From a virus, in the IMG/VR virus record IMGVR_UViG_3300048855_000013, positions 1 to 64,000 of that record: a stretch of DNA of 64,000 bases; one strand, written 5' to 3'. Shown here in pieces: positions 1 to 64,000 of the stretch; within the stretch, counting starts at the first letter, position 1, and each line of letters starts with the position of its first letter. The notes beneath the pieces were generated by a model. The model saw only the letters and a list, made by a program, of their open reading frames with translations. It was not told the DNA's origin and ran no database searches. Both the position numbers and the translations under genes were made by a program.

Positions 1-466
1 TCCCCGCAGGGGTTCCAGACAGGGCGCAGCGGTACGTGCTGCCAATCTCACGGAGGAGGATGGCCTGCCACGACTTTCCGTAGTTAGCCTGGCGGTGTGT
101 CTCGTCCGCGATCACCACGTCTGCGTACTGACCAGTGATGGCACCCGTCCGCATCATTTCCCAGGTGATCAGGTACCAACCAGGCATCTGCTTCTTGAGT
201 GCGCCGAACGACAGGGTGTTGACCTTCTTGTCGTTGGCAAGCTCGAACACGTTGGTGTCAGGCAGCTGCTCCTTGATGGTGGAAGTCCACGAGCGCTTGG
301 TGTTGCGGGGAAGCACAACGACAACGGTCTTCACGTTGTCCTTGCGCTTCACCCACTCAATCGCTGCGAGGGTCTTGCCCAGTCCAACTTCCCAGGCGAA
401 GAACACAGCGTCATGCTCAGCAAGACGCGCGACTTCAACCTCTTGGTAGTCGTACAGGGTTTTCAA
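1..466 (-). CDS. SNF2/DEAD-like helicase, N-terminal part (3' end lies outside the window)
   Basis: Minus-strand translation from a TTG at about 466 preceded by AGGAGG. Contains LYDYQ, a GLGKT Walker A, DETH (DExH box) and SGTP motif III. Not in the ORF track because it runs off the edge. Confidence 0.55.
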   Translation of the reverse strand, partial: MKTLYDYQEVEVARLAEHDAVFFAWEVGLGKTLAAIEWVKRKDNVKTVVVVLPRNTKRSWTSTIKEQLPDTNVFELANDKKVNTLSFGALKKQMPGWYLITWEMMRTGAITGQYADVVIADETHRQANYGKSWQAILLREIGSTYRCALSGTPAG

Positions 467-474
467 TTTACCTC

Positions 475-1209
475 CTAGTAGATGCCGTAGTTCCAGTAGC
501 CTTGGTGAACCTCGATGAGGAACTCATTGATCTTATCATAGTCGGGAAGGTCAGGTGCATGGGTGCCATCCAACTCACTTAGCAGCAGACTCTCAGTTTC
601 AGAGAGGAGTCGCATCACATCATCGTAGCTGTAGGCACCGGCCCGAATGTTCTTGGCGATGTCGAGTGACCGACCAACCAGGGGGATACCTACATCCCCA
701 TTAGCCATGTACCTACGACCCTGCACACCGAGGCGATACGCATGGTAGGCGAACTTGATGTCGTAGCCGTGCTCTGCCTCTAGGTCGGGTCGCTTCTGCC
801 CTCGCTTGCCCTGTAGAGCGGCGATCTGGCTGTGCAGGTACCCGAGGTAGGCTCGGCCTGCTTTCTTGCTCCAGAAGATGTCTCGTGACAGGATGAGAGC
901 CTCTCCTATCTCAGATGTCACCTCGTACGTAGGAAGGTGCAGAAGAGAGCCAACGGTAGGGTTACCAGCAGCAGCGAGAGAGGCAAACTTACGCAGGGAG
1001 TGGTACGTAGTGTCGGACTCTCCTGCCTTGGACTTCTCGCCTTGGGCTGCGTCACTGACGCGCTTGGTTTCGTACTTGCCAAGACCAATCACTTCCTCTT
1101 CTGTCTCTAGAACGATCCCCATGTAGTCATGGTCACTGCTCTCGGTGGCAGTGCCCTGTGCGGTGGACCCATACTCACCGAGCAGGATCAGTAGATTATC
1201 TTGCATCAT
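475..1209 (-). CDS. Pol-beta superfamily nucleotidyltransferase (minimal NTase fold plus C-terminal domain)
   Basis: GS-x9-DHD motif (GSTAQGTATESSDHDYMGIV). Strong RBS AGGAGGTGACC upstream. ATGA overlap with the next gene. Confidence 0.5.
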   Translation of the reverse strand: MMQDNLLILLGEYGSTAQGTATESSDHDYMGIVLETEEEVIGLGKYETKRVSDAAQGEKSKAGESDTTYHSLRKFASLAAAGNPTVGSLLHLPTYEVTSEIGEALILSRDIFWSKKAGRAYLGYLHSQIAALQGKRGQKRPDLEAEHGYDIKFAYHAYRLGVQGRRYMANGDVGIPLVGRSLDIAKNIRAGAYSYDDVMRLLSETESLLLSELDGTHAPDLPDYDKINEFLIEVHQGYWNYGIY

Positions 1210-2273
1210 CGGTCACCTCCTTTGGGCTCCACCATAGCCCACACCTTTTCCCTGACATCCTTGCCCTGGCGCAGTGAGAACATGAATCCTCGAAGCTCAA
1301 GAGGAATGTGGCGCTGCACAGCCAGGGCGAACGTCTTCTGGTCAGGGTCAGGGTGACCCGCGTTGTCCAGCTGACGACGAAGGAACACCCACTCCTTATC
1401 GATGCGCGAAAGGTGGTTGAACACCTCCTCGTGCAGTTCATCGTAGACTTCCTCGGCCCACTTGTACAGTTCGTCGGGCAGTTGCGCAAGCATTGCCTCG
1501 TACTTGCCATCCTTGATGGCACGCCAAATGCTCTTGCGGTTCAGCCCTGTGACCACACGGTGTAGCTCCACATAGTCAGCCTGCTTGATCTTCACACCCT
1601 TGAACTCACTCGTCCACACTACCCAGCCCTCCGAGTTGGGACGGCTGAGGTTCTGAACGATGTCCTCGAACCCGATGCCATTCTGGTTGGAGAACGCAGG
1701 CACAGGAAGGTAGGCACCCGATGCCACATGGATGTATCCGAGTGGCTGGAGGAACTCTTGGTCATCATAGTTCAGGACGATGCGGTTCTCCGGGTAGATG
1801 ATTTCGAACAGCGGAGTGTAGCCACTGTCGATCCACTCGTCTGCCATGTACGCCTTGCCCGAGGCATGGAGAATCGATGTGCCCTTGACGGCTTGCTCTG
1901 AGTTGAAGCTGCCTCGCGTAGCGATGGCAGGCGTTCCGTTCGGGGTGCGGTACAAGATACCGAGCGAGCCGTCAAACTTGTTGCCATAGGCATAGAGCGG
2001 TGCCTTCCAGTCGAGGATGGCTGGTGCCTCTGCCTCATCCCAGTTGTGCATCTTGGCGAACGGACGTGCGAGCACATCCATTGTCTCCATGTTCACAATG
2101 AGTCCACGGCACAGACGGGTCGCAGCGTTCCACCGACGAGAGAACTGTGCCTCCGGGGTGTAGTTGTAGATCACATAGTGATCGTACAGCGGGTGGTGTC
2201 GGGCAGAGATGAACCCTGCCTCCACCTCAGCTGCCAGCAGATCAACGTCCACAATTTCATTCAGTTTAGTCAC
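1206..2273 (-). CDS. ATP-dependent RNA ligase, T4 Rnl1-like
   Basis: Motif I KFDGSLGILY and a downstream TRGSFNSEQA resemble T4 RnlA KEDGSLVSTY...KSKGSIKSEQA. GTG start with GGAGGTG RBS. Confidence 0.6.
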   Translation of the reverse strand: MTKLNEIVDVDLLAAEVEAGFISARHHPLYDHYVIYNYTPEAQFSRRWNAATRLCRGLIVNMETMDVLARPFAKMHNWDEAEAPAILDWKAPLYAYGNKFDGSLGILYRTPNGTPAIATRGSFNSEQAVKGTSILHASGKAYMADEWIDSGYTPLFEIIYPENRIVLNYDDQEFLQPLGYIHVASGAYLPVPAFSNQNGIGFEDIVQNLSRPNSEGWVVWTSEFKGVKIKQADYVELHRVVTGLNRKSIWRAIKDGKYEAMLAQLPDELYKWAEEVYDELHEEVFNHLSRIDKEWVFLRRQLDNAGHPDPDQKTFALAVQRHIPLELRGFMFSLRQGKDVREKVWAMVEPKGGDR

Positions 2274-2590
2274 AGGTAAATCACCTCCGGTCCTTTAGCT
2301 TTGTTTTCTTTGATCCGCGCGTTCCGCTCATCAATTTCTGCCCATCGGTTTTCGCTGTTCTCCTTGACATAAGCAGCACTCTGCATGATGTAACTCTTTG
2401 AGCCAGCGTATCGAAGTTCTCGCAACAGTCGTGGATGACTGATGATTCCAATGAACTCATCAGGATCATCGGAAGATGGAGTAATGGTGAGCTTCCACTC
2501 ACTCCAGTCAGGATTCTCACTGGCGTCCACTACAACGGGCGGCTCCGGTGTGCCTGGTGCTGGGTGAAACAGTGCGCTTAGAAACTTCAT
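2270..2590 (-). CDS. hypothetical protein
   Basis: ORF with internal ATG at 2590 preceded by GGAGGATTG. Overlaps the stop of the CCA-enzyme gene. Confidence 0.4.
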   Translation of the reverse strand: MKFLSALFHPAPGTPEPPVVVDASENPDWSEWKLTITPSSDDPDEFIGIISHPRLLRELRYAGSKSYIMQSAAYVKENSENRWAEIDERNARIKENKAKGPEVIYL

Positions 2591-3279
2591 CAATCCTCCA
2601 TCGTGGGCTTGAGCCACATGCCACTGCCTTTGAAGGCATAGTCACGTAACTCAGGGTAGTAGTTGTCGAGTAAATGGGCAGTGTAGGTAGTGTCATGCTT
2701 GAAGCACTTGTACAACTCCTCACGTACCCTTTCTATACTGACATTGGGCAGGTTGTCAAGCACACTCAGAGTTCTCAAAGCTCGATGTAGCTCAGAGGTG
2801 AAGGCAAACTCTTTCGTCACACGGAATCGGATAGCTCGGTACATACGTAGAGCATCCTCAGTGAACACCTCTTTGGGGTCACGCACAGTGCGCAGAACCA
2901 GAGCGTAGAGGTCACGCCGCCCGCCGAACGGATCAATGATTCTGCCGATCTCATCCTCGGCCATCGCGTTGACGGTGAAGTCTCGTCGTAGCAAGTCATC
3001 CATGAGGGTGCCTGGCTCTGTGCTGTCAGGACGACGACCGTCAGAGTAGTAGCCATCCTTGCGTGCGAGAACAAAGTCCCCAGCCTCGCCCGAAGAAAGC
3101 CGAGCGCGGATGGTTCCGTACTCTGGCTTTTCCAGAAAAATTTGGCTGATTTTTCCGCGCGTGAGCCAGTCTTTCATCTCGTCGTAGCTGTCGGCAATGA
3201 CCACATAGTCGAGGTCTTTGGGGCGCAGCCCGAGCAGCTTGTCTCGGACTGCACCCCCTACGAGAAACATCTCAGGCAT
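2590..3279 (-). CDS. cca: tRNA nucleotidyltransferase (class II CCA-adding enzyme, head domain)
   Basis: FLVGGAVRD...DLDYVV...RRDFTVNA signature of class II CCA/poly(A) polymerase head domain. RBS AGGAGGAAAAG. Confidence 0.7.
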   Translation of the reverse strand: MPEMFLVGGAVRDKLLGLRPKDLDYVVIADSYDEMKDWLTRGKISQIFLEKPEYGTIRARLSSGEAGDFVLARKDGYYSDGRRPDSTEPGTLMDDLLRRDFTVNAMAEDEIGRIIDPFGGRRDLYALVLRTVRDPKEVFTEDALRMYRAIRFRVTKEFAFTSELHRALRTLSVLDNLPNVSIERVREELYKCFKHDTTYTAHLLDNYYPELRDYAFKGSGMWLKPTMED

Positions 3280-3457
3280 TCTTTTCCTCCTGCATCATAT
3301 TGATAGCTTCTCTGAGTGCGATGTACCGGTCAATCTCCCTGTCACCTATGTGCATAGGACCAAGAAACCGTAACACGCTCTGTGTTTCAGCCAATGTGAA
3401 TCCCTGGGCAGCGCATATCATCGCTGCTATATCCAAGAATGTTACGAAGATGGGCAT
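3272..3457 (-). CDS. hypothetical small protein
   Basis: 61-aa ORF in operon context with weak RBS. Confidence 0.35.
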   Translation of the reverse strand: MPIFVTFLDIAAMICAAQGFTLAETQSVLRFLGPMHIGDREIDRYIALREAINMMQEEKNA

Positions 3458-4356
3458 TAGAAGTCACCGTAGGCGACCTGAAAGGCTGAGATGCCCTTGG
3501 CTCGCCACATATCGATCACTCGGTTGCGGTCATCGAGAACGAAGTCCACATACCAGTTGTCCTTGATGTGGTTCTCGAAAATCTCATCCTTCACGATGGC
3601 ATCGTTGCGAGTATCCTTAGGAGTACGCATGAAGATGCGGTCAAAGATCACCTCGTGCTTCTTGAGCCACTGCTTGAGCACCTCACGGTAGGCTCCGTCG
3701 CGGCCCGACACAATGATGATCTGCACACCCAGGAAGGCCATCTTGTTCACCAGATCACGGACAACCCAGTCAATGCTGTCATCGATGTACTTACTGGTGT
3801 CGTAGGGACCACGATTGGTCATGTGAGCCAGGGTACCATCGATGTCTACGATAATAGCGTGTGGCAGACCAATGGTGGGCTTGTACGGCTTGAAGAGGTC
3901 GCCCTCCAGAAGTTCAGGCACAGGGGGGAAGGTTCCGTTCTTGCCGAGCTTCTTGTTGTAGAAGTCCTCGACCACCTGTGCACCCACCTGTGGAGTGCGG
4001 ATGGCATCACGACGCAGCGCCTCAGGGAGAGGTATGGGGAAGTCCTTGAACTCCACCTCTGCGCCCTCGTAGAACGCGATCACGAGAAGCTCACGGACGG
4101 ACTTGGCGTTCAGGTTGGTGTTGTCCACCACCACGTCGTAGCCCTTGCCCAGGAACTTCTTGATCTGCTCGTTCTGTAGCTCGGTGACGAGCTTCTCGGG
4201 GACACCATATCCCTTGCCGAAGTGACCCCATCGAATATTGTCACGGTTGACACGAGCGCGGTGCTGCCCCTCAGGGGCGTCGAGCACCCACCGGGTTGCC
4301 CAGGTGCTCTTTCCAGAGGCAGGAATGCCTCGGGTGATGATTAGCTTGCGAGCCAT
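3457..4356 (-). CDS. pnk: polynucleotide kinase / 3'-phosphatase (T4 Pnk-like, bifunctional)
   Basis: N-terminal P-loop GIPASGKST and C-terminal HAD phosphatase motif IVDIDGTL. Start reassigned to the ATG at 4356 with a GGAGGAACT RBS. Confidence 0.7.
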   Translation of the reverse strand: MARKLIITRGIPASGKSTWATRWVLDAPEGQHRARVNRDNIRWGHFGKGYGVPEKLVTELQNEQIKKFLGKGYDVVVDNTNLNAKSVRELLVIAFYEGAEVEFKDFPIPLPEALRRDAIRTPQVGAQVVEDFYNKKLGKNGTFPPVPELLEGDLFKPYKPTIGLPHAIIVDIDGTLAHMTNRGPYDTSKYIDDSIDWVVRDLVNKMAFLGVQIIIVSGRDGAYREVLKQWLKKHEVIFDRIFMRTPKDTRNDAIVKDEIFENHIKDNWYVDFVLDDRNRVIDMWRAKGISAFQVAYGDF

Positions 4357-4463
4357 AGTTCCTCCGCTTCGTCGTCTAGTGTAAATTCTGTTACGTTCCA
4401 CCACTCTTCATCTCCAGCGATGAGAGCCATGAGTCTTGCTTCTGCCCCGTACACGATGTACAT
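4341..4463 (-). CDS. hypothetical small protein (40 aa)
   Basis: ATG with strong AGGAGGTATC RBS. Overlaps the pnk start. Below the ORF-track size cutoff. Confidence 0.3.
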   Translation of the reverse strand: MYIVYGAEARLMALIAGDEEWWNVTEFTLDDEAEELWLAS

Positions 4464-4471
4464 GATACCTC

Positions 4472-4807
4472 CTAGTCTTTCAGCCATCCATCTCGGAGTG
4501 GCTGACCAGGCTTACGACTGCAACAGCCGTCGCAGCCGTGGATGTTCTGGTAGTTCTGCCCTACGCTATTCAAGAAGCGAGCAGAATCAGGGTCTGGGTG
4601 GCCCACACCGTGCTCACAGATACGCTCCATGATCCCTCGGTCTGTGCGCCAGTTGTGAGGCCAGTGCTCGACGTTCTCAATGGCTTCACGATCCGGGTTA
4701 TGGATCACGCAGCCATCAGCGCAGCCTGCGTTGATAGTGTGTGTCTTGAGAACGTACGCACCATCGAGCGACCGCAAATCGCCGTTTTTGTCTCTTTCGA
4801 GAAGCAT
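4472..4807 (-). CDS. Cys/His-rich hypothetical protein (putative metal-binding)
   Basis: Start reassigned to the ATG at 4807 (GGAGGTTCC RBS). CxxGC...H...HWPHNW...CEHGVGHPDPD...HGCDGCC. Confidence 0.4.
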   Translation of the reverse strand: MLLERDKNGDLRSLDGAYVLKTHTINAGCADGCVIHNPDREAIENVEHWPHNWRTDRGIMERICEHGVGHPDPDSARFLNSVGQNYQNIHGCDGCCSRKPGQPLRDGWLKD

Positions 4808-4899
4808 GGAACCTCCAAAAAATTTTTTCCATTTTCCGCGCATGGGCCTGCGCTAGTAAGACACTAACACAGGCCCACGCCGATTTTCGTTGTATTCAG

Positions 4900-6411
4900 T
4901 TATTTCCCAGCTAGAACGGCACGAATGTCGTCAAGCGACTGCCATCTGAGGAATTCACCATCTCGGTAGACATCCTTCATCAGGTCATCGTGATCGCTGA
5001 TCCACTCGTCGTACGATAGGTCATCTACAAGCACCAGATCGCCGGTAGGGCTGCTGCGCACAACGAGCCGTCCACGAGCGCTCTTCTTGGTTCCGCTGTC
5101 CGTGATGGGATTCTTGCTGATCGCCTTCTCTTCACCGTTGATCCGAACCCACGTCGCCTTGATGGCCGACGAGAAAGTGTCGCGGGTCTGGTACTGGTAG
5201 GTGTAGCTGCCGACACCGAACACGATATTGGTGGAGGCAAATCCCTTGGCTGCCAGTCGTCGGATGATTTCACGAGCGCGGTCGAAGGTGATCGAGTCAC
5301 CGTAGATCGCACCGATGTGAGGATCGAGCACCTTGTAGCCCTGTGCGTTGACCGTGCCGCCGAAGACATCCCACAGAAGCTCGATGACGCCCTTCTGCGC
5401 AGGAGTACGAGCCGACTCTACAGGATACCCGGCCTCATACACCGTGGGATTCTCACCTGTAATGATGAGCACCGGATCACCCGAGTCAGGGCGCACGACG
5501 AGCTTGCCGTCACGAGCCATGATTTCGTCCTTGAGGTCCGGGAGAATGTTCGTCAGAACGTTCCACAAATCCCAGGTGTCGGACACAACGGACACGATGC
5601 CAGCCGGGTAGAGCTTGAGCAGTCGGGCGAACGTTTCACGCTCATCCTCTTCACCGCCAGCGCACATCACCGAGTGCTCGGTGGCGGGCACAGAGCCAAG
5701 AAGCCAGCCCTCGTAGGGCTGCTCGTAGGCTGCTCCGTAGTGCTGGTCCACCCACTCCAGCGACACCAGGGAATCTGAACCCTGGAAGCTGAGAAGGTGA
5801 CCGGCACCAGAAGCCGCAGCTGCGGTGTTTCCGGCCATTCCACGGTACGAGAAGTCATGACCCTGGAACTGGACTCCTGCGAGGCCATCCTGGTCCGTAT
5901 CCTCGGCACCAGCGACCAGCAAAGTCTTGAAATGATCCGCTAGCGTAGCCGAAGTGCTCGGCTGCCAGACAGAGGCGCTGATCCACGTTTCGAGGTAATT
6001 CACCAGCCAGTAGAAGTCCGGGTGAGTGTTGCGAATCGTGAACGACGGCACCTTGATCGGCACTCGTGTGCCCTCAGGGAGGGAACCGAACGCCAGCGGC
6101 AGGTAGCCTAGTTTGTGCAGCGCACGGATGTGGTCTGAGCCGACCGTGTTCGGGCCGAGAATGGAGTTAACCCTGTTCTCGTATTCGAGAACGATGTCCT
6201 CGATGTCGCCTTCGAAGAAGTCATCGAACTGGTTGGTCAGATCGACCAGGAAGCCCTGGAGTCCGAAGTGAACAACGTGCTCGATACCCTCGATGCGCGA
6301 GCCTCGGTTCGTGTAGTTCGAGAACACCTGCTCGGTACCCTCAGGGTACTGACGACGATGGTCGAGCTTGTAGGCATCGGTCTGGAGAAGTGGTGCTACT
6401 GCCTTACTCAT
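4900..6411 (-). CDS. nicotinamide phosphoribosyltransferase-like enzyme (Nampt/NadV family; candidate Namat)
   Basis: 503 aa. N-terminus LLQTDAYKLDHRRQYPEGTE and C-terminal GTKKSARGRL are typical of Nampt. RBS GAAGGAGG. Confidence 0.7.
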   Translation of the reverse strand: MSKAVAPLLQTDAYKLDHRRQYPEGTEQVFSNYTNRGSRIEGIEHVVHFGLQGFLVDLTNQFDDFFEGDIEDIVLEYENRVNSILGPNTVGSDHIRALHKLGYLPLAFGSLPEGTRVPIKVPSFTIRNTHPDFYWLVNYLETWISASVWQPSTSATLADHFKTLLVAGAEDTDQDGLAGVQFQGHDFSYRGMAGNTAAAASGAGHLLSFQGSDSLVSLEWVDQHYGAAYEQPYEGWLLGSVPATEHSVMCAGGEEDERETFARLLKLYPAGIVSVVSDTWDLWNVLTNILPDLKDEIMARDGKLVVRPDSGDPVLIITGENPTVYEAGYPVESARTPAQKGVIELLWDVFGGTVNAQGYKVLDPHIGAIYGDSITFDRAREIIRRLAAKGFASTNIVFGVGSYTYQYQTRDTFSSAIKATWVRINGEEKAISKNPITDSGTKKSARGRLVVRSSPTGDLVLVDDLSYDEWISDHDDLMKDVYRDGEFLRWQSLDDIRAVLAGK

Positions 6412-6599
6412 CAGACCTCCTTCGTGTTGTACATGAAGCCTTCGAAGTCTGTATTGTATTCGATGGTGCCAATACCGGCTCCATCCTCGTCCTCCAAGAC
6501 GACCTTGCCGATGAACACCTCATCGACCTCGTTGAGCTTGGCGAATTCTTCCACCAACGTGCCGATACGGACCAGCTGATCGCTGCGAAGTAGTGTCAT
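6411..6599 (-). CDS. hypothetical small protein encoded between the Nampt-like and Prs-like genes
   Basis: 62-aa acidic ORF with strong AAGGAGGCAAA RBS. ATGA-type coupling on both sides. Confidence 0.4.
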   Translation of the reverse strand: MTLLRSDQLVRIGTLVEEFAKLNEVDEVFIGKVVLEDEDGAGIGTIEYNTDFEGFMYNTKEV

Positions 6600-7540
6600 T
6601 TTGCCTCCTTGATAGAAAGCTCCTCGTAAAAGTACGGGAGCAGTTTGGTGACCTTTGCACCCACAGCCTCATTGTAGGCTCCGGGATGCGAATCGGTCGT
6701 AAAGATGTTGCCGTATGCCTCAGTCAGCTGTCCAGCGTTACCCGAGAAGATACCATGTGTGACCCAGAGGTCGAGGTTCTCACGGGGAATTCCCAGCACA
6801 CCAGCAAGGCCCATAAAGGTACCTCCACCATCACAGATGTCATCCACCACTAGATAGCGACCTTCGGTAGGCGGATACTCCACCTCGACAACATCTCCGT
6901 TTCCAGCGTATTCCTGATGCGTCCACTGCGCGGGAGCAGTGAACTTGAGCAGCTTGCCACTGTCGAAGTCACGCTCTTTACCAGCGAAGTATGTGGGTAC
7001 TCCGAGCTTGTCTCCGACACGCTGTGCGCGCCTGTGAGCGCCTTTGTCAGGTGCGATGACCCCAGCATACCGGGAACCCGGTTCTGAGCCGCCCACGGCC
7101 CGCACAGTGACCCTCTCGACCGGGATGGGGTACCCCACTAGCGGAGAGATGTTCAGATAGCTGCCCCGGTCCCCTCTGTAAAGGTCGTCGGACACATCAC
7201 TGTGCGGATCGATGTACACAATGCTGTGCGCTGCGATGTTCTCGACCATGTTGCGGTAGATTTGAACTCCTGCTGGCTCTCCTCGGTCTGCACGTGCTGC
7301 TGGGAGGTAAGGCAAGAACAGGTGACGGCGAGCGTGGGTTGTAGCCATAAGCAAGTCAGCCCACATCGCTGCGACCATCAGGTCATCCGTGCTGGCACCA
7401 CGAACCACAGCGAAGTATTCGATGTATTCGATAATGTCTTCCTTGGTGATGTGCCACTCACCGCCTGGAAACTGGAACGGCTTGAAATTGGTACGGACCA
7501 GATGCCCGCTCGGGGCTCTGCCCCAGAATTCGATGCTCAT
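6596..7540 (-). CDS. ribose-phosphate pyrophosphokinase (PRPP synthetase)-like enzyme (candidate Adps)
   Basis: PRPP-binding loop YLVVDDICDGGGT plus a THGIFSGNA segment match Prs. Start set at the ATG at 7540, which overlaps the upstream stop. Confidence 0.6.
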   Translation of the reverse strand: MSIEFWGRAPSGHLVRTNFKPFQFPGGEWHITKEDIIEYIEYFAVVRGASTDDLMVAAMWADLLMATTHARRHLFLPYLPAARADRGEPAGVQIYRNMVENIAAHSIVYIDPHSDVSDDLYRGDRGSYLNISPLVGYPIPVERVTVRAVGGSEPGSRYAGVIAPDKGAHRRAQRVGDKLGVPTYFAGKERDFDSGKLLKFTAPAQWTHQEYAGNGDVVEVEYPPTEGRYLVVDDICDGGGTFMGLAGVLGIPRENLDLWVTHGIFSGNAGQLTEAYGNIFTTDSHPGAYNEAVGAKVTKLLPYFYEELSIKEAK

Positions 7541-7788
7541 TTCATCCGCCCATCTTTCTTTGCTCGTTCTGCGAATTTTTCCTGGTTGCGCTGCTCTACA
7601 TCCACCTTGCGCCACTTGCTTGTATATCCCGCATCGTAAGCCCATGCGAGCCACAAGTGGTGGGAGTTGTCGTAGCAATCGTAATCCTGATTATCGGTGC
7701 GTCCCTCGAAGAAGGTCACAGCCGCCCCAATCAGATAGACAAGTACCAGCACGAAGATAATGATCGCGATAGCTGCAATACCAGCCAT
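7537..7788 (-). CDS. small membrane protein
   Basis: N-terminal hydrophobic helix AAIAIIIFVLVLVYLIGAAV. Confidence 0.45.
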   Translation of the reverse strand: MAGIAAIAIIIFVLVLVYLIGAAVTFFEGRTDNQDYDCYDNSHHLWLAWAYDAGYTSKWRKVDVEQRNQEKFAERAKKDGRMK

Positions 7789-8462
7789 CAGAAAGCCGCC
7801 TTCTCGAAGAGGTCAACAGTCTTCACCTTGACGATGATGCGCTTACCTCGCTGATCGTACAGCGGAACGACCGGGCGTGCAACCACGCCCTCTGCCATCA
7901 CATCTGCACCCGTGTTAGTGGATGCCAGGCGGGACCAGAGGCCACGAGACACAGCCGCCACGATGTAGTCGAGGCTGACTGCTCCGATGGTAACCGGGCG
8001 CAGCACAGGGATGTTCAGCTTGTCGTAGACATCCTCTACGTTGTCTTGGGAGAGCCACGAACCGTTCACACGGATGTCGTAGCCCACAAACTCCTTGTTG
8101 GGGGAGTAGTGAGCACCCGACTGGATGCCAGCACCATAGCCTTCTCCGACGAAGATGACCTCCTTCTCACCGAACATCTCCTCGACCTCTTCTTCCACGC
8201 CGGGAGCGTTGAAGTAGCTGGCGATCTTCTCGATGAGATGACCATGCAGCTGTGCTCGGTCTGTGCGTCCCTCGATGGCGAAGTTGTGCCCATCCCAGAC
8301 AACACGGATGTTGGTGCCATCGATTTTCTCGGTAGCCGTCCAGATGTCAGAGTCTGCCAGAGCCTGCACAGTGGGGTCCACCCAGAGGGAGCGATCCACC
8401 TTCTTGATGTCCTCGGCAGAGCGCTTGAACGGCCCTGCGATCTTGTGGTATTCGTCAGCCAC
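7788..8462 (-). CDS. RNA ligase, Rnl2-like nucleotidyltransferase domain only
   Basis: Motif I EKIDGTNIRV (compare T4 Rnl2 EKIHGTNFS). 224 aa. RBS AGGAGGAAAAAG. Confidence 0.55.
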   Translation of the reverse strand: MADEYHKIAGPFKRSAEDIKKVDRSLWVDPTVQALADSDIWTATEKIDGTNIRVVWDGHNFAIEGRTDRAQLHGHLIEKIASYFNAPGVEEEVEEMFGEKEVIFVGEGYGAGIQSGAHYSPNKEFVGYDIRVNGSWLSQDNVEDVYDKLNIPVLRPVTIGAVSLDYIVAAVSRGLWSRLASTNTGADVMAEGVVARPVVPLYDQRGKRIIVKVKTVDLFEKAAF

Positions 8463-8814
8463 TTTTTCCTCCTAGTGTCTTGCGCTTCCGCGTCCAATAA
8501 CGCTGAGCGCGTAGCTCATGGTTTTTCTTGGGTGTGACAGGCTGTAGATGCTCTTTCCGAACACACGCCCGATTGTTGCACTTATGGTCGAGGTGGGGGT
8601 TGTCTTCTGGTATTTCCAGTTCAGTGTGTCGTAGATTACCACGCCGACTGATCCAGGACCAGCCGATTCGGTGTGCCTGACGCCACTGACCGCGAAACCA
8701 ATAGCGACCATATCCTCGGTGGCACTTCTTTCCTTGCCACTCGTAACATACCCACTTGCCGTTTTGTACAACATCGACGTACCCCATGAATCGAATATAC
8801 TCACTCTGATTCAC
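8455..8814 (-). CDS. HNH endonuclease
   Basis: CHRGYGRY...HRIGW...HLDHKCNNRACVRKEHL HNH/AP2-like motif. GTG start. Confidence 0.55.
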   Translation of the reverse strand: MNQSEYIRFMGYVDVVQNGKWVCYEWQGKKCHRGYGRYWFRGQWRQAHRIGWSWISRRGNLRHTELEIPEDNPHLDHKCNNRACVRKEHLQPVTPKKNHELRAQRYWTRKRKTLGGKSG

Positions 8815-8956
8815 GCAGCACTTCCCGTTCGAAACCTTGTAGGTAGATAATTTCGTTGGCTGCCTCGTTGAGGAGGTCAGCTACACCGTAACGCAGTCCT
8901 GCGTCATTGAACGCTGCGGCGCGATCACGCAGTCGGTCTACTAGATCGGTCACCAT
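8801..8956 (-). CDS. hypothetical small protein (51 aa)
   Basis: ATG with GAGGTGG RBS. Below the ORF-track cutoff. Confidence 0.3.
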   Translation of the reverse strand: MVTDLVDRLRDRAAAFNDAGLRYGVADLLNEAANEIIYLQGFEREVLRESE

Positions 8957-9212
8957 CCACCTCGATGATCCGCAGCCAAGGCCCGCTCATTCTGTCGCAG
9001 GTCTTCCTCCAGCACACGAACGCGCTCTAGCTGTGTTCGCACCAGTTCGTAGTCCTCCTGGATAGAATCATGCACACTCTCGTCTGTAGCATCCATGAGG
9101 TAGTCAGACATGCGCTCCAAGGCTTCGATAGCCATGATCAGCGGGTTGTCTTCGGCCCTCGGTGCCTGTCCTGGGTGGAAGGTTGCTTCCACTTTATCGT
9201 TTGCTCCCATGT
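8950..9212 (-). CDS. hypothetical protein
   Basis: Start reassigned to the ATG at 9212 with GAGGAGGAAG RBS. Confidence 0.4.
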
Positions 9213-9232
9213 GCTTCCTCCTCATATCTTGT

Positions 9233-9270
9233 TTGGCTCCGCGAGTGGGATTTGAACCCACCATTATCCA
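9233..9270 (-). other. tRNA 3'-half-like element (T-arm GTGGG/TTCAAAT/CCCAC, 7-nt acceptor 3' strand, G, CCA). The 5' half does not fold.
   Basis: Reverse complement reads GTGGGTTCAAATCCCACTCGCGGAGCCA. The complementary TCCGCGA lies about 117 nt upstream, too far for a normal tRNA. Confidence 0.35.
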
Positions 9271-9390
9271 TCAGTTTCATAAGGCGATCAACCCCTCCAC
9301 TGATTTCGGACGACTGTACACCTTCGTCCATGACCCTAGCATTCGCGGATCACAGCAGTTTACCCACATGCTTAGGTGCGTCCGTCAGGA

Positions 9391-9615
9391 CTAGAGGGTG
9401 ACGCCTGCCTCTTCGAGGACAGTGAGCGCCTTCTGGACAGCCGCAGCGTGTGCTGCGTCTACCTTGGCCTGCTCCGTGAGGTCGCCAGCCTGACGAATCA
9501 GGCTGTCAGCCGTGTCATTCTTGACCACTGCATTGCGGGCGAGCTTCTCGCCCTTCCCAACCAGCTGTGCTTGCACAGGTGGGATGGAGGACTTTCGAAC
9601 GAATCCGAGTACCAT
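9391..9615 (-). CDS. hypothetical protein
   Basis: ORF in operon. Confidence 0.4.
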   Translation of the reverse strand: MVLGFVRKSSIPPVQAQLVGKGEKLARNAVVKNDTADSLIRQAGDLTEQAKVDAAHAAAVQKALTVLEEAGVTL

Positions 9616-9632
9616 TTGTTACCTCCCCTCGA

Positions 9633-10550
9633 TTACTTCTGAACCTGGACGAACGGGGTAGCTCCCTCGGGAACCACAAACACCGTGCCATCCTTGTATG
9701 CGTCGATCAGCTTCTGCTGGAGCACCTGAGGAGTCAGGGACTCGGAGAGCAGACGGTTGGCATCAGCCGCAGCCTGTGCCTCCACGACCTGCGCCTGAGC
9801 GCTGATCTGGGTGGCGTTCAGGTTAGCCTGAGCCTCGGCTTCCTTCTGGTTCGCGACCTCAACGGCCTTGAGGCTGTTCTCCACGTCGTCGCTGTAGCGA
9901 ATCTCCTGGAGGTTGACGACCTCGATGTTCACACCGAACGGCTTGAGCTTGGCCTGGAGTGCATCCTGAATCTGGCCCTGAGCGGTGCCACGGTCAGCAC
10001 CACGGAAGTCCACAGCGCTGTACTGGCTCGGGACATCACGGGTTGCAGAACGGATTGCGTTCTCGATAACCTGCTTGGTGAACGCTTCCTGGGTGCGGTA
10101 CTTCTTGTAGAGGTCCGTCACCTTCTCAGGATCGATGGAGTAGACCACCGAGAGGTCGAGGTTCACCTGTGCACCGTTGGCGACTGCCGACGTGATCTGC
10201 GGTCCGGTCACTTTACCACCGGAGTAGTTCGTGTCACCGCCCGCCACGTAGGAAATCTCCTGTGCGAACAAGTCCCAGTCGCTGAACGACTGCCACGGTG
10301 CCTTGAGGTCCGACCCTGGGGTCAAGTCCTGACCAGCAATCGTGCCATCGAAGTTCAGGATGACCTTCGCTTCACCGACACTCTGCGTGTAGAAGGACGA
10401 GAAGAAGCCGATGACCAAGGCCAAGGCGATTGCACCTGCTCCTACGCCTCGCCATACCGTTCGCGGGAACGAATCTCGGAACTTGAACGAGAACAGAATT
10501 GCCCCCACAGCCACGACCGCCAGAATGACGATCACGATGATTTCAAACAT
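9633..10550 (-). CDS. SPFH/band-7 (stomatin/HflKC-like) membrane protein
   Basis: N-terminal TM helix followed by a band-7-like core and an Ala/Gln/Glu-rich coiled-coil tail. Confidence 0.55.
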   Translation of the reverse strand: MFEIIVIVILAVVAVGAILFSFKFRDSFPRTVWRGVGAGAIALALVIGFFSSFYTQSVGEAKVILNFDGTIAGQDLTPGSDLKAPWQSFSDWDLFAQEISYVAGGDTNYSGGKVTGPQITSAVANGAQVNLDLSVVYSIDPEKVTDLYKKYRTQEAFTKQVIENAIRSATRDVPSQYSAVDFRGADRGTAQGQIQDALQAKLKPFGVNIEVVNLQEIRYSDDVENSLKAVEVANQKEAEAQANLNATQISAQAQVVEAQAAADANRLLSESLTPQVLQQKLIDAYKDGTVFVVPEGATPFVQVQK

Positions 10551-10663
10551 TGTACCTCCGTTATCTTATACCTCCTTCGTCAGGAAGCGTTCGCTCCTGC
10601 CGTTGTCTCATGTACACTCTAGTGCACATGAATGCTAGCGCGTCAAGCGCTCACAGCACTCTC

Positions 10664-10918
10664 TCAGCGTTTGAGAGTGTCGCTCTTCTCAGGGAGTAAC
10701 CGTCGTGCTGTGTTGTAGTCCTTGGTCCCGAGAGCCGTAGCAATACGGCTAACTGGGATGAGAGCGTAATCAGCCCTTGCTACTACGGGTCGGAGTAGCT
10801 CGTTTTCGAGTGCTTCCTTTAGCTGCGCTGTTTCTCTTTCGAGGCGCTGCCGGAAGTTTCGGTTGGCGTGTGCTACGTCCAGCAGAATCTCCTCCTGCTC
10901 CTGCGTCAGGTTCGTCAT
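10664..10918 (-). CDS. hypothetical protein
   Basis: 84-aa ORF with balanced composition. Confidence 0.4.
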   Translation of the reverse strand: MTNLTQEQEEILLDVAHANRNFRQRLERETAQLKEALENELLRPVVARADYALIPVSRIATALGTKDYNTARRLLPEKSDTLKR

Positions 10919-11072
10919 CTATCCCCACAATCTCATTGAAAAATTTTTCCATTGTGGCCCACGCGGGGTCACCGTCCATCTTTTGCACAGCCTGGGCGAC
11001 AGCCCACCAGGCATGGCGACCCTTCGAACCTTGAAGAGCCACCATGCCTTCGACTGTCTCCTTGAATGTCAT
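10770..11072 (-). CDS. hypothetical protein. The low-complexity C-terminal third overlaps the previous gene in another frame, so its true extent is uncertain.
   Basis: The first 50 aa look real. The tail is R/K/A/P-rich. Confidence 0.3.
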   Translation of the reverse strand: MTFKETVEGMVALQGSKGRHAWWAVAQAVQKMDGDPAWATMEKFFNEIVGIDDEPDAGAGGDSAGRSTRQPKLPAAPRKRNSAAKGSTRKRATPTRSSKG

Positions 11073-11425
11073 GCCACCCTACCCCATGAACGGGAATCGT
11101 AGGGAATCATCTTCTCGTAGATGCCCGGTTCAAAGAACTGCGTATGCAGGACGATCTGAGCAGCGATGTGAATCTCTCGGTGGAGCTTGAGCATTTCTTC
11201 CTCAAGCTCTTCGAAAAACTCTCCGTCCTTGTCCTCATCCCAGTAGATACGCTTGCCATCCACGCTATTCAGGATTCCCCATATATCTTGGGCGATATCG
11301 GAGTTGCCGTAAGGACGCTTGGGATCAGTGGAAAATCCACCATCACCCGCGTAATCATCCTCGTTCGTCTCGACCCATACCTCACCGAGCAGCTTGAGGT
11401 GATCCTCTGTCAGTTTGAATCTCAC
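11069..11425 (-). CDS. hypothetical protein
   Basis: ORF in operon. Confidence 0.45.
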   Translation of the reverse strand: MRFKLTEDHLKLLGEVWVETNEDDYAGDGGFSTDPKRPYGNSDIAQDIWGILNSVDGKRIYWDEDKDGEFFEELEEEMLKLHREIHIAAQIVLHTQFFEPGIYEKMIPYDSRSWGRVA

Positions 11426-11652
11426 AGTCCATTCACCTTCCCTACCACGTAGACGCGAGGAGTCGATACTCGCAGCGCCTCGAACGTTTCCGGGTCAATC
11501 AGACCCATGTAATAGGCCCAGGCAAGTTCCACGCGGGCATCTGGGGCGTTTCTAGCGTACCAGAGGGGGAATCCTTGCCCAGCTGGAGAAAGTGCCTCAG
11601 ATCGCAGCTGGAGGTACTTCTCGGCTGTCTCGAATGCATCGAGGCTAGCCAT
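11422..11652 (-). CDS. hypothetical protein
   Basis: Start reassigned to the ATG at 11652 (GAGGAACAGC RBS). Confidence 0.4.
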   Translation of the reverse strand: MASLDAFETAEKYLQLRSEALSPAGQGFPLWYARNAPDARVELAWAYYMGLIDPETFEALRVSTPRVYVVGKVNGL

Positions 11653-11839
11653 GCTGTTCCTCGATGGTGATCTTGAAGATATCCCCTGCACTCAGTTCGA
11701 CTTCGATCACCGCACCACGGAACTCATCACTCGTAGTGCCGTTTGCTTCGTGGACCGTGTAGTGCTGTCCGATATAGCTGAGCATATCCATGACGAATTT
11801 TTGGTCGTCATCAAACAGTGCTGGCATTATTCCCTCCAT
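11645..11839 (-). CDS. hypothetical protein
   Basis: ORF in operon. Confidence 0.4.
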   Translation of the reverse strand: MEGIMPALFDDDQKFVMDMLSYIGQHYTVHEANGTTSDEFRGAVIEVELSAGDIFKITIEEQHG

Positions 11840-12090
11840 CCCGGTTCGAACTCATCGAACTCATTGGGTTCTGGCTCGTCCTCATCGAAATCGAACTCAT
11901 GCGGATCGAAATCCTCATAGAAATCCTCATCGAAGTCCTGGACGGCCTCATCTGGCTCTCCGTCAATGTTCTCAATGGAGAGGAACTTACCCTGCTTCCA
12001 CTTTCTCATCGCTTCGTCTTCGGTTGCTGCTTCGACCTCGTACCAGGCAATTGCACTGGTGACATCAATTTCGACCTCAAATAATGGCAC
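11827..12090 (-). CDS. highly acidic hypothetical protein
   Basis: D/E/F-rich repeats DFDEDFYEDFDPHEFDFDEDEPEP. Confidence 0.45.
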   Translation of the reverse strand: MPLFEVEIDVTSAIAWYEVEAATEDEAMRKWKQGKFLSIENIDGEPDEAVQDFDEDFYEDFDPHEFDFDEDEPEPNEFDEFEPGWRE

Positions 12091-12098
12091 ATTTCCTC

Positions 12099-12311
12099 CT
12101 AGCGTGCGTTGGCCCAGTCACAGCTGATGCTGTCACCGTCATAGCCGTCGTATACGACACAGGTTACAGCACCCGTAGGTGTCTGCACAACCTGCACCGA
12201 AAATCCATCGTCACTGTATCCAGCATTGCTCCCCGAGGAGCTACAGCCGGTCAGTGTGGCTGCTGCGATGATGAGTCCCAGCAGCCACAGAGCAAATCGA
12301 TTCCTACGCAT
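12099..12311 (-). CDS. lipoprotein
   Basis: Signal peptide MRRNRFALWLLGLIIAAATLTGC with lipobox. GAGGAGG RBS. Confidence 0.5.
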   Translation of the reverse strand: MRRNRFALWLLGLIIAAATLTGCSSSGSNAGYSDDGFSVQVVQTPTGAVTCVVYDGYDGDSISCDWANAR

Positions 12312-12371
12312 CAAGCGCCTCCTCGATTTTATCCAGCAGAGCATCTAGCTCTTCGTAGTCGTATTCGTTCA

Positions 12372-12677
12372 CTAATTGCCCTTGTGCTGTGCCTCTGCAC
12401 GGACTAGCAGAAGCTGCTCAGTCACCAAGACGAGAACATCAGACGGGATGGACTGGAGGAGAGCCAGAACCTCAGCCTGTGCTTGTGCTGCATCAGCGAT
12501 GTCACCCGCATAGAACAGGTGGAGCGCATTGTGCGACAGGGACGTGAGGTAGTCCATGACTCGCTCAGTGGCTTCCATGCGAGCAATTTCATTCTCGATT
12601 TCGTCGTCAGCCATCCCGAATGCGCTACCCAAAGCCTTGAGCATCGCCGTTTCTTCTTCCGTTGTTTCCTTTGACAT
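12372..12677 (-). CDS. hypothetical protein
   Basis: RBS AGGAGG. Confidence 0.45.
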   Translation of the reverse strand: MSKETTEEETAMLKALGSAFGMADDEIENEIARMEATERVMDYLTSLSHNALHLFYAGDIADAAQAQAEVLALLQSIPSDVLVLVTEQLLLVRAEAQHKGN

Positions 12678-12842
12678 GTTACATAACCTCCTATGGTTAC
12701 TCGTTTAGATATACTGGTATTGGCATATGCCAGTCATATTCGGGGCACAAAGGCGAATCTTTCTCGTCTAAGTATATGTCCCCGAAGGCATCCGTTCCTG
12801 CAAAGACTACCGCCTTTCCGCAGGCACCGCAATACCTAATTT

Positions 12843-13274
12843 TCACTGGACTGAGAGTTCGGCAGCCTTCTCCTGGGCCAGTATGAACGCCTCGGTCCAG
12901 AATCCGCCGCCATCCTGCTTGAACTGAGCAGCATTGAGCACCTCGATTGCCTCATCGGTGTACCCGAGTTCACGGAGCACCATGTTGTTGATACCATAGC
13001 CCTTTTCTTCGGCTTCCTGGCTACGCTCCAACTCGATGGGGACAAGCGAGATGTCCTCTTTCAGCTTGAGCAGCCCTTCGCGTCCCTCAGCACGGTAGAC
13101 CACCTGACCAACGATGCAAATCGGGTAGACATCCTCGCCCTCGGCGTAGCTCGGGTCCAGTCCCTCTTCACCGAGATTCGAGTAGTAGCAGTTCGCTCCG
13201 TGCTCACCCTTGTCCTCATCGTCCTCGATGACCTCGGCCAGCTGAGCGATGACTTCTGTAATTCCGTATGTCAT
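12843..13274 (-). CDS. hypothetical protein
   Basis: ORF. Confidence 0.45.
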   Translation of the reverse strand: MTYGITEVIAQLAEVIEDDEDKGEHGANCYYSNLGEEGLDPSYAEGEDVYPICIVGQVVYRAEGREGLLKLKEDISLVPIELERSQEAEEKGYGINNMVLRELGYTDEAIEVLNAAQFKQDGGGFWTEAFILAQEKAAELSVQ

Positions 13275-13282
13275 GATTCCTC

Positions 13283-13462
13283 CTATTCCCCGAGCCAGTT
13301 AGCGGCTCGCTGCGCTGCGTCTTTGATGGAAGTGGCTCCCATCGTGGTAGTGGAGTAATCTCCACCGAGTGTACTCGCCTCGACGTACACGAAGTAATCG
13401 TACGGGTCTTTGCGGGTGATCCTGATTTCTGCCAGGACTACAACATCCTCGTCATCTTCCAT
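13283..13462 (-). CDS. hypothetical small protein
   Basis: Internal ATG at 13462 with GGACGAGGAAG RBS. Confidence 0.35.
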   Translation of the reverse strand: MEDDEDVVVLAEIRITRKDPYDYFVYVEASTLGGDYSTTTMGATSIKDAAQRAANWLGE

Positions 13463-13685
13463 CTTCCTCGTCCTTCCAGTCGTATTTCTGGGGGAAGGTG
13501 TCGATGACCACCCCGCCAGCGATTCCCGAAGCGATGATTGGCAGCCATAGAATTCCACCAATACCAGCCAGTGTACCGCTCCCCACCACGATTGCACCGA
13601 TGAACAGTGCGATCGAGGCGACGAAGAGGAACACGGCGAGCACAACGAGATACCAGCCTAGCTGGCGCTTCTGCTTGTTCTTCAC
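13452..13685 (-). CDS. small membrane protein (2 TM)
   Basis: Two hydrophobic helices. Confidence 0.45.
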   Translation of the reverse strand: MKNKQKRQLGWYLVVLAVFLFVASIALFIGAIVVGSGTLAGIGGILWLPIIASGIAGGVVIDTFPQKYDWKDEEDGR

Positions 13686-14227
13686 TCGTCATCTCCCGTC
13701 AGATAAGCCGTGTAGCCATGGTAGGCGTCCGGGTACTGCGCGTCCACCGCATCGTGGAGCCAGTCAGGCCAGTCATCGTCATCCTCGCCTACAGCGACAA
13801 CAACGGTCACACCCTCCTCGGGCTCCCCGACCTGTACCGTCTGGAGTTCGTCACCGAACTCGACCTGGAACTCATTGGTTCCATCGGGGTACCAGACCAC
13901 AACAGGTGCATCGACCTCTCGCTGAATTTCCGGCGCAGTTTCTCCCGATGCGAGGTCAGCGATGCGCTCCCCGAGACTCTTTCGCTTGTCCTCCAGGAAG
14001 TTCATCATGGAACTCACCTGTGCGAACTGGAGTCCGTCGATGTGAATGCGCCGCGTCGGCACACCAGCGCTAGCAGCCTCGGCTACTGCAAGGCGGATCG
14101 GACCCTTGAGTGCCTCTTTCTTGGCCTCGAAGTCTGCTTCCAACTTGAGCAACTCCTTGTCAAAGCGCTGCTTGCTAGCCTTGACCGCATAGAGCTTACG
14201 CTCCTGGTCATCATTCAGTCGTACCAT
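13682..14227 (-). CDS. hypothetical protein
   Basis: Start reassigned to the ATG at 14227 with AAGGAGGGCAACG RBS. The upstream part of the ORF is S/T/R-rich junk. Confidence 0.45.
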   Translation of the reverse strand: MVRLNDDQERKLYAVKASKQRFDKELLKLEADFEAKKEALKGPIRLAVAEAASAGVPTRRIHIDGLQFAQVSSMMNFLEDKRKSLGERIADLASGETAPEIQREVDAPVVVWYPDGTNEFQVEFGDELQTVQVGEPEEGVTVVVAVGEDDDDWPDWLHDAVDAQYPDAYHGYTAYLTGDDE

Positions 14228-14600
14228 CGTTGCCCTCCTTGAGCCATTCGTTGAAGTGGTAGAGTGTGCTGTAGTGCTCCTGCACTGCCTTGTCCAGACG
14301 ATCGATCTGGTACTCCAGACTGCCGTATGCATTGTAGGTAGTGTACACCAACTCGTCGTTGACATGCACAGTGAAAGTGTAGTCCGTTTCCTGAGTGTAC
14401 TCGGAGTAGCCTCCTGACTCCTCCAGCTGAGTGAAGGAAACGATGCCCTCGGCTTTGCCAACCCGCGCTAGAACCTTATCTGCCAGGTCACCGACGATCA
14501 GGTACTTCCGGTACACATCGGGGTAAGGCCACTCGTCGGGGTCACCACTTCCCGTGCTCAGATCGACGTACTCGTACGCCAAGATGCTCTTCGTTTCCAT
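14211..14600 (-). CDS. hypothetical protein
   Basis: ATG at 14600 with AGGAGGAAAC RBS. Confidence 0.45.
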   Translation of the reverse strand: METKSILAYEYVDLSTGSGDPDEWPYPDVYRKYLIVGDLADKVLARVGKAEGIVSFTQLEESGGYSEYTQETDYTFTVHVNDELVYTTYNAYGSLEYQIDRLDKAVQEHYSTLYHFNEWLKEGNDGTTE

Positions 14601-14608
14601 GTTTCCTC

Positions 14609-14911
14609 CTAGATCGGGTAAACCTTCCAGCACTCTAGTGCCTTGCGGTTGCAGAACTTGCAGACTTTGCCAGAATGCTTGCTAACTTCAATGAGCATGG
14701 CAGCCTGAGTGCAGATGCGGATCGTAATCTTGCAATCCGTAGCGCGATGAGTGATCGTTTTGGTGCAGTTGGTACCTTTGTGAACGTATTCACACTTGAT
14801 GTCATCGAACTCACTCATCTCTTTGATGAACGCCTCGATGTCAGCCTCAGAAATTGGTGCCACATCCGTCTTCGTGGGTGCGGCTGGAGCAATGGGCTCT
14901 ACGATAGTCAT
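14609..14911 (-). CDS. Cys-rich zinc-ribbon-like hypothetical protein
   Basis: ATG at 14911 (AAGAGG RBS). Several CxxC-like pairs. Confidence 0.4.
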   Translation of the reverse strand: MTIVEPIAPAAPTKTDVAPISEADIEAFIKEMSEFDDIKCEYVHKGTNCTKTITHRATDCKITIRICTQAAMLIEVSKHSGKVCKFCNRKALECWKVYPI

Positions 14912-15342
14912 ATTTTCATACCTCTTTTCAGCTTTTCTCCGATCCGAGCAGCAATTTTGTTCTTGCTCGGCGTGATCCCTGTACCATACTTGGGTGCATG
15001 TCCAACATGCCATCCAGTACAGTATATGCATATGTAGGGCGAAAGTTCCTGGGCTCCCGGCATACTCACAGCTTGCAATGCGTCGGCTTCCGTGATGTGC
15101 AGAGCTTTCCGCAGGCAGACGTACCACTCGACGCCCCACTCATAGCCACGGTCGTTCAGGATTCTCATCCCGCGATCAAACCATGCCTGTGTGTCCCGCT
15201 GTGAGTTCGCTGACGCGACTACAGCCTGGTACTGACGCTCCGTGTGCTCGAACCGTTTCCGAGCCTTCTTGAGGGCAGCTGTGGCCTGCTCGAAGTCCGT
15301 ACGAGCCTCGTTTCGCTCCTTACGGGCTTCTGCGGGCTTCAC
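14908..15342 (-). CDS. hypothetical protein
   Basis: ORF. CIYCTGWHVGH motif. Confidence 0.45.
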   Translation of the reverse strand: MKPAEARKERNEARTDFEQATAALKKARKRFEHTERQYQAVVASANSQRDTQAWFDRGMRILNDRGYEWGVEWYVCLRKALHITEADALQAVSMPGAQELSPYICIYCTGWHVGHAPKYGTGITPSKNKIAARIGEKLKRGMKI

Positions 15343-15728
15343 GGGCGCGTCAGATATTCTTCGCCGTCGAAGTCAACCAGTGAGTAGTCCATCCGAACGT
15401 TCTCGCTGGTAGCCTCCCAGTCGATTTCAATGTAGCCAGGAATATCGCTCGGTAGGTCACCGATTTCCACGACCAACCCCTGCACGTACTCCTCGAAGTA
15501 GTTGACGTGAATGAATATCTGTCCATAGTCCCACTCGCCGCTGTCCTTGTTCTCGTCCCGGAATCCAACGAGTGACTGGAGTTCTTCGTGCAAGTCCTCG
15601 TAGTCATCTGCCTGGGCGTAGTCCCAGGGGGATTCGTCCTTGAGGTCTTCCATCTCCTGCTCAATTTCCAGGATTCGCTCGTCCACATCCCGTGAATCGA
15701 TGATGTCTTGTCCGCGTTCGATGCTCAT
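15339..15728 (-). CDS. hypothetical acidic protein
   Basis: ORF. Confidence 0.45.
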   Translation of the reverse strand: MSIERGQDIIDSRDVDERILEIEQEMEDLKDESPWDYAQADDYEDLHEELQSLVGFRDENKDSGEWDYGQIFIHVNYFEEYVQGLVVEIGDLPSDIPGYIEIDWEATSENVRMDYSLVDFDGEEYLTRP

Positions 15729-16129
15729 AGACGTTCTCCTTCTGGTGTGTGAATGATGTTGTACTCCAGGTCAACCTCAGCGTCCCGTAGCACAGATACC
15801 ATTTTGCTGCGCTGTGTGTCCCCGCCACCGACGCGAACCCAGGAATTCTCCTCGATCTTGACAACTCCCTTGTCCTTCGCTGAAATCGAAACAGCACGAG
15901 AAAACAGCGGGTAATCCTTGGCTGTTTTCGGCTCCTCCCAGACTTCCAGCTTGAAAGTTCCGGGGTAAGGAATGCGAATCGGCGCAGCCACCACGTCCTC
16001 GATGGTGTAAATCGAATCATCGTCGTTGATCCGCAGAATTCCCACGATTTGTGTCTCACCCTTGGTGAGTCGTACTTTCTTGTTCTGGGCGTAGCTCCAG
16101 CTACCGCTTCTCCATTTACCGTTACTCAC
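15725..16129 (-). CDS. hypothetical protein
   Basis: ORF. Confidence 0.45.
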   Translation of the reverse strand: MSNGKWRSGSWSYAQNKKVRLTKGETQIVGILRINDDDSIYTIEDVVAAPIRIPYPGTFKLEVWEEPKTAKDYPLFSRAVSISAKDKGVVKIEENSWVRVGGGDTQRSKMVSVLRDAEVDLEYNIIHTPEGERL

Positions 16130-16626
16130 AGGTTGCCCTCCTCATCGAATTCCCAGTCGTTTGCTTCCGCAGTCTCACGGAAAGCCTCGTCGGAAGAAAT
16201 GTACTCGTCTTCCGCAATGAATGCCTCGTACATCTTGCGAGAGAGGTTCACAATGAACTGCTCCGCCGCAACCTGTGCACCCACGGGTACATCGTCCCGC
16301 CATTCATCGTCCGGGTAGAAGAGTTCGATGTCCCCTCCCCAACGGCTCGTGTTTGTCACCAGCTTGTAGGTCACTCCACCGTACTCGAATGGTCCCGTGG
16401 TAGCGAACTTCGGGTAACCTCCCTGAGTGTACAGGCTGTAAGTAAGATCGCTTGCCATACTCAGTCCCGCGTCCTCTAGGATGCCGTCAGCGATGAGTTG
16501 CATGGATTCCTGCATCCATCCCGACTCCCACTCGAACTGGTTGTGCTTGGCCCGAGCGTTCTCCTGCGCCGACTCACTGAGTTCGTCGTAGGTGTACCAC
16601 ACCTTCTCGTATGTCTCCGTGCGCAT
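16126..16626 (-). CDS. hypothetical protein
   Basis: ORF with ACCTCC RBS complement. Confidence 0.45.
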   Translation of the reverse strand: MRTETYEKVWYTYDELSESAQENARAKHNQFEWESGWMQESMQLIADGILEDAGLSMASDLTYSLYTQGGYPKFATTGPFEYGGVTYKLVTNTSRWGGDIELFYPDDEWRDDVPVGAQVAAEQFIVNLSRKMYEAFIAEDEYISSDEAFRETAEANDWEFDEEGNL

Positions 16627-16652
16627 AGCTACCTCCTTGGTTGGTTTTGGAT

Positions 16653-16738
16653 TGGCGGCGATAGATGGAGTTGAACCACCTTACATGGGGAGCGCTCCCC
16701 GCTCAGCTCATTTCTGGGCTGTTGCACCGTGCATCGCC
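16653..16738 (-). other. tRNA-like element (86 nt). Possible degenerate type II tRNA.
   Basis: Reverse complement has a 7-bp acceptor pairing GGCGATG/TATCGCC with G plus CCA, a T-arm GGTGG/TTCAACT/CCATC, and a perfect GGGGAGCGCTCCCC hairpin as a variable-arm candidate. The D and anticodon arms do not resolve. Confidence 0.3.
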
Positions 16739-17126
16739 TGTCCCGTTTTTGTGAGTAGCTAGCTCGCAGGGTACAGGATCGGACCCAATTTTCAAGTTTA
16801 CCTCTAACATATGTGTGTCCGGTTCACCACTCCCGGTTCGTACTGTGCATTACATCGTACCCACCTTCTCAGTTAGCTATATCTTATGCATGTTTTCTAT
16901 TCATTCACAAACAAATTCAGTAAATTACCAGCTTGGGCGGCGCTCTGGCTCCCATACTGACCTCCCTAGAATTCGGTGTCGGTGTAGCTCCCTCGTCCCA
17001 CTCGTGGCTCGACCGGGGGAACTACTGGCTGACTTCTCACATACTCGATGAAGTTGAGAGTCAGTACCACAATCAGGATTACGAATAGTCCCGAAAGTAG
17101 GATTCCGTTGAAGAGTGCTAAATCTG

Positions 17127-17480
17127 TCACCAGTTCTTCGCCACCCAGTCATTGACCGGCTTGATGGCCACTTCGAGCGAGATGTTGTAGTCCGCAATGG
17201 TTTCCCACTCTTCGCCCATGACGACGAACACGTACGCTCCCGACTCCGTGTACAGGTACGCCTCATCGAGATTGAAGACCTGTTCGTAGACCTCCCAGAG
17301 GGTGCTCACGTCATTTTCTTCTTCTGAGTCATCCACCATGATGATCGGATTGTCTGCGGCCTCTAGAGCCTCGTACAGCCGCTTGATGATTTCGGCTTCG
17401 ACGTGGTGTCGATCCACTGCATCCTGAATGTAGCGCTGGAACCGCGCCTTGTTCGCGTCTTCTTGTGATTGAAACGTCAT
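17127..17480 (-). CDS. hypothetical protein
   Basis: ORF. Confidence 0.45.
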   Translation of the reverse strand: MTFQSQEDANKARFQRYIQDAVDRHHVEAEIIKRLYEALEAADNPIIMVDDSEEENDVSTLWEVYEQVFNLDEAYLYTESGAYVFVVMGEEWETIADYNISLEVAIKPVNDWVAKNW

Positions 17481-17481
17481 G

Positions 17482-17619
17482 CTAAACCTCCAACATTTCT
17501 TGGAGAATTTCTACCACGATGCTCGCGGCAGACCTCCAGTCGCCTTGTTCCTTCTCGACCTGAACAGCAGCTTCCAGAGCCTCATTCAGCTTATCTTCGT
17601 TGACTCGTACCAGAGTCAT
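17482..17619 (-). CDS. hypothetical small protein (45 aa)
   Basis: ATGA overlap with the upstream gene. Below the track cutoff. Confidence 0.3.
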   Translation of the reverse strand: MTLVRVNEDKLNEALEAAVQVEKEQGDWRSAASIVVEILQEMLEV

Positions 17620-17987
17620 GCCGTCCAGCCGAATCGCTGGTTAATTGTGTCGTACTTGGTTTCGTATCCGATTCCTGCACGAACCATGCTCTGATGGCGT
17701 CCCGTCGTGTTACTGAATTTTACTGTTGTAAGCACCCATCCCTCAGCCTCAGTCCACACTGCGATGGGCTCCCGGTAGCTGTACACCACGAATTCACGAG
17801 TATGCACTGCCGCAGCACCTGGCACTCCCGTCGAGTAAGTGGAGTTCACGCCCCAGAGGGAACCGTTCGTGACGAAATCCTCCCGGTTCTTGATGGCCTT
17901 GCGGGTCACTCCCACAAGATCACCGTGTTGACTTGCACCCTTGACTGCTCCCGGCATCATGTGGCCGGTCACTGGATTGCGTGGCAT
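17616..17987 (-). CDS. hypothetical protein
   Basis: ORF. Confidence 0.45.
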   Translation of the reverse strand: MPRNPVTGHMMPGAVKGASQHGDLVGVTRKAIKNREDFVTNGSLWGVNSTYSTGVPGAAAVHTREFVVYSYREPIAVWTEAEGWVLTTVKFSNTTGRHQSMVRAGIGYETKYDTINQRFGWTA

Positions 17988-18139
17988 TACTCTGCCTCCT
18001 CGATTTCGATGCTGACGAAATTGCCAGCCCTAAGTTGCTTAACCGCTTCTCCCGTTTTCAGAAAGACATCGATGGTCACGATGATGTTTGACAATGTACT
18101 GGTCTGTACCAGCTTGCCCTGAATCCAGAGATTCAGCAT
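17987..18139 (-). CDS. hypothetical small protein (50 aa)
   Basis: Tightly coupled ORF (TGATG and TAATG overlaps). Confidence 0.3.
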   Translation of the reverse strand: MLNLWIQGKLVQTSTLSNIIVTIDVFLKTGEAVKQLRAGNFVSIEIEEAE

Positions 18140-18639
18140 CAGTCCTCACCTTCTCCGTAGAATCCGCTGTACTTCTTGACCTGATTGCCGCCCCAGAGCC
18201 TGTCGTAGCGCTCGCTAGCCACGAATCCGTGCATGAGTTCCCACTCCCACATGGCGAACTCAGCAAGTCCCGTGTTGTGCCGACCCTTGAGTCGATCCGA
18301 AGGGTACCCGAATTTGCCGTCACTGAATGCGTTCTCGATTGCTCGATCTACGTCGAATTCGAGGTCGTACTCCCCCTTGTGTCCCGAATCGAAAGGCTCC
18401 TGGGGAAGGTCAGTGCTCAAATTGAACATATAGTCCTCCGGCACAATGATGGGTTGGAACTTCGGGGTAGCTACGCCACTCTGAGTGAACACGATGTACG
18501 TACCACCAGACACCGGAGTCGCGCTGAGAACCGGAGCGTACCAATCGTACGCCCATGCCCGGTTTTGATCGGATAAACCGGGAACTCCCAGCAATTCGAT
18601 GACATGACCCACCTTGAGGTCAGCTGCACGGATGGGCAT
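18139..18639 (-). CDS. hypothetical protein
   Basis: ORF. Confidence 0.45.
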   Translation of the reverse strand: MPIRAADLKVGHVIELLGVPGLSDQNRAWAYDWYAPVLSATPVSGGTYIVFTQSGVATPKFQPIIVPEDYMFNLSTDLPQEPFDSGHKGEYDLEFDVDRAIENAFSDGKFGYPSDRLKGRHNTGLAEFAMWEWELMHGFVASERYDRLWGGNQVKKYSGFYGEGED

Positions 18640-18642
18640 CAG

Positions 18643-19062
18643 TTACAGACGCCCCTCAATGCGGTCAGCCGTACGGTGAGCATCTTTCAGGGCATTGCCC
18701 CACGTATCTCCCGCGTCCTGTACATGCTGTGCTGTACGCAGGATTTCGATGGCCTCATGGTCTTCGAATTCGAAGCCATCCTGTCCCAGAATCTCCTGCA
18801 CCGCTTCGGCAGTCACGGAGAATCCTCCCCCGCTGTAGCTCGTGCCCTGGTCCATCAGGCCGATGGCTTCGTGGCTCACTCCCAGCTTGTCGAAGACAAC
18901 TCCCACGATGCATCCCGGTTTGTCCTCTACGAGATAGAGGCAGCCTCCCAAATAGTGGTTGGGCAGGTTTTGCTGGTAGACGTAATCCTCTCCCCGCTCT
19001 TCGACTGCCGCTTCCAGCAAGTCGAGCACGATGGATGTGGTGATGAGTTTGGTCATTGTCAT
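18643..19062 (-). CDS. hypothetical protein
   Basis: ORF. Confidence 0.45.
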   Translation of the reverse strand: MTMTKLITTSIVLDLLEAAVEERGEDYVYQQNLPNHYLGGCLYLVEDKPGCIVGVVFDKLGVSHEAIGLMDQGTSYSGGGFSVTAEAVQEILGQDGFEFEDHEAIEILRTAQHVQDAGDTWGNALKDAHRTADRIEGRL

Positions 19063-19460
19063 ACCTCCTGGTATTCCGACGCCGGGGCGTCAAGTATCTC
19101 TACATTGTCTGTGGTGTGGAACAAATCAAGCGTTGCTCCCCATGAACGTGTGTGGTGTCCAAATACTATCCACACTTGTCCCATCGTGTCAACAACTTTA
19201 TTGGCACGACGTTTCCGCTGGTCGTACCCGGCTGCATAGCCAAGCATGTAGGCGTCACGGTAGAACTCTACCGAATCGTGGTCAGGCGTCGCTGCCTGAC
19301 CGTTCAATCCGGCGTGATGTCCCAGCTTGTATTGGATCGTCTTCTCCGGCGCTTGCACAATGGTCACAGCACCTACCGGAGCACCCTGCAACATTTGATG
19401 CATGCTCACGAGAAAAGCACCTCCTCTTGCTGCATGTAGGCCACCATATCGCTGTACCAT
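19059..19460 (-). CDS. hypothetical protein
   Basis: ORF. Confidence 0.4.
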   Translation of the reverse strand: MVQRYGGLHAARGGAFLVSMHQMLQGAPVGAVTIVQAPEKTIQYKLGHHAGLNGQAATPDHDSVEFYRDAYMLGYAAGYDQRKRRANKVVDTMGQVWIVFGHHTRSWGATLDLFHTTDNVEILDAPASEYQEV

Positions 19461-19472
19461 CTCCAGAACATC

Positions 19473-19700
19473 TCAGTACCCTCCTTGGGTGCAGTAGTCA
19501 TTTGCGTGGTCACATCCGGCATGTCCGTACCGATATGAGTTGTTATGAGCTTCCCGCTTTTCGGGAGTATCGAGCATCCTTGCCCAGTCCTCCCGCATCC
19601 ACTCGTGGAAGGCATCTTGACTTTCAAATCCGTTGTACATGACGTTTACTCCCAGCATTCTATCAGATTGAGTGATGCTCACTAAACTACCACTTTCCAT
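19473..19700 (-). CDS. hypothetical protein (first gene downstream of the 19.7 kb regulatory region)
   Basis: ORF. The start sits inside an inverted repeat. Confidence 0.4.
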   Translation of the reverse strand: MESGSLVSITQSDRMLGVNVMYNGFESQDAFHEWMREDWARMLDTPEKREAHNNSYRYGHAGCDHANDYCTQGGY

Positions 19701-19795
19701 GTATTTGTGCTAGGCGGCAAGTATGTCGTGCCTAGTACAAATACATCGAAATTGGTGGCTACAGATGTTGAATTGAGGCGAGATTTGGGCGAAAT

Positions 19796-19936
19796 GGTAC
19801 GTTATCCCTCCTTTTTTGTCCCAAATCTGACCCCCCTCTTATAAAAGAATATATAATATATAGATAATTCATACCTTTATATCACTATTCTAAGAGGGGG
19901 GTCAAAATCGACCCTTTTTGGTAGGGATAACGTACC
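19796..19936. promoter_or_regulatory. AT-rich palindromic region. Two 14-bp inverted-repeat pairs (GGTACGTTATCCCT/AGGGATAACGTACC and TGACCCCCCTCTTA/TAAGAGGGGGGTCA) flank a 49-bp AT-rich core that contains TATAAT-like elements.
   Basis: Read directly. Candidate origin or divergent regulatory element. Confidence 0.45.
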
Positions 19937-20145
19937 ACTTTTTCAAAACCCCATATTGACTTATACTCAGGACTTGATAGAAAGTTAGGGCTACCTAACC
20001 TCCCGATTGGCCTGCACCTTGATGGAGTGGAGAACCTTCTCCACACTCCGCTCAGCAAAGACCTCCCGAGTTTCGGTGGAACCTTTGGTAGCTCGACGGG
20101 CTGACTTGATGGCCTGTCGGGCTCCCTTACTGATCCGAATCCCGC

Positions 20146-20505
20146 TCACAGCACGATCACCTCCCGCTTTGCGTTGTCGTAGATTGCGATTTGCTTGTGG
20201 TAGTCCCCGAGTTCGATAGCTCTGGCTCGGCTACCAATGTTCATGGTCAGGTCGATGAAGAGCATTCCTTCGAATTTCCAGCTACCAAGGTAGTAGGTTT
20301 CAAGGTTGTCCTTGTTCTGCTCCATCCACTCCCAGAGTTCATCGATGGTCAGACTGTACCGAATCAAGGTGTCCCGAGTTGACACCATATAGCCGGTAGT
20401 GAGTTCCATCTGGTAGAACTCGATGTTACCGTGACTGTCCCACTGAACATCGAACGTCCCACCTTCGATGGTGGTGACGTAGTTCACGAACTCCCGGATG
20501 TTCAT
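20146..20505 (-). CDS. hypothetical protein
   Basis: ATG at 20505 with GGAGAGG RBS. Confidence 0.45.
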   Translation of the reverse strand: MNIREFVNYVTTIEGGTFDVQWDSHGNIEFYQMELTTGYMVSTRDTLIRYSLTIDELWEWMEQNKDNLETYYLGSWKFEGMLFIDLTMNIGSRARAIELGDYHKQIAIYDNAKREVIVL

Positions 20506-20663
20506 GCCACTACCTCTCCTGAGACTGAGTTGATGAACCGCCACCGGTAGCTGGTCTGGTTCTGCAATTGCAGTTCCGTGGCCCTCCGCTTAGCCAGCTT
20601 GAGATTGAACGCTTCTGCCAGAGTCACCCAGTTGAATCCGTTCCAAACTTGAGCCCAAATCAT
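20502..20663 (-). CDS. hypothetical small protein (53 aa)
   Basis: AGGGAGTAATC RBS. ATGA coupling. Confidence 0.35.
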   Translation of the reverse strand: MIWAQVWNGFNWVTLAEAFNLKLAKRRATELQLQNQTSYRWRFINSVSGEVVA

Positions 20664-20775
20664 GATTACTCCCTAGTTGATGATCGTGTTGACGATGCTA
20701 CTGATAGCAGCGAAGAACTGCCATGTCAGAAACGCTACCACAATTATGGCAACGACTACCAGAACTTTGTCAGTC

Positions 20776-21069
20776 CTAGTTGGCATAGTAAACCGTGCCG
20801 TTCAGGACCACGAATGACTGACCCTGCCCGTTACCCATGTTCGCTGCATCCCAGTAGCAGTTTTCGGTCGAATCTTCGGTACTGCAAGCCGGTAGCTGGT
20901 ACACAGGGTAATCCTGTGCAGGTTCGATGATGGGTGCCGGTTCCGTCACTGGCTCGACAATGGGTGCCGGTGCAGGTACCTGCTCATCCGGGATACATGC
21001 TGCCATCCCGAACACTGCCGATACACCCATAGCCGCCCCTGCAAGGGTAGCGATAATTGTCTTCTTCAC
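20776..21069 (-). CDS. secreted protein or lipoprotein
   Basis: Signal peptide MKKTIIATLAGAAMGVSAVFGMAAC followed by a Pro/Ala-rich repeat. Confidence 0.5.
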   Translation of the reverse strand: MKKTIIATLAGAAMGVSAVFGMAACIPDEQVPAPAPIVEPVTEPAPIIEPAQDYPVYQLPACSTEDSTENCYWDAANMGNGQGQSFVVLNGTVYYAN

Positions 21070-21947
21070 TGTGCTCTCCTATCTAGTGGATGACTGGCAT
21101 CCGACACCTAAGGTATACCCACCTAGGTACCGGATACCACACAACCCTATATAGCAGCCTAGTGTTTCTAGTGCCCTATGAGCGCTCGCCCTCGTGTTCA
21201 TCGTGTGTGATTGGCTTTTCAGCTATCATGGGTGCTGTGTTGTATGTGTAGCATGTGTGTCTATGACAGTGACAATGCATTTGTATGCAGCTTGTGTGAG
21301 TCGAAGCTCACTTGCCCATGTAGCCGAAAGTCAAATCTTTGTTTGTTCGGCCTGTTCTCTGTGTAGTTAGTGGCGAGTCGCACGCCGCAGCTGTTAGTGA
21401 CCTGCACTAGGGGATTTCGTCCGGCGAGCCTATGTGTATAGGCCATTCCGCCCTAGCGGGGTAGCTGTGTTCCTGTTGTTGGTATCAACTTAGCATGTGT
21501 GTTTCTGTGTGTCAAGTCTAAATGTTTGTGTGTCTAGGTGACTGGGCAGAGCCCCTTAGGGGATGTCCTACAGCAGAGATACACATAGAGACTATGACAC
21601 TCACACACGCTATGTAGTTGATATAGATACATACAAGCACAATCACAATGGATATGCAAGCGGTGTAGCTGCCTGCGTTTCGTGTGTCTGTGTTGCTATA
21701 TGTATAGCTAATCACACTGGGGTAGGAATCGCAAGCTTTTTCTTTGAAGCTGTGAATTTGATTTCAATGTTGACTTTTCAGTTGCGAAAGATTTCCACAT
21801 GCTGTACTATGCAACGACAGCGGAGTCGATTCTACTCATGTGTGTATTTGCCCACTTTCCTACATGAGTGCGAATACCCACATTTCGCTGGCTGGAAATT
21901 TGCTGGGTGATTTCTCACGCATGGACTTCTTCTGCTAGACTGCATGC
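21070..21947. repeat. Roughly 900 bp non-coding region with degenerate repeats (CATGTGTGT, TGTGTGTCT, CTATGACA, AGGGGAT). The ORFs listed here look spurious.
   Basis: Read directly. No plausible CDS. Lies at the strand-switch between the left and right arms. Confidence 0.4.
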
Positions 21948-22075
21948 ATGAGAGAATATATTGGTGATCGCCTACGCGCTCGGGCACAGTACGCTGGACC
22001 GGAGCTAGCAGAATTGCTGCTCGATGCCGCAGATGCTGTTGACTGGCTAAACGAAGTGATTGAGGAGTTGCGACT

Positions 22076-22218
22076 ATGACAGACTATAAGCTAGAGAACG
22101 AAATCAGGCGCACGCTTATGGCTGCTGGCCTGGAGCCCAATGAGGGCAACGTGAATATCGTGCTCGCACTGATGAGCCAGGGCTTCTTCAATTACCCTAC
22201 TGAGGGGGCGATAGATTC
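22076..22218 (+). CDS. hypothetical small protein (47 aa)
   Basis: GAGGAG RBS 9 nt upstream. Overlaps a 43-aa ORF (21948..22079) via ATGA. Confidence 0.3.
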
Positions 22219-22268
22219 GTGAGCTATAACTTCTAGCTGAGAAAACGCACTGAAAGTAATACTAGAGC

Positions 22269-22297
22269 TTGACAACATGCGCGCACGCATGTAAACT
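22269..22297 (+). promoter_or_regulatory. sigma70-like promoter TTGACA-N17-TAAACT. A near-palindrome ACATGCG...CGCATGT sits in the spacer.
   Basis: Read directly. Followed by GGAGGAGG and the ATG at 22328. Confidence 0.45.
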
Positions 22298-22327
22298 AAG
22301 AACATCAGTTCGGAGGAGGAATAGATT

Positions 22328-22513
22328 ATGAAGACAACACTAGCGGTAACGAACTACAACGACGAGGTGATCGCGAAGTTCGATGACGTGGACGCGGTGG
22401 AGATTCAGAACGGCGGAGTGCTCGCGGTACTGACTTCTTACAACGGCAAGCCGCGCGCGGACTACTTCGCCCCTAACACCTGGGATCGTGCACATGCGAA
22501 AGAGGCCGAGTGA
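22328..22513 (+). CDS. hypothetical protein
   Basis: Strong RBS. Confidence 0.5.
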   Translation: MKTTLAVTNYNDEVIAKFDDVDAVEIQNGGVLAVLTSYNGKPRADYFAPNTWDRAHAKEAE

Positions 22514-22776
22514 TGCAGACACTAGAGCAGACACTTCTGGATGCAGGAGTGCGGGAAGCGGATGTAGAGAGCATCGCTCGACAGGTCCGTCAGTCGGACT
22601 GGCTGGACTATGTTACCCAGATTGCCCGTGACGAGGGTGAAGAGTATGGCTACGAAATCGGGTACGACAGCGGTTTCGATACTGGCGAGAGCCAGGGTTA
22701 CTACACTGGCTATCGCGATGGTCAGTCCGATGGGCGCGAAGAGGGCTACAACGACGCAATGGAGGAACGCGACTAA
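22510..22776 (+). CDS. hypothetical protein (Gly/Tyr/Asp-rich C-terminus)
   Basis: ORF. Confidence 0.45.
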   Translation: MMQTLEQTLLDAGVREADVESIARQVRQSDWLDYVTQIARDEGEEYGYEIGYDSGFDTGESQGYYTGYRDGQSDGREEGYNDAMEERD

Positions 22777-23177
22777 TGGGAACGACTTACGCAACGACAG
22801 TGAGCTTCGGCTCGGTCATCCCGGATAAGGCCATCGAAGCCTTCAACGCGAAGCAGGCTGACCTGGAGGAGGCTGGTGAGGACTACTATGAGGACATCAC
22901 AGACTTCTTCTGGGAGGCTGCAAGCGCCAGTAAGTACCCGCTGCTGGAAATTGAGCAGAGCGGCAATTACAACTGGGACGAGCGGGACTACGCGGTCACC
23001 TTCAAGGGCAAGAGCAAGACGGTCTACGACCTTACCTTTGTAAGGGGTTTGGATTCCCTCGCTCTCTACGAGGATGAATACGACGACTTCGTTATCCAGC
23101 TGAACAGCTTCTTCCTCGATGTACTGGCAATCGATCCTGTGCAGCCTGAGTGGCTCGTTGGAACGACGGTGGGCTGA
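22776..23177 (+). CDS. hypothetical protein
   Basis: ORF. Confidence 0.45.
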   Translation: MGTTYATTVSFGSVIPDKAIEAFNAKQADLEEAGEDYYEDITDFFWEAASASKYPLLEIEQSGNYNWDERDYAVTFKGKSKTVYDLTFVRGLDSLALYEDEYDDFVIQLNSFFLDVLAIDPVQPEWLVGTTVG

Positions 23178-23563
23178 TGAGCGATTACGTCAAGGTAACA
23201 GCTAAGCACAAGGACGGCAAGCAGTACCTGGAGGGATACACTCATTCGGCTGATCTAATCAATCATGCCCCGCTCGTTTTCTGGAGCGATGCAAATGCCG
23301 ATGTGGTTTCTGTTTTCATCTATGCTCAGAACCGCGAGGACTGGACCATCGAGAAGGTAGAGCCAACCTCCACAGAAATTGTGCACCGGCTCAAGCCAGG
23401 CAGTGTCTTCGAGGAGTGGGGCAAGAGCAGTCACTCCTACAACAACACATGGTTCGTGCAGAATAATGACAAGATCATCGATCTGGATGGTAACATGATT
23501 CGTCGGCACGCTACTGACACTTGGGACAACTATATCATCGTGATCAAGGAAGAGGTGCTCTAA
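23177..23563 (+). CDS. hypothetical protein
   Basis: ATG overlaps the upstream TGA. Confidence 0.45.
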   Translation: MSDYVKVTAKHKDGKQYLEGYTHSADLINHAPLVFWSDANADVVSVFIYAQNREDWTIEKVEPTSTEIVHRLKPGSVFEEWGKSSHSYNNTWFVQNNDKIIDLDGNMIRRHATDTWDNYIIVIKEEVL

Positions 23564-23565
23564 TT

Positions 23566-23736
23566 GGGAAACAAGGCACGATCACCCTTATGGTTTCCCA
23601 AGATGAAGGTGCGAGGAGCGGGACGACGTAACCGCGCGAGATGGGATCGAGCAGCACGGGCATTCATGCTCGCAGGGCAGGGCGTAGAGCGTAGTGCCTA
23701 CTCGATGGACAATCTAGTCAAGATTCTAGGAGGTAA
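23566..23736 (+). CDS. hypothetical small Arg-rich protein (TTG start)
   Basis: AAGAGGTG RBS then TTG. TGATG overlap with the next gene. Confidence 0.3.
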
Positions 23737-23739
23737 TTG

Positions 23740-24054
23740 ATGGGCTACTACTCAACGTTCAAGATTACTCTGAAAGATGAGAGCTTCTCTGATGCGTTCA
23801 TCCTGGCGCTCACTGAGCTAGAGGCGGTCAAGGGTTACGCACAATACCTGGAGTCGGGTTACAGCACAACATTCACGATGGGGGAGGGTACCAAGTGGTA
23901 TGACTTCAATCGTGACATGGACGCGGTGGCTGCGGCTCTGCCTCAGGTGGACTTCGACACGGAGCGGCTGGGTGAAGATGGAGAGGGCGAGCGCCGGTAT
24001 TACCGAAATGGCATCGTAACACACGAGCAAAAGAGAAGCTGGGGGACTGTCTGA
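23740..24054 (+). CDS. hypothetical protein
   Basis: RBS TAGGAGG. Confidence 0.45.
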   Translation: MGYYSTFKITLKDESFSDAFILALTELEAVKGYAQYLESGYSTTFTMGEGTKWYDFNRDMDAVAAALPQVDFDTERLGEDGEGERRYYRNGIVTHEQKRSWGTV

Positions 24055-24386
24055 TGGGAATACACCCAACGACATATGTGGGATTCGGTGCGCTGCTGAG
24101 CTATGAAAAGCTCCGTGTAACCAACGAGAATCTCTGGGATGACATCGAGAAGCTATATGAGACACATCCTAACGTGGAGGTCTTCACGGGAGAGGGCGAT
24201 CCGGTCTTCGTGACCTATGATGGTCACTACTTCCAGACGGACTACTACACCGAGAGCGGAGCGTTCGAGGTCAACAACATCACCGGCAGCACACGTCAGG
24301 TAGCCGATGAGCTACGATCTGCCGTCCGTGCCATTGGTGGAGGAGAGCCAATGCTCAAGACCTACTACGCAGTGATCTGGAGCTAG
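24054..24386 (+). CDS. hypothetical protein
   Basis: ORF. Confidence 0.45.
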   Translation: MGIHPTTYVGFGALLSYEKLRVTNENLWDDIEKLYETHPNVEVFTGEGDPVFVTYDGHYFQTDYYTESGAFEVNNITGSTRQVADELRSAVRAIGGGEPMLKTYYAVIWS

Positions 24387-24387
24387 C

Positions 24388-24603
24388 ATGCCCAACAACA
24401 CAGGCGGGGCATCTACGTTCTTCCGTGTGCGATATATTGATCGAGGCGACGAAGAGCGCTTCGTCGGTCCCTATGCACAGCTGGGATGGGCTAGACGGGC
24501 TGTCGAAGACCTTCAGATTCCTGTGTCCTACAGGGCACGTCCCAAGGAAATCAAGATTCAGAAGCTCACGGGCGAATGGGAAGACGTAGAGGAAATTGAG
24601 TAG
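24388..24603 (+). CDS. hypothetical protein
   Basis: ORF. Confidence 0.45.
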   Translation: MPNNTGGASTFFRVRYIDRGDEERFVGPYAQLGWARRAVEDLQIPVSYRARPKEIKIQKLTGEWEDVEEIE

Positions 24604-24761
24604 CATCACCAACTTGAGCTTGCAACAGTATCTCGATGCTCATCAGCGCTTGGTAGATATCCTGGATGAGAGCTACAACGACGAACAGCGAGCAGAGAAC
24701 CTGCTCAAAAAGGGAATGATCGATTTGAGGAGCCCCTTTTTCAACAACATAGGAGGAAACA

Positions 24762-25058
24762 ATGACTGACGATTCAACTGAGGTTGTCAAAGAACAACAG
24801 GAGTTCACTATCGCGTGGGGTGCGCCGCTAGGAGGTCTGTTCCCCTTCTCGCTATCGAGTCTGCCAGCCGCTCTGGACAAGGCCCGTAGCCTTGTGGAAG
24901 AACTCAAGAACACTTACGGCTTCGAGTCTGTGCCTTACAGCATCCTGACGCGTCGTAGCGTCCTTACACGCACGGGATGGGCAAATGCCTATGGGCTTGA
25001 TCCTGACGCCCCAGAAGAGCCCACAGAGGCTCCTGAGGAGGTTCCTGATGAGCTTTGA
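24762..25058 (+). CDS. hypothetical protein
   Basis: RBS AGGAGGAAAC. Confidence 0.45.
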   Translation: MTDDSTEVVKEQQEFTIAWGAPLGGLFPFSLSSLPAALDKARSLVEELKNTYGFESVPYSILTRRSVLTRTGWANAYGLDPDAPEEPTEAPEEVPDEL

Positions 25059-25299
25059 GGTCACTGATTTGCTCGGAAAGCCGATTGCGAAGGGCGATAC
25101 CATCGCTGCGGCCTTCCGAACAGGCAATAAGGCCGAACTTCGCGTTGGAACTGTCATGGGATTCGGTGAGAGGGGCAATAACGTCACTGTCGCGGTCTGG
25201 TGGTACAAATCGAGCGGTTTTGGGCGGAATTCTGCCGATATCGACATCAATGGGGCTATTGAAGCCGATTTGCACCGATTTATCCGTCTGGAGGCGTGA
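25048..25299 (+). CDS. hypothetical protein
   Basis: ATG at 25048 with GAGGAGG RBS. Confidence 0.4.
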   Translation: MSFEVTDLLGKPIAKGDTIAAAFRTGNKAELRVGTVMGFGERGNNVTVAVWWYKSSGFGRNSADIDINGAIEADLHRFIRLEA

Positions 25300-25452
25300 T
25301 TTTGCCGATTTCACTCGAATTTGACGAAAATCCGTTCGTTTTGGTCGTTTTCGACCGAAAAACGCATGAAATGGTGCTAGACTATAACATTGGCGAAGAA
25401 GAGGCCGAATTGCTTGTACGGCAGGCTGCTATGGCCTTTGTGAAGGAGCAAA

Positions 25453-25695
25453 ATGGATCGGGAGATTAGAGATGTGATCATTGGAACCAGTGTGATGCTC
25501 TTCGGAGCATTTGCTCCACTCACGGTGGTTACTTTGCTCGGAATTCAGGTCTGGATCGGCCTTTTGCTCGCCGTTATCGTCACCGGAGTCGGTGTATGGA
25601 TGGTGGTAGACGCCTTTTTGCGCTATCGCTGGGTAGAGTTCAAGGAATTTGCACGGACTGCCATTGATGTATTTATGCCTAAGGGGGCCAATTGA
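25453..25695 (+). CDS. small membrane protein (2 TM)
   Basis: Hydrophobic helices. Confidence 0.45.
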   Translation: MDREIRDVIIGTSVMLFGAFAPLTVVTLLGIQVWIGLLLAVIVTGVGVWMVVDAFLRYRWVEFKEFARTAIDVFMPKGAN

Positions 25696-26249
25696 CAACT
25701 ATCGTCGCAGCTGAAATTGACGGTGAAGTGGTATGGGCTTGGGATTCCCAAGTGACGATGGGCGGCGAAGGCTCGGAACTGGAGTATGACAAGGTGTTCC
25801 ACAACGGCAGTGTCGTTGTGGGGCTCGCTGGGGCCATTGTGGACTCACAGACCTTCCGCTACACCGATCTTCCCGAGCTTGATACGTGGGATATCGACCG
25901 CTGGGTGACTGAGAAGCTCGCTAAGCGTGTCAAAAAGAAGACCAAGTACCACGGTGCTATCCTCGCGGAGGTTGGTGGCCGTGTCTACATCATCGGTCAG
26001 GAAGGCTCGTGGGTGCGTAACACCTCGGGAATCTATGCCATTGGCTCGGGAGCGGACTACGCTATGGGAGCTATGCTCAGTGGCGCTAGCCCCGGCCAGG
26101 CTGTGCTCGTTGCAGCGCAGCTGGACCTCGGCACAGGGGGCACTATCGTCATGGCGACCTCTAAGGAGATTCGCTCAGGGCATATTGCCTTCGATGAGGA
26201 GGAAGAGCCGAAGAAGGCCAAGAAGAAAAAGAAGGACAAGAAAAAGTGA
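25692..26249 (+). CDS. HslV-like Ntn-hydrolase (proteasome beta-type peptidase) with a C-terminal poly-Lys tail
   Basis: N-terminus MTTIVAAEIDGEVV (compare HslV MTTIVSVRRNGHVV, Thr1 nucleophile), YDKVF lysine, and YAIGSGADYA (compare IAIGSGGPYA). Tail KKAKKKKKDKKK. Confidence 0.6.
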   Translation: MTTIVAAEIDGEVVWAWDSQVTMGGEGSELEYDKVFHNGSVVVGLAGAIVDSQTFRYTDLPELDTWDIDRWVTEKLAKRVKKKTKYHGAILAEVGGRVYIIGQEGSWVRNTSGIYAIGSGADYAMGAMLSGASPGQAVLVAAQLDLGTGGTIVMATSKEIRSGHIAFDEEEEPKKAKKKKKDKKK

Positions 26250-26470
26250 ACGTCGCTATTGAGGTCACGCCTGAGGAAGAAGAGGCGTGGCTGGAGAAGT
26301 ATGCTGACAAGTATCCTGGTTTGGTGATCGTGGATGAGGCAGGTCCGCTGGTGTTCAACATCGAGAAGCAGCGTATCCTGCTTATCGGCAGTTCTGATGA
26401 TCCGATTTCGAGCTTTCCCATCTGGAAAGATGAGGAATTCGAGGACGATCTGCCCCCCTTTCGGGACTAA
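26246..26470 (+). CDS. hypothetical protein
   Basis: ORF. Confidence 0.45.
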   Translation: MNVAIEVTPEEEEAWLEKYADKYPGLVIVDEAGPLVFNIEKQRILLIGSSDDPISSFPIWKDEEFEDDLPPFRD

Positions 26471-26492
26471 CCTGAAAGAATCCTGAGTCGGC

Positions 26493-26521
26493 TTGACAAA
26501 CCACTCAGAAGCTGCAATACT
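26493..26521 (+). promoter_or_regulatory. putative promoter TTGACA-N17-AATACT upstream of the tRNA array
   Basis: Read directly. Confidence 0.35.
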
Positions 26522-26595
26522 TTACTTATTGATCCCAAGGCAGAGCTTTGGCGGCTATGATGAAAACCTTCGCCGTGAGGAAGGTTACCAACTAT

Positions 26596-26667
26596 TCCCC
26601 CGTAGCTCATTGGCAGAGCGGCAGGCCGTTAACCTGCGCGTACTTGGTTCGATCCCAGGCGGGGGAG
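26596..26667 (+). tRNA. tRNA-Asn (anticodon GTT) with unusual C33
   Basis: Manual cloverleaf: acceptor TCCCCCG/CGGGGGA, D GCTC/GAGC, AC GCAGG-CCGTTAA-CCTGC, T CTTGG-TTCGATC-CCAGG. Confidence 0.6.
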
Positions 26668-26732
26668 CGTTTGCTGGTTGCAGAGAAACCAGCTGGTTGT
26701 GGTTGTGAGTGATTCCCTTGTAAACTCTCGAT

Positions 26733-26809
26733 ACCGATTGTGTTCCCGTTGGACGGGAGGCGGCTTCCAAACCCGCTAAGCTATAGGGGTTCGATTCCTC
26801 CAGTCGGTG
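26733..26809 (+). tRNA. tRNA-like. Possible tRNA-Trp (CCA) with an irregular connector and variable region.
   Basis: Acceptor ACCGATT/AGTCGGT, T-arm AGGGG-TTCGATT-CCTCC, loop TTCCAAA. 77 nt. Confidence 0.3.
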
Positions 26810-27045
26810 CGACTTAGTGGCTACTAGTCACCAAAGGAGATGGCAGCGGGGCGCGACCAGTACCCAATAACGGGGCCACTAAGTTTTACTTGACAAAACC
26901 CAGTTCGTCTGGGAGAATGGTTACATGATGTTTGAACTTGATCTACACCTGGCGGCTTACCCCGCTTAGTAGTCGAGCCTACGCAAAATGTAGCCTTTGA
27001 CTCTCAGAGTCGGGGGCATTTTTTATAACTACACAGAGTACACAT

Positions 27046-27117
27046 GGGCCTGTGGCTTGATAGGGAAGCAGCACCTTTGCAAGGTGTTATATGGGGGTTC
27101 GAATCCCCTCGGGTCCA
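27046..27117 (+). tRNA. tRNA-Ala (TGC)
   Basis: Acceptor GGGCCTG/CGGGTCC, D GCTT/AAGC, AC GCACC-TTTGCAA-GGTGT, T GGGGG-TTCGAAT-CCCCT. Confidence 0.6.
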
Positions 27118-27188
27118 CGTAAGGTTCCGCTCAGATGGAGTAGCGGACGAAAGTAGCGGCAGATGGAGTTCGCTAGCCTCACTTACAT

Positions 27189-27262
27189 TGCGGGTTAGAC
27201 TGGAGGCGGTTCCAGCCAAGTCTCATAAGCTTAGGAGAGAGGTTCGATTCCTCTACCCGCAA
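27189..27262 (+). tRNA. tRNA-Met/fMet-like (CAT) with an atypical D region
   Basis: Acceptor TGCGGGT/ACCCGCA, AC CAAGT-CTCATAA-GCTTA, T AGAGG-TTCGATT-CCTCT. Confidence 0.4.
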
Positions 27263-27338
27263 CTACAGGTAGCCTACTATCCTCTGGCCTCGGGCCAGTC
27301 TGACCGCAGAAGCGGAAGGGAACAAATCAGTAGGATGA

Positions 27339-27413
27339 CTGGGTGTGGGGCAGTTGGTCAGCCTGCTTGATTTGGAATCAAGAGTATCGTGGGTTCGAAT
27401 CCCACCACCCAGA
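27339..27413 (+). tRNA. tRNA-Pro (TGG)
   Basis: Acceptor CTGGGTG/CACCCAG, AC CTTGA-TTTGGAA-TCAAG, T GTGGG-TTCGAAT-CCCAC. Confidence 0.65.
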
Positions 27414-27444
27414 CGGCGGGTGCCGCAATGGTAGACGGTGAGCG

Positions 27445-27537
27445 TAGTAAAGCACAGGGCAGATGTCCTAGGAAACCCCTCGTGCTTAGGGCGCGAAAAG
27501 TGACGACTAAGTACAGGTTCGAATCCTGTCCTGCTAA
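27445..27537 (+). tRNA. tRNA-like with a clear T-arm (ACAGG-TTCGAAT-CCTGT). The 5' half does not resolve. Possibly degenerate or type II.
   Basis: T-arm read directly. The best acceptor pairing is poor. Confidence 0.25.
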
Positions 27538-27554
27538 CGAAACAACTGAATATG

Positions 27555-27629
27555 GTGGCCGTAGCCCAAGCAGGTAGAGGCGGTGGACTGTGAATCCACT
27601 CAGTGCGAGTTCGATTCTCGTCGGTCACC
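27555..27629 (+). tRNA. tRNA-His (GTG) with encoded G-1 and C73
   Basis: Acceptor GTGGCCG/CGGTCAC, AC GTGGA-CTGTGAA-TCCAC, T GCGAG-TTCGATT-CTCGT. A G precedes the acceptor. Confidence 0.65.
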
Positions 27630-27652
27630 CGAAACAACTAAATAGAGAACTT

Positions 27653-27721
27653 GTGGTGGTAGGTGATACTGATACCTTGAAACTCAACCCTGTGGGATTC
27701 AATTCCTAAAAGGCCACCACA
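27653..27721 (+). tRNA. tRNA-like (69 nt). Perfect 7-bp acceptor GTGGTGG/CCACCAC but no canonical T-loop. Probably degenerate.
   Basis: Read directly. Confidence 0.3.
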
Positions 27722-27727
27722 ACATAT

Positions 27728-27799
27728 GCTCATGAAGCTGAATGGTTAAGCAGCACCCTGTCACGGTGTGTGTCGCCGGTTCGATCCCGGTCATGGGCG
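27728..27799 (+). tRNA. tRNA-Asp (GTC)
   Basis: Acceptor GCTCATG/CATGGGC, AC GCACC-CTGTCAC-GGTGT, T GCCGG-TTCGATC-CCGGT. Confidence 0.65.
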
Positions 27800-27803
27800 C
27801 TCT

Positions 27804-27876
27804 GGTCCCGTAGAGTAGCGGTTATCTCCCCTGATTCTCAATCAGGAAAACGTCGGTTCGAATCCGACCGGGATCA
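27804..27876 (+). tRNA. tRNA-Glu (CTC)
   Basis: Acceptor GGTCCCG/CGGGATC, AC CCTGA-TTCTCAA-TCAGG, T GTCGG-TTCGAAT-CCGAC. Confidence 0.65.
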
Positions 27877-27879
27877 CGC

Positions 27880-27907
27880 TTGACAAAAGTGTAAACTCGT
27901 GTAAACT
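27880..27907 (+). promoter_or_regulatory. promoter TTGACA-N16-TAAACT (same -10 as the 22.27 kb promoter)
   Basis: Read directly. Immediately upstream of the HNH gene. Confidence 0.45.
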
Positions 27908-27913
27908 AGAGGA

Positions 27914-28192
27914 ATGGTTTACACACGAGAGCAGCGCAAGGTCTATCAGGCAGAGTATCGTCGGAAGCGGCGAGATGAAGCCGTAGAGTATCTAGGCGGC
28001 ACGTGCGTCGTCTGCGGTACAACAGACCGGCTAGAAATCAACCATATTGATCCGCGCGAGAAGGCATTCAACCCTTCCCGTTTCTGGGGAAAGCTGGCAG
28101 ATTACTGGACAGAGATTGACAAGTGCAACCTTCTGTGCAAAGATCATCATGTAGAAGAAACAAGACGGCAGTACCGCGAGGGACTGCTATAA
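27914..28192 (+). CDS. HNH endonuclease embedded in the tRNA array
   Basis: CVVCG...EINHIDP...CNLLCKDHH. Confidence 0.6.
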   Translation: MVYTREQRKVYQAEYRRKRRDEAVEYLGGTCVVCGTTDRLEINHIDPREKAFNPSRFWGKLADYWTEIDKCNLLCKDHHVEETRRQYREGLL

Positions 28193-28264
28193 CTCTCCGT
28201 TGGGTAGGTTACCTGGCGCTGGCCGTAACCCAGTAGCCTGAGACTTCGAGTGTTTCCGGGGAGA
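28193..28264 (+). tRNA. tRNA with probable anticodon GTA (Tyr-type, class I length) and a short D-loop
   Basis: Acceptor CTCTCCG/CGGGGAG, AC GCTGG-CCGTAAC-CCAGT, T GAGAC-TTCGAGT-GTTTC. Confidence 0.4.
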
Positions 28265-28396
28265 CGCAACACAAGAGGGACTCAGCGCCTACGACCAGCT
28301 GAATACAGGATCACGACCCCACCGTGCGGCCTACGCTCTAGCAGCGTAAGCTGAACACATTGTTCCCCACCCTCCTCCGGGATTGGTGGGGCATTT

Positions 28397-28468
28397 GCCC
28401 TCAGAGCTTTGCAGGTAAAGCGCCTGGCTGAAACCCAGGAGTCATCGGTTCAAAACCGGTTGAGGGCA
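28397..28468 (+). tRNA. tRNA-Phe (GAA)
   Basis: Acceptor GCCCTCA/TGAGGGC, D GCTT/AAGC, AC CCTGG-CTGAAAC-CCAGG, T ATCGG-TTCAAAA-CCGGT. Confidence 0.7.
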
Positions 28469-28530
28469 CAGGGAATCATAACCTTGTCAGTTCAAAACAA
28501 CCCTACAAAAGATTCAGGGAACTGTCGTAT

Positions 28531-28616
28531 GGCCTAGTGGTGAAATTTGGTATACGCACTGCGCTTAGAACGCAGCGCCTTCGGGCATGTCGGTTCGATC
28601 CCGACCTGGGCTACCA
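28531..28616 (+). tRNA. tRNA-Leu (TAG), type II, CCA encoded
   Basis: Acceptor GGCCTAG/CTGGGCT-A-CCA, AC CTGCG-CTTAGAA-CGCAG, variable-arm hairpin GCC-TTCG-GGC, T GTCGG-TTCGATC-CCGAC. Confidence 0.7.
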
Positions 28617-28618
28617 TT

Positions 28619-28776
28619 TGACAAACAAGAAAAAGTATGGGAAGATTGATTCATGAACGTAACGCAGGGAACCACAAGTAAGCGAGGCCAGTCGGTCATC
28701 GTGTCCTTTGTGGTCCTCTAATAACAGTTCCTGTTATCACACCGACCCTCTTGACACCGCCAGGAGGGTCTTTTTT
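28619..28776 (+). other. promoter-like TTGACA, then a 22-codon mini-ORF, then a rho-independent terminator (GACCCTC...GAGGGTC + T6). The cassette sits inside the tRNA array.
   Basis: Read directly. Terminator stem at 28744..28770 with T-run to 28776. Confidence 0.35.
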
Positions 28777-28778
28777 AT

Positions 28779-28863
28779 GGCGTGTAAAGCTCTAATGGTT
28801 GGGCACTAGTCTTGAAAACTAGGGGTCGGGAAACCGGCAGGGGTTCGATTCCTCTGCGCGCCG
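28779..28863 (+). tRNA. tRNA-Ser (TGA), type II
   Basis: Acceptor GGCGTGT/GCGCGCC, AC CTAGT-CTTGAAA-ACTAG, variable-arm hairpin GTCGG-GAAA-CCGGC, T AGGGG-TTCGATT-CCTCT. Confidence 0.65.
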
Positions 28864-28902
28864 CTTGTTCAGGAACACTGAACTGAACGAAAAACTGAAC
28901 AT

Positions 28903-28987
28903 GGCTAGTAAACCGTGAAGGTCACGGACCTCCCTGCTAAGGAGCGTGCTCGGGAAACCGGGTGGGAATCGTTCTCTCTGCTAGCCG
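28903..28987 (+). tRNA. tRNA-Ser (GCT)-like, type II, with a truncated T-loop (GGGAA-TCG-TTCTC). Possible pseudogene.
   Basis: Acceptor GGCTAGT/GCTAGCC perfect. AC loop CTGCTAA. Confidence 0.35.
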
Positions 28988-29000
28988 CGCAACACACTAA

Positions 29001-29072
29001 CCCCTTGTAGCTCAGAAGCAGAGCAGGCGGCTCTTACCCGTCGGGCCGGGATGGCAGAATTCCCCAGGGGGA
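29001..29072 (+). tRNA. tRNA-Lys (CTT)-like with a non-canonical T-loop (GGCAGAA)
   Basis: Acceptor CCCCTTG/CAGGGGG, D GCTC/GAGC, AC GGCGG-CTCTTAC-CCGTC. Confidence 0.4.
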
Positions 29073-29088
29073 CGTAACAACTAAATAT

Positions 29089-29162
29089 GGGACATATGCC
29101 GATATGGTGCGGCGTCAGGCTTCCACCCTGAAATAGAGCGAGTTCGAGCCTCGCATGTCTCT
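29089..29162 (+). tRNA. tRNA-Gly (TCC)
   Basis: Acceptor GGGACAT/ATGTCTC, D GCCG/CGGC, AC TCAGG-CTTCCAC-CCTGA, T GCGAG-TTCGAGC-CTCGC. Confidence 0.65.
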
Positions 29163-29166
29163 CTTT

Positions 29167-29235
29167 CGTCCTCGCATCGGCATGCAACCGAACTTTACAC
29201 GTTTGGTCTACAGGGTTCGACACCCTGGGGGACGA
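29167..29235 (+). tRNA. tRNA-Val (TAC)-like, 69 nt with a shortened D-arm
   Basis: Acceptor CGTCCTC/GGGGACG, AC CGAAC-TTTACAC-GTTTG, T CAGGG-TTCGACA-CCCTG. Confidence 0.4.
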
Positions 29236-29267
29236 CAATGGTATTACGTCCATTCAAAACGTAGTTG

Positions 29268-29340
29268 TGCCCCTATAGCTTAATGGGCAAAGCATGTGTC
29301 TTGTAAACACAAGTCAGGAGTTCGAATCTCCGTGGGGGCT
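29268..29340 (+). tRNA. tRNA-Thr (TGT)
   Basis: Acceptor GCCCCTA/TGGGGGC, D GCTT/AAGC, AC TGTGT-CTTGTAA-ACACA, T AGGAG-TTCGAAT-CTCCG. Confidence 0.65.
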
Positions 29341-29386
29341 CTGTGCAACTTTTATGGTAACACCGATTACAACAATAACTAAACAT

Positions 29387-29460
29387 GCCGCTATAGCTCA
29401 GCAGGACAGAGCAGATGCCTACGAAGCATCGTGTCGGGGGTTCGAATCCCTCTAGCGGCA
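29387..29460 (+). tRNA. tRNA-Arg (ACG)
   Basis: Acceptor GCCGCTA/TAGCGGC perfect, D GCTC/GAGC, AC GATGC-CTACGAA-GCATC, T GGGGG-TTCGAAT-CCCTC. Confidence 0.7.
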
Positions 29461-29521
29461 CAATAGAGAGTGTGCAGCCCGGTAGGATGGACGCATAAGA
29501 TGAAACCGCACTCCTAGATTT

Positions 29522-29592
29522 ACCCGATTAGTGTAACGGCAACACGTCTGACTCTGAATCAGATAGTCTTGGTTCGAATCCAGGATCGGGTG
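29522..29592 (+). tRNA. tRNA-Gln (CTG)
   Basis: Acceptor ACCCGAT/ATCGGGT perfect, D GTGT/ACAC, AC TCTGA-CTCTGAA-TCAGA, T CTTGG-TTCGAAT-CCAGG. Confidence 0.7.
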
Positions 29593-29637
29593 CGTTAGAA
29601 TAGACTTATCGAGCGATAAGTCAAGTGTAATGTACAT

Positions 29638-29708
29638 ACCGGGTAAAGACACTGGCCGTCTAGCGCTCTTTTAAAGCGTGAGAAGGAGTTCGATTCTCCT
29701 ATCCGGTA
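29638..29708 (+). tRNA. tRNA-Lys (TTT)
   Basis: Acceptor ACCGGGT/ATCCGGT, D AGAC/GTCT, AC GCGCT-CTTTTAA-AGCGT, T AGGAG-TTCGATT-CTCCT. Confidence 0.7.
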
Positions 29709-29712
29709 CTGT

Positions 29713-29784
29713 GCCGATGTGGCTGAATGGTTCAGGCAGCGGATTGCAAACCCGCGTACTCCGGTTCGATCCCGGACTTCGGCT
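29713..29784 (+). tRNA. tRNA-Cys (GCA)
   Basis: Acceptor GCCGATG/CTTCGGC (one T-T mismatch), AC GCGGA-TTGCAAA-CCCGC, T TCCGG-TTCGATC-CCGGA. Confidence 0.55.
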
Positions 29785-29788
29785 CTTT

Positions 29789-29855
29789 CCCGCTAGTCGT
29801 GGATGCACGAGGGTGTTCTAAGCCTAGAGTCTCGGTTCGATTCCGAGTAGTGGGA
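29789..29855 (+). tRNA. tRNA-Arg (TCT)-like, 67 nt with a 4-nt D-loop
   Basis: Acceptor CCCGCTA/TAGTGGG, D CGTG-GATG-CACG, AC AGGGT-GTTCTAA-GCCTA, T CTCGG-TTCGATT-CCGAG. Confidence 0.35.
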
Positions 29856-29871
29856 CTCATATTGGAGGAAT

Positions 29872-30561
29872 ATGACGAACGTTATGGTGGCTACCCCTGC
29901 TTATGGGGGCCAAGTCACAGAGCCTTACCTACAGTCGATGCTGAATCTGGTCTTCGAGTCTCACCGACTCGGCTTCAAGATCAACGTTCACACGCTGACA
30001 GGTGAGTCCCTCATCACGAGGGCACGCAACAACATGCTCCACACCTTCCTATCGCAGCCTGAGTACGATCAGCTACTGTGGATTGACTCGGATATCGGGT
30101 TTGCTCCACTCAATGCTCTTCGACTCATCCATAGTGAGCACGAGGTCACAGCAACACCTTACCCTCTCAAAGCTATCTGGTGGGATGCAGTGGCAGGTAG
30201 CACTGCTGCGGAGAAGCAACTCAGTGGCAAGCACTATGTGGTCAATCGGATCGGTGACGAGAAGGATGAAAACGGCTTCTCTGAGGTCATGGATGCTGGC
30301 ACCGGGTTCATGTGCATCAAGCGATCAGCCCTAGAGAAGATGATTGATGCTTATCCTGAGCTACAGTACACGTCAGATGGCAACAATCACAACGAAGACG
30401 AAGACCGTAAGCGCTACCTGTTCTTCGACACTATGGTAGACGATGGGCGTTATCTCTCCGAGGACTACGCCTTCTGCCGTCGCTGGCAGAGAATCGGTGG
30501 TAAGGTCATGCTGGACATGAGTGCACCGCCGCTCCGACACTTCGGAAACTACGCCTACTAG
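29872..30561 (+). CDS. putative GT-A fold glycosyltransferase (DxD-type) embedded in the tRNA array
   Basis: LWIDSDIGF DxD-like motif. N-terminal MVATPAYGG. RBS GGAGGAAT. Confidence 0.4.
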   Translation: MTNVMVATPAYGGQVTEPYLQSMLNLVFESHRLGFKINVHTLTGESLITRARNNMLHTFLSQPEYDQLLWIDSDIGFAPLNALRLIHSEHEVTATPYPLKAIWWDAVAGSTAAEKQLSGKHYVVNRIGDEKDENGFSEVMDAGTGFMCIKRSALEKMIDAYPELQYTSDGNNHNEDEDRKRYLFFDTMVDDGRYLSEDYAFCRRWQRIGGKVMLDMSAPPLRHFGNYAY

Positions 30562-30568
30562 GCGTTAT

Positions 30569-30642
30569 TGGCAATAGCTCAGCTGGTTGCTGAGGGCAAC
30601 CTGATAAGCTGCTTGAGGTGGGTTCGATCCCCGCATTGCCAA
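30569..30642 (+). tRNA. tRNA-Ile (GAT)
   Basis: Acceptor TGGCAAT/ATTGCCA perfect, D CTCA/TGAG, AC GCAAC-CTGATAA-GCTGC, T GTGGG-TTCGATC-CCCGC. Confidence 0.65.
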
Positions 30643-30654
30643 CTCTCTGTGAAT

Positions 30655-30686
30655 CCCCTGCGTGCGTTTGACGCAGGGGATTTTTG
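30655..30686 (+). terminator. rho-independent terminator (CCCCTGCGT-GCGTTTG-ACGCAGGGG plus T-run) after the tRNA array
   Basis: Read directly. Confidence 0.55.
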
Positions 30687-30705
30687 GGTCTAAGATGGAG
30701 TCTCT

Positions 30706-30927
30706 ATGGAAAAAATTACACTCTACAGCAAGCCCAACTGTGTCCAGTGCACAGCCACCAAGACTTACCTCGACAGGAACGAAATCCCGTATGAGCCAGT
30801 CGATGTTACCCAGGATGAATCCGCTTACAACCACATCGTAGGACTCGGATACCAGCAGGTTCCAGTGATCGAGGTGGGAGGACGCCACTGGTCAGGATTC
30901 GACCCTAACCAGCTTGCAACTCTGTAA
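30706..30927 (+). CDS. nrdH: NrdH-like glutaredoxin
   Basis: YSKPNCVQCTATK with CVQC active site. 73 aa. Confidence 0.65.
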   Translation: MEKITLYSKPNCVQCTATKTYLDRNEIPYEPVDVTQDESAYNHIVGLGYQQVPVIEVGGRHWSGFDPNQLATL

Positions 30928-31008
30928 CTGATACTGTATACTGGTATGTACGTGAACTCCTCCGTCACGCCATAGACTCGCCGTGTGAACATGGCTTGAG
31001 TCCGAAAA

Positions 31009-31039
31009 GCCCCCAGGCTCCTCCTCCTGGGGGCTTTTT
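31009..31039 (+). terminator. rho-independent terminator (GCCCCCAGG-CTCCTCCT-CCTGGGGGC-TTTTT)
   Basis: Read directly. Confidence 0.6.
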
Positions 31040-31045
31040 GTATAT

Positions 31046-31075
31046 TTGACACATGATCAATACCCATGATATCAT
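31046..31075 (+). promoter_or_regulatory. promoter TTGACA-N18-TATCAT. It would give a leaderless or near-leaderless terS transcript.
   Basis: Read directly. No SD before any candidate start at 31053, 31074 or 31083. Confidence 0.4.
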
Positions 31076-31598
31076 GTCGTCTATGGCTGAAAACGACGGA
31101 CTAGTACAAAAACTCCTCGATGAGCGCGTCAAAGGCCGCTCCTACGTGGAGATTGGTAACAAGCATGGCATCCCGCCCGAGGAAGTCCACGCCCTTGTGC
31201 GTGAGGCTCTGTCTTCGCATACCATCACCGACCCTCTGGAGTTCCGCACGCTTGTGCAACTCCGTATCGAGAAGGTCATCGAGAATATGTGGACGGGGCT
31301 GGAGAAGGGTGAGTGGAAGCAGGCCGAGGTCATTCTCAAGGCTGTTGAACGTCTCCAGGAACTGTACGACCTCAACGAGCAGCGTATGACGACAGATCGT
31401 CATGAGCTAAGTGCTCGTGAGGTGCAGATCATTCTCACAGTGATGGAGCAGCAGTCTGAGCGACTGTTTGAGTGGGTGACCTCTTTGCCTCTGGGCAAGA
31501 AGGCCAATCAGCTAGTTCTTGAGTCGTGGTCCGAGCAGGCAGCCGAGGTAGCCACAGGGGTTATCGAAGAAGTAGTGTATGCCGAGGTGGAGGAGTAA
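31053..31598 (+). CDS. terS: terminase small subunit (putative). The true start is probably 31074 or 31083.
   Basis: N-terminal HTH (RSYVEIGNKHGIPPEEVHALVREAL). Lies immediately upstream of terL. Confidence 0.45.
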   Translation: MINTHDIMSSMAENDGLVQKLLDERVKGRSYVEIGNKHGIPPEEVHALVREALSSHTITDPLEFRTLVQLRIEKVIENMWTGLEKGEWKQAEVILKAVERLQELYDLNEQRMTTDRHELSAREVQIILTVMEQQSERLFEWVTSLPLGKKANQLVLESWSEQAAEVATGVIEEVVYAEVEE

Positions 31599-31599
31599 G

Positions 31600-31764
31600 A
31601 TGCTGAGCGACATCGCACAGGGATTGATCGAACTGACGGAGGATGTGTCTCATGATCCCGATGAGGCTGACTGGTACGACGTAGACGAGTACCTGTCCAA
31701 TATCCCCAATTCGTCACGAGTCCTCAAGGAACTCGTACGATACATCCATTCTGAATACCTGTAA
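31600..31764 (+). CDS. hypothetical small protein
   Basis: ATG with GAGGTGGAGGAG RBS. Confidence 0.4.
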   Translation: MLSDIAQGLIELTEDVSHDPDEADWYDVDEYLSNIPNSSRVLKELVRYIHSEYL

Positions 31765-31776
31765 GGAGTCACCAGC

Positions 31777-33387
31777 GTGACGACTACGTTCAACTCTTCA
31801 CTGCTCGATGCAGCGAAGCTCATGAAGCGCAATGCCCGAGCGAAGCGCTACGCTGTTGACCCTGTGATGTGGGCCGAAGATGTTCTCGGTATCCAGCTGT
31901 GGAGCAAGCAGAAGGAAATTCTGCGGTCGCTGGTGACTAACAAGCGCACCGCTGTCAAGTCCTGCCACTCCATCGGTAAGACCATCATCTGTGCTGTAGC
32001 TTCTGCGTGGTGGGTATCGACCCGTTATGACGCAATGGTGCAGTCCACAGCGCCGACGTACCAGCAGGTACACGAGCAGCTGTGGGAGGCGATTCGCAAG
32101 TTCCACCTGGAGAGCGACCTAACTGGCCGCGTCACTCTGGGTGACGAGTGGTTGATCCCTATCCATAAGGATGGGCGTCAGAAGGACATCCTGGTCGGCG
32201 TGGGTAAGAAGCCCGCTGACTCAAACATCCACGGCTTCCACGGTACTCACCGCCCCGGCGGTGTGCTTGCTATCCTCGATGAGGGCTGCGGTCTGCACGT
32301 ATCAATCTTCACGGGTGCTGAGGCCATCACCACGGCTCCACAGGACCGCATTCTGACTACGGGAAACCCTGACGATCCGAACACTGAGTTTGGGCGCATC
32401 TTCCGCGAAGCTGACAGCGAGTGGAACCTGATCACTGTGTCAGCGTATGACACCCCTCACTTCACTGGTGAAGATGAGCAGATCATGGAGCTTGCACGTC
32501 AACTGGACGCGGCTATCCCTGAGGCTGATCGCGACCCCGAGAACCCTAACCCGAACACCAAGGCAGCCGAAGCTCTTCTAGAGGGTATGCCTAACCCCGA
32601 GTGGATCGCCTCTCGTGCCCGAGACTGGGGTGAGGAGTCTCCGCGATTCATCTCGAAGGTTCTCGCCCAGTTCCCGCTTACGTCAATCGATAGCCTCTTC
32701 ACTGCGGCAGAGATTGAAACAGGCCGTAATTCAGTCATCGAGCCCACTCCGAGCGCCTTCAAGACACTCGGCGTTGACGTTGCCCGTTACGGATCGGACA
32801 AAAGTGTGGTAGTATTGAACGTTGAGGGACATATAGAAGTTCTTGCAGCGTTCTCTACAATGGACACCATGCAGGTTGCCGCTCAGGTTCACAAGCTTGC
32901 TCTAGAGCACAAGGTGGATCAGGTTCGCGTCGATGGTATTGGTGTCGGTGGTGGTGTGGTTGACCGCCTCGTGTCACTTTCACGCTCTGTAGACGAACCA
33001 TACATCGTGGTCGAAATGATCGCGAACGCCAGCCCGCCTGACCGTACACTCCACCGTAACTCTCGTGCCTACTGGTATGACTCGGTGAAGTACCAGCTGG
33101 CTAATGACCTCATCGATTTGCCGGATGGACCTCTCGGTAGTGATGCAGCTAAGCTGCTCCAGGAGATGACCGGCATCAAGTATTCATACCCTAACGGTAT
33201 CATGCAGATCGAGTCTAAGGAAGACATTCGCCGTCGCGGCGACAAGTCTCCTGACTACGTTGATGCTCTCGTACTAGCCTGTGCGCCGATCAATTATCTC
33301 CAGAACGACCCTCTAGCCAATATGCGACCAGGGCAGATGGTGGAGATTGACGTTCTCAGTCAGGTAGAAGAAGTCAGCCCGTACTAA
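31777..33387 (+). CDS. terL: terminase large subunit
   Basis: Walker A-like KSCHSIGKT, Walker B LAILDEG, C-terminal nuclease region. 536 aa. Confidence 0.8.
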   Translation: MTTTFNSSLLDAAKLMKRNARAKRYAVDPVMWAEDVLGIQLWSKQKEILRSLVTNKRTAVKSCHSIGKTIICAVASAWWVSTRYDAMVQSTAPTYQQVHEQLWEAIRKFHLESDLTGRVTLGDEWLIPIHKDGRQKDILVGVGKKPADSNIHGFHGTHRPGGVLAILDEGCGLHVSIFTGAEAITTAPQDRILTTGNPDDPNTEFGRIFREADSEWNLITVSAYDTPHFTGEDEQIMELARQLDAAIPEADRDPENPNPNTKAAEALLEGMPNPEWIASRARDWGEESPRFISKVLAQFPLTSIDSLFTAAEIETGRNSVIEPTPSAFKTLGVDVARYGSDKSVVVLNVEGHIEVLAAFSTMDTMQVAAQVHKLALEHKVDQVRVDGIGVGGGVVDRLVSLSRSVDEPYIVVEMIANASPPDRTLHRNSRAYWYDSVKYQLANDLIDLPDGPLGSDAAKLLQEMTGIKYSYPNGIMQIESKEDIRRRGDKSPDYVDALVLACAPINYLQNDPLANMRPGQMVEIDVLSQVEEVSPY

Positions 33388-33398
33388 GAAAGGCCCGC

Positions 33399-34931
33399 AT
33401 GGCTAACGCACTACAGCGTATGTTCCGTCCGAACTACGTGGAGAAGCTCGAAGAGAGCCAGGCTACTGTAACGACCCTGCGTCATGAAGTTCTGGCCCTT
33501 GACTCTGAGCGTATGACGCTGCGTGAGTCTCTCACTGACCTTATGCGTTTTGTTGAGGATGTGGGCTGGGAGAAGATCGAGGGGTTCGAGCAGGACAAGG
33601 GTATGACCCTTGATGCTATCAAGAAGAACTCTGAGGTTCTACGCTCGATGCTGACTGCTAACCCTACCATCAAGAAGGCAATCAACGCTCGCGTTGGTTA
33701 CATCTGGGGACGCGGTGTCACATTCAAGGGATCGGGAACGAAGCAGTTCACCGAGAACCCATGGAATGAGCGCGTCCTGTTTGATGACTCTGCGCACTGG
33801 CGCATCGAGGCACAGCTAGCCACAGACGGAAACATCTGGGCTGCCAAGAGCGGTGGCGAGGTCACTATGATCCCCATTGAGCAGATTGCTGGCTGGGTAA
33901 CCGACCCGAACAATCCCACTCGTGTGCATTACTGGCTGCGCTCCTACACCGTTATCGAGAAGAACTTCTCCAACGGTGTTGAGGCTGCTAAGCACATCGA
34001 GGTCTTCTACCCTGCTTCTGACTACACCGGCAACAAGGTGGGGTCCATCGACGGCATCAAGGTAGACCGCAGCACGACGATGGTACATCTAGCTGCCAAT
34101 CGTCAGGAGGGTTGGCTCCTTGGTGTGCCAGACCTGTTCGCTGCGATGTTCTGGACAAAGGCTCACAAGGAGCTATTCGAGGCCGGTACGCAGTACGTAA
34201 AGGCTCAGGGTAAGTTCGCCTCGAAGGTCATCTCAAAGACCGCCAACGGGGCTACAAACGCCGCTGCGCGTATCGCTGACGTTGCTCGCCGCGACCCCGT
34301 GACCGGCGAGGTTATGGACGCTGCCGGTACTGCCGTCATGTCTGGTGGTCTTGACTATCAGCTGATGGGCAAGATGTCGAGTGGCGTGGACTTCTCCGCG
34401 TTCGATCCGGTAGCTGGACTCATCGCCGCTGGCCTGGGGGTCCCTGTGCGCGTCCTACTGGGCGACTCCGACACCGAGGAGAAGAGCCTAGAGCAGAGCA
34501 CAGTCGATGAGATGGTGCTGCGTCAGAAGCTCTGGAGCTACTTCTTCAAGAGCCTCATGGGACCGGCCAAGATCGAGGTGCTATTCCCCAAGCTCAAGAC
34601 TGAGCCTGAGTACCGTCGTATGCAGTCCGTTGAGATTGCCAACAAGACCAACGTCCTGCACCGCGAGGAGCTTCGACAGCTGACTCTTGATGGCTTCGGT
34701 ATCATCGGTGATCCTAACGACCTGCCTGAGATTGAAGAGCAGCCTGATGTTGCTATCGCTAAGGCGAAGGGCGACGACGCATTCGAGCACGCAGAGGTAC
34801 TAGCCGACAAGGCAGCCGCTGCGCAGTCCACACCCGAGCAGGGCAAGGACGCTGGAGTGGGCAAGCTGAGCACCGGCAAGGACCGAAACGCGGCTCGTGA
34901 CGACAAGGGCGACAAAACTGTAAAGCGCTAA
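33399..34931 (+). CDS. portal protein
   Basis: 510 aa, directly after terL. Acidic C-terminus. Confidence 0.65.
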   Translation: MANALQRMFRPNYVEKLEESQATVTTLRHEVLALDSERMTLRESLTDLMRFVEDVGWEKIEGFEQDKGMTLDAIKKNSEVLRSMLTANPTIKKAINARVGYIWGRGVTFKGSGTKQFTENPWNERVLFDDSAHWRIEAQLATDGNIWAAKSGGEVTMIPIEQIAGWVTDPNNPTRVHYWLRSYTVIEKNFSNGVEAAKHIEVFYPASDYTGNKVGSIDGIKVDRSTTMVHLAANRQEGWLLGVPDLFAAMFWTKAHKELFEAGTQYVKAQGKFASKVISKTANGATNAAARIADVARRDPVTGEVMDAAGTAVMSGGLDYQLMGKMSSGVDFSAFDPVAGLIAAGLGVPVRVLLGDSDTEEKSLEQSTVDEMVLRQKLWSYFFKSLMGPAKIEVLFPKLKTEPEYRRMQSVEIANKTNVLHREELRQLTLDGFGIIGDPNDLPEIEEQPDVAIAKAKGDDAFEHAEVLADKAAAAQSTPEQGKDAGVGKLSTGKDRNAARDDKGDKTVKR

Positions 34932-34983
34932 CATTTGCACACCTAACAATATGTGTGCTATACTTCTCTACGAAGGATTTTGA

Positions 34984-35964
34984 ATGACAACACAGATCAA
35001 GCTACACGAATCAGTAGCCTCTTCTGCCGAGACTAAGAAGATCGGTAAGAAGTTTCGCTCGCTGATTGTCGCAGCAGACCGTTGGGGAAGCTCAGCTTAC
35101 TATCCAGCCGAAGTGCTGGAGCGTGACGGCTCTCGCGTCTTCCACGCTGGTGTCCAGATGTACGCGGACCACCAGAAGGAATCTGAGAAGTGGGACCAGC
35201 CTGAGCGTTCTATTGACCGCCTGGTAGGCTCTCTTGCATCCGATGCCGTATTTGAGGCAAATGGTGAAGAGGGTCCGGGTCTATACGCAGACGTTGAGTT
35301 CCACGAGAGCTTCGTCAATCGCATCAATGAACTCAAGAAGGACGTTGGGCTGTCGATCAATGCGACTGGCCTAACTGAGGATGCCGAGATGGACGGGCGC
35401 TACGGCCCCGTCCTGGTCGGACTACTCGCAGCTGACAGCGTAGATGTTGTCACTCGTGCTGGAGCAGGCGGAAAGCTTGTCAGCATCATCGAATCGGATC
35501 GTGGCCTAGCTGGTCGCGAACTAACCGAAAGTGGAAAGGATCAGTCAGTGACTGACGTAACTAAGGAAGACTTCGAGGCGCTGTCTAAGACGCTCATCGA
35601 GGCTATCAATGCGATTCCTGGCGCACTGGCTGAGTCACTCAAGCCTGCTGCGGAGGTGCAGCCTACCGCTGAGGAGCTAGCCGCAAAGGCAGCTGCTGAG
35701 GGTAAGCCAGAGGACAAGGACGAGGTGACTGTGGACGCGACTGAGGTTGCTACTGCTGTCATTGAGGCAAAGCTTCCCGCTTCTGCCATCGCTCCTGTGG
35801 CCGCAGCTGTCAAGGAGGGCAAGACCCTTGAAGAGGCAGTGAAGATTCAGACCGACTATCGTGACTCTCTCATCGAGGCCACAGAGGTCGGGACCGTCAC
35901 TCGTATCAACGAGAGCGACAAGCCTAAGGGGCTTGCATACGCTGTAGCAAAGCTCAACAGCTAA
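34984..35964 (+). CDS. capsid maturation protease / scaffolding protein
   Basis: Position between portal and capsid. Ala/Glu-rich coiled-coil C-terminal half. Confidence 0.45.
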   Translation: MTTQIKLHESVASSAETKKIGKKFRSLIVAADRWGSSAYYPAEVLERDGSRVFHAGVQMYADHQKESEKWDQPERSIDRLVGSLASDAVFEANGEEGPGLYADVEFHESFVNRINELKKDVGLSINATGLTEDAEMDGRYGPVLVGLLAADSVDVVTRAGAGGKLVSIIESDRGLAGRELTESGKDQSVTDVTKEDFEALSKTLIEAINAIPGALAESLKPAAEVQPTAEELAAKAAAEGKPEDKDEVTVDATEVATAVIEAKLPASAIAPVAAAVKEGKTLEEAVKIQTDYRDSLIEATEVGTVTRINESDKPKGLAYAVAKLNS

Positions 35965-35974
35965 GGAATAGGCA

Positions 35975-36358
35975 ATGGCAAATAACGTAGTTTTCTCAGC
36001 TGATGACTACATCAGCGTAAACGTCGGACTTGAGAAGAAGTCCGGTGACATCTTCGTTGTTGGTGACCTCGTGGGCGTGCTCACTACAGGTTCCGGCAGC
36101 GCAACTACTCCTACCCCCGAGGGCATGGAGCTTGGTGTTGGTAACAAGCCAGGGTGGGCTTCCGTAGCCCTGTACGGTGGTGTGCGTGTAAACGTCGCTG
36201 CTGGTACTGCATATGCCGTGGGTGATCGCGTGTACGTGACCGCTGGCGGAACGGTTACCAAGACCGCATCTGGAAACAAGAACCTCGGCGTGGTAACACA
36301 CGAGCCCAAGACATCCACGACTGGTGCAGGCCAGATCGTTGTGAAGCTAGGATACTAA
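35975..36358 (+). CDS. putative head decoration protein
   Basis: 127-aa Gly/Val-rich beta protein between the scaffold and the major capsid gene. Confidence 0.35.
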   Translation: MANNVVFSADDYISVNVGLEKKSGDIFVVGDLVGVLTTGSGSATTPTPEGMELGVGNKPGWASVALYGGVRVNVAAGTAYAVGDRVYVTAGGTVTKTASGNKNLGVVTHEPKTSTTGAGQIVVKLGY

Positions 36359-36360
36359 GC

Positions 36361-37521
36361 ATGAATCAGGACCAGTACGACGCTCTGATCGAGAAGTACA
36401 CTGACCTTCTCGAAGGTGCAAGCAAGGGTGACTGGATCGCTCGTGCCCACCTAAAGGAGGCTGCTCTCAGCACCTCTGACTTCCCCTTCGCGTTCACCGA
36501 CATCAAGACTGCTCAGCTACAGGCTAAGTATGCGCTTGAGGATGAGCAGCAGGTCTGGCGCAAGATTGCCCGCAAGGTCACTGTGCCGAACTTCCTACCG
36601 CAGTCGTTCATCGACCTCGGTTGGGATGACAGCGCCTTCGACAACATCCTAGCCACCAACGGTGGTTATGATACTGTTCCTGGCACTCTGCCTAACGTCC
36701 CTGAGGGTACCGAGTACCCTACAGCCTTCAAGCTGTACAGCAGCGCAGAGCAGCTAGAGATTCGTAAGGCCGGTATGCGTATCGCCTTCACGTTCGAGGC
36801 TATCATCAACGACCAGTGGAACGTTGTGGACGACCTTCCGGGCTGGCTGCTACGCACCGCTCTCAACTCCGAGGACGCAGAGGTTGCTAAGCTTCTCTCT
36901 GACGGCGACGGACCGAACAGCACCTACTTCAACGCAGGCAACAACAACCTGCTTGAGTACGGTACCAACACCGATGGTCAGGCTGCCCTGACTCGCGAGA
37001 CTCTCAAGGTCGCGCTCAAGCAGGCTAACTCCCACAAGGCAGGACCGAACAACAACCGTCCTGTGCGCTTCAACCGCTTCGCGCTGGTTGTGCCGCCGAG
37101 CCTGGAAGACCTAGCCAACGAGCTAAAGGATGTTCCTACTCAGTTCATCGTTCACGATGGCAACCTGGAGTACCCGGCAACCTTCACCTATGGTGTTGCG
37201 TTCGAGGTAGTCGTTCTCGACTGGCTTGAGGCTGTGGACAAGACTCACGGTGCTACTGCGTGGTACGTGGTTCCTTTCGCTGGCGATGGTATCCGTACCT
37301 CGCTCGGCCTGGGATTCCTCCAGAACTACGACCGTCCCGAGCTTCGCCTCCACAACGACCAGGGTGTATACCTTGGTGGTGGAGATGTCCCGGCTCGCCA
37401 GGGATCGTTCCTGAACGACACATGGCAGCTACGTCTGCGTCACATCTTCGGCGGTGTCGCCCTGAACGGCGGAATCGGAACCGTGGCCTCTTCGGGCCAG
37501 GCTGCTCCGGTACTAGCCTAA
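36361..37521 (+). CDS. major capsid protein
   Basis: 386 aa in the HK97-type position. Followed by a strong hairpin. Confidence 0.6.
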   Translation: MNQDQYDALIEKYTDLLEGASKGDWIARAHLKEAALSTSDFPFAFTDIKTAQLQAKYALEDEQQVWRKIARKVTVPNFLPQSFIDLGWDDSAFDNILATNGGYDTVPGTLPNVPEGTEYPTAFKLYSSAEQLEIRKAGMRIAFTFEAIINDQWNVVDDLPGWLLRTALNSEDAEVAKLLSDGDGPNSTYFNAGNNNLLEYGTNTDGQAALTRETLKVALKQANSHKAGPNNNRPVRFNRFALVVPPSLEDLANELKDVPTQFIVHDGNLEYPATFTYGVAFEVVVLDWLEAVDKTHGATAWYVVPFAGDGIRTSLGLGFLQNYDRPELRLHNDQGVYLGGGDVPARQGSFLNDTWQLRLRHIFGGVALNGGIGTVASSGQAAPVLA

Positions 37522-37527
37522 TTGAGA

Positions 37528-37551
37528 GAGGAGGGCAGTGATGCCCTCCTC
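37528..37551 (+). other. 10-bp stem-loop (GAGGAGGGCA-GTGA-TGCCCTCCTC) after the capsid gene, with no T-run
   Basis: Read directly. Confidence 0.4.
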
Positions 37552-37571
37552 ACTCACTAGAAAGGATTCAC

Positions 37572-37874
37572 ATGCCACAGATTGACAACCGCTCTCTCTT
37601 CAACCAGCCACCGCGTCCGCTGGCCCTCGTTGTTCAGCAGCCTGCTGCTGGAACCTCTGAGTACGTCACCGATGCAGGTCAGACTGTTGATCCGGTTCCG
37701 GTCTACTTCCCCGGTGGAGTTCCTGGAACTGCCGCTGCAACTACGACAGTCAACGGTACGGTAAAGCGCGCTGCGGCTCAGGCCAACAGCACAGCAACCG
37801 ACGTAGCAGGCATCGTAGCTGACTTCAACGCTCTGCTAGCAAAGCTCCGCACTGCGGGCATCCTAGCTCCGTAA
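37572..37874 (+). CDS. hypothetical protein (head-associated)
   Basis: ORF. Confidence 0.4.
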   Translation: MPQIDNRSLFNQPPRPLALVVQQPAAGTSEYVTDAGQTVDPVPVYFPGGVPGTAAATTTVNGTVKRAAAQANSTATDVAGIVADFNALLAKLRTAGILAP

Positions 37875-37954
37875 CCCCTAAGCTGCTACCTTAGGAACTG
37901 AAAGCCCTTGGCCCTCACACAGGGGTCAAGGGCTTTCTTACATTAGGAGAGAAC

Positions 37955-38419
37955 ATGGCAAATGTCTACCCAGTAGACTACACGTCCGATGTCGGTCGTG
38001 TTCGTAAGTTTATTCCAGATGTCACTCTGCTAGGCGACCCGGCTAACCCGTTCGCTGAGCCAGATTACATCTGGTCTGATGAAGCACTACAGTCATTTAT
38101 TGATGACGAGCTACCCGTAGCTTGGGTGTCTGGCGCAGCCGCACCTCGCGTGACCATCTGGCGCGCAGCTGCTATGGCAATGATCGCTACAGCGAATGAT
38201 GTCAACCTTACACTCAAGAAGCTCGTTACAGAAGACCTTGAAACTGACGGTCCAGCTGTTGCAGACAAGCTCATCAAGGCAGCACACGAACTGCTTGGTA
38301 AGGCTCTGATCGAAGAGAACGGCGCAGCTAGCGAAGAGATTTTCTTGACTGTATTCCCTGAGCCCACTACCCGTCACCCCGAGGGTACCGAATGGGTCAA
38401 CTTCTGGAGCACTCACTAA
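37955..38419 (+). CDS. head-tail connector (putative)
   Basis: Synteny. Confidence 0.35.
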   Translation: MANVYPVDYTSDVGRVRKFIPDVTLLGDPANPFAEPDYIWSDEALQSFIDDELPVAWVSGAAAPRVTIWRAAAMAMIATANDVNLTLKKLVTEDLETDGPAVADKLIKAAHELLGKALIEENGAASEEIFLTVFPEPTTRHPEGTEWVNFWSTH

Positions 38420-38916
38420 TGGCACTGCGTGGTAATGGGGTGTTCCACCCGAACTTCTTCTACATGCCTCGACCTACTGTCGAGAGCGCGATGATTACTG
38501 CGGTGAGAGTTTCTAAGCCCACAGGTAACGTAGCTAAGTGGACACCAGGTACCGGCATGTCATCAGGAATCTATGTGCCTGTCTGGGAGGGACGCGCTCG
38601 TATCCAGCCTAATAAGGACTGGCGAGCCCGCCCGCGTGAGCAGGTCGGAGAGTTCGATGCTGTTCACGCCATCCGTGTGCAGCTACCCATCGGCAAGAAT
38701 GAATACGGTGGAACCTACGACGACGAGGCCAACCTAGTTGCCTATGGACCTGACCCTGAGTTTTATAAGGATTACATGGTCGAGGTAGTGGATACCACTG
38801 TCATTGGTGCTGAGCAGCTGGAGGGCGACGTGTACTACATCCGCAACGCTAAGACCAGCGCAAACCTCTGGCTCTACAACCTTCTATGTGATACAGGAAC
38901 TCGCTCCAGTGGCTGA
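38419..38916 (+). CDS. head-tail joining protein (putative)
   Basis: Synteny. TAATG overlap. Confidence 0.35.
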   Translation: MALRGNGVFHPNFFYMPRPTVESAMITAVRVSKPTGNVAKWTPGTGMSSGIYVPVWEGRARIQPNKDWRARPREQVGEFDAVHAIRVQLPIGKNEYGGTYDDEANLVAYGPDPEFYKDYMVEVVDTTVIGAEQLEGDVYYIRNAKTSANLWLYNLLCDTGTRSSG

Positions 38917-39325
38917 TGGACTCAACTTCTTCACCGATCTGAATAAGCTCGCGCAGAGTGTCTCTGCCGCGCCTGACAAGATCGATGACAATGTTGCTGA
39001 AATCGTTGAGACTGCTCTAAAGCATGCAGCCGATTCTGTTCGAGACATCGTGAATGATCCCGGTGGGCGGGGCACCAAGAAGGGTGGCCCTCGTGTGCTA
39101 TCCGGTGAGATGCTTGAATCCGTGGGATACGACATGGGCATGAACCGTCGTGGTCGCATCCAGGGTAAGTATGGATTCGTGCACGGAGCACCGTTCTGGA
39201 CTAAGTATCAGGAGCGTGGTACTAGCCGTATCCCTGCCATGATGGCGCTCGCAACTACTAACCAGAGCTTTGTAGATGAACTAGAAGATCAGCTACAGAG
39301 CGGACGATGGATGGACGTGATCTAA
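38906..39325 (+). CDS. tail completion or neck protein (putative, GTG start)
   Basis: Synteny. Confidence 0.3.
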   Translation, partial: PVADGLNFFTDLNKLAQSVSAAPDKIDDNVAEIVETALKHAADSVRDIVNDPGGRGTKKGGPRVLSGEMLESVGYDMGMNRRGRIQGKYGFVHGAPFWTKYQERGTSRIPAMMALATTNQSFVDELEDQLQSGRWMDVI

Positions 39326-39762
39326 TGGCAGACTTTGAAACTGTACAAGACGCTCTTCTAACCCGTCTTCGAACCTCGCAAATTCCGAACGTGTTCGAGA
39401 CTTCCGTACCTCCCGGATTCCTTCTGCCCAAGCAGAACGGTGTCCACCTTCCCTACGCTCTTATCACCTTCGGTGGTAAGTCGCCTATGGCGAACCGCTA
39501 TAAGAACCTCCAGAGTACCAAGCTGGATGCCAAGTGGACGAGTGTAGCTGTTGAATGCGTTGGTGACAGCCAGCGTGATTGCCGTACAGTGAGCAAGATT
39601 GTGCGTAACCTCTTCGAGGGGTACTCACCTGACATCACTTGGGGCGAACTAGAGGAGCAGCTGAGCGGTGACTACACCGTGAAGGTTCCTGAGTACGAAC
39701 TGTGGCCTGTCCGATACGCCACAGGGATCGTCTTCAATACTGTGGTAGACACAGCAAGTTAG
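39307..39762 (+). CDS. tail terminator (putative)
   Basis: Synteny. Confidence 0.35.
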   Translation: MDGRDLMADFETVQDALLTRLRTSQIPNVFETSVPPGFLLPKQNGVHLPYALITFGGKSPMANRYKNLQSTKLDAKWTSVAVECVGDSQRDCRTVSKIVRNLFEGYSPDITWGELEEQLSGDYTVKVPEYELWPVRYATGIVFNTVVDTAS

Positions 39763-39789
39763 ACGGATATACATATATCATGCTATAAT
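39759..39789 (+). promoter_or_regulatory. internal promoter with extended -10 (TGcTATAAT) ahead of the major tail genes
   Basis: Read directly. Confidence 0.35.
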
Positions 39790-39841
39790 TGAGCAGGACA
39801 AATTCGCTCTGCCTGACTTCCTCTAAGGAGGGGAACCTTAC

Positions 39842-40354
39842 ATGCCAACCAAGATGCTCAACCCGAACACTACGCTAATCGTGGTGCCCGAGTCTTTCAT
39901 CACGAACCCGGCTGCTCCGAGTGCGGCAGTGCTGAATGGTGTCAACGCCATCAACATCTCGTGCGCAGTTACTCGTGGGTATACTCTGAACCCAACCGAC
40001 TCTGACACAGACGACACTGCGTCGATCTGCGACACCGGAAACGTTCAGACTCGCCTCTTCGATAACTACGAGGGCGAAGTGACCATGTTCCGCGATGCGA
40101 ACATTGCCGACAACACTTCTATCTTCAACATCGCGTTCAACTACTTCAAGAATGTTGACCAGCGCTACTACGTCTTCCGCCGCCTTGGCAAGAAGAGCAC
40201 CGTAGCTATCGCAGTTGGTGACCTGCTTGAAGGCTTCCTATTCACCAACGACCGCACACGTAGTGTGGATGGTGGAGACTCCGGTCCCATCCAGTTCACT
40301 GTGCCTATGCTTCCTCAGGGAATCTACACTGGCTACGTCGCAGCTGTTGCCTAA
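39842..40354 (+). CDS. major tail protein (short form)
   Basis: 170 aa. Same N-terminus MPTKMLNPNTTL as the next gene. Strong RBS AAGGAGGGG. Confidence 0.6.
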   Translation: MPTKMLNPNTTLIVVPESFITNPAAPSAAVLNGVNAINISCAVTRGYTLNPTDSDTDDTASICDTGNVQTRLFDNYEGEVTMFRDANIADNTSIFNIAFNYFKNVDQRYYVFRRLGKKSTVAIAVGDLLEGFLFTNDRTRSVDGGDSGPIQFTVPMLPQGIYTGYVAAVA

Positions 40355-40364
40355 GGAGTAATCT

Positions 40365-41135
40365 ATGCCTACCAAGATGCTCAACCCCAACACTACCCTG
40401 TGGGTAGTGCCTGTGGCGAACGTGGTGAACCCACTAGCGCCTACAGCTGCCGAGCTAAACAACGCTCCGGCTATCAACATCTCGTGTGCCGTGACCCGTG
40501 GCTACACGCTGAACCCTACAGACTCAGACACTGACGACACCGCCAGCATCTGTGACACTGGTAACGTCCAGACCCGTCTGTTTGACAACTACGAGGGAGA
40601 GCTTACACTCTTCCGTGAGGGTAACCTCGCTGACGCTGCCTCTGTGTATGCGACATCGTTTGCTTACTTCCGTGACCCGGACAAGCAGTTCTACATCTAC
40701 CGTCGTCTAGGCAAGAAGAGCACGCTCGCTGCCGCTGATGGCGATATCGTTGAGGGCTTCCTGTTCACCAATGACCGCGTTCGCTCGGTCGATGGTGGCG
40801 ACTCTGGCCCTATCCAGTTCACCGTGCCACTCCTTGCACAGGGATCGTACCTTGGGTACACCTACGTGGGTACTGTGGTCGCTCCGACTGTGACTGCCGT
40901 CAGCCCCACAACCGGTGGAACCGCTGGTGGATTCGCCGTCACTGCAACAGGTACTGGCTTCGGCTCAGCATACTCTGTACAGGTCGGAACCACTGTCGTT
41001 CCTGCCACTGTGGTGAACGCCACTACCATCACGTTCATCTCCCCGGCACAGACCTCGGGAGTCAAGAACGTGCGTGTCACCAACCCGGCTGGTATCTCGG
41101 CAACTGCCACAGGTAACCAGATTACATACTCGTAA
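40365..41135 (+). CDS. major tail protein paralogue with C-terminal Ig-like domain
   Basis: About 170 aa collinear and highly similar to the previous gene, plus about 85 aa of Ig-like extension (VTAVSPTTGGTAGGFAVTATGTGFG...VRVTNPAG). Confidence 0.6.
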   Translation: MPTKMLNPNTTLWVVPVANVVNPLAPTAAELNNAPAINISCAVTRGYTLNPTDSDTDDTASICDTGNVQTRLFDNYEGELTLFREGNLADAASVYATSFAYFRDPDKQFYIYRRLGKKSTLAAADGDIVEGFLFTNDRVRSVDGGDSGPIQFTVPLLAQGSYLGYTYVGTVVAPTVTAVSPTTGGTAGGFAVTATGTGFGSAYSVQVGTTVVPATVVNATTITFISPAQTSGVKNVRVTNPAGISATATGNQITYS

Positions 41136-41221
41136 TAGTAGGTTTGACAACAGCAATATAAATTGCTACAATGAGGGAGTCGTCATCATGACGACTCCCT
41201 TATTCGTTTCTGGAGGAAACA

Positions 41222-41815
41222 TTGTCTTTTGAAATCGCTGCCCCTGACATCGCCGTAGTTGATGAGGCTCTCAACTCAGAAGAGTTCGATGTCCTGGCAT
41301 TCGTTCGTGGGGCCAATCTTCCTACCGACACTGAGACTATCTTCACCGATGCTGATGCAGCTGTTCGTATGGCTGCCTTGCTCGAAGAGGAAGAACACGC
41401 CGAGAACGACCCGTACAGCATCACTGACGGAAACGACGCTATCGATGATGAGCTTACTGAGCTTCACGAGCGTCTGGTGGAGAGCGCCCTGGAGTTCACG
41501 CTACAGGGACTTGCTCCTCGTGCTCGTGTAGCGCTGGAGAATCACCTCAAGGCTACCCTTCCCTACAAGGAGGGCGACCTCAACCCTGAGTATTACGAGG
41601 CACTGACCAACGAGGTTGTTGCTCGCAGCATCAAGAGCGTCACCAACGCAGCGTCTGGTAAGACCAGCACCGCCGCCTGGGACGCCACAAAGGTAGCTGA
41701 CTTCTTCGTAGACCTTTATCCCACCGAGCAGGCTAAGCTTTACAACAAGGCAATGGGTCTGACTTACATCCAGGCTGAGGTGTTCGACCGAGCGGTCAAC
41801 GCGGATTTCTCGTAG
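41222..41815 (+). CDS. tail assembly chaperone (TTG start)
   Basis: Acidic protein between the major tail and tape-measure genes. Confidence 0.45.
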   Translation: MSFEIAAPDIAVVDEALNSEEFDVLAFVRGANLPTDTETIFTDADAAVRMAALLEEEEHAENDPYSITDGNDAIDDELTELHERLVESALEFTLQGLAPRARVALENHLKATLPYKEGDLNPEYYEALTNEVVARSIKSVTNAASGKTSTAAWDATKVADFFVDLYPTEQAKLYNKAMGLTYIQAEVFDRAVNADFS

Positions 41816-41820
41816 AGGCG

Positions 41821-42234
41821 TTGACGTGGGATCAGAACCTTCGCTATCTAACTAGATTGCAGTCGGCTGTTGACCACGGACAGCGCCCTACTGCCGCTCT
41901 CCTCGAAGAGGATGACCCGCATAAGGGTTGGACATCTCACGATTACAGACTCCAAGAAGCCGTAGACATTCTCAGTCGCGACAAGTGCCAGTCATGCGGT
42001 AATCCGGTGTGGCTATGTCACTCAACACATGCCGGTATCGAATTCGATATCCGTGTTGGTGCCTGCTACGCAAAGGCCGAACTCGATGACTTCGAGAAGG
42101 CACACCCTGGCACCGAGGATACCCTCGAATCTGGTGAATATCGTTATGCCGTAGCAGTGGGCATTCTGAACGAGGATGGCACTCGCGATCCTCTTCCCTC
42201 CCGAGCAGAAGCCCTAGCTGTGCTCAAGTCCTAA
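41821..42234 (+). CDS. second tail assembly chaperone-like protein (TTG start, -1 frame relative to the previous gene)
   Basis: Frames overlap over 41779..41815, but no canonical slippery heptamer was seen. Confidence 0.35.
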   Translation: MTWDQNLRYLTRLQSAVDHGQRPTAALLEEDDPHKGWTSHDYRLQEAVDILSRDKCQSCGNPVWLCHSTHAGIEFDIRVGACYAKAELDDFEKAHPGTEDTLESGEYRYAVAVGILNEDGTRDPLPSRAEALAVLKS

Positions 42235-42245
42235 GAAAGTAGTGT

Positions 42246-45200
42246 ATGGCTGACGATCTAAACATCAGAGGCTCTGTCGATATTCAGACGAGCGCCGCAC
42301 GACGAGCGATGAACGCGCTTGCTCGTGAGATTGAGTCATACAACAAGCTTACCGATAAGAGCAGCGCATCGGCTCGTGCCCAGCGCGCAGGTATCAAGCA
42401 GCTATCTGATACCGTCAACATGCTCACGCAGAACCTCGCTAAGGCTGAGGCTGCACAGAAGAAGCTCAACGCTACTTCAACTGGAAGCACCGTTCGTGCG
42501 CCACAGACAAGCACTCCTGTTGCCGATGCAGGTCTGAACGTATCAGACCGCGCAATGTCACAGGCGGCTAAGTACCGTGTAGATCAGCAGACAGAACTCA
42601 ACGCTAAGAAGCAGCAGGAAGCTGCTATCAATCAGCGCCTGGAAACTGAGTCTCGTGCTGCCCTGAACAATGCTCGCGCAGCGACAGAGAGTGTCAAGCA
42701 GCGCGTAGCTCTGGAGAATGCAGCCGCTGCCGCTGCCCGTCGTTCAGCCGATGCAGCTGAGAAGCACACGCAGCAGCTGAATGGAATGCGCTATGCGCTA
42801 TATGACGTGTCGCGCACCGCGACCGTCAGCTTCGCCGCGCTTACTGCGCTAGCTGTTGCCCCATTCGCTATTGCTGTACAGTGGGAGCGAGACTTCGCTA
42901 ACGTCCAGCGAACTGTTGGTGGCACCTCTGAGGAAATCAAGGCGCTCAAGCAGGACTTCGTAGGACTAGCTCAGACTATTCCTGAGAGTTGGGAAGAGCT
43001 AACCAACATCGGTACTCTGGCGGGACAGCTGGGTATCGCTCGTGAGCAGGTCACTGCGTTCACTGGCGTGGTGGCTAAGTTCTCGGCTACTACAGATGTG
43101 TCTACAAACGACGCTGCTACAGCGTTTGGTCGCCTTGACAACATCCTGCTTGACAGCAGTGGTAACTTCGAGGGACTTGCGTCCTCCGTGCTCCGCGTGG
43201 GTGTGAACTCGGTTGCTACTGAGTCTCAGATTCTCAAGATCAGCACACAGATCGCTTCAACCGCTAAGCTAGCGGGCTTTACTGCTGATGAAGTTATCGG
43301 TCTATCAGGTGCGCTTGCCTCTCTCGGTGTGCCTCCTGAGCTATCGCGTGGTGTTATCACCCGTGTCTTCGGACAGATCAGCCGCGCCATCTCTGAGGGT
43401 GGAACAAACCTCCAGCGCTTTGGTCAGCTGGCGGGCACCTCGGGAACAGAGTTTGCTGCTGCCTGGAATGCAGATGCCGCTGGCACCTTCCAGCAGCTGC
43501 TTGCGGGTATCAAGAGCGAGGGTCCAGCCGCTGAGGCTGCCATCCGTAGCCTGGGCATCACCTCTGTGCGTGACGTTCCTGTTCTTCTTCGTCTGGCTAA
43601 CTCGGGAACCGTTGTTGCTGACGCCTTCCGTGACGCTGCTATTGGTATGAAAGATGCTAGCGAACTGGGTGACCAGTACGCTATCATCGCTTCAACCATT
43701 GACAGCAAGATCAAGATTCTGGGCAACAGCCTACAGGCTCTTGGGGACGCTGTAGGTAGCGGTGGACTGCCCATCATCGGTAGCCTGCTTGACGCTATCA
43801 ATGAGCGCCTTGCACAGTTCACCGACTTCGCTAACACGGATGCTGGACGTTGGGTTACAAGCATCGGCCTTATCGTCGTTGCTGTGGGTGCCCTGCTGTC
43901 TGCTGTTGTTGCTATCGGTTCTATCAGTCTTGCTGGATACGCCGCTCTCATCACAGCGATGGTCGGACTCCAGACCAGTGCCGGTGGTGCGGCTATCAGC
44001 TTTGGTAGCATGAATGCTATGCTTGCAGCTACTGGACCTCTTGGGGCCAAGGCTGCAACAGCCATTCGCTTGCTGGGTACTGCTCTCAAGGCAGCCTCGG
44101 TTATCGGACTGGTGCTGGCCTTCCCTGACGTTGTAGGCTGGGCTCGTGAGGGTCTAGACACGCTCAAGGGCTGGGAGAATACCTACGCTGCTACGATGAA
44201 GCGTGTCACCGAGGTCAACAGTGACTACGCCAGCGGACTATCGAACATCAACGCTGATGCTCCTATCGCTGCCGTAGCCAAGATGAACGACTTCCTTCGT
44301 GGCTCTAGCCGTCTCTTCGCTAATGCTAACCTCAGCTGGGATGCCAGCATCAACGAGGTCAAGAAGCTCGATGATCAGCTAGCCCAGCTAGCCGCCAACG
44401 GCTCTGTGCAGGATCTTCGCGACAAGTTCCAGGAACTGCGTGATGCTACTCCTGAGCTTACATTCAAGCAGCTAATGGATACCCTTCCTGCCCTGCGCGA
44501 CTCAATGACCGCTGCTGGTCTGAGCTTTGGCACAGGTGCTGATGGAGCGGTTACCCTAACTGGTGCTGCTACCGGAACAACCGCAGCTGTCGAGCAGCTG
44601 ACCGAGGCCGAGGAAGAGGCCAACCAGGCTACCCAGGATTTGCTGGATACGTTCGCTAGCGCGGATGCCTCATTCATTGACATTGGTACGATCTACGACA
44701 GCATGATCGAGGCCAACAAGAAGCTGGCTCAGGATACAGCTGACGACACCCTTGAGAATGCTTCGGACTCGTGGCAGGACTACTTCGACGGATTCACTAT
44801 CAATGTCGATGAGTACCTAGCTAACCTACAGAAGATGGTAGACGCCCAGAATAACTGGGAGAAGAACCTACTCACACTCAAGGCAGCCGGTGCTTCTGAT
44901 GAGGTACTGTCTGAGCTATCCAAGCTCGGTGTCGAGGGTGCTCCTCTCGTACAGCAGTTCGTGGATGGACTGGTCAACGGTACTGGGCAGCTGGATACCT
45001 TCACCGAAATTCTCGGCCAAAAGGGTACAGACGCAACAACTGCGTTTGCCACAGCTCTCCAGACAGCTGGGCCTGCGTTCTGGGCCGAGGCTGGTAAGCT
45101 GGGTGACGGTGCCGTACAGGAAATCATCGCCAAGCTTGCTAGCGGCCAGTCTACTGTCGAGCAGATCGTCAAGGACTACAACCTCGACCTAGAGTTCGGG

Positions 45201-45992
45201 ATCAGTCCAGTTGTCGATCCTGCAAAGCAGCAGATTGCCCAGCAGACGCTGATCGATCTTGCCAAGGAACAGGGCGTAGACTACAACCCGTCTGTGCTTG
45301 AGGTTCCGAGCGCAACAGTACAGGCTGCCCTTGACGCACTGGCTAAGGCTCGTGACGCTAAGTACAGCCCCCAGACGGTAGAGACTGCTAAGGCTGCTGT
45401 GGCAGCCGCGCTCGCTGAGCTAGCAGCTACACGTAACCCACTCATCAACCCTGTCGGTAGCAGTAGCTTCTCGGTTATCGAGAACGCGCTCAACGACCTA
45501 GCTCGTGACCGCTATACATCGGTCATTGCCAGCTTCCGTGTTGATGGAGCTATCCCGCCTGGGATCGCTCGACCACCAGGAACCTACAACGGTGGGCTAG
45601 TCGGGGAAGTCCACGGCCTACCAGGATTTGCTGGCGGTGGGTTGGTGGGCGGTGCTCGTGCAGCACAGCGCTATCAGGACACACTGGTGGCGACCCTACG
45701 TCCGCGTGAGTTTGTCGTACAGGAAGATGCCGTGGACCACTATGGTAAGGGCTTCTTCAACGCACTCAACAATCGAGCGCTCGATACGAGCGACTTCATG
45801 CGCCCTGTGCCTGTGGCTCAGCGCCGCAGCAACGGTGGCGGGCCACAGCTGGTTGAACTTGTCGCCAGCGACAAGGCTCTGCTCGCATCGCGCGCCGGGT
45901 CTGGCGTGGCTGTTGTCACATTCGCACCGAGCGAAGCCGCTGCGGCAGCTAGCAAGGGCAACACATCGAACTTCAAGAAGGGTGGGAACTAA
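42246..45992 (+). CDS. tape measure protein
   Basis: 1248 aa, Ala-rich coiled coils and TM segments. Confidence 0.8.
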   Translation: MADDLNIRGSVDIQTSAARRAMNALAREIESYNKLTDKSSASARAQRAGIKQLSDTVNMLTQNLAKAEAAQKKLNATSTGSTVRAPQTSTPVADAGLNVSDRAMSQAAKYRVDQQTELNAKKQQEAAINQRLETESRAALNNARAATESVKQRVALENAAAAAARRSADAAEKHTQQLNGMRYALYDVSRTATVSFAALTALAVAPFAIAVQWERDFANVQRTVGGTSEEIKALKQDFVGLAQTIPESWEELTNIGTLAGQLGIAREQVTAFTGVVAKFSATTDVSTNDAATAFGRLDNILLDSSGNFEGLASSVLRVGVNSVATESQILKISTQIASTAKLAGFTADEVIGLSGALASLGVPPELSRGVITRVFGQISRAISEGGTNLQRFGQLAGTSGTEFAAAWNADAAGTFQQLLAGIKSEGPAAEAAIRSLGITSVRDVPVLLRLANSGTVVADAFRDAAIGMKDASELGDQYAIIASTIDSKIKILGNSLQALGDAVGSGGLPIIGSLLDAINERLAQFTDFANTDAGRWVTSIGLIVVAVGALLSAVVAIGSISLAGYAALITAMVGLQTSAGGAAISFGSMNAMLAATGPLGAKAATAIRLLGTALKAASVIGLVLAFPDVVGWAREGLDTLKGWENTYAATMKRVTEVNSDYASGLSNINADAPIAAVAKMNDFLRGSSRLFANANLSWDASINEVKKLDDQLAQLAANGSVQDLRDKFQELRDATPELTFKQLMDTLPALRDSMTAAGLSFGTGADGAVTLTGAATGTTAAVEQLTEAEEEANQATQDLLDTFASADASFIDIGTIYDSMIEANKKLAQDTADDTLENASDSWQDYFDGFTINVDEYLANLQKMVDAQNNWEKNLLTLKAAGASDEVLSELSKLGVEGAPLVQQFVDGLVNGTGQLDTFTEILGQKGTDATTAFATALQTAGPAFWAEAGKLGDGAVQEIIAKLASGQSTVEQIVKDYNLDLEFGISPVVDPAKQQIAQQTLIDLAKEQGVDYNPSVLEVPSATVQAALDALAKARDAKYSPQTVETAKAAVAAALAELAATRNPLINPVGSSSFSVIENALNDLARDRYTSVIASFRVDGAIPPGIARPPGTYNGGLVGEVHGLPGFAGGGLVGGARAAQRYQDTLVATLRPREFVVQEDAVDHYGKGFFNALNNRALDTSDFMRPVPVAQRRSNGGGPQLVELVASDKALLASRAGSGVAVVTFAPSEAAAAASKGNTSNFKKGGN

Positions 45993-46843
45993 TGGTACAC
46001 GAACGTGAAATGTACATCGGTACTCGCGAGCGTGGCGTGTGGGTTCCTGCCCCGAAGATCAGCAACTACGAGAACTCAGCGGTGGGGTGGCAGACACGGC
46101 AGGACTTCCTCAATGGAGGTGTTCGTGTCCGTCGCTCCATCGCTTCTCACCGCAAGTATTCCTTCACTTGGGACTACATCAGCCGTGAGAATGCTCGTAA
46201 GATCACTGACCTCTATGGTGGGCTGTCAGGCACTGGGCCGATTTACTTCCTCGACCCGTTCGCTATCGATCAGAACCTGGCACCCGCACACTGGGCTGCT
46301 CCAATGCAGGGAGCGTACGATGCTCCGCTGCTCATCAAGGGAGCCAAGCCTACGCTGTCTGACACGTCAGCTGTAAACAACCTGGGGTATCCGCTCAAGA
46401 CAGCGACTTACCCTAGCAGTTCGGGCGAGAAGCGCAAGCTCTTCGTTCCGCTGCCTGATGGGTTCACACTGTGGGCTGGTGTTCACGGACCTGTGACTGG
46501 CGGCACTGTCACCGCAGCCCCTGTGCTAACCGGTAACTCGGTCGGTACAGCTGTAGGGCTCACTGCCCTAGGAACAGACTCTACGACCCGCGTCAACACA
46601 TCGTGGGCGCAGTCATCTGGGTACTCTGGAGTCGAGTTTTCGGTCCAGGATGCTGTTAGCTACACTGGCCTCATCATCCAGGTGCTCCCCACAGGGGCTA
46701 CACCGGCCACTGGCGGGTTTATTTCGGGTCAGGGGCACTCGGGGTCGGACTTCACATCTACGCCCCACCAGGAGCCGTACAGCGCCGCTCGTGACTATGT
46801 GGGTGTGACGGTCGAACTAGAAGAAACGAATGATTGGCTCTAA
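45992..46843 (+). CDS. distal tail protein (Dit-like minor tail protein)
   Basis: Synteny directly after the tape-measure gene. Confidence 0.45.
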   Translation: MVHEREMYIGTRERGVWVPAPKISNYENSAVGWQTRQDFLNGGVRVRRSIASHRKYSFTWDYISRENARKITDLYGGLSGTGPIYFLDPFAIDQNLAPAHWAAPMQGAYDAPLLIKGAKPTLSDTSAVNNLGYPLKTATYPSSSGEKRKLFVPLPDGFTLWAGVHGPVTGGTVTAAPVLTGNSVGTAVGLTALGTDSTTRVNTSWAQSSGYSGVEFSVQDAVSYTGLIIQVLPTGATPATGGFISGQGHSGSDFTSTPHQEPYSAARDYVGVTVELEETNDWL

Positions 46844-49593
46844 TGGCTATTGAGATTGAGGTTCTCGCTGGTAAGGGTGGCTGGGAAGGTTCCAAGGGGA
46901 ACCTGACCGGCTACACCTACAAGGAGGCAGCGACCCCACTCGCAGCTGACGACTCGTCAGGTGCAACACCTTCCTTCACAGCCGGGGTGTCCGAGGATGA
47001 CGACATCAACGGTACCTTTGCGCTGCTCGAAAGTAAGATCAAGCTGACGGACGACCTCGCTGGTAACACTGTTGGTGTGGTTCGTGCAATTAGTTCGACG
47101 GACGGAGCAGCTGGGCTAGAGATTGAATCGATCCTCTCAGCGCTGAACGCAGATGTATCCGTAGCTCCGTACAACGGAACTCTGTCAGGAGCCGTCACCT
47201 TCTACATGACCGTGGCTGGCATTGCCGGGAGCGACTACTCTGTAGACCCCGACATCGCAACGCGCAACGTTACCTTCCCCGGTTGGTATGGCCCTATCTG
47301 GGATAACCTCAAGCGCATGTGCATCGCCCAGCAGATTGAGATTGCAGCAGTCAACGGTCGTATCATCTTCCGTGCTGTGCGCAAGCTGACGGGTAATGAC
47401 GAGCGCAACATGAGCGTACGTTTCGATGTGGATAACCAGACTATTGCCAAGGCTGTCGAGGTCTACTACTACAACAATGAGTATCGTGCCAATGGCCTGT
47501 TCTACCCGCTCAGCGGAGCAGAGGCTACCCCCTTCCAAGTTGGTGCAGGCGAGGTAACCGTCACTTCTGTGCCGATCAACGCCTACATCTCAACTATCGC
47601 GCAGCCGATCCCTGCCATCTCTGTGCCGCTGGAAGCTACGACAGCGAGTATCTACACCGTCATCGACAAGGACGGTGCTATTGTTGACCCTGCCGTCTGG
47701 GCTGGCTCTGGTGGATCGATTACAGCTGCGGCTGGCAACGACCCTGACGAGCTTATCATCACCGTCACAGGTGCTGCTATCGATGCGCGTGCTCCGTTCC
47801 GTATCGCTATGCCGATGAACCCTCTCGACAAGGAGAACAAGGATACCTTTCCGTCGCTTCGTATTGCAGGCTCGGGTGTCTTCTTCAACAAGAAGCTATT
47901 CACCATTCCCACAGGAGCAGACCCTAAGCTAGCCATCGCTGCTGTGGGTCAGACTATCGACAACCCCTTCATCAGCACAGTAGACCAGGCATCCAAGGCT
48001 GGTGTGCTTGCTGCTAAGAACTGGTCTGGGCGCAACAAGACGCTTTCGATCAAGGCTACTAGTGTGGCTAACATCGGGCTCAATGGCTCAATTGTCTTCT
48101 ACCCATACAGCCAGTTCCAGGTGGATGAGGTAGGTCACACCTACGCGCAGTTCCAGACCGCATGGTCGGGCAAGACTTACAGTGACTTCGTGGCGTACGC
48201 ACGACAGAAGAGCGTAGATCAGAAGCTTGTTCAGGCGTTCGGTAACATCGTTGGTGCCCGCATTCCCTTCCGTGATTCTATGTATCGTATCCGCGATGTG
48301 CAGTATAGTGAAGAGGGATTGAATTATACGGCAGAGTCTGATACAATTGCGAAAGACTTCGCCTCTCGATTTTCTGGTGTTTCATACGACCAGTATGCTA
48401 CTACCGTTGCTGGACGAACATATAACGATTTCGCCCTAGCGCCGCTCTACCGTGCACCTATCTTTGACACAATGCGTAAGAATGTGCACTGGAATCCCAA
48501 GGCTCAGAACAATGCTACTGGGTTCCAGGGAGCTAATGGTTCTGTTGTTAGTCGTGTGGCTAACACCGTTCTCGGAACAGCGTTTGCAATGAAGACGGAG
48601 TTTCCAACCGGAGGTGTAACAGACACCGGCATCAACATGACTACTAGTATGAATTTCAACAACAGTAGCATTCTGCCGAATACCACATACACGATGTCAT
48701 TCGATATTGTGGCTACCTTTACTGGCCCACTGCGCTTCTCGCGACAGGGTAACGGCCAGGCAACTGGACAGTCGCTACATCTAGCATTCAATGTGGTAGC
48801 TAATGTTCCCCAGCGAGTGAGTTTTCAGTTCACTACAGGGTCAACACCCGGTGGCGGGTTCTCACTATATGTACTGCGTGGTACGGCTAATCAGACCGGA
48901 ACCTTCTACACCAGTAAGTTCATGATCACGGAGGGCACCTACAACGGTGTGTTCAGCGATGGTGATACACCAGGGTGGCGTTGGCTTGGGTCGAGTGGTA
49001 ACAGTGCTAGCTCTGGATTTGAGTACACTCTTGAAAGAGCAGCGGGCCAGAGTATTTGGCTGGATGTCGAGGGTGTGGGTAATGCCACAGATACTGTCAA
49101 GCTGGCAGCCAATGAGGATCGTACTGCCTTTGCCGTGTACGATATTCTGGGAATGACTATGTACCCTACCCTCATCAATCTCCGCGATACTGCTGATGCA
49201 AACCGTAGCACTCGTCTGTATGCTCACAACACCATCGACAGTCGTGTCTTTGCTCGTGTGCAGCTGAGCAGCACTGTCGGACAGTACCAGGACATTTCAC
49301 TGAACGCTACTGGACTTCGAACCAATGGTCGTCGTCTGGGCGGTTTCCGTACTACTAACAATATGTCGAGTGCTTCCGCCTTTGCTGTAACACCGGCTGG
49401 ATTCCTGGCTTCATTTAGTCAGGGCTTCTCCTCTACTATTCAGCACCAGGCGAATATGATTCAGGCTGCGAACACAGCCGATCATAACATCATTCGCACC
49501 ATCGCGTTCAAGGGCTCTGTAACCGATACTCAGCTTACTAATGTTGCCAAGTGGCTTGCTAACAAGTACAACGTATATGTCACTGGCATCTAA
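46834..49593 (+). CDS. minor tail protein (Tal-like tip/hub, 919 aa)
   Basis: Synteny and size. Confidence 0.5.
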   Translation: MALMAIEIEVLAGKGGWEGSKGNLTGYTYKEAATPLAADDSSGATPSFTAGVSEDDDINGTFALLESKIKLTDDLAGNTVGVVRAISSTDGAAGLEIESILSALNADVSVAPYNGTLSGAVTFYMTVAGIAGSDYSVDPDIATRNVTFPGWYGPIWDNLKRMCIAQQIEIAAVNGRIIFRAVRKLTGNDERNMSVRFDVDNQTIAKAVEVYYYNNEYRANGLFYPLSGAEATPFQVGAGEVTVTSVPINAYISTIAQPIPAISVPLEATTASIYTVIDKDGAIVDPAVWAGSGGSITAAAGNDPDELIITVTGAAIDARAPFRIAMPMNPLDKENKDTFPSLRIAGSGVFFNKKLFTIPTGADPKLAIAAVGQTIDNPFISTVDQASKAGVLAAKNWSGRNKTLSIKATSVANIGLNGSIVFYPYSQFQVDEVGHTYAQFQTAWSGKTYSDFVAYARQKSVDQKLVQAFGNIVGARIPFRDSMYRIRDVQYSEEGLNYTAESDTIAKDFASRFSGVSYDQYATTVAGRTYNDFALAPLYRAPIFDTMRKNVHWNPKAQNNATGFQGANGSVVSRVANTVLGTAFAMKTEFPTGGVTDTGINMTTSMNFNNSSILPNTTYTMSFDIVATFTGPLRFSRQGNGQATGQSLHLAFNVVANVPQRVSFQFTTGSTPGGGFSLYVLRGTANQTGTFYTSKFMITEGTYNGVFSDGDTPGWRWLGSSGNSASSGFEYTLERAAGQSIWLDVEGVGNATDTVKLAANEDRTAFAVYDILGMTMYPTLINLRDTADANRSTRLYAHNTIDSRVFARVQLSSTVGQYQDISLNATGLRTNGRRLGGFRTTNNMSSASAFAVTPAGFLASFSQGFSSTIQHQANMIQAANTADHNIIRTIAFKGSVTDTQLTNVAKWLANKYNVYVTGI

Positions 49594-49601
49594 GGAGACA
49601 A

Positions 49602-51911
49602 ATGGTAGACACACTACCTCCAATCAATCTGCCTGATGCGGCTCTGCCGTGGGCAAAGGAAGTGGAACGCCGTCTACGCCAGACCTCTACGCGAGTTCGT
49701 CAGACAGCAGATCAGCAGCAGGCAACCGCCTCTGCTGTTTCTGCTGCTAACGACTCAGCTACACACGCTGCCGTTCAGATCAACGACGACCGTCGTGTGC
49801 CTGCGCAGACTGGTGGTGTCGCTGCTGTAGGGGATGGCTACTACGACAACGACGGTGTGTCCCGTGGATACGTCACCGTTACCTGGGATGTGGCGCTACT
49901 TGGTGCTGATGGCGCGGAGATGACAGGCGTTCAGTATGAGGTCTGGTATCGTAACTCCAGTGAGCCTGAGTCGGCTATGCGCCGCTCAACTACGACTGCT
50001 GACATCAGCACTCGTATCAACAACCTAGAGACTGCCAAGGTCTACTACATCCAGGTCCGTACGCTTTCTGCCACAGGAGTTCCCGGAGCATTCTCACCTA
50101 TCGTCACTGCGACGACTGCTGTACCCTCCACTGTGCCTCCAGCGCCCACAGCGCCTCAGCTGGCGTCTTCGCTCGGTACTGTGGCAGCTACGTGGGATGG
50201 ACTAGACTCTACAGCAGCACCTATGCCCAAGTGGGTGAACAAGGTTCAGCTGTATGTGTCTACTACTGCGGGAGGAACCTACACAGCAACAGGTCCGCAG
50301 CTGCTCAAGGCTGGTACGGTCACCATCACAGGACTCACTGTCGGATCGACCTACTACTTCAAGTGGGCTGGTGTAGCCTACACGGGCACTGTTGGCACGC
50401 TGTCGGCCTCAAATTCCACAACCGTCCAGGGTATCGCCCCCGTTGATATTAGTGGCCTGACGGCTAACCTGGCGACGATGAACGCCAACACAGCTAACGC
50501 ATTCGCCAATGCTAACGCTGCATTTGCGCAGGCTAATACTGCATCTGCGTATGCATCTTCAATCGTAGCGTCATCCCCCGATATGTTCAGCAACCCTGGA
50601 TTTGAGGATGACTCCTTCTGGACGCTGACTGGTAGTTCAATCTACAGCACTGCACAGTCACACACTGGGCTGCGTAACGTTATCACTGGTGGAGCACTAG
50701 GTGAGATTCTGTCTCCGCTGTTTCCCACTATTGCAGGAACAGCGTATCGTGTCACCTACTGGGTGTACTCGGGTTCTGTGCCTGCGGGTGGGATTCGAGT
50801 AGCTAACTCTGCTGGTGCAACTATCGGCGGACTACAGCTAGCCCTCACCAACACAGGCAACACCTGGCAGAAGGTCGTTTACGAGTTCGTAATCCCTGCT
50901 GGGGTAACGCAGTTCAGGATTCGGTGGGCATCCTCATCAGGGACATGGCGTCTAGATGATGTATCGCTGCTAGACATCACAGATATCTATTACGCATCTC
51001 TCAACTCTGAGGCTGCGTATGACCAGGCCAATACTGCTACAAGCGATGCGGCAAACGCCGCTGCTAACGCAGCAACAGCCCAGTCCACAGCTAATGGTAA
51101 GAGCACCACCTATCGCAGCGCCGACGCTGCACCTACAACAGGTCTACCCGGCATCTATCGCGAGGGTGACCTGTGGTTTCAGTATGTTGGTGGTGTCATT
51201 GTCGGGCAGTGGCGCTTTACCTCAGGATCGTTCTCGTCACAGCCTATCGACAACGCAGTCATTGCGAACCTCGATGCGGGTAAGATCAACACTGGACTAC
51301 TGAGTGCTGATCGTATTGGAGTAGGCTCGCTTGATGCTAAGGTACTTACGGCCAACACTGCTTATGCCTATGAACTCATCGTGCCTGGTAGCATCGTTGC
51401 TAACCTTATGGATGTGGGATCGGTCACAGCGGGAGCTATTGCTGTAGGAGCCATCCAGGCTATTCACATGGATGTAGACTCGGTGACATCCAACGCTATT
51501 GCGTCGGGCAACATTCTAACCAACCACATTGGTGCCGGTCAGGTTGTCACCTCGCATCTTGCAGCTGACGTAGGTGGACAGCTGGACATCAGTGCCAACG
51601 ACTCGGTGAACATCATCGTGGGTCAGATCGGTGCCGTGTCCAACACTGCCACAGCTACGGCAGATAGCCTAGATGACATGCAGACCTTCTATCAGTTCGG
51701 TCCAACCGGAGCCGTTATTTCTAGCCCCGACTCACTGACTGCTCTTGCTCTCCGCAATGACCGTATCGAAATTCTCCAGTCAGGTGCTGTGGTGTCGTAC
51801 TGGAACGCCGGTCAGATGTTCGTCAAGTCGTTCGTTGGTGAAGAGGTTATCCTCGGTAACCACAAGATTGAAAAGTATGGTACTGGTACCGTAGTAAGGA
51901 GCCTTAGCTAA
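49602..51911 (+). CDS. minor tail protein with fibronectin-III-like domain(s)
   Basis: YEVWYRN...YYIQVRTLSATGVPGAFSP FN3-like segment. 769 aa. Confidence 0.5.
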   Translation: MVDTLPPINLPDAALPWAKEVERRLRQTSTRVRQTADQQQATASAVSAANDSATHAAVQINDDRRVPAQTGGVAAVGDGYYDNDGVSRGYVTVTWDVALLGADGAEMTGVQYEVWYRNSSEPESAMRRSTTTADISTRINNLETAKVYYIQVRTLSATGVPGAFSPIVTATTAVPSTVPPAPTAPQLASSLGTVAATWDGLDSTAAPMPKWVNKVQLYVSTTAGGTYTATGPQLLKAGTVTITGLTVGSTYYFKWAGVAYTGTVGTLSASNSTTVQGIAPVDISGLTANLATMNANTANAFANANAAFAQANTASAYASSIVASSPDMFSNPGFEDDSFWTLTGSSIYSTAQSHTGLRNVITGGALGEILSPLFPTIAGTAYRVTYWVYSGSVPAGGIRVANSAGATIGGLQLALTNTGNTWQKVVYEFVIPAGVTQFRIRWASSSGTWRLDDVSLLDITDIYYASLNSEAAYDQANTATSDAANAAANAATAQSTANGKSTTYRSADAAPTTGLPGIYREGDLWFQYVGGVIVGQWRFTSGSFSSQPIDNAVIANLDAGKINTGLLSADRIGVGSLDAKVLTANTAYAYELIVPGSIVANLMDVGSVTAGAIAVGAIQAIHMDVDSVTSNAIASGNILTNHIGAGQVVTSHLAADVGGQLDISANDSVNIIVGQIGAVSNTATATADSLDDMQTFYQFGPTGAVISSPDSLTALALRNDRIEILQSGAVVSYWNAGQMFVKSFVGEEVILGNHKIEKYGTGTVVRSLS

Positions 51912-53893
51912 TGGCTAACTGGGATGCCGGTCTAAACAATGGTGCGTTCCTGCGCCTCGGTGTAGACCAGATCAATCAGAGTGTCAATGACAATGCTTCT
52001 GCTGACTCATGGATTCTTGTTATGGCACGAGGCTCTAACACAGCTTCGTGGACGGGATCGCCTATTGCGTGGAACGTCAACATCAATGGTACGCCTTACA
52101 GCGGAACATTCACCTTCGACTTCCGTAGCTCAGACTCCGTAGTCATCGCCTCCAGCACCATCGTAGTTCCCCACAACTCTGATGGAACCAAGACCATCGC
52201 TGTGTCTGCCTCAATTGGCCCTACAGGCACAGCGGTGGGTGGACCTGCTTCGGTCAGCGGTAACTTCACGCAGACTACGATCCCTCGTGCTTCCAACATC
52301 ACCCTGAGCAACGGAGACTTCGTTGCTGCTGGTGGGAACATGACGGTCTTCACCAACCGTGCCTCGACTAGCTTTACCCACGACGTTGACTACACCTTCG
52401 CTGCTGCATCGGGTCGTGCGCTAACCAACATCACCGACTCTGGTGTGTGGACCGCGCCGCTATCGTTGATGAATCAGATTCCAAACGCTACAGTTGGCTA
52501 TGGAACCTTCATCACCAAGACCTACTCGACTGGGGGCTCTTACGTCGGCCAGTCCAACAAGGTCTTCGGCGTTACTGTTCCGTCTAACATCGTTCCTACG
52601 GTCACGGGCATCACTCTCTCCGAAGCAACGACTACGCCCAACGTATCTGGGCTCGTAGGTGCCTACGTCAAGGGAATCTCTAAGCTCAACTTCTCGATGA
52701 CAGGTGTAAGCGGTGTCTATGGCTCAACCATCACAGCCCGCAAGCTGGAGGTTGCGGGACAGACCATCAGCACACAGTCAGGAGCTACACCAGCCCCGAT
52801 CAATGCCTCAGGCACTGTGCCGGTCAAGGCTACGGTTACTGACTCGCGTGGTCGTACTGCATCGTACACACAGAACATCACCGTTCTCAACTACGCCCCT
52901 CCAGTCATCAACTCTATCGGATTCCAGCGCGCTCTGAGTGATGGTACTCCCAACAATGAGGGCACCTACATCCGTATCAACATGAACCTCACGGCTTCAT
53001 CGCTGATGAACGGCACTGAAAAGAACAGCCTCACATATCGCATCTCCACACGTCAGCGTGGTACGACAACTTGGATTCCTAAGACCCCCGTCACCGTTAC
53101 GGGACTGAACTTCACCAACTACGCCGTGATTGGTACTTACCCTATCACACAGGCGTTCGAAGTCATGGTCGAGGTCTACGACATCTTCGCCACCTCCACT
53201 GTGCAGAGCACTGTGTCCACCTCTGCTGTGTTCATGGACTGGCAGAGCGTAGGTATGGGAATCGGGAAGTTCTGGGAGAAGGGAACGCTCGACATCGCGG
53301 GTAACGTGTATGTCGAGGGACGCCTGTTCGGTACTCCTGCTATCCCTACGTCGGCTCGCGCAGCTATGTTCCCCAGCCCCGTTGCTGGTGATCGCTACTA
53401 TGACCTCACACTAATGTGTGAGATGACGTACTTTACTGTGGCTACAGGCGTGGTTCGTGTAGCTGGCTGGTACCCTGTAACTGGAGCACTGCCCAGCTGG
53501 AACCTTACCCGCAGTTCGGCGCAGAGCATGCCATCAGGTGTGCTAACTAACGTCGCATGGAACGGGTGGGATCAGCAGCCAGCAGCAGCGTGGGGTGGTG
53601 GAGGTATCTTCGCTTCGCCTTCCGTTACCATTCCCCAGGCGGGTAAGTACATGGTGTCGTTCTCGGCATCCATTGCACTGTCCACGCCTGTACGACTTAT
53701 CTCCCGCATCACCGTGAACAGTACATTCTATGAGTCCGGTATGCAGTCCGGGGCAGGCACCTCTGTGCACAAGCAGGAGGAGATTCTCAACCTAGCATCT
53801 GGTGATGTGGTCACCCTGTCGTTCCGTCAGGATGACTCTACACGCAACCTGGATAGTGCGCGATTCAACTTCGCATACTTGATGCCCGCCTAA
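51911..53893 (+). CDS. minor tail protein or tail fibre (660 aa)
   Basis: Ser/Thr/Gly-rich beta protein. Synteny. Confidence 0.45.
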   Translation: MANWDAGLNNGAFLRLGVDQINQSVNDNASADSWILVMARGSNTASWTGSPIAWNVNINGTPYSGTFTFDFRSSDSVVIASSTIVVPHNSDGTKTIAVSASIGPTGTAVGGPASVSGNFTQTTIPRASNITLSNGDFVAAGGNMTVFTNRASTSFTHDVDYTFAAASGRALTNITDSGVWTAPLSLMNQIPNATVGYGTFITKTYSTGGSYVGQSNKVFGVTVPSNIVPTVTGITLSEATTTPNVSGLVGAYVKGISKLNFSMTGVSGVYGSTITARKLEVAGQTISTQSGATPAPINASGTVPVKATVTDSRGRTASYTQNITVLNYAPPVINSIGFQRALSDGTPNNEGTYIRINMNLTASSLMNGTEKNSLTYRISTRQRGTTTWIPKTPVTVTGLNFTNYAVIGTYPITQAFEVMVEVYDIFATSTVQSTVSTSAVFMDWQSVGMGIGKFWEKGTLDIAGNVYVEGRLFGTPAIPTSARAAMFPSPVAGDRYYDLTLMCEMTYFTVATGVVRVAGWYPVTGALPSWNLTRSSAQSMPSGVLTNVAWNGWDQQPAAAWGGGGIFASPSVTIPQAGKYMVSFSASIALSTPVRLISRITVNSTFYESGMQSGAGTSVHKQEEILNLASGDVVTLSFRQDDSTRNLDSARFNFAYLMPA

Positions 53894-53925
53894 CACTATT
53901 TTCGAGAAAGTGATACAATAGATAA

Positions 53926-54660
53926 ATGGTTACTACATCCCCCGACGCACTATGGTCGCCTGACGGCAGCGACGGTATCGATGATATCGTTGCAGACCTT
54001 GCGCAGATGCAGAGCACCGCACAGACAGCGCTCAACGGCCTACGTGCCTCTATCGTAGCACCTACGGTAGCCAGTGCAGCTGCCCGTGACGCACTCTATC
54101 CAGCACCCGTACAGGGTAACCGTGTGTTCCGTTCGGACGGCGGCTGGGAAGAGGCATACTACGGACTATATAACGCTAGCACTAACCCTGCTGGTATGAC
54201 TCCTGCCGGATGGTACCCTATTGCGGGTTCCATGCCGAAGTACGCCGCTTGGCGTAACATTTCATCCAACCTAGCCGCTGGTGCGTGGACAACGTGGCAG
54301 TGGATCGCCGGTACGGTTATCGAAAACCGTGGAGGATTCTCCGTCGTTGCAGGTACCCCGACAAACATCGTGGTTCCTTATCGCGGATGGTACGACGTGA
54401 CCTTCAAGCAGGAATGGGTAGCTGGCGCTGCTGGTGACCGATTCCTTCGCGTTGACAGCAACGGTGTCGCACCTTTCAACAGCTTCCAGGGAATCGATCG
54501 ACAGACTGCTTACGCAGATGCCGCTGTAACCAGCATCATGACTGTTCAGATTCACGCAGCGAGCTACATCACTGTGGGAGCCTGGAACACTAACTCTGGT
54601 GGTCTGAATGGTATGAACCCTCAGGTCAACATTACCTTCCGCCAGCCAAGTTCTATCTAA
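53926..54660 (+). CDS. minor tail protein (244 aa)
   Basis: Synteny. Confidence 0.4.
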   Translation: MVTTSPDALWSPDGSDGIDDIVADLAQMQSTAQTALNGLRASIVAPTVASAAARDALYPAPVQGNRVFRSDGGWEEAYYGLYNASTNPAGMTPAGWYPIAGSMPKYAAWRNISSNLAAGAWTTWQWIAGTVIENRGGFSVVAGTPTNIVVPYRGWYDVTFKQEWVAGAAGDRFLRVDSNGVAPFNSFQGIDRQTAYADAAVTSIMTVQIHAASYITVGAWNTNSGGLNGMNPQVNITFRQPSSI

Positions 54661-54673
54661 CCGGAGGCTACAC

Positions 54674-55495
54674 ATGGCGCAATACGCCAACGGTCGCGCT
54701 CCACGTTCCGCACTCGTATCTTATCGAGGCGTCCTAGCTTCTCCTGACATGGCTCGCCGTGTCGCCTGGGCCGAGCGTGAGTACATGCGACGCAACCCAG
54801 GGGGCTTCATCACCCCCAATGAAATCTACCGCACTTACGACGATCAGGTGTACTGGAAGAAGTATTGGTCTGATCGCGGCCTTCCCGGCAATGCCTCTAC
54901 TCCCGGCTACTCCAACCACGGAGACTGGGACATCGGAGCTATCGACTGGAATGCTGACAACATCGGACTACGTGATCAGGTCGCCGCACAGGTTGGCCTT
55001 GTCCGTACTGTGCCGAGTGAAACATGGCACTACGCAGTACGTGGTGCACCTACTGTAGACCTATCCGCATTCGCGGGAGGTAACTACACATCTATCGAAG
55101 AGGACGACATGTACGACGAAAATGCTCGTGTCGAGGTTGTCGGGCGCATGGATCAGAAGATCATCCCGGCCCTCAACACTATCATCGCTATGCTGGGCAA
55201 CGACGACGCTCAGGTGGACCGCATCCTTGATGCCCTTCGCCGCGAGAACCGCCCTCGTGTGTACCAGATCAACCAGCCAGGTAGCAAGCGTCACTCGCTA
55301 GCTGCTGCAATCGACGTAGACCAGGGCTACTACCGCAGCTACGGCTCAGCGGCAGAGCTTGCCAACGATCAGCGCCTCAGCCTTGTTGCACCGGAAACAC
55401 TCCAGGTGACAGAGGCTGAGTTCAATGACCTCTACGCTCGTGCACAGAAGCGCCTAGTGCAGCTGACTACACCGGCAGTAGCTCCGGCTTCCTAA
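54674..55495 (+). CDS. endolysin: M15-family peptidase (VanY-like) plus shared C-terminal module
   Basis: SNHGDWDIGAIDW (SxHxxGxAxD-type M15 motif). C-terminal RENRPRVYQINQPGSKRHSLAAAIDVDQGYY is repeated in the next gene. Confidence 0.55.
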   Translation: MAQYANGRAPRSALVSYRGVLASPDMARRVAWAEREYMRRNPGGFITPNEIYRTYDDQVYWKKYWSDRGLPGNASTPGYSNHGDWDIGAIDWNADNIGLRDQVAAQVGLVRTVPSETWHYAVRGAPTVDLSAFAGGNYTSIEEDDMYDENARVEVVGRMDQKIIPALNTIIAMLGNDDAQVDRILDALRRENRPRVYQINQPGSKRHSLAAAIDVDQGYYRSYGSAAELANDQRLSLVAPETLQVTEAEFNDLYARAQKRLVQLTTPAVAPAS

Positions 55496-56340
55496 TGGTA
55501 TACCCCGGAGCATACCGCGTCGGGAATTCACCTAACCAGTCCCCTCGCCAGCGTTCAGTATCCCAGGTCATCCTCCACCACACCGCCAACGCGGGTAATG
55601 TGGAGGATGTCTGGAATATGTTCATGCAGCCCAACAGCCGCGACGTATCTGCCAACTTCCTTGTTGCGCAGGATGGCCGCGTGTTTGAGGCAGTCAACCC
55701 GGACTCGGGTCGAGCATGGACCTCTGGCTCTGGACCAAATGGTTCGATTAGTCCCGACCACTCAGCCATCACCTTCGAGGTGATGGATGAAGTAGGCGCA
55801 CCGTACTGGACTATCAGCGCTAAGGCAGCAGAGGCTGTCGCTCAGGTCATGGCCTGGGCAGCCAAGCGCTATGGCTTCCAGCTAGTTCGTGGGTCCACTG
55901 TGCGTGGGCACCGTGAGCTACCCGGTCAGTCCACAGCTTGCCCTGGGGCAATGCCAATGGATGACATCACCAACCGGGCCAACGAAATTCTCGCTGGCCC
56001 TAAGCCTCTAACAGAGGAAGAAGAATTGGGACAGGTACTAGATCAGGTTCTCCAGCGCATCGCTGCTGCGGAATCCAAGATCGTCAATGCGGTACAGCGT
56101 GAGAATCGTCCGCGCGTGTACCAGATCAACAAGCCCGGCGATAGCCGACACACAATGGCAGCGGCTATCGATGTTGACCAGGGATACTGGCACACCTATG
56201 GCTCAGCAGCCGAGCTAGAGCGAGACAAGGCACAGAGCCGCGTGGCACCCGAGCTTCTACAGGTATCACCTGAGGAGTTCGATGACCTGCTGGCTGATGC
56301 CAAGGCTCGACTGGCTCAACTAACCAACGACAAGGAGTAA
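55495..56340 (+). CDS. endolysin: N-acetylmuramoyl-L-alanine amidase (amidase_2/PGRP) plus the same C-terminal module
   Basis: ILHHTA...HRELPGQSTACPG. C-terminal RENRPRVYQINKPGDSRHTMAAAIDVDQGYW. Confidence 0.65.
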   Translation: MVYPGAYRVGNSPNQSPRQRSVSQVILHHTANAGNVEDVWNMFMQPNSRDVSANFLVAQDGRVFEAVNPDSGRAWTSGSGPNGSISPDHSAITFEVMDEVGAPYWTISAKAAEAVAQVMAWAAKRYGFQLVRGSTVRGHRELPGQSTACPGAMPMDDITNRANEILAGPKPLTEEEELGQVLDQVLQRIAAAESKIVNAVQRENRPRVYQINKPGDSRHTMAAAIDVDQGYWHTYGSAAELERDKAQSRVAPELLQVSPEEFDDLLADAKARLAQLTNDKE

Positions 56341-56342
56341 CT

Positions 56343-56645
56343 ATGTCACACGTAGCAGTAGAAAGCGTGCAGGACATCTGGTTCAAGGCCCAGCGTGTCC
56401 TGCGCACCGTTGTGCAGGTAGGCATTCCGGCCTTCCTAGCATTCGCAGTGGTGCTCCCTCAGATCATTGAGGCTGCTGGTCTTCCGGTAGACTCTGGACT
56501 GTACATTTGGCTGGTCGCAGTCGCAGCTGGTATCACCGCTGTTGCTGGTGGCCTTGCCCGCATCATGGCGATTCCTCAGGTGAACGCATGGCTAGTCCGC
56601 ATCGGGCTTGGCTCTGTGCCAAAGAGTGCAGTAGAAGCCAGCTAA
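56343..56645 (+). CDS. holin (putative, 2-3 TM)
   Basis: Small protein with hydrophobic helices directly after the lysins. Confidence 0.5.
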   Translation: MSHVAVESVQDIWFKAQRVLRTVVQVGIPAFLAFAVVLPQIIEAAGLPVDSGLYIWLVAVAAGITAVAGGLARIMAIPQVNAWLVRIGLGSVPKSAVEAS

Positions 56646-56650
56646 GCGCC

Positions 56651-57064
56651 ATGATGAATCGTGGCCTACTAGCCGGGGTGTATAGCGTGTCTATACTCCT
56701 CGGCCTAGCCACGCTCTTTTTCCCCTCACCTTCTGTCGAAGGTGCCATCGGATTGACTCTCTCCTACACCTACGGTGCGTTCATCCTAATTGGGGCAATC
56801 GCAGCGTTGGTGGGAGTGATCCTCCCTAACTATAAGATCGAACTAACCGCTCTCTGGGCAGTAGCCGGTGGTTATTTCATCTATGATATTGCTCTCTGGG
56901 CGCTCTTCGCTGAGCGTATCGGGGTGCGTGATGGGCTGCCGCCTCCCTACGGTCCAGCCCTCGCTGTTCTTGTTCTTTCGATCTTCCTGTGCGCAAAGAT
57001 TGCTTTGCTCATCAAGAAGAATCACCAACTGGTAAAGGCTTCCGATAATGGAATTTTGGGTTGA
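56651..57064 (+). CDS. membrane protein (4 TM; second holin or antiholin candidate)
   Basis: ATGATG start after the holin stop. Confidence 0.4.
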   Translation: MMNRGLLAGVYSVSILLGLATLFFPSPSVEGAIGLTLSYTYGAFILIGAIAALVGVILPNYKIELTALWAVAGGYFIYDIALWALFAERIGVRDGLPPPYGPALAVLVLSIFLCAKIALLIKKNHQLVKASDNGILG

Positions 57065-57467
57065 GCTTCTTGCCAGCGGTAATCTTCCTAACCTGCTCAT
57101 CATCGTTGCGATTGCTATTGTAACTGGTGGAACTGGTGCTGCTATCGTTAGTGGCGTCGTTGCCAGTCGTCGTGGCATCAAGGGTGATGCGCTGGTGAAA
57201 GAACAGAATGCTATCAATGGCCTTGGTACACTAACAGAAGGGCAGCAGGGATTCATTACACAGATTACCGCACAGCTAGCTACGGTTGAAGCGAAGGCTG
57301 AGAATCGCATCAAGGAACTCAAGAAGGAACTTGAAGCGAAGAACCTAGTTCTAAGCCACCGCATCGACTCTGAACTACAATACTCTAACTCGCTGATCGT
57401 GCTACTCGCACAGCACGGTATCCCAGCACCACCGCGACCTCTAGTATTGGAGATTGATGACGAATAA
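57048..57467 (+). CDS. membrane-anchored coiled-coil protein (lysis-associated candidate)
   Basis: N-terminal TM helix then coiled coil. Confidence 0.35.
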   Translation: MEFWVELLASGNLPNLLIIVAIAIVTGGTGAAIVSGVVASRRGIKGDALVKEQNAINGLGTLTEGQQGFITQITAQLATVEAKAENRIKELKKELEAKNLVLSHRIDSELQYSNSLIVLLAQHGIPAPPRPLVLEIDDE

Positions 57468-57515
57468 CTTCCCACCGTCTAACGACTAAGTGAGGTGATC
57501 CGGTATCTACAAAGA

Positions 57516-57546
57516 AAGCCCCTGACTTGTAATAAGTCAGGGGCTT
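57516..57546. terminator. bidirectional rho-independent terminator (13-bp stem AAGCCCCTGACTT/AAGTCAGGGGCTT, A-run upstream, T-run downstream) between convergent operons
   Basis: Read directly. Confidence 0.6.
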
Positions 57547-57566
57547 CTTTGTTGCCATATAAGGGT

Positions 57567-57665
57567 TTACCCGAATGGATCATCGTCATCGAAGAACCCA
57601 AGTCCTGCTGCGATGATAAGCATAAGAGCGATGATCGAAGCCATGTAGATTAGTGCAGCAATCAT
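57567..57665 (-). CDS. hypothetical 32-aa hydrophobic peptide
   Basis: ATGA overlap with the upstream phosphoesterase gene. Below the track cutoff. Confidence 0.25.
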   Translation of the reverse strand: MIAALIYMASIIALMLIIAAGLGFFDDDDPFG

Positions 57666-58966
57666 AGGATGCTCAGCGTGTCAAGGATCAGACCGTTGTC
57701 ATCCACCTGGAAGACCAGGAGGCCGGGGCTGGAGTCATTGCCCCACTTGTTGCGCACCCAGCTAGAACCGTTGTCCATCGTTGGTGCCTGAATCCAGAAG
57801 CGAGGCTTGTCGAGCCCGTCCTTGCCAGCGTTGACCTCCTCCATACGGAAGTGGTGGAAGTGACCAGTCAGGAGGATGTCTGCGTCAGCGCTAGCCTGTC
57901 GGCCAAACGCCTGCTTCTTCCACCAGTCCACGATGTTGTTAGGACCATTGACCTGATGACCATGAGCCATCGCGATCTTAGTGCCAGCCACGGTAACTGC
58001 GTTTGTCTCATCCCAGTCGTCAGGGTAGACGAAGGTGACGTGATCGAACGAGGAGTTGAGGCGCATAGCCCTCTCCAGCGTGCGCTTGAGATACAGGCCG
58101 TAGTCATCGCTAGGCTTACCCAGGATGTCCTTGCCCTTACGCCACGCACAGTGGTTGCTGCTGGTGCCTGCGACTAGAACGTCCTCGTGTGCAGCGGCTA
58201 GGACTCGGATGAAGTCGAGTTCGAAGGTGAGTTCGAGGTCAAGCTGCTGGGGGAAGGAGAGGTCGTTGAGGAACTGCTGGGAAGGAACATTCTCGAAAGA
58301 CTCGACTTCATCACCGACAGAAAGGAACGCCGCTTCGGGGGCGGGGTGGGATTCGAGCCAATGAACCAACGCATCTTTTGCTCCACCCATTCGTTCGATG
58401 AGTTCGGGAGTTCCGCCTCGGCTGTCTCGCTTGCCTGTCTGTGGGTCGGCCCAGACAACCACGTTAGCTCGCCCTGATGCAGGTCGCGTAGCCACAGGTC
58501 GAAGCTCTCTTGCTCTGACCTCGGAGAAGAGGAGAGGGAGGTCTTCGACGGTGAGTTCTTCGTTGGTGATGTACTCCGTCTTGAACTTCCAGCTGTGCTT
58601 CCAGCCAGCCTCATCCGACCCCCAGTGACTTTCACTGAGGACGCCAACGATCCGATACTTCTCGGGGTCGCGCCCGAACTTACGGAGGATGTCAGCTGGG
58701 CTGAGGTCTTCAAAGACCTGTGCAGTGATTGTTCCTTCGTCACCTGACTTATCCTCCTTGAAGAACTCGCCCTCTTCGCGTCCGCGTTCGGGTGTTGGCG
58801 TGGTGTAGTTGTATGGGAGTCGGCCACCATTATCTCGTGCAATAGCACGAGCGTCCGTGATCGTAGTCTTACCAACGCCTAGGACTTCGCCCGCTTCGCG
58901 GGACGATAGTCCTGCTACGCTGTTTAGCTGCTCCTGAGTGATGCTGGTGGTCTTACTCTTCGTCAT
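57662..58966 (-). CDS. calcineurin-like metallophosphoesterase
   Basis: GDEVE...GTSSNHC...MAHGHQ...LLTGHFHHF phosphoesterase motifs. Confidence 0.55.
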   Translation of the reverse strand: MTKSKTTSITQEQLNSVAGLSSREAGEVLGVGKTTITDARAIARDNGGRLPYNYTTPTPERGREEGEFFKEDKSGDEGTITAQVFEDLSPADILRKFGRDPEKYRIVGVLSESHWGSDEAGWKHSWKFKTEYITNEELTVEDLPLLFSEVRARELRPVATRPASGRANVVVWADPQTGKRDSRGGTPELIERMGGAKDALVHWLESHPAPEAAFLSVGDEVESFENVPSQQFLNDLSFPQQLDLELTFELDFIRVLAAAHEDVLVAGTSSNHCAWRKGKDILGKPSDDYGLYLKRTLERAMRLNSSFDHVTFVYPDDWDETNAVTVAGTKIAMAHGHQVNGPNNIVDWWKKQAFGRQASADADILLTGHFHHFRMEEVNAGKDGLDKPRFWIQAPTMDNGSSWVRNKWGNDSSPGLLVFQVDDNGLILDTLSIL

Positions 58967-59450
58967 CTGTTTCCTTTGGTTTCGGCCAACCCCGTAGGAT
59001 GGTCGGCATGTGCTTGAAGTTGTGCACTACGTAAGCGATTGCGTGCCTCTGTGCGTCGTTGGCATGTCCGTTTGACACGAGATACCACCCGAAGCGTTTT
59101 AGAGCGTCAGGCACCCCTCTACGGGCCGGAGAGACTAGGGTTTTAGCCATGTCTGGAATCTGCCATACAATTTTGAACCCAGTGATGTTGTTTTGGATGT
59201 CTCGATTGATGAATTTCGGTGTGAAATCCGGTCGCACGACACCGGGTCGCTGGTCGAACTGCTCAGCTACGAGTACAACCTCTTCGCCGGGGTACTTCTC
59301 CTCGTAGAACACGAGGGTGTCTCTGATCTTCCGCCACACATAGTCAGGGTCACCCCACTGTGCGTAAGCTAGACGCTCTGACGCATCCTCTGTGAAACGG
59401 AAGACAGCAACACCCGTCGTGACACCGGGGTCTACAGCCACAACGATCAC
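58953..59450 (-). CDS. RuvC-like Holliday junction resolvase
   Basis: VAVDPGVTTGVAV motif. Confidence 0.6.
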   Translation of the reverse strand: MIVVAVDPGVTTGVAVFRFTEDASERLAYAQWGDPDYVWRKIRDTLVFYEEKYPGEEVVLVAEQFDQRPGVVRPDFTPKFINRDIQNNITGFKIVWQIPDMAKTLVSPARRGVPDALKRFGWYLVSNGHANDAQRHAIAYVVHNFKHMPTILRGWPKPKETDDEE

Positions 59451-59707
59451 TCGTCTGGCCCTTCCTCAACGCCATCGACATCCTCGATACTCACGATGGG
59501 GGTGGTGCGGGTGATCCAATACTCGGGGTGGGTGGTGCTCAAGCTGGCACCCACCTCAAGTCCCTCGATATCCCAGTACCGGTACCACTGGTTGTTCTCC
59601 AGGAACCACCACGGGTTGTCGCGTGCTGGAATCTTGAGCCACAGATGACGTTCCTCATCGATGTAGTAGCGTGAGCCACTCTCAGTTGTCACTTTCTTCA
59701 TCGTCAT
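59447..59707 (-). CDS. hypothetical protein
   Basis: ORF. Confidence 0.4.
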   Translation of the reverse strand: MTMKKVTTESGSRYYIDEERHLWLKIPARDNPWWFLENNQWYRYWDIEGLEVGASLSTTHPEYWITRTTPIVSIEDVDGVEEGPDE

Positions 59708-59906
59708 CCTCCCAAGGCCACGGACCTGTGTATAGGTCCATCTCTGCGGTTAGCAAACGCATGTCTGCTTCATCGCACCAGACACACGGCCCTGCTTCTG
59801 GACGCTCGTCTGTATCGATGTAGTGTTGGATCATCTCACGCTGACGTGAGGTGAGTGTCCGTCCGAAGATGAGTTCGACCTCATCTACATTACTAAAGCT
59901 GCTCAT
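59682..59906 (-). CDS. hypothetical protein
   Basis: ORF. Confidence 0.4.
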   Translation of the reverse strand: MSSFSNVDEVELIFGRTLTSRQREMIQHYIDTDERPEAGPCVWCDEADMRLLTAEMDLYTGPWPWEDDDEESDN

Positions 59907-60166
59907 TTTTGTAGTAGACCAATCTCCTGCTGCATTTTGTGGATACGTTGGTCACTCATAATGAAATGCCCTAGCTTCCCAGCCTCACTCAGCGACCATC
60001 CCATGTTGGGATACTTCTCGCGGAGCGTGGTACGAGGAATGCCCAACGTACGACAGACTTCACGGTATGAAAGTCCCTCAACAAGCATATCATATGCGCG
60101 CGTGAATTGCTCGGGAGTTACACTCGGTGGCCGTCCTGTAGGACGACCAGTTCTCTTACCACCCAT
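59903..60166 (-). CDS. HTH DNA-binding protein
   Basis: LSYREVCRTLGIPRTTLREK helix-turn-helix. Confidence 0.45.
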   Translation of the reverse strand: MGGKRTGRPTGRPPSVTPEQFTRAYDMLVEGLSYREVCRTLGIPRTTLREKYPNMGWSLSEAGKLGHFIMSDQRIHKMQQEIGLLQK

Positions 60167-62301
60167 TAGATTCCCTTCCAGGATTCACCCATCGTAGCCT
60201 CTGTTGCAAAAGGCACTACTCCATTGAATACATAGTCACCCGAAGCGATCATTCGGCCCTGGGTGAAGTCAGCTACCTCTTGTGCGATGTCCGCTCTCAC
60301 GTCCATCAAGATAGCGTCATGGATGGTGGCGATAATCACCGCGTCATCCTGATACATCGTGGTCAGATGATCGTGTACCTCCATAGCAGCCACTACGCAC
60401 AGGTCGCTGGCTGTGGACTGGGGCAGGAACGCCAGACCTGAGTTGATCACGTTCTGACGGTTACGCCCTGTGATCAGTTCGCTCTGGAATGTGCGCCCGA
60501 ACGGGGTGATCAGATCACCCTGGAGGTCTAGCACCTTGGCGGTGACAGTCTGTCGCCACTCGTAGAACTCGGGTGCCGCGTTGAAGTAGTTCGTGATGAT
60601 GCGCTGGGCATCTCGCGTTGGCATCTTCAACTCCTGGCCGATGGCAAATGCCTGGCGACCGTAGGACAGGCCGTAGATCACAGCCTTGAGCTTGGCTCGC
60701 AGATTCTTCTTCGTGCCCTTATCGATCTTGTCGAAGTCCACGTTGGGGTAAGCAACAGGCATCAGCGAGTCGAAGAAGTCAGGCATCCCCGGTTGGAACA
60801 GACTGATGAGGTACTCATCCTCAGAGAGACAGGCCATCACACGAAGCTCAGCCTGACTGTAGTCCACTGACACCAGCACTCGATCCTCTGCACGAGGGAT
60901 GAAGGTGCGGCGGATGCTCATCATCTCAGTGTTGTCATCGTCAGGATCACGAGGTTGGTTCTGAATGTTCGGCTTGCTGCTGGACAGACGCCCGGTGTTA
61001 GTGCCCTGTACGTGGAACGTCGGGTACACCATGTTGCCGTTGCGGATGTGCTTCTTCAAGCCGTAAGCGTAGGTACCATCCATCTTGACGAATCCACGGA
61101 CATCGAGCAAGTTGTCGATGAACGACTGCACAGTGCCGGTGACCTGAGGTCGAAGCTCTTCGAGCACCTTCTCTGCTGTGGACTCTACCTTGATCCCGGC
61201 AGAGAGCAACGCTTCCTTGACCTGCTTTGGAGAGTTCGGATTGAACGTGTCGCTTCTCGTGATCTTCTGTAGCTCAGCAAGACTCTCTGCCTTCTTGCTC
61301 GAAAAGAATTCGTGTAGGACTTCAATGTACTCCAAATCAACAGCCGCACCATTCATCTCGATGTCCTGAAACAGATTCACCATCTTGAATTCGTGGAGGG
61401 CTAGCTTAGTTGTGCGCTCATCTACTAGCTTGGATAGGTACTGTAGCAGATGCCATGTCCAGTATACGTCGTAGGCGTTGTACTTGTACAGTACGTCACG
61501 GGGAATCTGAGCGAAGTCAGGGTTGCCCTTCTTGAGGTACTTCTTCTGATCCTTCTCCCACTCAGGTGCCCCTAGAAAGTGGCGGCAGGACTCCTTGAGC
61601 TTGAACTCGCCTAGTCCTGGGAACAGAGTGTGCAACAGAATCATGGTATCGAGGTGACCGTAGACATTGATACCTAGCAACGCGCCGAGCGAACGAAAGT
61701 CAAACTTCATGTTATGAGCAATGAGCTTGCGCCCACTCTTGAGGATGCGAATGATCTGCTCGATAGTCTCGGCAGTCTGTAGGCTCTCCTCACAGAACAC
61801 ATAGATATTCTTCCCGTCATTGATACCGATGCTTAGCAGCGGCTTCTCTTCGGGGTTGAGGGAGTCGTAATCCTTGCCGTTCGAAGACGTTTCGATATCG
61901 ATTACGATGTGCTGGCCTAGAGCCCGCTCCTGTGCAGGAGAGAGCAGACTCACCACCGTGTATTCCATCGGCGCATAGACTGGGGGATGGTACAGCAGTT
62001 CAAGCGCTGCTCGGACCTCTGTCATCGGTGATGCCTTGGTCATGATCTGACCCTGACTGATCGTGGTGACGTAGTTCCAGCCCTGTAGCTCTTCGGTGTG
62101 CTCGTGCTTGTGGCCGAAGGCCAGCACCCGTGTGCTTCTAGGAAGCTTCGGGTGCCAGACCACGACCTCGGTCTTCATGAACTCATCCCACTGCTCATCG
62201 TTCATACCGTTGTCGTAGAACTGGCGCAGCAAGTTGTAGAAGAACTGCTGGACAAGCGGACGAAACTTCGCCTCTTCGAAGTAGAGCGCTAGCTCAGGCA
62301 T
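60166..62301 (-). CDS. polA: DNA polymerase I (family A)
   Basis: Motif A DYSQAELRVMA plus C-terminal motifs. 711 aa. Confidence 0.85.
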   Translation of the reverse strand: MPELALYFEEAKFRPLVQQFFYNLLRQFYDNGMNDEQWDEFMKTEVVVWHPKLPRSTRVLAFGHKHEHTEELQGWNYVTTISQGQIMTKASPMTEVRAALELLYHPPVYAPMEYTVVSLLSPAQERALGQHIVIDIETSSNGKDYDSLNPEEKPLLSIGINDGKNIYVFCEESLQTAETIEQIIRILKSGRKLIAHNMKFDFRSLGALLGINVYGHLDTMILLHTLFPGLGEFKLKESCRHFLGAPEWEKDQKKYLKKGNPDFAQIPRDVLYKYNAYDVYWTWHLLQYLSKLVDERTTKLALHEFKMVNLFQDIEMNGAAVDLEYIEVLHEFFSSKKAESLAELQKITRSDTFNPNSPKQVKEALLSAGIKVESTAEKVLEELRPQVTGTVQSFIDNLLDVRGFVKMDGTYAYGLKKHIRNGNMVYPTFHVQGTNTGRLSSSKPNIQNQPRDPDDDNTEMMSIRRTFIPRAEDRVLVSVDYSQAELRVMACLSEDEYLISLFQPGMPDFFDSLMPVAYPNVDFDKIDKGTKKNLRAKLKAVIYGLSYGRQAFAIGQELKMPTRDAQRIITNYFNAAPEFYEWRQTVTAKVLDLQGDLITPFGRTFQSELITGRNRQNVINSGLAFLPQSTASDLCVVAAMEVHDHLTTMYQDDAVIIATIHDAILMDVRADIAQEVADFTQGRMIASGDYVFNGVVPFATEATMGESWKGI

Positions 62302-62689
62302 TCAGCCTCCTATAGATAGTGGTGCGTGACATCAGAGTGAGGTCAGCAATAGTGTTGACGCTGGTGCCATGCTCCACCATGTCCTTGAGCCACTCCGTTG
62401 CTGCCTTGCGTGAGCCAGTCAGCAGGTAAGTGAGGTAGTCCAAGTGTGCCGGGTTTAGCTTTCCCCGAGCCTCCGGTCGGTTTGGGCCAACAGCTTTACG
62501 TACGCGGCTCTTCGTGGTGCCCACGACTGCCGCGATGGCTGCGATACTAAGCACTCCAAAGGAGTTTAGCTTTCGTATCGCAGCCACCTGGAGGGACTTA
62601 TCGAGTTCATTGAAGAGCCTATTTTGATAGGCAGACTTTGCTGCCATGAGCAGCCGTAGCCGCTCTTCAATCAGATCATCTGGAGACAT
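62294..62689 (-). CDS. HTH DNA-binding protein
   Basis: C-terminal VNTIADLTLMSRTTIYRRL HTH. Confidence 0.4.
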   Translation of the reverse strand: MSPDDLIEERLRLLMAAKSAYQNRLFNELDKSLQVAAIRKLNSFGVLSIAAIAAVVGTTKSRVRKAVGPNRPEARGKLNPAHLDYLTYLLTGSRKAATEWLKDMVEHGTSVNTIADLTLMSRTTIYRRLNA

Positions 62690-64000
62690 AGGTTCCCATC
62701 TGTATCCTTACCAACAATGATACGCTCGCCATCCTTGAGGATGTCGAATAGTGCCAGGTACTCGTGACGCTGCTTGCCGTGCTTGACAGCCCAGTTCACA
62801 GCATCTTTCTGGTAGACAGTGCCACCATTGAGTTCTAGGAACGTCAGGAACATATCGATGTCGCGCTGGATAGCATTCGATGCGACACCCTCAACCATGA
62901 TGATGAGGTCTTCCGTCCACTGTGTGCCGTAGTAGATAGCGGTGAGTGCGTCATTGAGACTCACTTCGTCGCGCTGGTCTGCCATTGCCAACAGGGCTGC
63001 GGTCTTCTTGAGGTTCCAGCCTAGACGCTCGATGCCCGAATCAAGTACCTCAGCACGGGGGTGCTTCTTGATGTAGTCTTCGAGCAGGTCTGCGTAGTCC
63101 TCCAGCCGATCCCATGCCTCTTCTGAGAAGTCGATCATGGCTGGCATGAACCCTCCCTTGACATCGGACGGGAATTCACCCACCTTAGCCTTCCAGAAGT
63201 CGCGAGAACGCATGAGTTCCAGAGCCAGCTTGCGCTTCGTGGTGTCGGCCTGGCCGTTACCACGACGCAAGTTGCGACGACGCTTACCAGACTGGTTGGG
63301 TACTTCACCACGAACAAAGATGTTACGTGGTCCCCAGCCCGAGGCGAAGTCGGATAGCTCTAGGTTCTCCTGAATCTGTGAACGGATTCCGAGGAAGAAC
63401 TGCACGAAGACGACCGGAGTCTCCTCCGTGGCGTTCCCCTTACGGTGCCGAGCGTGAGCCCAGCCATCATAGAGTTCGTTCAACGTCGTGAACAGACCCT
63501 TGAGGTAACCCTTACCACCCTTGATACCCTCGATCAAGTCCTGCACCTCGTCACGGTCGAACATAGATGCTCGGTACGGACGCTTGGCAAGCTCATCAAT
63601 CAGAGTTTCAGGGGTGATGTCGCTGGTGAAGAGGTACTGGTAGTTTCCGATCTGAGTTGCACGAAGCATCTCTTTTACGTAGTCACGAGCGGTACTCTTA
63701 CGAGTCTTGGTAGTCTCACCAGCTAGCACAAAGAACAGGCCGAGCCCGAAGGAATCACTGAACTCTGTTTGAGTTCGTCCCCACTCTCCGAAGATGCACG
63801 AGAGGATCGCTAGGGCACCTGCGATGTGGTATCCACGAGCAGAGTCAGGTGACTTGCTCATGGCCCACTCGGTGTAGCGAGAGATGAAGGTGGACTCTAG
63901 TCCATCAAGCTCTCCCTCACGGAAGAACCTATCCTGCAACTCCTGTGCTGTACCGATTGCAGATGGGCGGAATGTAGCCGGTGCCTTGTGGGCTGGCGTA
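62671..64000 (-). CDS. replication-associated protein of unknown function (primase/helicase-region gene; 5' end lies outside the window)
   Basis: The ORF stays open upstream of the TTG at 63939 to the window edge. Lies upstream of polA. Confidence 0.35.
   Translation of the reverse strand, partial: TPAHKAPATFRPSAIGTAQELQDRFFREGELDGLESTFISRYTEWAMSKSPDSARGYHIAGALAILSCIFGEWGRTQTEFSDSFGLGLFFVLAGETTKTRKSTARDYVKEMLRATQIGNYQYLFTSDITPETLIDELAKRPYRASMFDRDEVQDLIEGIKGGKGYLKGLFTTLNELYDGWAHARHRKGNATEETPVVFVQFFLGIRSQIQENLELSDFASGWGPRNIFVRGEVPNQSGKRRRNLRRGNGQADTTKRKLALELMRSRDFWKAKVGEFPSDVKGGFMPAMIDFSEEAWDRLEDYADLLEDYIKKHPRAEVLDSGIERLGWNLKKTAALLAMADQRDEVSLNDALTAIYYGTQWTEDLIIMVEGVASNAIQRDIDMFLTFLELNGGTVYQKDAVNWAVKHGKQRHEYLALFDILKDGERIIVGKDTDGNLCLQMI

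Follow-up and report, generated by a model that had tools for sequence, protein, structure and literature searches.

The 878-bp gene-free gap at positions 21070-21947 is best explained as an early divergent promoter control region that produces long structured leader or non-coding RNAs in a lytic, siphovirus-type relative of the actinobacteriophages, a reading to which we assign a probability of roughly 0.6. The gap separates two divergent gene arms in the window, by which we mean the entire 64,000-nucleotide stretch of DNA that was analysed. This window covers most of a siphovirus-type phage genome of ~70 kb and has a GC content of ~0.54. The preliminary description of the region had offered four possibilities, namely iterons of a replication origin, a cos or packaging region, a cluster of divergent promoters, and one or more ncRNAs. 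Comparison of three sequences, joined by a fourth for the rightward promoter segment, favours the promoters and the ncRNAs and speaks against the iterons and the packaging region.

The leftward arm (475-21069) carries genes for NAD salvage and tRNA repair. The rightward arm begins at 21948 with small ORFs, followed by a gene for an HslV-like peptidase, a bank of 18 tRNAs, and then the terminase, portal, and tail genes. Replication genes are found far to the right in the window, on the minus strand. The tRNA bank lies 4.6 kb from the gap element and the terminase genes 10 kb from it. Both borders originally proposed for the gap coincide with gene starts. On the left, a gene for a 97-aa signal-peptide protein begins with a GTG at 21069 on the minus strand, and on the right, a 43-aa gene begins with the ATG at 21948. 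The latter is a real gene, as its product in the related phage L009 is identical at 41 of 42 amino acids despite eight nucleotide changes. The strand switch is also real, and the cumulative GC-skew minimum is located at ~21000-21150. Furthermore, the 20 kb around the gap have an identical copy in an independent Logan assembly (L008), which indicates that the gap is not an assembly artefact.

The absence of a credible ORF, as first proposed from the window alone, holds up under closer inspection. All ORFs of at least 40 aa in the gap encode Cys-rich products that arise from TGTGTG runs, and stops or frameshifts break each of them in L007 and/or L009, two related phages described below. A coding reading was therefore rejected. 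Gene callers likewise leave the equivalent 0.98-1.07 kb empty in L008, L007, L009, and L011. Ordinary genes at this position in relatives had been named as the observation that would point to annotation or sequence problems, and the relatives are gene-free there as well.

This phage belongs to a rare lineage. Protein searches with the neighbours of the gap recovered only a handful of relatives among 5.8 billion proteins. The close set comprises three independent sequences: the window (to which L008 is equivalent), L007, and L009. The latter two phages share ~60-75% protein identity with the window phage and have gaps of ~990 and 976 bp, respectively. A more distant relative, L011, is a 68.8-kb contig with an HslV protein that is 61% identical and a gap of 1068 bp. 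The closest relative in GenBank is Curtobacterium phage Yappy (portal, 47.7% amino acid identity), which is syntenic with the window, including the order of the tRNAs. Yappy has nearly no small genes near the switch in common with the window, and its 400-bp gap lacks homology to the one studied here. Short switch gaps are also found in the distant genomes L016 (328 bp) and L012 (~105 bp). A JGI contig of 70.5 kb carries protein P0001 (99% identical).

Nucleotide searches of GenBank phages in near and distant modes yielded no match to the window, and scans of IMG/VR with two flanking proteins were also without a match. With the HslV-like protein as the query, IMG/VR returned only unrelated loci (L003-L006), all of which lack the element. 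Exact-pattern scans with perfectly conserved blocks produced zero matches in IMG/VR (two scans), JGI metagenomes (two scans), and GTDB genomes (one scan). As judged by these blocks, the lineage is absent from the IMG/VR, JGI metagenome, and GTDB collections that were scanned. Finally, an nhmmer profile of the gap and a covariance model of the folded element termed arm A found no credible match in L001-L006, L011, L012, or L014.

Comparison with related phage genomes, which had been recommended as a check, reveals conservation of the gap sequence in L007 and L009. In the window and these two phages, it can be aligned over its full length, and the genes flanking it on either side do not align. 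Its identity between the window and L007 is 82.6%, and between the window and L009 it is 77.4%, compared to 58.7% and 58.6%, respectively, at four-fold degenerate sites in those neighbouring genes that are best conserved. By this measure, the gap is under purifying selection and is better conserved than the surrounding genes. Between L007 and L009, the identity of the gap (73%) is no higher than that of the four-fold sites (74%), which points to a mosaic history.

Such a history could mean that the gap has no specific function and is a non-coding module acquired by recent horizontal exchange, whose hairpins and repeats result from GT/CA-rich low complexity. This explanation would account for the equal L007-L009 identities, for mosaic boundaries that fall exactly at both gene starts, and for a 115-nt stretch that is identical in the window and L007. 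However, conservation is uneven along the gap. Between the invariant blocks are variable patches in which pairing is retained, which argues against a simple recent exchange, and because the pairing is retained via double substitutions in several independent helices, mosaic exchange by itself is insufficient. In addition, column shuffles that keep the composition give z scores down to -8 (coding control, ~0), and the same architecture and promoter positions recur in L011 at far greater divergence. We consider a gap without specific function highly improbable.

Evidence for structure comes from RNAalifold analysis of the three sequences (window, L007, and L009), which yields many helices with double substitutions. 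Column-shuffle z scores range from -4 to -8 over 21070-21735 and are not significant over 21736-21947. The same test on neighbouring genes, used as a coding control, produces scores that scatter around 0, mostly within +/-2, with one interval at -3.4. Folding of the window sequence alone gives modest z scores (-1 to -2.9) that are uninformative. Compensatory pairs exceed the controls (0-5 of 500 shuffles; slid controls, 29-52% paired), although the structured core is represented by three independent sequences only, such that the covariation counts are small and kinship can beat the shuffles. The several covarying hairpin arms, together with the strong alignment-shuffle z scores, agree with the proposal that the region encodes ncRNA, the expression of which is predicted. 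A scan of the whole window at gathering thresholds with Rfam 15, whose families include GOLLD, ROOL, 6S, riboswitches, and T-box, returned only tRNAs. A permissive scan of 20900-22400 (4227 families, E<=5) returned only two chance matches to miRNAs (E=0.8 and 2.7), both far below the gathering score.

Table 1. Coordinates and characteristics of features within the gene-free gap (window positions)
Feature	Position	Strand	Characteristics
Left hairpin	21076-21165	minus	Invariant block; long irregular hairpin, ~34 pairs
H1 region	21270-21365	minus	97.9% of cells paired; 4 double-change pairs; 4-5 of 500 shuffles; slid controls, 33-50%
H1	21296-21311	minus	5-bp stem; conserved loop CUUCGA/C (minus strand)
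GCCGAA...TTCGGC hairpin	21323-21351	minus	6 bp, 17-nt loop; within a 44-nt perfectly conserved block
Arm A	21386-21469	minus	84-nt interrupted stem-loop of four stacked helices
P_L	21515 to 21487	minus	TTGACA-17-TAAGTT; predicted start ~21480 (A)
Arm B	21506-21603	plus	~100-nt stem-loop with CCCC-UUA-GGGG tip
Arm C	21636-21708		Variable-sequence nested hairpin plus GCTATA-TG-TATAGC hairpin
P_R1	21782-21810	plus	TTGCGA-17-TACTAT; predicted start ~21817 (A)
Segment downstream of P_R1	21817-21947	plus	~130 nt; sequence-conserved, apparently unstructured (z=-1.9, not significant)
P_R2	21912-21941	plus	TTCTCA-18-TAGACT; invariant in window, L007, and L009
Invariant blocks, left	21089-21168 (one change), 21319-21362, 21384-21401, 21457-21489
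Invariant blocks, right	21701-21718, 21739-21755, 21782-21813, 21906-21952
TAGCATGTGTGT	21249, 21491		Repeated word, exact position
CATGTGTGT	21252, 21494, 21837		Repeated word, exact position
TGTGTGTCT	21254, 21527		Repeated word, exact position
CTATGACA	21261, 21592		Repeated word, exact position
AGGGGAT	21409, 21558		Repeated word, exact position

The leftmost of the folded elements (Table 1) is a long hairpin that ends at AGGAG (21078-21074), which serves the first gene of the leftward arm as its Shine-Dalgarno sequence. Across 21089-21168, the three phages differ by one substitution in 80 nt (at 21109), which converts a U-A pair to U.G on the minus strand. The consensus fold of this hairpin is predicted at -42.6 kcal/mol (z=-6.2) for the minus strand versus -24.6 (z=-3.7) for the plus strand, and its 15 G.U cells exist on the minus strand only, being A.C on the plus strand. 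The hairpin is a candidate processing, stability, or translation-control element of a leftward leader. Farther upstream in that leader, the H1 stem has a different sequence in each phage (GTGAG/CTCAC, GACAT/ATGTC, and GAGAA/TTCTC). Three of its five pairs are changed on both sides, and all cells remain paired. The neighbouring GCCGAA...TTCGGC hairpin has an invariant stem, and so provides no evidence for covariation.

Arm A begins ~13 nt downstream of the start predicted for the leftward promoter P_L. Nearly all of its cells are paired (73 of 74, or 98.6%; slid controls, 29-45%), and 8 of its 25 pairs carry double changes (0 of 500 shuffles). Column shuffling gives z=-5.2 on the minus strand. 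The apical hairpin differs in each phage (GCCUAU/AUAGGC, GUCAC/GUGAC, and, in L009, GGC-UUCG-GCC; minus strand), and five G.U cells in the arm would be A.C on the plus strand. A covariance model of arm A detected no second copy, and none in L011 or Yappy. The leader as a whole (21070-21482) likewise scores better on the minus strand (z=-6.65) than on the plus strand (z=-4.27), and this preference to the left of P_L agrees with the direction of that promoter. Over the entire gap, strand preference is mixed, with arm B favouring the plus strand and arm C scoring about equally on both. Mixed strand preference is also compatible with structure in single-stranded DNA.

Three promoter-like sites in the gap are conserved in all three close relatives. 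The calls are sigma-70-type consensus matches, and their promoter activity is predicted. The leftward site, P_L, belongs to a class (TTGACA-N16-18-TANNNT) that is enriched ~8-fold in the window, with seven sites versus 0.89 expected and none of 100 shuffles reaching seven. All seven are co-oriented with the local genes. The P_L sequence in L007 and L009 is TTGACA-17-TAGGTT, and the predicted start is ~410 nt upstream of the first leftward gene. No intrinsic terminator was found between P_L and this gene, which suggests that the structured RNA would at least begin as a leader. Of the two sites that face rightward, P_R1 is located within the AT-richest 150 bp of the gap and is invariant in the window, L007, and L009 save for one spacer base. 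At the aligned position, L011 carries TTGAAA-17-TAGAAT, followed by shared motifs and then by a perfect TTGACA-16-TATAAT. The sequence CACATGCT is common to P_L and P_R1 and lies just before the -10 element of each. These predicted promoters combine recognizable hexamers, 16-18 nt spacing, orientation toward the operons, and conservation in relatives, as expected for divergent promoters of the sigma-70/sigma-A type, and thereby favour the divergent-promoter option of the preliminary description.

The second rightward site, P_R2, has a -10 element that ends 6 nt before the ATG at 21948, and this ATG lacks a Shine-Dalgarno sequence. Such a geometry is that of a leaderless mRNA, and P_R2 would probably yield a leaderless transcript. 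Leaderless mRNAs are common in Actinobacteria. At the right edge, conservation extends as far as ATGAG, and the gene that follows in L007 is a different one. The segment between the predicted P_R1 start and this edge includes the 115 nt that are identical in the window and L007, and it has a 28-nt deletion in L009. Four of its elements (GCGGAG, TTTCC, CTG(G/A)AAATTT, and CGCATGGACTT) are retained even in L011. A possible CTCATGT/ACATGAG stem in the P_R1 leader was dropped from consideration because it is broken in L007 and has lost one arm to a deletion in L009.

Between P_L and P_R1 are two additional folded elements. In arm B, 93.8% of cells are paired and six pairs carry double changes (0 of 500 shuffles; slid controls, 30-52%), with z=-8.15 on the plus strand versus -5.9 on the minus strand. 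Arm C has six covarying pairs, with z=-4.2 on the plus strand and -5.0 on the minus strand. The resemblance of arm A to arm B (TAGGGGAT...) was considered incidental, since the words that they have in common take part in different pairings. Arms B and C are probably transcribed rightward from near P_L. Their transcription is the weakest link of the model, because an examination of all TANNNT hexamers conserved in the three phages found no promoter with a -35 element for them. Conserved sites without a -35 element at 21160 (plus), 21594 (minus), and 21834 (minus) were not adopted, as they would transcribe convergently. A candidate -10 element, TAGCAT at 21491, is lost in L009.

According to the model that we favour, host RNA polymerase would initiate at the conserved sigma-70-type promoters facing both ways. 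Firing of P_L would produce a leftward leader of ~410 nt that would fold into arm A, the GCCGAA hairpin, H1, and the long terminal hairpin that abuts the first leftward gene's ribosome-binding site. P_R1 and P_R2 would fire rightward into the small early genes, the latter probably giving a leaderless mRNA, and rightward transcription from near P_L would probably include arms B and C. Most likely, the folded RNA would act in cis through stabilization of the 5ˊ end, endonucleolytic processing at the long hairpin, and control of translation of the first gene, and/or would build up as an abundant and stable early non-coding RNA.

The structured RNAs could instead be stand-alone ncRNAs that are processed out of the early transcripts and act in trans to manipulate the host or the transcription machinery, for example as a decoy for a ribonuclease or RNA-binding protein, as an anti-defence RNA, or as a put-like RNA that rides on RNA polymerase. 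The strong constraint on ~650 nt of folded sequence exceeds what a 5ˊ UTR usually needs, and the long hairpin parts the folded section from the first gene in the manner of RNase III sites in T7 early RNA. There is also a precedent in the P_left RNA of Cluster A mycobacteriophages, a stable transcript of enormous abundance that is toxic to the host (PMC5712189), and the position of arm A shortly after the predicted start resembles that of putL just downstream of its P_L (PMC9378689). However, no terminator was found that would end such an RNA, and arm A has no similarity to put and forms one long stem-loop rather than two. A terminator scan detected no convincing co-oriented intrinsic terminators in the leftward arm for a polymerase-modifying RNA to override, and in the rightward arm it detected three strong terminators, with new promoters after each of them. 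We regard trans-acting RNAs of this kind as rather unlikely. It is similarly speculative that the gap encodes an uncatalogued family of large, multi-arm phage RNAs (~400-650 nt in total), made from a bidirectional early promoter, released at the terminal hairpin, and acting in trans in host takeover. Were such a family to exist, its members might, although we doubt it, sequester a host ribonuclease or RNA-binding protein or modify RNA polymerase.

The possibility that the gap is or contains a replication origin also merits consideration, since transcription from its promoters and/or hairpins in single-stranded DNA might prime bidirectional synthesis. Transcription-primed origins are known beside early promoters in T7 and T4. 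The minimum of the cumulative GC skew coincides with the switch, and the skew is strong only within ~12 kb on each side and vanishes over structural genes on the same strand. An AT-rich patch (21700-21850; GC 0.37-0.39) is present, and the mixed strand preference of the hairpins would suit a DNA structure. However, GC skew also tracks gene orientation and is thus confounded, and the replication genes are situated where the leftward arm has its far end. In distant relatives that share these replication genes, the switch gaps span only 100-400 bp. Moreover, the helices that depend on G.U pairs and the UUCG tetraloop suggest RNA.

The suggestion that the repeats might be the iterons of such an origin is not supported. 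All five repeated words are indeed found exactly where they had been reported (Table 1), but they do not form a tandem or phased repeat family, no DnaA-box-like sites exist within the gap, and none of the words is kept in all of its copies across relatives. The repeat families comprise two to three copies each of GT-rich words, and a set of at least three conserved direct repeats of 10-22 bp, as would be expected of an iteron origin, is absent. Tandem Repeats Finder (TRF) reports one array only, of 9 nt x 2.6 copies (score 32). Relative to 500 shuffles that preserve dinucleotides, the 12-nt repeat reaches marginal significance (P=0.026), and 8-mers with at least three copies are enriched (4 versus 0.11 expected). 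This enrichment arises because the left half of the gap is GT-rich (G+T 63% over 21170-21545) and faces an opposite, CA-rich patch (21570-21660). The copy of TAGCATGTGTGT at 21491 is the reverse complement of the P_L spacer and -10 element. Overall, an origin in the gap seems improbable.

A position at the physical ends of the genome, whether a cos site, a pac site, or a terminal-repeat boundary, had been put forward for this long non-coding region, and the terminal-repeat boundary of Yappy likewise falls in a non-coding stretch of ~700 bp. However, in Yappy, the closest characterised relative, the 1602-bp direct terminal repeat that forms the physical ends is inside the leftward arm, ~3-4.5 kb from the switch. 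The gap lies unbroken in the interior of the window and of the independent assemblies L008, L007, L009, and L011, it is present in a single copy in the window, and the terminase genes are distant from it. Thus the proposal finds no support, and genome ends at this location are very unlikely.

Abundant early ncRNAs beside the early promoters of actinobacteriophages have been known from RNA-seq for years, without a structural or functional model. In the rare, uncultured phage lineage examined here, constraint above that of the neighbouring genes and covariation now provide concrete helices (arm A, H1, arm B, and the hairpin before the Shine-Dalgarno sequence) and promoter positions. If the favoured reading is true, these elements would represent a new structured RNA family and a tractable case in which to study the roles of early leaders in stabilization, processing, translation control, and host manipulation. 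For annotation pipelines, the 0.9-kb gap would best be treated as a regulatory or RNA module rather than as a site of missing genes or an origin.

Several known phage systems bear comparison with this arrangement. GOLLD and ROOL are large structured ncRNAs of phages that also carry tRNA arrays. Unlike these RNAs, the gap element has no Rfam match at E<=5 other than the miRNA matches noted above, and it is located at a promoter region, away from the tRNA bank. The early region of phage T7 has promoters A1-A3, a leader of ~400 nt, and the RNase III site R0.3 before gene 0.3. Like the gap, it thus combines host-type early promoters in tandem with a lengthy untranslated leader, and a long hairpin lies directly upstream of its first early gene. 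However, the T7 region is unidirectional, is located at the genome end, and has no sequence relationship to the gap.

The put RNAs of phage HK022 are ~70 nt in length, comprise two stem-loops, occur as two mutually similar copies, and act without a dedicated protein (PMC9378689). As in the model proposed here, these folded RNAs lie just downstream of divergent early P_L and P_R promoters (PMC9378689). The architecture differs, however, in that arm A consists of one interrupted stem-loop of 84 nt. Arm B shares neither architecture nor sequence with arm A, for which the covariance model found no second copy, and so an assignment to HK022-type put RNAs was rejected. Put-like antitermination was set aside as well, because the terminator scans give no sign of the read-through that it would require.

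The nearest parallel in genomic position is offered by the Cluster A mycobacteriophages (L5, D29, and StarStuff), which produce an abundant and stable ncRNA of ~500 nt from the early promoter P_left, before the first early gene (PMC5712189). Among the RNAs made during infection it is the most abundant, and it has no known function (PMC5712189). Highly expressed non-coding regions are also found in phage WC1 (PMC10986025). No sequence homology of the gap to the Cluster A, WC1, or T7 regions came to light, nor would any be expected. The Cluster A region is at the right-hand end of the genome, whereas the gap is an internal divergent switch in which no stoperator-type repressor repeats were found. 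Expression has been demonstrated in Cluster A without reported covariation-supported structure; here, covariation is observed and expression is predicted. What the two have in common is an ORF-free stretch of ~0.4-0.5 kb with an early lytic promoter directly on one side and the first early gene on the other. This stretch forms the first part of the early operon, transcribed in Cluster A and predicted to be transcribed here. If the RNAs of the gap were to act in trans, they would provide a structural handle on the unexplained abundant early ncRNAs of actinobacteriophages.

The boundary of the 878-bp gene-free gap on its rightward side coincides with a difference in gene content among the relatives that share it. 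The first rightward gene (43 aa, start codon at 21948) is present in the window and in the close relative L009, and is absent from the close relative L007, where the conserved ATGAG is the start of a homologue (L007 2993-3112) of the second rightward gene of the window (22076-22222). A module has been swapped here precisely at the start codon, 3ˊ of the predicted leaderless-type promoter. On the other side of the gap, the first leftward gene encodes a product of 97 aa that has a signal peptide as well as a Cys residue and is thereby lipoprotein-like; it contains a 30-nt tandem duplication. It is presumably the earliest gene of the leftward arm, and unalignable sequence takes its place in L007 and L009. 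The next ORF codes for a 37-aa transmembrane protein, and the two products could constitute a superinfection-exclusion pair.

Within the gap, the octamer CACATGCT is common to the predicted leftward promoter P_L (octamer at 21495-21502) and the predicted rightward promoter P_R1 (octamer at 21797-21804), located directly 5ˊ of each −10 hexamer. It could be recognised by a regulator common to both promoters, or it could form the context of an extended −10. Strong GC skew, with a magnitude of 0.1-0.16, is confined to about 12 kb on either side of the strand switch (window 8000-36000 compared with 36000-57000). Because the skew is near zero across the structural genes, which share their coding strand with the early rightward genes, it does not simply follow the coding strand.

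Several features of the two arms are collected in the table. The phage-encoded HslV-like (proteasome-family) peptidase is retained throughout the lineage of the window and also in numerous contigs from further afield, with 24 protein clusters at E<=1e-10. An HslU partner was not seen near its gene in the window. The bank of 18 tRNAs is split into units by predicted TTGACA-type promoters and three strong predicted intrinsic terminators, with a promoter preceding the packaging genes 6 nt past the last terminator. The leftward arm carries both NAD-salvage and tRNA-repair genes (475-8462), which together look like a counter-defence toolkit.

Features of the leftward and rightward arms (window positions)
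Feature	Position	Strand	Set
Nucleotidyltransferase	475-1209	minus	NAD salvage
RNA ligase	1206-2273	minus	tRNA repair
CCA-adding enzyme	2590-3279	minus	tRNA repair
Polynucleotide kinase	3457-4404	minus	tRNA repair
NAMPT	4900-6411	minus	NAD salvage
PRPP-synthetase-like	6596-7678	minus	NAD salvage
Second ligase-like	7788-8462	minus	tRNA repair
97-aa signal-peptide gene and 37-aa transmembrane ORF	20673-21069	minus	
Tandem duplication within the 97-aa gene	20921-20980		
HslV-like peptidase	25692-26249		
tRNA bank	26493-31075 (promoters and terminators included)		
Predicted TTGACA-type promoters	26493, 26890, 27880, 31046		tRNA bank
Predicted strong terminators	26993-27017, 28744-28770, 31003-31040		tRNA bank

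The 1.07-kb gap of the more distant relative L011 differs in sequence from that of the window. It carries a pair of hairpin units that resemble each other, AACCCTGTGCTATGGGTT and TACCCTGTATCAGGGTT, with TTCTTACT after each of them (L011 5706-5780), as well as several other long hairpins, and single-sequence folding yields z-scores down to −5 across L011 5576-5875. In Curtobacterium phage Yappy, the closest characterised relative, the switch gap (4577-4976, 400 bp) has TTGACA-17-TATAGG located 5ˊ of the first rightward gene. The Yappy genome also has a direct terminal repeat of 1602 bp (1-1602), whose right boundary falls within some 700 bp of non-coding sequence (910-1615).

What the first reader, a model, noticed from the sequence alone, without database searches (positions are those of the whole stretch)
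26493..30690. Large tRNA array with embedded HNH endonuclease, glycosyltransferase, mini-ORF cassette and NrdH
About 25 tRNA or tRNA-like genes are packed into about 4 kb on one strand. The clearly resolved ones are Asn, Ala, Pro, His, Asp, Glu, Phe, Leu, Ser, Gly, Thr, Arg, Gln, Lys-TTT, Cys and Ile, plus tentative Met, Trp, Lys-CTT, Val, Tyr-type and Arg-TCT-like genes. The array is split by an HNH gene that has its own TTGACA-N16-TAAACT promoter, and by a GT-A glycosyltransferase. It is framed by promoters and terminators. The array matches the repair enzymes on the other arm and may serve to resist tRNA-targeting defences or codon bias.
Basis: seen in the sequence. Interest (0 to 1): 0.55.

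Follow-up and report, generated by a model that had tools for sequence, protein, structure and literature searches.

The report
Phage tRNA array with leader-peptide gates
A phage carries 23 tRNA genes in a row, and two tiny upstream reading frames spell out exactly the amino acids served by the tRNAs behind them, which suggests the phage makes its tRNAs only when the cell's own supply runs short.

Summary
Window 26493-30690 is a same-strand tRNA array in a Yappy-like actinophage of about 70 kb. It has 23 tRNA genes covering all 20 amino acids. ARAGORN at default, and four of the others score weakly. There are also two tRNA-like fragments. The HNH gene, its TTGACA-N16-TAAACT promoter, a GT-A-fold glycosyltransferase and NrdH are all real. 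Taken alone, the array is a new member of a known kind.

Two modules precede the two large tRNA blocks. Each is a TTGACA promoter, an apparently leaderless ATG, 14-22 codons, 20-23 nt and an intrinsic terminator.
- Peptide A, MMFELDLHLAAYPA, uses only the nine amino acids of the block behind it: Ala Met Pro His Asp Glu Tyr Phe Leu.
- Peptide B is 18/21 residues from its own block: Ser Lys Gly Val Thr Arg Gln Cys Ile.
- Across 11 modules in eight phage genomes, 92% of residues fit in frame, against 41-47% out of frame.
- Residue order shuffles between relatives while composition is kept.

I read the modules as ribosome-mediated attenuators that switch on phage tRNA transcription when decoding stalls. 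That mechanism is inferred, not shown. My literature searches found no description of it.

The parts
26493..26521 (+). Promoter P0 (TTGACA-N17-AATACT) at the head of the array. It drives block 0 (Asn, Trp).
   Evidence: Promoter scan, 10 of 12 consensus matches.
26596..26668 (+). tRNA-Asn(GTT)
   Evidence: ARAGORN default; Rfam 50.9 bits; R1 60.6 bits.
26733..26810 (+). tRNA-Trp(CCA), 78 nt, atypical
   Evidence: ARAGORN default; R1 19.3 bits. Syntenic with Trp in Yappy and L086.
26890..26918 (+). Module A promoter, TTGACA-N17-GAGAAT. The ATG lies 6 nt after the -10 hexamer, so the transcript is inferred to be leaderless.
   Evidence: L170, L086 and L172 have the same geometry.
26925..26969 (+). 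Leader ORF A, MMFELDLHLAAYPA*. It contains only the nine amino acids of the tRNA block downstream, and all nine of them.
   Evidence: Sequence. 13/13 residues in set and 9/9 isotypes, with P(in-set) 3.8e-5. Frame control.
26971..26977 (+). Proposed antiterminator half ('region 2'), AGTCGAG. It starts 1 nt after the stop codon, is complementary to the terminator's 5' arm and copies part of its 3' arm.
   Evidence: Constrained folds. It changes together with the terminator in L086 and L172.
26993..27024 (+). Intrinsic terminator A: 11-bp stem plus a T run, 23 nt after the leader stop.
27046..27118 (+). tRNA-Ala(TGC)
27189..27263 (+). tRNA-Met(CAT), elongator-like, U1-A72
   Evidence: ARAGORN default; R1 37.2 bits; not reported by the Rfam tRNA model.
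27339..27414 (+). tRNA-Pro(TGG)
27415..27540 (+). Fragment X: degenerate tRNA-like insert in which only the T arm (27509-27529) is recognisable.
   Evidence: R1 partial hit, 13.9 bits. Relaxed ARAGORN calls 'Leu-TAG'. Absent from L170 and L086, where the spacer is 16 nt.
27555..27630 (+). tRNA-His(GTG)
27653..27721 (+). Fragment Y: tRNA-sized insert with a 7-bp acceptor-like stem. It is not a credible tRNA.
   Evidence: R1 5.9 bits, E about 1. Absent from L170 and L086.
27728..27800 (+). tRNA-Asp(GTC)
   Evidence: Rfam 55.4 bits; R1 51.4 bits; ARAGORN only with relaxed settings.
27804..27877 (+). tRNA-Glu(CTC)
27880..28192 (+). HNH cassette: promoter TTGACA-N16-TAAACT (27880-27907) plus a 92-aa HNH endonuclease ORF (27914-28192). 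It sits in the Glu-Tyr spacer.
   Evidence: PHROG 4234, E 1.7e-23; promoter. This site is empty in L086 and L172. Paralogues lie at other array sites in L006 and Yappy.
28193..28265 (+). tRNA-Tyr(GTA)-like, 73 nt, with a short variable arm and C33. It starts on the base after the HNH stop codon.
   Evidence: Relaxed ARAGORN; R1 24.2 bits. Compared with L086 it shows 3 compensatory pair changes and no lost pairs.
28397..28469 (+). tRNA-Phe(GAA)
28531..28616 (+). tRNA-Leu(TAG), class II. It is the only gene in the array with an encoded CCA.
28618..28646 (+). Module B promoter, TTGACA-N17-GAAGAT. The ATG lies 6 nt after the -10 hexamer.
   Evidence: Sequence. Conserved in six further genomes.
28653..28721 (+). 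Leader ORF B, MNVTQGTTSKRGQSVIVSFVVL*. 18 of 21 residues belong to the isotypes of the downstream block.
28744..28776 (+). Intrinsic terminator B: 10-bp stem plus TTTTTT, 22 nt after the leader stop and 2 nt before tRNA-Ser.
28779..28864 (+). tRNA-Ser(TGA), class II
28903..28988 (+). tRNA-Ser(GCT)-like, class II, low-scoring
   Evidence: Relaxed ARAGORN; R1 11.8 bits. Syntenic with Ser-GCT in Yappy and L086. All stems pair, with 14 double pair changes relative to L086.
29001..29073 (+). tRNA-Lys(CTT)-like with a non-canonical T loop (GGCAGAA)
   Evidence: R1 41.0 bits. 87% identical to L003 Lys-CTT and 93.5% identical to the L086 copy. No ARAGORN setting tried called it, and the Rfam tRNA model reported no match at E<=10.
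29089..29163 (+). tRNA-Gly(TCC)
29164..29236 (+). tRNA-Val(TAC), atypical D arm
   Evidence: ARAGORN default; R1 25.7 bits; no Rfam hit.
29269..29341 (+). tRNA-Thr(TGT)
29387..29461 (+). tRNA-Arg(ACG)
29522..29593 (+). tRNA-Gln(CTG)
29638..29709 (+). tRNA-Lys(TTT)
   Evidence: ARAGORN default; R1 53.4 bits.
29713..29785 (+). tRNA-Cys(GCA)
29789..29856 (+). tRNA-Arg(TCT)-like, 68 nt
   Evidence: Relaxed ARAGORN; R1 31.2 bits. Syntenic with Arg-TCT in Yappy, L086, L089 and L008.
29872..30561 (+). GT-A-fold glycosyltransferase-like gene with its own Shine-Dalgarno sequence, between Arg-TCT and Ile.
   Evidence: AF2 model pLDDT 93.6. Foldseek matches STIV A197, the LH3 glycosyltransferase domain, SpsA and TarP. 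D72-x-D74 is invariant. The gene is at the same site in L086 and L089 and absent from Yappy, L002, L003 and L006.
30569..30643 (+). tRNA-Ile(GAT), the last gene of the array
30655..30696 (+). Terminator hairpin plus T run that closes the array. It overlaps the nrdH promoter (TTGACG-N17-TAAGAT).
   Evidence: Sequence.
30706..30927 (+). NrdH-like glutaredoxin (CVQC motif)
   Evidence: Pfam Glutaredoxin, 1.7e-15. Conserved upstream of the terminase in all relatives.
475..4404 (-). tRNA-repair and maturation genes on the other arm: RlaP nucleotidyltransferase (475-1209), Rnl1-like RNA ligase (1206-2273), CCA-adding enzyme (2590-3279) and PNKP kinase-phosphatase (3457-4404).
   Evidence: Pfam and PHROGs.

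Best explanation
This is the tRNA gene array of a lytic Yappy-like actinophage. It holds 23 tRNA genes, at least one for each of the 20 amino acids, arranged as three transcription units.

- Block 0 (Asn, Trp) follows a plain promoter.
- Block A is Ala Met Pro His Asp Glu Tyr Phe Leu.
- Block B is Ser Ser Lys Gly Val Thr Arg Gln Lys Cys Arg Ile.

Blocks A and B each sit behind a gate. The gate is a consensus promoter, an ATG 6 nt after the -10 hexamer, a 14- or 22-codon ORF, 22-23 nt of spacer and an intrinsic terminator. No other promoter lies before the first tRNA.

Proposed mechanism:
1. A ribosome translates the leaderless ORF behind the RNA polymerase.
2. If every codon is decoded promptly, the ribosome reaches the stop codon and covers the stop-proximal segment (region 2). 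The terminator then forms and the tRNA block is not transcribed.
3. If the ribosome stalls because any tRNA of that block's amino-acid set is scarce, uncharged or cleaved, region 2 stays free and pairs with the terminator's 5' arm. The polymerase then reads through into the tRNA genes.

The phage would therefore make its own tRNAs on demand. Demand could arise from its A/T-richer codon usage, from host shut-off or from anticodon nucleases.

The precursor tRNAs would be trimmed by host enzymes, and 22 of 23 would need CCA addition, for which the phage carries its own enzyme. The HNH gene is a selfish homing-type insertion, and the glycosyltransferase is an inherited passenger.

What is shown: the genes, their synteny, the conserved stems, the module anatomy and the match between leader composition and block. 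What is inferred: the leaderless start, translation of the ORFs, and the coupling of stalling to read-through.
For: The array is real and conserved.
- The same order of tRNAs occurs in Curtobacterium phage Yappy and in metagenomic relatives.
- Among 462 stem pairs compared with L086, 245 are identical, 141 changed on both sides while staying paired, 26 changed on one side while staying paired, and only 6 are broken in the window alone.

The module anatomy is conserved in 11 modules from eight genomes.
- The -35 is TTGACA (TTGCAT in L006), followed by N17-18, a -10 hexamer, N6-7 and ATG.
- The ORFs run 14-24 codons.
- The stop-to-terminator gap is 20-23 nt in every module.
- The scan found no promoter between either terminator and the first tRNA in the window.

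Leader composition matches the downstream block.
- Leader A in the window is 13/13 in set and covers 9/9 isotypes. The chance of 13/13 in set is 3.8e-5, and no simulated peptide in 400,000 reached both values.
- The other A leaders are MMFEFDLHLAAYPA (L170), MNEMFAYELHLAADPA (L086) and MMFEAFDLYLAAHPA (L172). They keep all nine amino acids while His, Tyr and Asp change places.
- The seven B leaders score 15/16 to 21/22 in set. All seven contain Ser, Thr, Val, Gly, Lys, Arg, Gln and Ile, and L172 also contains Cys.
- The signal depends on reading frame: 184/201 residues fit in frame 0, against 47% and 41% in the other two frames. Background is 46-48%.
- Of 17 residues that do not fit, 12 lie in the last five codons (P 2.6e-4). 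That is the zone where a stalled ribosome would still cover region 2.

The folding is compatible with the classical four-region scheme.
- The naked RNA forms a hairpin within the ORF plus the terminator.
- With the ribosome stalled upstream, the stop-proximal segment pairs with the terminator's 5' arm. With the ribosome at the stop codon, that segment is covered.
- Region 2 pairs better with its own terminator arm than with those of other phages: mean -9.1 against -5.9 kcal/mol. Among the B modules, 30 of 5040 permutations do as well.

Precedent and functional link.
- Leaderless short ORFs act as amino-acid-responsive attenuators in mycobacteria (bioRxiv 10.1101/834739). Leader peptides are reported in Corynebacterium glutamicum (PMC3890552).
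- 22/23 tRNA genes lack CCA, and the phage encodes a CCA-adding enzyme, PNKP and RNA ligases.
Against: - There are no expression data. The transcription start, translation of the ORFs and terminator read-through are all inferred.
- Equilibrium folding always favours the terminator. It shows no consistent antiterminator at most simulated stall positions.
- The shuffle test for pairing between region 2 and the terminator arm is weak module by module (p 0.05-0.25; combined about 0.005, treating related modules as independent). In window module B the candidate pairing is only 4 bp.
- Module A exists only in one sub-lineage (window, L170, L086, L172), so it may have arisen once. Yappy, L002 and L006 lack it.
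- The match holds at the level of amino acids, not strictly of codons. Leader A uses GAA, which the remaining Glu-CTC tRNA cannot read, and no leader uses AGA or AGG although Arg-TCT lies downstream.
- In the window, the HNH promoter would drive Tyr-Phe-Leu whatever the state of gate A.
- Several tRNAs have unusual features: C33 and a short variable arm in Tyr, a GGCAGAA T loop in Lys-CTT, and a 68-nt Arg-TCT. They might not be aminoacylated.
Confidence: 0.6

Rival explanations
1. The array is an ordinary, constitutively expressed phage tRNA cluster. The two modules are unrelated small genes (a micropeptide or a structured small RNA of about 100-125 nt), and their terminators only separate transcription units. 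The tRNA blocks are then expressed by leaky read-through, and the composition match has no regulatory meaning.
For: - The leader regions fold into strong hairpins, for example -45.8 kcal/mol over 126 nt in module B, as a stable small RNA would.
- The terminators form in every equilibrium fold.
- Evidence for an antiterminator is modest.
Against: - A small RNA does not explain a match that depends on reading frame: 92% in frame against 41-47% out of frame.
- It does not explain two different peptides each matching its own block.
- It does not explain conservation of composition while residue order shuffles.
- It does not explain non-matching residues clustering in the last five codons.
- A functional micropeptide would be expected to keep its sequence, not just its composition.
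- No Rfam family other than tRNA matches these stretches.
Confidence: 0.12
2. The leader ORFs are translated sensors of decoding capacity, but the regulated step is not the classical choice between terminator and antiterminator. Stalling could instead change RNA stability or processing of the tRNA precursor, recruit or block Rho or RNases, or act in the opposite direction so that efficient translation promotes read-through.
For: - The composition match needs translation but does not specify the step that follows.
- Thermodynamic support for a 2:3 antiterminator is uneven across modules.
- In mycobacteria, leaderless polycysteine ORFs act by opening an RNA structure that hides a ribosome-binding site, not by acting on a terminator.
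Against: - Every module has a canonical hairpin plus U-run terminator at a fixed 20-23 nt from the stop codon.
- The segment near the stop codon changes together with its own terminator arm.
- The insensitive zone of about five codons before the stop fits ribosome occlusion of region 2.
- The regulated genes are tRNAs, so control through a ribosome-binding site is not possible.
Confidence: 0.2
3. A large part of the array is decaying. The low-scoring members (Tyr, Ser-GCT, Lys-CTT, Arg-TCT, Val, Met, Trp) would be pseudogenes, and the array a relic with little current function.
For: - Seven window tRNAs get no significant match to the Rfam tRNA model, while 21 of 23 Yappy tRNAs pass its gathering score.
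- Fragments X and Y are clearly degenerate.
- The relative L015 has shrunk to four tRNAs.
- Tyr has C33 and lacks the long variable arm. Lys-CTT has a T loop without T54-Psi55.
Against: - The weak members keep paired acceptor, anticodon and T stems.
- They show compensatory changes relative to L086: Tyr 3, Ser-GCT 14, Val 5, Arg-TCT 3. None of Tyr, Val, Lys-CTT and Arg-TCT has a pair broken in the window alone, and Ser-GCT has one.
- Each keeps its anticodon and its place in the array across relatives.
- The leaders still carry codons for these amino acids.
Confidence: 0.06

Closest known systems
tRNA array of Curtobacterium phage Yappy (GenBank PQ868972), the only related isolate found in the phage collection
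   Same: - Terminase 62% identical.
- Same position upstream of NrdH and the terminase, and the same order of tRNA isotypes.
- Carries module B (promoter, MSTQQVRTTVSGIKSGA, terminator) between Leu and Ser.
- Has RNA ligase and polynucleotide kinase on the other arm.
   Different: - Yappy packs 23 annotated tRNAs into 2.7 kb with short spacers.
- It keeps Glu-TTC and a class II Tyr.
- It has no module A, no glycosyltransferase, and its HNH paralogue lies after the array.
- The mini-ORF is not annotated in the record.
- No megablast-level DNA match to the window array.
Classical leader-peptide transcription attenuators (trp, his, thr, ilv and pheST leaders of bacteria)
   Same: - A short ORF carrying 'regulatory' codons, followed by an intrinsic terminator, upstream of genes that supply what those codons need.
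- A segment near the stop codon that can pair with the terminator's 5' arm.
- A hairpin within the ORF in the untranslated RNA.
- Multi-amino-acid leaders are known for ilv and thr (my own knowledge).
   Different: - The regulated genes are tRNA genes, not biosynthetic or synthetase genes, and the system is in a phage.
- The leader lists one to five codons for each of eight or nine amino acids instead of runs of one or two.
- The mRNA appears to be leaderless.
- The layout is very compact, with 20-23 nt from stop codon to terminator.
- My full-text searches found no report of such a leader before a tRNA operon.
Leaderless polycysteine short-ORF attenuators of mycobacteria (Canestrari et al., bioRxiv 10.1101/834739)
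   Same: - The host clade is actinobacterial.
- A leaderless short ORF is the first cistron.
- Ribosome stalling at sensor codons remodels downstream RNA structure.
   Different: - Those sense one amino acid (Cys).
- They control translation of a downstream protein gene by exposing its ribosome-binding site.
- Here the output would be read-through of a terminator into tRNA genes.
T-box riboswitches
   Same: A leader RNA with a terminator that responds to tRNA status and controls genes of the translation apparatus.
   Different: - A T-box binds one uncharged tRNA directly through a specifier codon and the T-box bulge, without a ribosome.
- No T-box or other Rfam leader family matches here.
- The signal here is an in-frame ORF.
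Phage tRNAs that counter tRNA-cleaving defences: T5 tRNA-Lys against PARIS (PMC11464382), phage tRNAs against retron effectors (PMC11555353), and tRNA array units of mycobacteria (PMC12803027)
   Same: - A large set of phage tRNAs.
- It coexists with tRNA-repair genes and NAD-salvage genes, as expected of a counter-defence kit.
   Different: - No defence system or nuclease target is identified here.
- No comparison with host tRNA anticodon loops was possible.
- Demand-gated expression of such tRNAs does not appear in the abstracts of those papers. I did not read their full texts.
Homing endonuclease genes inside phage tRNA regions (T4 segB and the T5 tRNA-region endonucleases; my own knowledge)
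   Same: A free-standing endonuclease ORF with its own promoter sits in a tRNA spacer. It is present or absent among close relatives, and paralogues lie at other spacers.
   Different: - This one is a minimal 92-aa HNH protein.
- No target site or cleavage is known.

Membership tests
Phage tRNA gene cluster | Several cloverleaf tRNA genes on one strand within a phage genome | tested here: met
   23 tRNA genes flanked by terminase, portal, capsid and tail genes.
Phage tRNA gene cluster | Structure conserved by selection in related phages | tested here: met
   Same order in eight related genomes. 141 double compensatory pair changes against L086, with 6 pairs broken in the window alone.
Phage tRNA gene cluster | Mature, aminoacylated tRNAs produced during infection | not testable with these tools
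   Needs small-RNA sequencing and charging assays.
Ribosome-mediated (leader-peptide) transcription attenuator | A promoter followed closely by a short ORF upstream of the regulated genes | tested here: met
   TTGACA-N17-(-10)-N6-ATG with ORFs of 14 and 22 codons. The same holds in 11 modules.
Ribosome-mediated (leader-peptide) transcription attenuator | Leader enriched in codons for the amino acids tied to the regulated genes | tested here: met
   92% of 201 leader residues belong to the isotype set of the module's own downstream block, against 41-47% out of frame. Simulated per-module probabilities of the in-set count range from 3e-3 to below 2.5e-6.
Ribosome-mediated (leader-peptide) transcription attenuator | An intrinsic terminator between the leader and the regulated genes, with no intervening promoter | tested here: met
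   Terminators at 26993-27024 and 28744-28776. The scan finds no promoter-like site before Ala or Ser. The gap from stop codon to stem is 20-23 nt in all modules.
Ribosome-mediated (leader-peptide) transcription attenuator | A mutually exclusive antiterminator whose formation depends on ribosome position | tested here: inconclusive
   - Kinetic folds show the stop-proximal segment pairing with the terminator's 5' arm, and a ribosome at the stop codon would cover it.
- Matched pairs beat mismatched pairs at p 0.006.
- Single-module shuffles give only p 0.05-0.25.
- Equilibrium folds always keep the terminator.
Ribosome-mediated (leader-peptide) transcription attenuator | Read-through responds to the supply of charged tRNA | not testable with these tools
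   Needs reporters or Term-seq under amino-acid starvation or tRNA depletion.
Free-standing HNH homing endonuclease | HNH nuclease motif | tested here: met
   PHROG 4234, E 1.7e-23, plus nine more HNH PHROGs. CxxC...NHID...H is readable in the sequence. There is no Pfam hit at E<=0.01.
Free-standing HNH homing endonuclease | Present or absent at one site among close relatives, with paralogues at other intergenic sites | tested here: met
   The Glu-Tyr spacer is 18 nt and empty in L086 and holds no ORF in L172. Paralogues lie at L006 2287-2538 and 5219-5455 and at Yappy 10124-10354.
Free-standing HNH homing endonuclease | Site-specific cleavage of endonuclease-free alleles | not testable with these tools
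   Biochemical assay needed.
GT-A glycosyltransferase | GT-A (Rossmann-like, SpsA-type) fold | tested here: met
   AF2 pLDDT 93.6 and pTM 0.90. Foldseek probability 1.0 to STIV A197, the LH3 glycosyltransferase domain, SpsA, TarP and Mnn9, with TM about 0.5-0.57.
GT-A glycosyltransferase | DxD metal and nucleotide-sugar binding motif | tested here: met
   D72 and D74 are invariant in 36 homologues.
GT-A glycosyltransferase | Membership of a curated glycosyltransferase sequence family | tested here: not met
   Best Pfam hit is Glyco_transf_21 at 17.5 bits, below the 21.7-bit cut-off. The PHROG 1574 match has unknown function. There is no PDB sequence match. The 120 homologues listed, of 2569 found, carry no Pfam domain.
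NrdH-like glutaredoxin | Glutaredoxin fold with a CVQC redox motif | tested here: met
   Pfam Glutaredoxin, 1.7e-15. NCVQCT is readable in the translation. The Yappy orthologue is annotated as an NrdH-like glutaredoxin.
T4-type tRNA repair pathway (Pnkp plus Rnl1) | A polynucleotide kinase-phosphatase and an Rnl1-type RNA ligase encoded together | tested here: met
   HAD_PNKP 3.4e-47 plus AAA_33 (3457-4404), and RNA_lig_T4_1 2.4e-13 (1206-2273). Activity on cleaved tRNA was not tested.

The most novel reading that the evidence does not exclude
The two leaderless mini-ORFs are multi-amino-acid 'decoding sensors'. Each lists the amino acids of the tRNA genes behind it. A ribosome stall at any of those codons, whether from codon-usage mismatch, host shut-off or an anticodon nuclease, would suppress the terminator and switch on that block of phage tRNAs. 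This would be ribosome-mediated attenuation controlling tRNA operons, and a demand-driven layer of viral control over tRNA supply and counter-defence.
Probability: 0.55. Interest if true: 0.88.

Novelty: new variant of a known kind. Interest (0 to 1): 0.74.

Why it matters
Why phages carry tRNA genes is still debated. The candidates are codon compensation, insurance against host tRNA decay, and escape from tRNA-cleaving defences. How phages regulate these genes is largely unknown.

A leader peptide that samples exactly the amino acids served by the downstream tRNAs would show that, in this lineage, phage tRNAs are produced in response to decoding failure. That is an experimentally testable answer.

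It would also extend leader-peptide attenuation, a textbook mechanism, in three ways: to RNA genes, to viruses, and to a composite sensor for eight or nine amino acids at once.

The design is compact, at about 130 nt, and its logic can be read from the sequence. Sensor codons, the start codon and the stop-proximal segment can each be mutated in simple reporters. Other phage tRNA arrays can be searched for the same signature.

The array itself, the HNH insertion, the glycosyltransferase and NrdH are ordinary.

Tried and rejected
- **Close DNA relatives.** Megablast of the array against 50,697 phage records found nothing. Relatives had to be found through the terminase, the glycosyltransferase and the HslV-like protein.
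- **Rfam as the only judge.** Rfam gives no significant tRNA-model match for seven syntenic tRNAs. I therefore built a lineage model from relatives only.
- **Fragments X and Y as unusual tRNAs.** Rejected. The model matches only a T arm in X, and Y is not significant. Both are absent from the closest relatives.
- **Promoters hidden in terminators A and B.** The TTGAC(T/A) boxes in the hairpins have no usable -10 hexamer at 16-19 nt, and the boxes are not conserved in relatives. Rejected on reading the sequence.
- **Equilibrium folding with a ribosome footprint.** The terminator forms at nearly every stall position, so this does not support attenuation. Only the kinetic version, with the RNA folded up to the terminator's 5' arm, shows the alternative pairing.
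- **Module A outside the sub-lineage.** Not found in Yappy, L002, L006 or L015.
- **More distant terminase relatives.** 56 loci scanned in one call, plus several in an earlier scan, hold no arrays.
- **Generality in another actinophage.** One 50-kb stretch of Streptomyces phage Satis held no tRNAs, and I did not pursue this further. Whether such modules occur in unrelated phage arrays is untested.
- **Source contig.** Looking up the window's own contig by its glycosyltransferase protein failed.
- **Host codon usage.** It could not be computed because the host is unknown. The only actinobacterial sequence obtained was a Microbacterium prophage region of 68% GC.

Full report
**1. The observation**

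ARAGORN at default settings finds 18 tRNA genes, all on the + strand, between 26596 and 30643. Rfam adds a clear tRNA-Asp at 27728-27799 with 55 bits. Relaxed ARAGORN settings add Tyr-GTA, Ser-GCT and Arg-TCT candidates.

To score every candidate on one scale without circularity, I aligned 55 class I tRNAs taken only from related phages. I built a covariance model, R1, from them and ran it unfiltered over 26300-31100.
- It gives 22 full-length + strand hits between 70.5 and 19.3 bits.
- These include a Lys-CTT gene at 29001-29072 (41 bits) that ARAGORN did not call at any setting tried and that the Rfam tRNA model did not report.
- Ser-GCT scores 11.8 bits. It is a class II tRNA and is penalised by a class I model.
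- The best hit on the wrong strand scores 10.7 bits.

The array therefore holds 23 tRNA genes. Together they cover all 20 amino acids.

Two further tRNA-like stretches are not credible genes.
- X (27415-27540) matches only over a T arm.
- Y (27653-27721) scores 5.9 bits.

It missed only Ser-GCT.

**2. Where the sequence comes from**

The window is a tailed phage. Terminase, portal, capsid and tail genes follow the array, and minus-strand early and replication genes flank it. A protein 100% identical to the window's glycosyltransferase is on record from a JGI contig of 70,529 bp.

The terminase is 62% identical to that of Curtobacterium phage Yappy. Yappy has 23 annotated tRNAs in the same order at the same place, followed by NrdH and the terminase.

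Metagenomic relatives with terminase identity of 60% or more carry the array in variable states:
- L002, L003, L006, L086/L087/L088, L089/L172 and L170 carry a full or partial array.
- L015 has shrunk to four tRNAs.

More distant terminase relatives have no array.

The lineage has 52-59% GC. The window has 54.6% GC and GC3 of 0.62. That is far below Yappy's high-GC host (my own knowledge) and below the 68% of a Microbacterium prophage region.

**3. Are the weak tRNAs genes or relics?**

The window's Tyr, Ser-GCT, Lys-CTT, Val, Met and Lys-TTT get no tRNA-model match in Rfam, and Arg-TCT is likewise absent from the whole-array Rfam scan. In Yappy, 21 of 23 tRNAs pass the model's gathering score. 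Several window genes have odd features:
- Tyr has C33 and a short variable arm.
- Lys-CTT has a GGCAGAA T loop.
- Arg-TCT is only 68 nt.

Their acceptor, anticodon and T stems nevertheless pair.

I compared 22 orthologous pairs between the window and L086, which has the same 23 genes in the same order. Of 462 stem pairs:
- 245 are identical;
- 141 changed on both sides and still pair;
- 26 changed on one side and still pair;
- 6 are broken only in the window.

The weak members behave the same way: Tyr has 3 compensatory changes, Ser-GCT 14, Val 5 and Arg-TCT 3.

The alignment was fitted to the model, which inflates such counts. Even so, the pattern argues for maintained structure rather than decay. 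X, Y and a 70-nt insert between Ala and Met are absent from L170 and L086, where the spacers are 4-20 nt. They are recent debris in the window's lineage.

**4. The embedded protein genes**

*HNH.* The 92-aa ORF at 27914-28192 is an HNH endonuclease (PHROG 4234, E 1.7e-23). Its TTGACA-N16-TAAACT promoter is at 27880-27907.
- It fills the Glu-Tyr spacer, which is 18 nt and empty in L086.
- Paralogues occupy other spacers in L006 and the end of the array in Yappy.
- This is the pattern of a mobile, free-standing homing endonuclease.
- Glu-TTC, present in Yappy, L002 and L006, was already lost in the sub-lineage. L086 and L172 lack it without having an HNH gene there.

*Glycosyltransferase.* The 229-aa ORF at 29872-30561 has no curated family match. 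Its AlphaFold model (pLDDT 93.6) matches GT-A enzymes such as STIV A197, the LH3 glycosyltransferase domain, SpsA and TarP. It has an invariant DxD motif.
- It sits between Arg-TCT and Ile in L086 and L089 as well, so it is inherited within a sub-lineage.
- It is absent from Yappy, L002, L003 and L006.
- A homologue lies among tail genes of a Microbacterium prophage.

*NrdH.* It is conserved in all relatives.

**5. The link to the other arm**

The minus-strand arm encodes RlaP, an Rnl1-like ligase, a CCA-adding enzyme, PNKP, a second RNA ligase, and NAMPT with a ribose-phosphate pyrophosphokinase-like protein. Yappy has the ligase and kinase too.

Only Leu-TAG encodes its own CCA. All 23 genes have a C after the discriminator base. 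The array therefore depends on CCA addition, for which the phage has its own enzyme.

**6. The unexpected part: the mini-ORFs**

An alignment of the Leu-to-Ser spacer across five genomes showed a conserved module: a TTGACA promoter, an ATG 6-7 nt after the -10 hexamer, a short ORF and a terminator. The window holds two such modules.

| | Module A | Module B |
|---|---|---|
| -35 box starts | 26890 | 28618 |
| -10 hexamer | GAGAAT | GAAGAT |
| ATG | 26925 | 28653 |
| Peptide | MMFELDLHLAAYPA | MNVTQGTTSKRGQSVIVSFVVL |
| Terminator | 26993-27024 | 28744-28776 |
| tRNAs that follow | Ala Met Pro His Asp Glu Tyr Phe Leu | Ser Ser Lys Gly Val Thr Arg Gln Lys Cys Arg Ile |

The promoter scan finds no promoter between either terminator and the first tRNA.

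Peptide A contains only the nine amino acids of block A, and all nine of them. Peptide B is 18/21 residues from block B's set.

Against peptides drawn from the phage's own amino-acid frequencies:
- the chance of 13/13 in set is 3.8e-5;
- none of 400,000 simulated peptides reached both 13/13 in set and 9/9 isotypes;
- the B leaders give in-set probabilities from 3e-3 to below 2.5e-6.

**7. Comparative tests of the match**

I found 11 modules in eight genomes.

A leaders:
- Window: MMFELDLHLAAYPA
- L170: MMFEFDLHLAAYPA
- L086: MNEMFAYELHLAADPA
- L172: MMFEAFDLYLAAHPA

Every one contains all nine amino acids, while His, Tyr and Asp change places.

B leaders:
- Window: MNVTQGTTSKRGQSVIVSFVVL
- L086: MNVTQGTQSKRGQSVIASIGLR
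- L172: MSICSVSKQTGTRQSGVRSFGVL
- Yappy: MSTQQVRTTVSGIKSGA
- L002: MSTISTVKQTGTQQGRSSRWRR
- L003: MTKTVSTGTKRGQQVIRSSFGVR
- L006: MSTLSTIQGTTGVKRQSSVEGADF

They are hardly alignable, yet all contain Ser, Thr, Val, Gly, Lys, Arg, Gln and Ile. The L172 leader also contains Cys. Each uses both AGY and TCN serine codons, matching the two Ser tRNAs downstream.

Two further results bear on the match:
- Pooled, 184 of 201 residues (92%) belong to the module's own downstream set in the ORF frame. The other two frames give 47% and 41%, and background is 46-48%. A frame-specific signal points to translation and rules out an effect of base composition.
- Of the 17 residues that do not fit, 12 lie in the last five codons (P 2.6e-4), and three more are Asn at codon 2.

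**8. Mechanism**

The anatomy is that of a ribosome-mediated attenuator.
- The distance from stop codon to terminator stem is 20-23 nt in all 11 modules.
- The untranslated RNA folds into a hairpin within the ORF plus the terminator.
- When the RNA is folded only up to the terminator's 5' arm, with a ribosome footprint placed mid-ORF, a segment at or just after the stop codon pairs with that arm. Examples are AGUCGAG:UUUGACU in the window's module A, AGUCGAA:UUCGACU in L086, GGGCUA:UAGCCC in L086 module B and GCAGG:CCUGC in Yappy.
- A ribosome sitting on the stop codon would cover that segment.
- The segment copies part of the terminator's 3' arm and changes with it between phages: AGUCG in both places in the window and L086, GAUCG in both in L172.
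- Matched segment and arm pairs are more stable than mismatched ones, at -9.1 against -5.9 kcal/mol. Among the seven B modules only 30 of 5040 permutations do as well.

The weaker points are these.
- Equilibrium folds always keep the terminator.
- Single-module shuffles give p 0.05-0.25.
- The window's module B has only a 4-bp candidate pairing.

The five-codon insensitive zone before the stop codon is what ribosome occlusion of that segment predicts.

One further inference follows from the leaderless design. Only transcripts that start at the module's own promoter would have a translatable AUG. Read-through from upstream would then be terminated, which insulates each block.

**9. What is known**

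Phage tRNA arrays are well known. So are homing endonucleases inside them (my own knowledge), phage tRNAs that defeat tRNA-cleaving defences (PMC11464382, PMC11555353) and T4-type tRNA repair (my own knowledge).

Leader-peptide attenuation is textbook. Leaderless short-ORF attenuators have been demonstrated in mycobacteria (10.1101/834739), and leader peptides are reported in C. glutamicum (PMC3890552).

Four full-text searches found no report of a leader peptide gating tRNA genes, in phages or in cells. No Rfam leader or T-box family matches the modules. The mini-ORF is not annotated in Yappy.

I therefore file the array as a new member of a known kind, and the gates as a new variant of a known regulatory kind.

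**10. Verdict**

The main result is the match between leader-peptide composition and tRNA block. It is statistically strong, depends on reading frame and is conserved in evolution. That the modules work as attenuators is an inference, which I hold at about 0.6. It needs transcript mapping and reporter tests. Whether such gates occur outside this lineage was not tested.

Noticed in passing
window 4900-7678 (- strand): A NAMPT-like gene (4900-6411) lies next to a ribose-phosphate pyrophosphokinase-like gene (6596-7678). This is an NAD-salvage pair, possibly a counter to NAD-depleting defences. Neither product appears in Yappy's annotation.
   Followed up: partly
window 27541-27553, 27633-27645, 29076-29088, 29374-29386: The motif AACAACTAAATAT (up to 2 mismatches) occurs four times in the window, against 0.4 expected. 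Each copy ends directly 5' of a tRNA or tRNA-like element (His, Y, Gly, Arg-ACG). Similar copies lie in spacers of L003 and L086. It may be a processing or leader signal. Its function is unexplained.
   Followed up: partly
window 26596-30643 (3' ends of all tRNA genes): All 23 tRNA genes have a C straight after the discriminator base, but only Leu-TAG encodes a full CCA. His encodes CC.
   Followed up: partly
window 28193-28265; L086 8310-8381: The tRNA-Tyr(GTA) of the window and of L086 has a short variable arm (class I shape). In L172, Yappy, L002, L006 and L015 it is the usual bacterial class II form of 79-83 nt. The window copy also has C33 in place of the universal U33.
   Followed up: partly
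window 27119-27188, 27415-27540, 27631-27727: Three inserts of 70-125 nt in the Ala-Met, Pro-His and His-Asp spacers are absent from the closest relatives L170 and L086. The first contains a direct repeat, CAGATGGAGT, twice. Their origin is unknown. They could be decayed tRNAs or small mobile elements.
   Followed up: partly
window 26993-27017, 28744-28770, 30655-30679: Three terminator hairpins each contain a TTGAC(T/A/G) box. Only the third has a usable -10 hexamer at the right spacing (TAAGAT, the nrdH promoter). The boxes are not conserved in relatives.
   Followed up: partly
window 27880-27916, 31046-31085: The HNH gene has its ATG 6 nt after its -10 hexamer. In the 181-aa ORF upstream of the terminase, an internal ATG at 31083 lies 7 nt after TATCAT. 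Leaderless transcripts may be the rule in this phage, and the annotated start of the 181-aa ORF (31053) may be wrong.
   Followed up: no
window 25692-26249: An HslV/proteasome-like peptidase gene lies just upstream of the array (PHROG 1040, E 1.6e-28). It is found only in the window's sub-lineage and in some unrelated phages.
   Followed up: partly
L090 10001-10684 (Microbacterium sp. LMI12-1-1.1 prophage): A 50%-identical homologue of the array's GT-A-fold protein sits between minor-tail genes of a prophage. This hints that the family may glycosylate virion or cell-surface components.
   Followed up: no
L015 5607-6200 (Ga0157371_10000865): One relative with 65% terminase identity has only four tRNAs (Asn, Trp, Pro, Tyr) and no leader module. 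It shows that the array can collapse.
   Followed up: partly
window 9633-10550 (- strand): An SPFH/Band 7 family protein is encoded in the early arm (Pfam 8.3e-24). An SPFH/Band 7 family protein is also encoded in the unrelated phage contig L173.
   Followed up: no
window 26925-26969 and the other A leaders: The A leaders favour codons that are rare in the phage. TTT, GAA and GAT make up 11 of 15 Phe, Glu and Asp codons, although genome usage of these codons is 16%, 32% and 40%. GAA cannot be read by the remaining Glu-CTC tRNA.
   Followed up: partly
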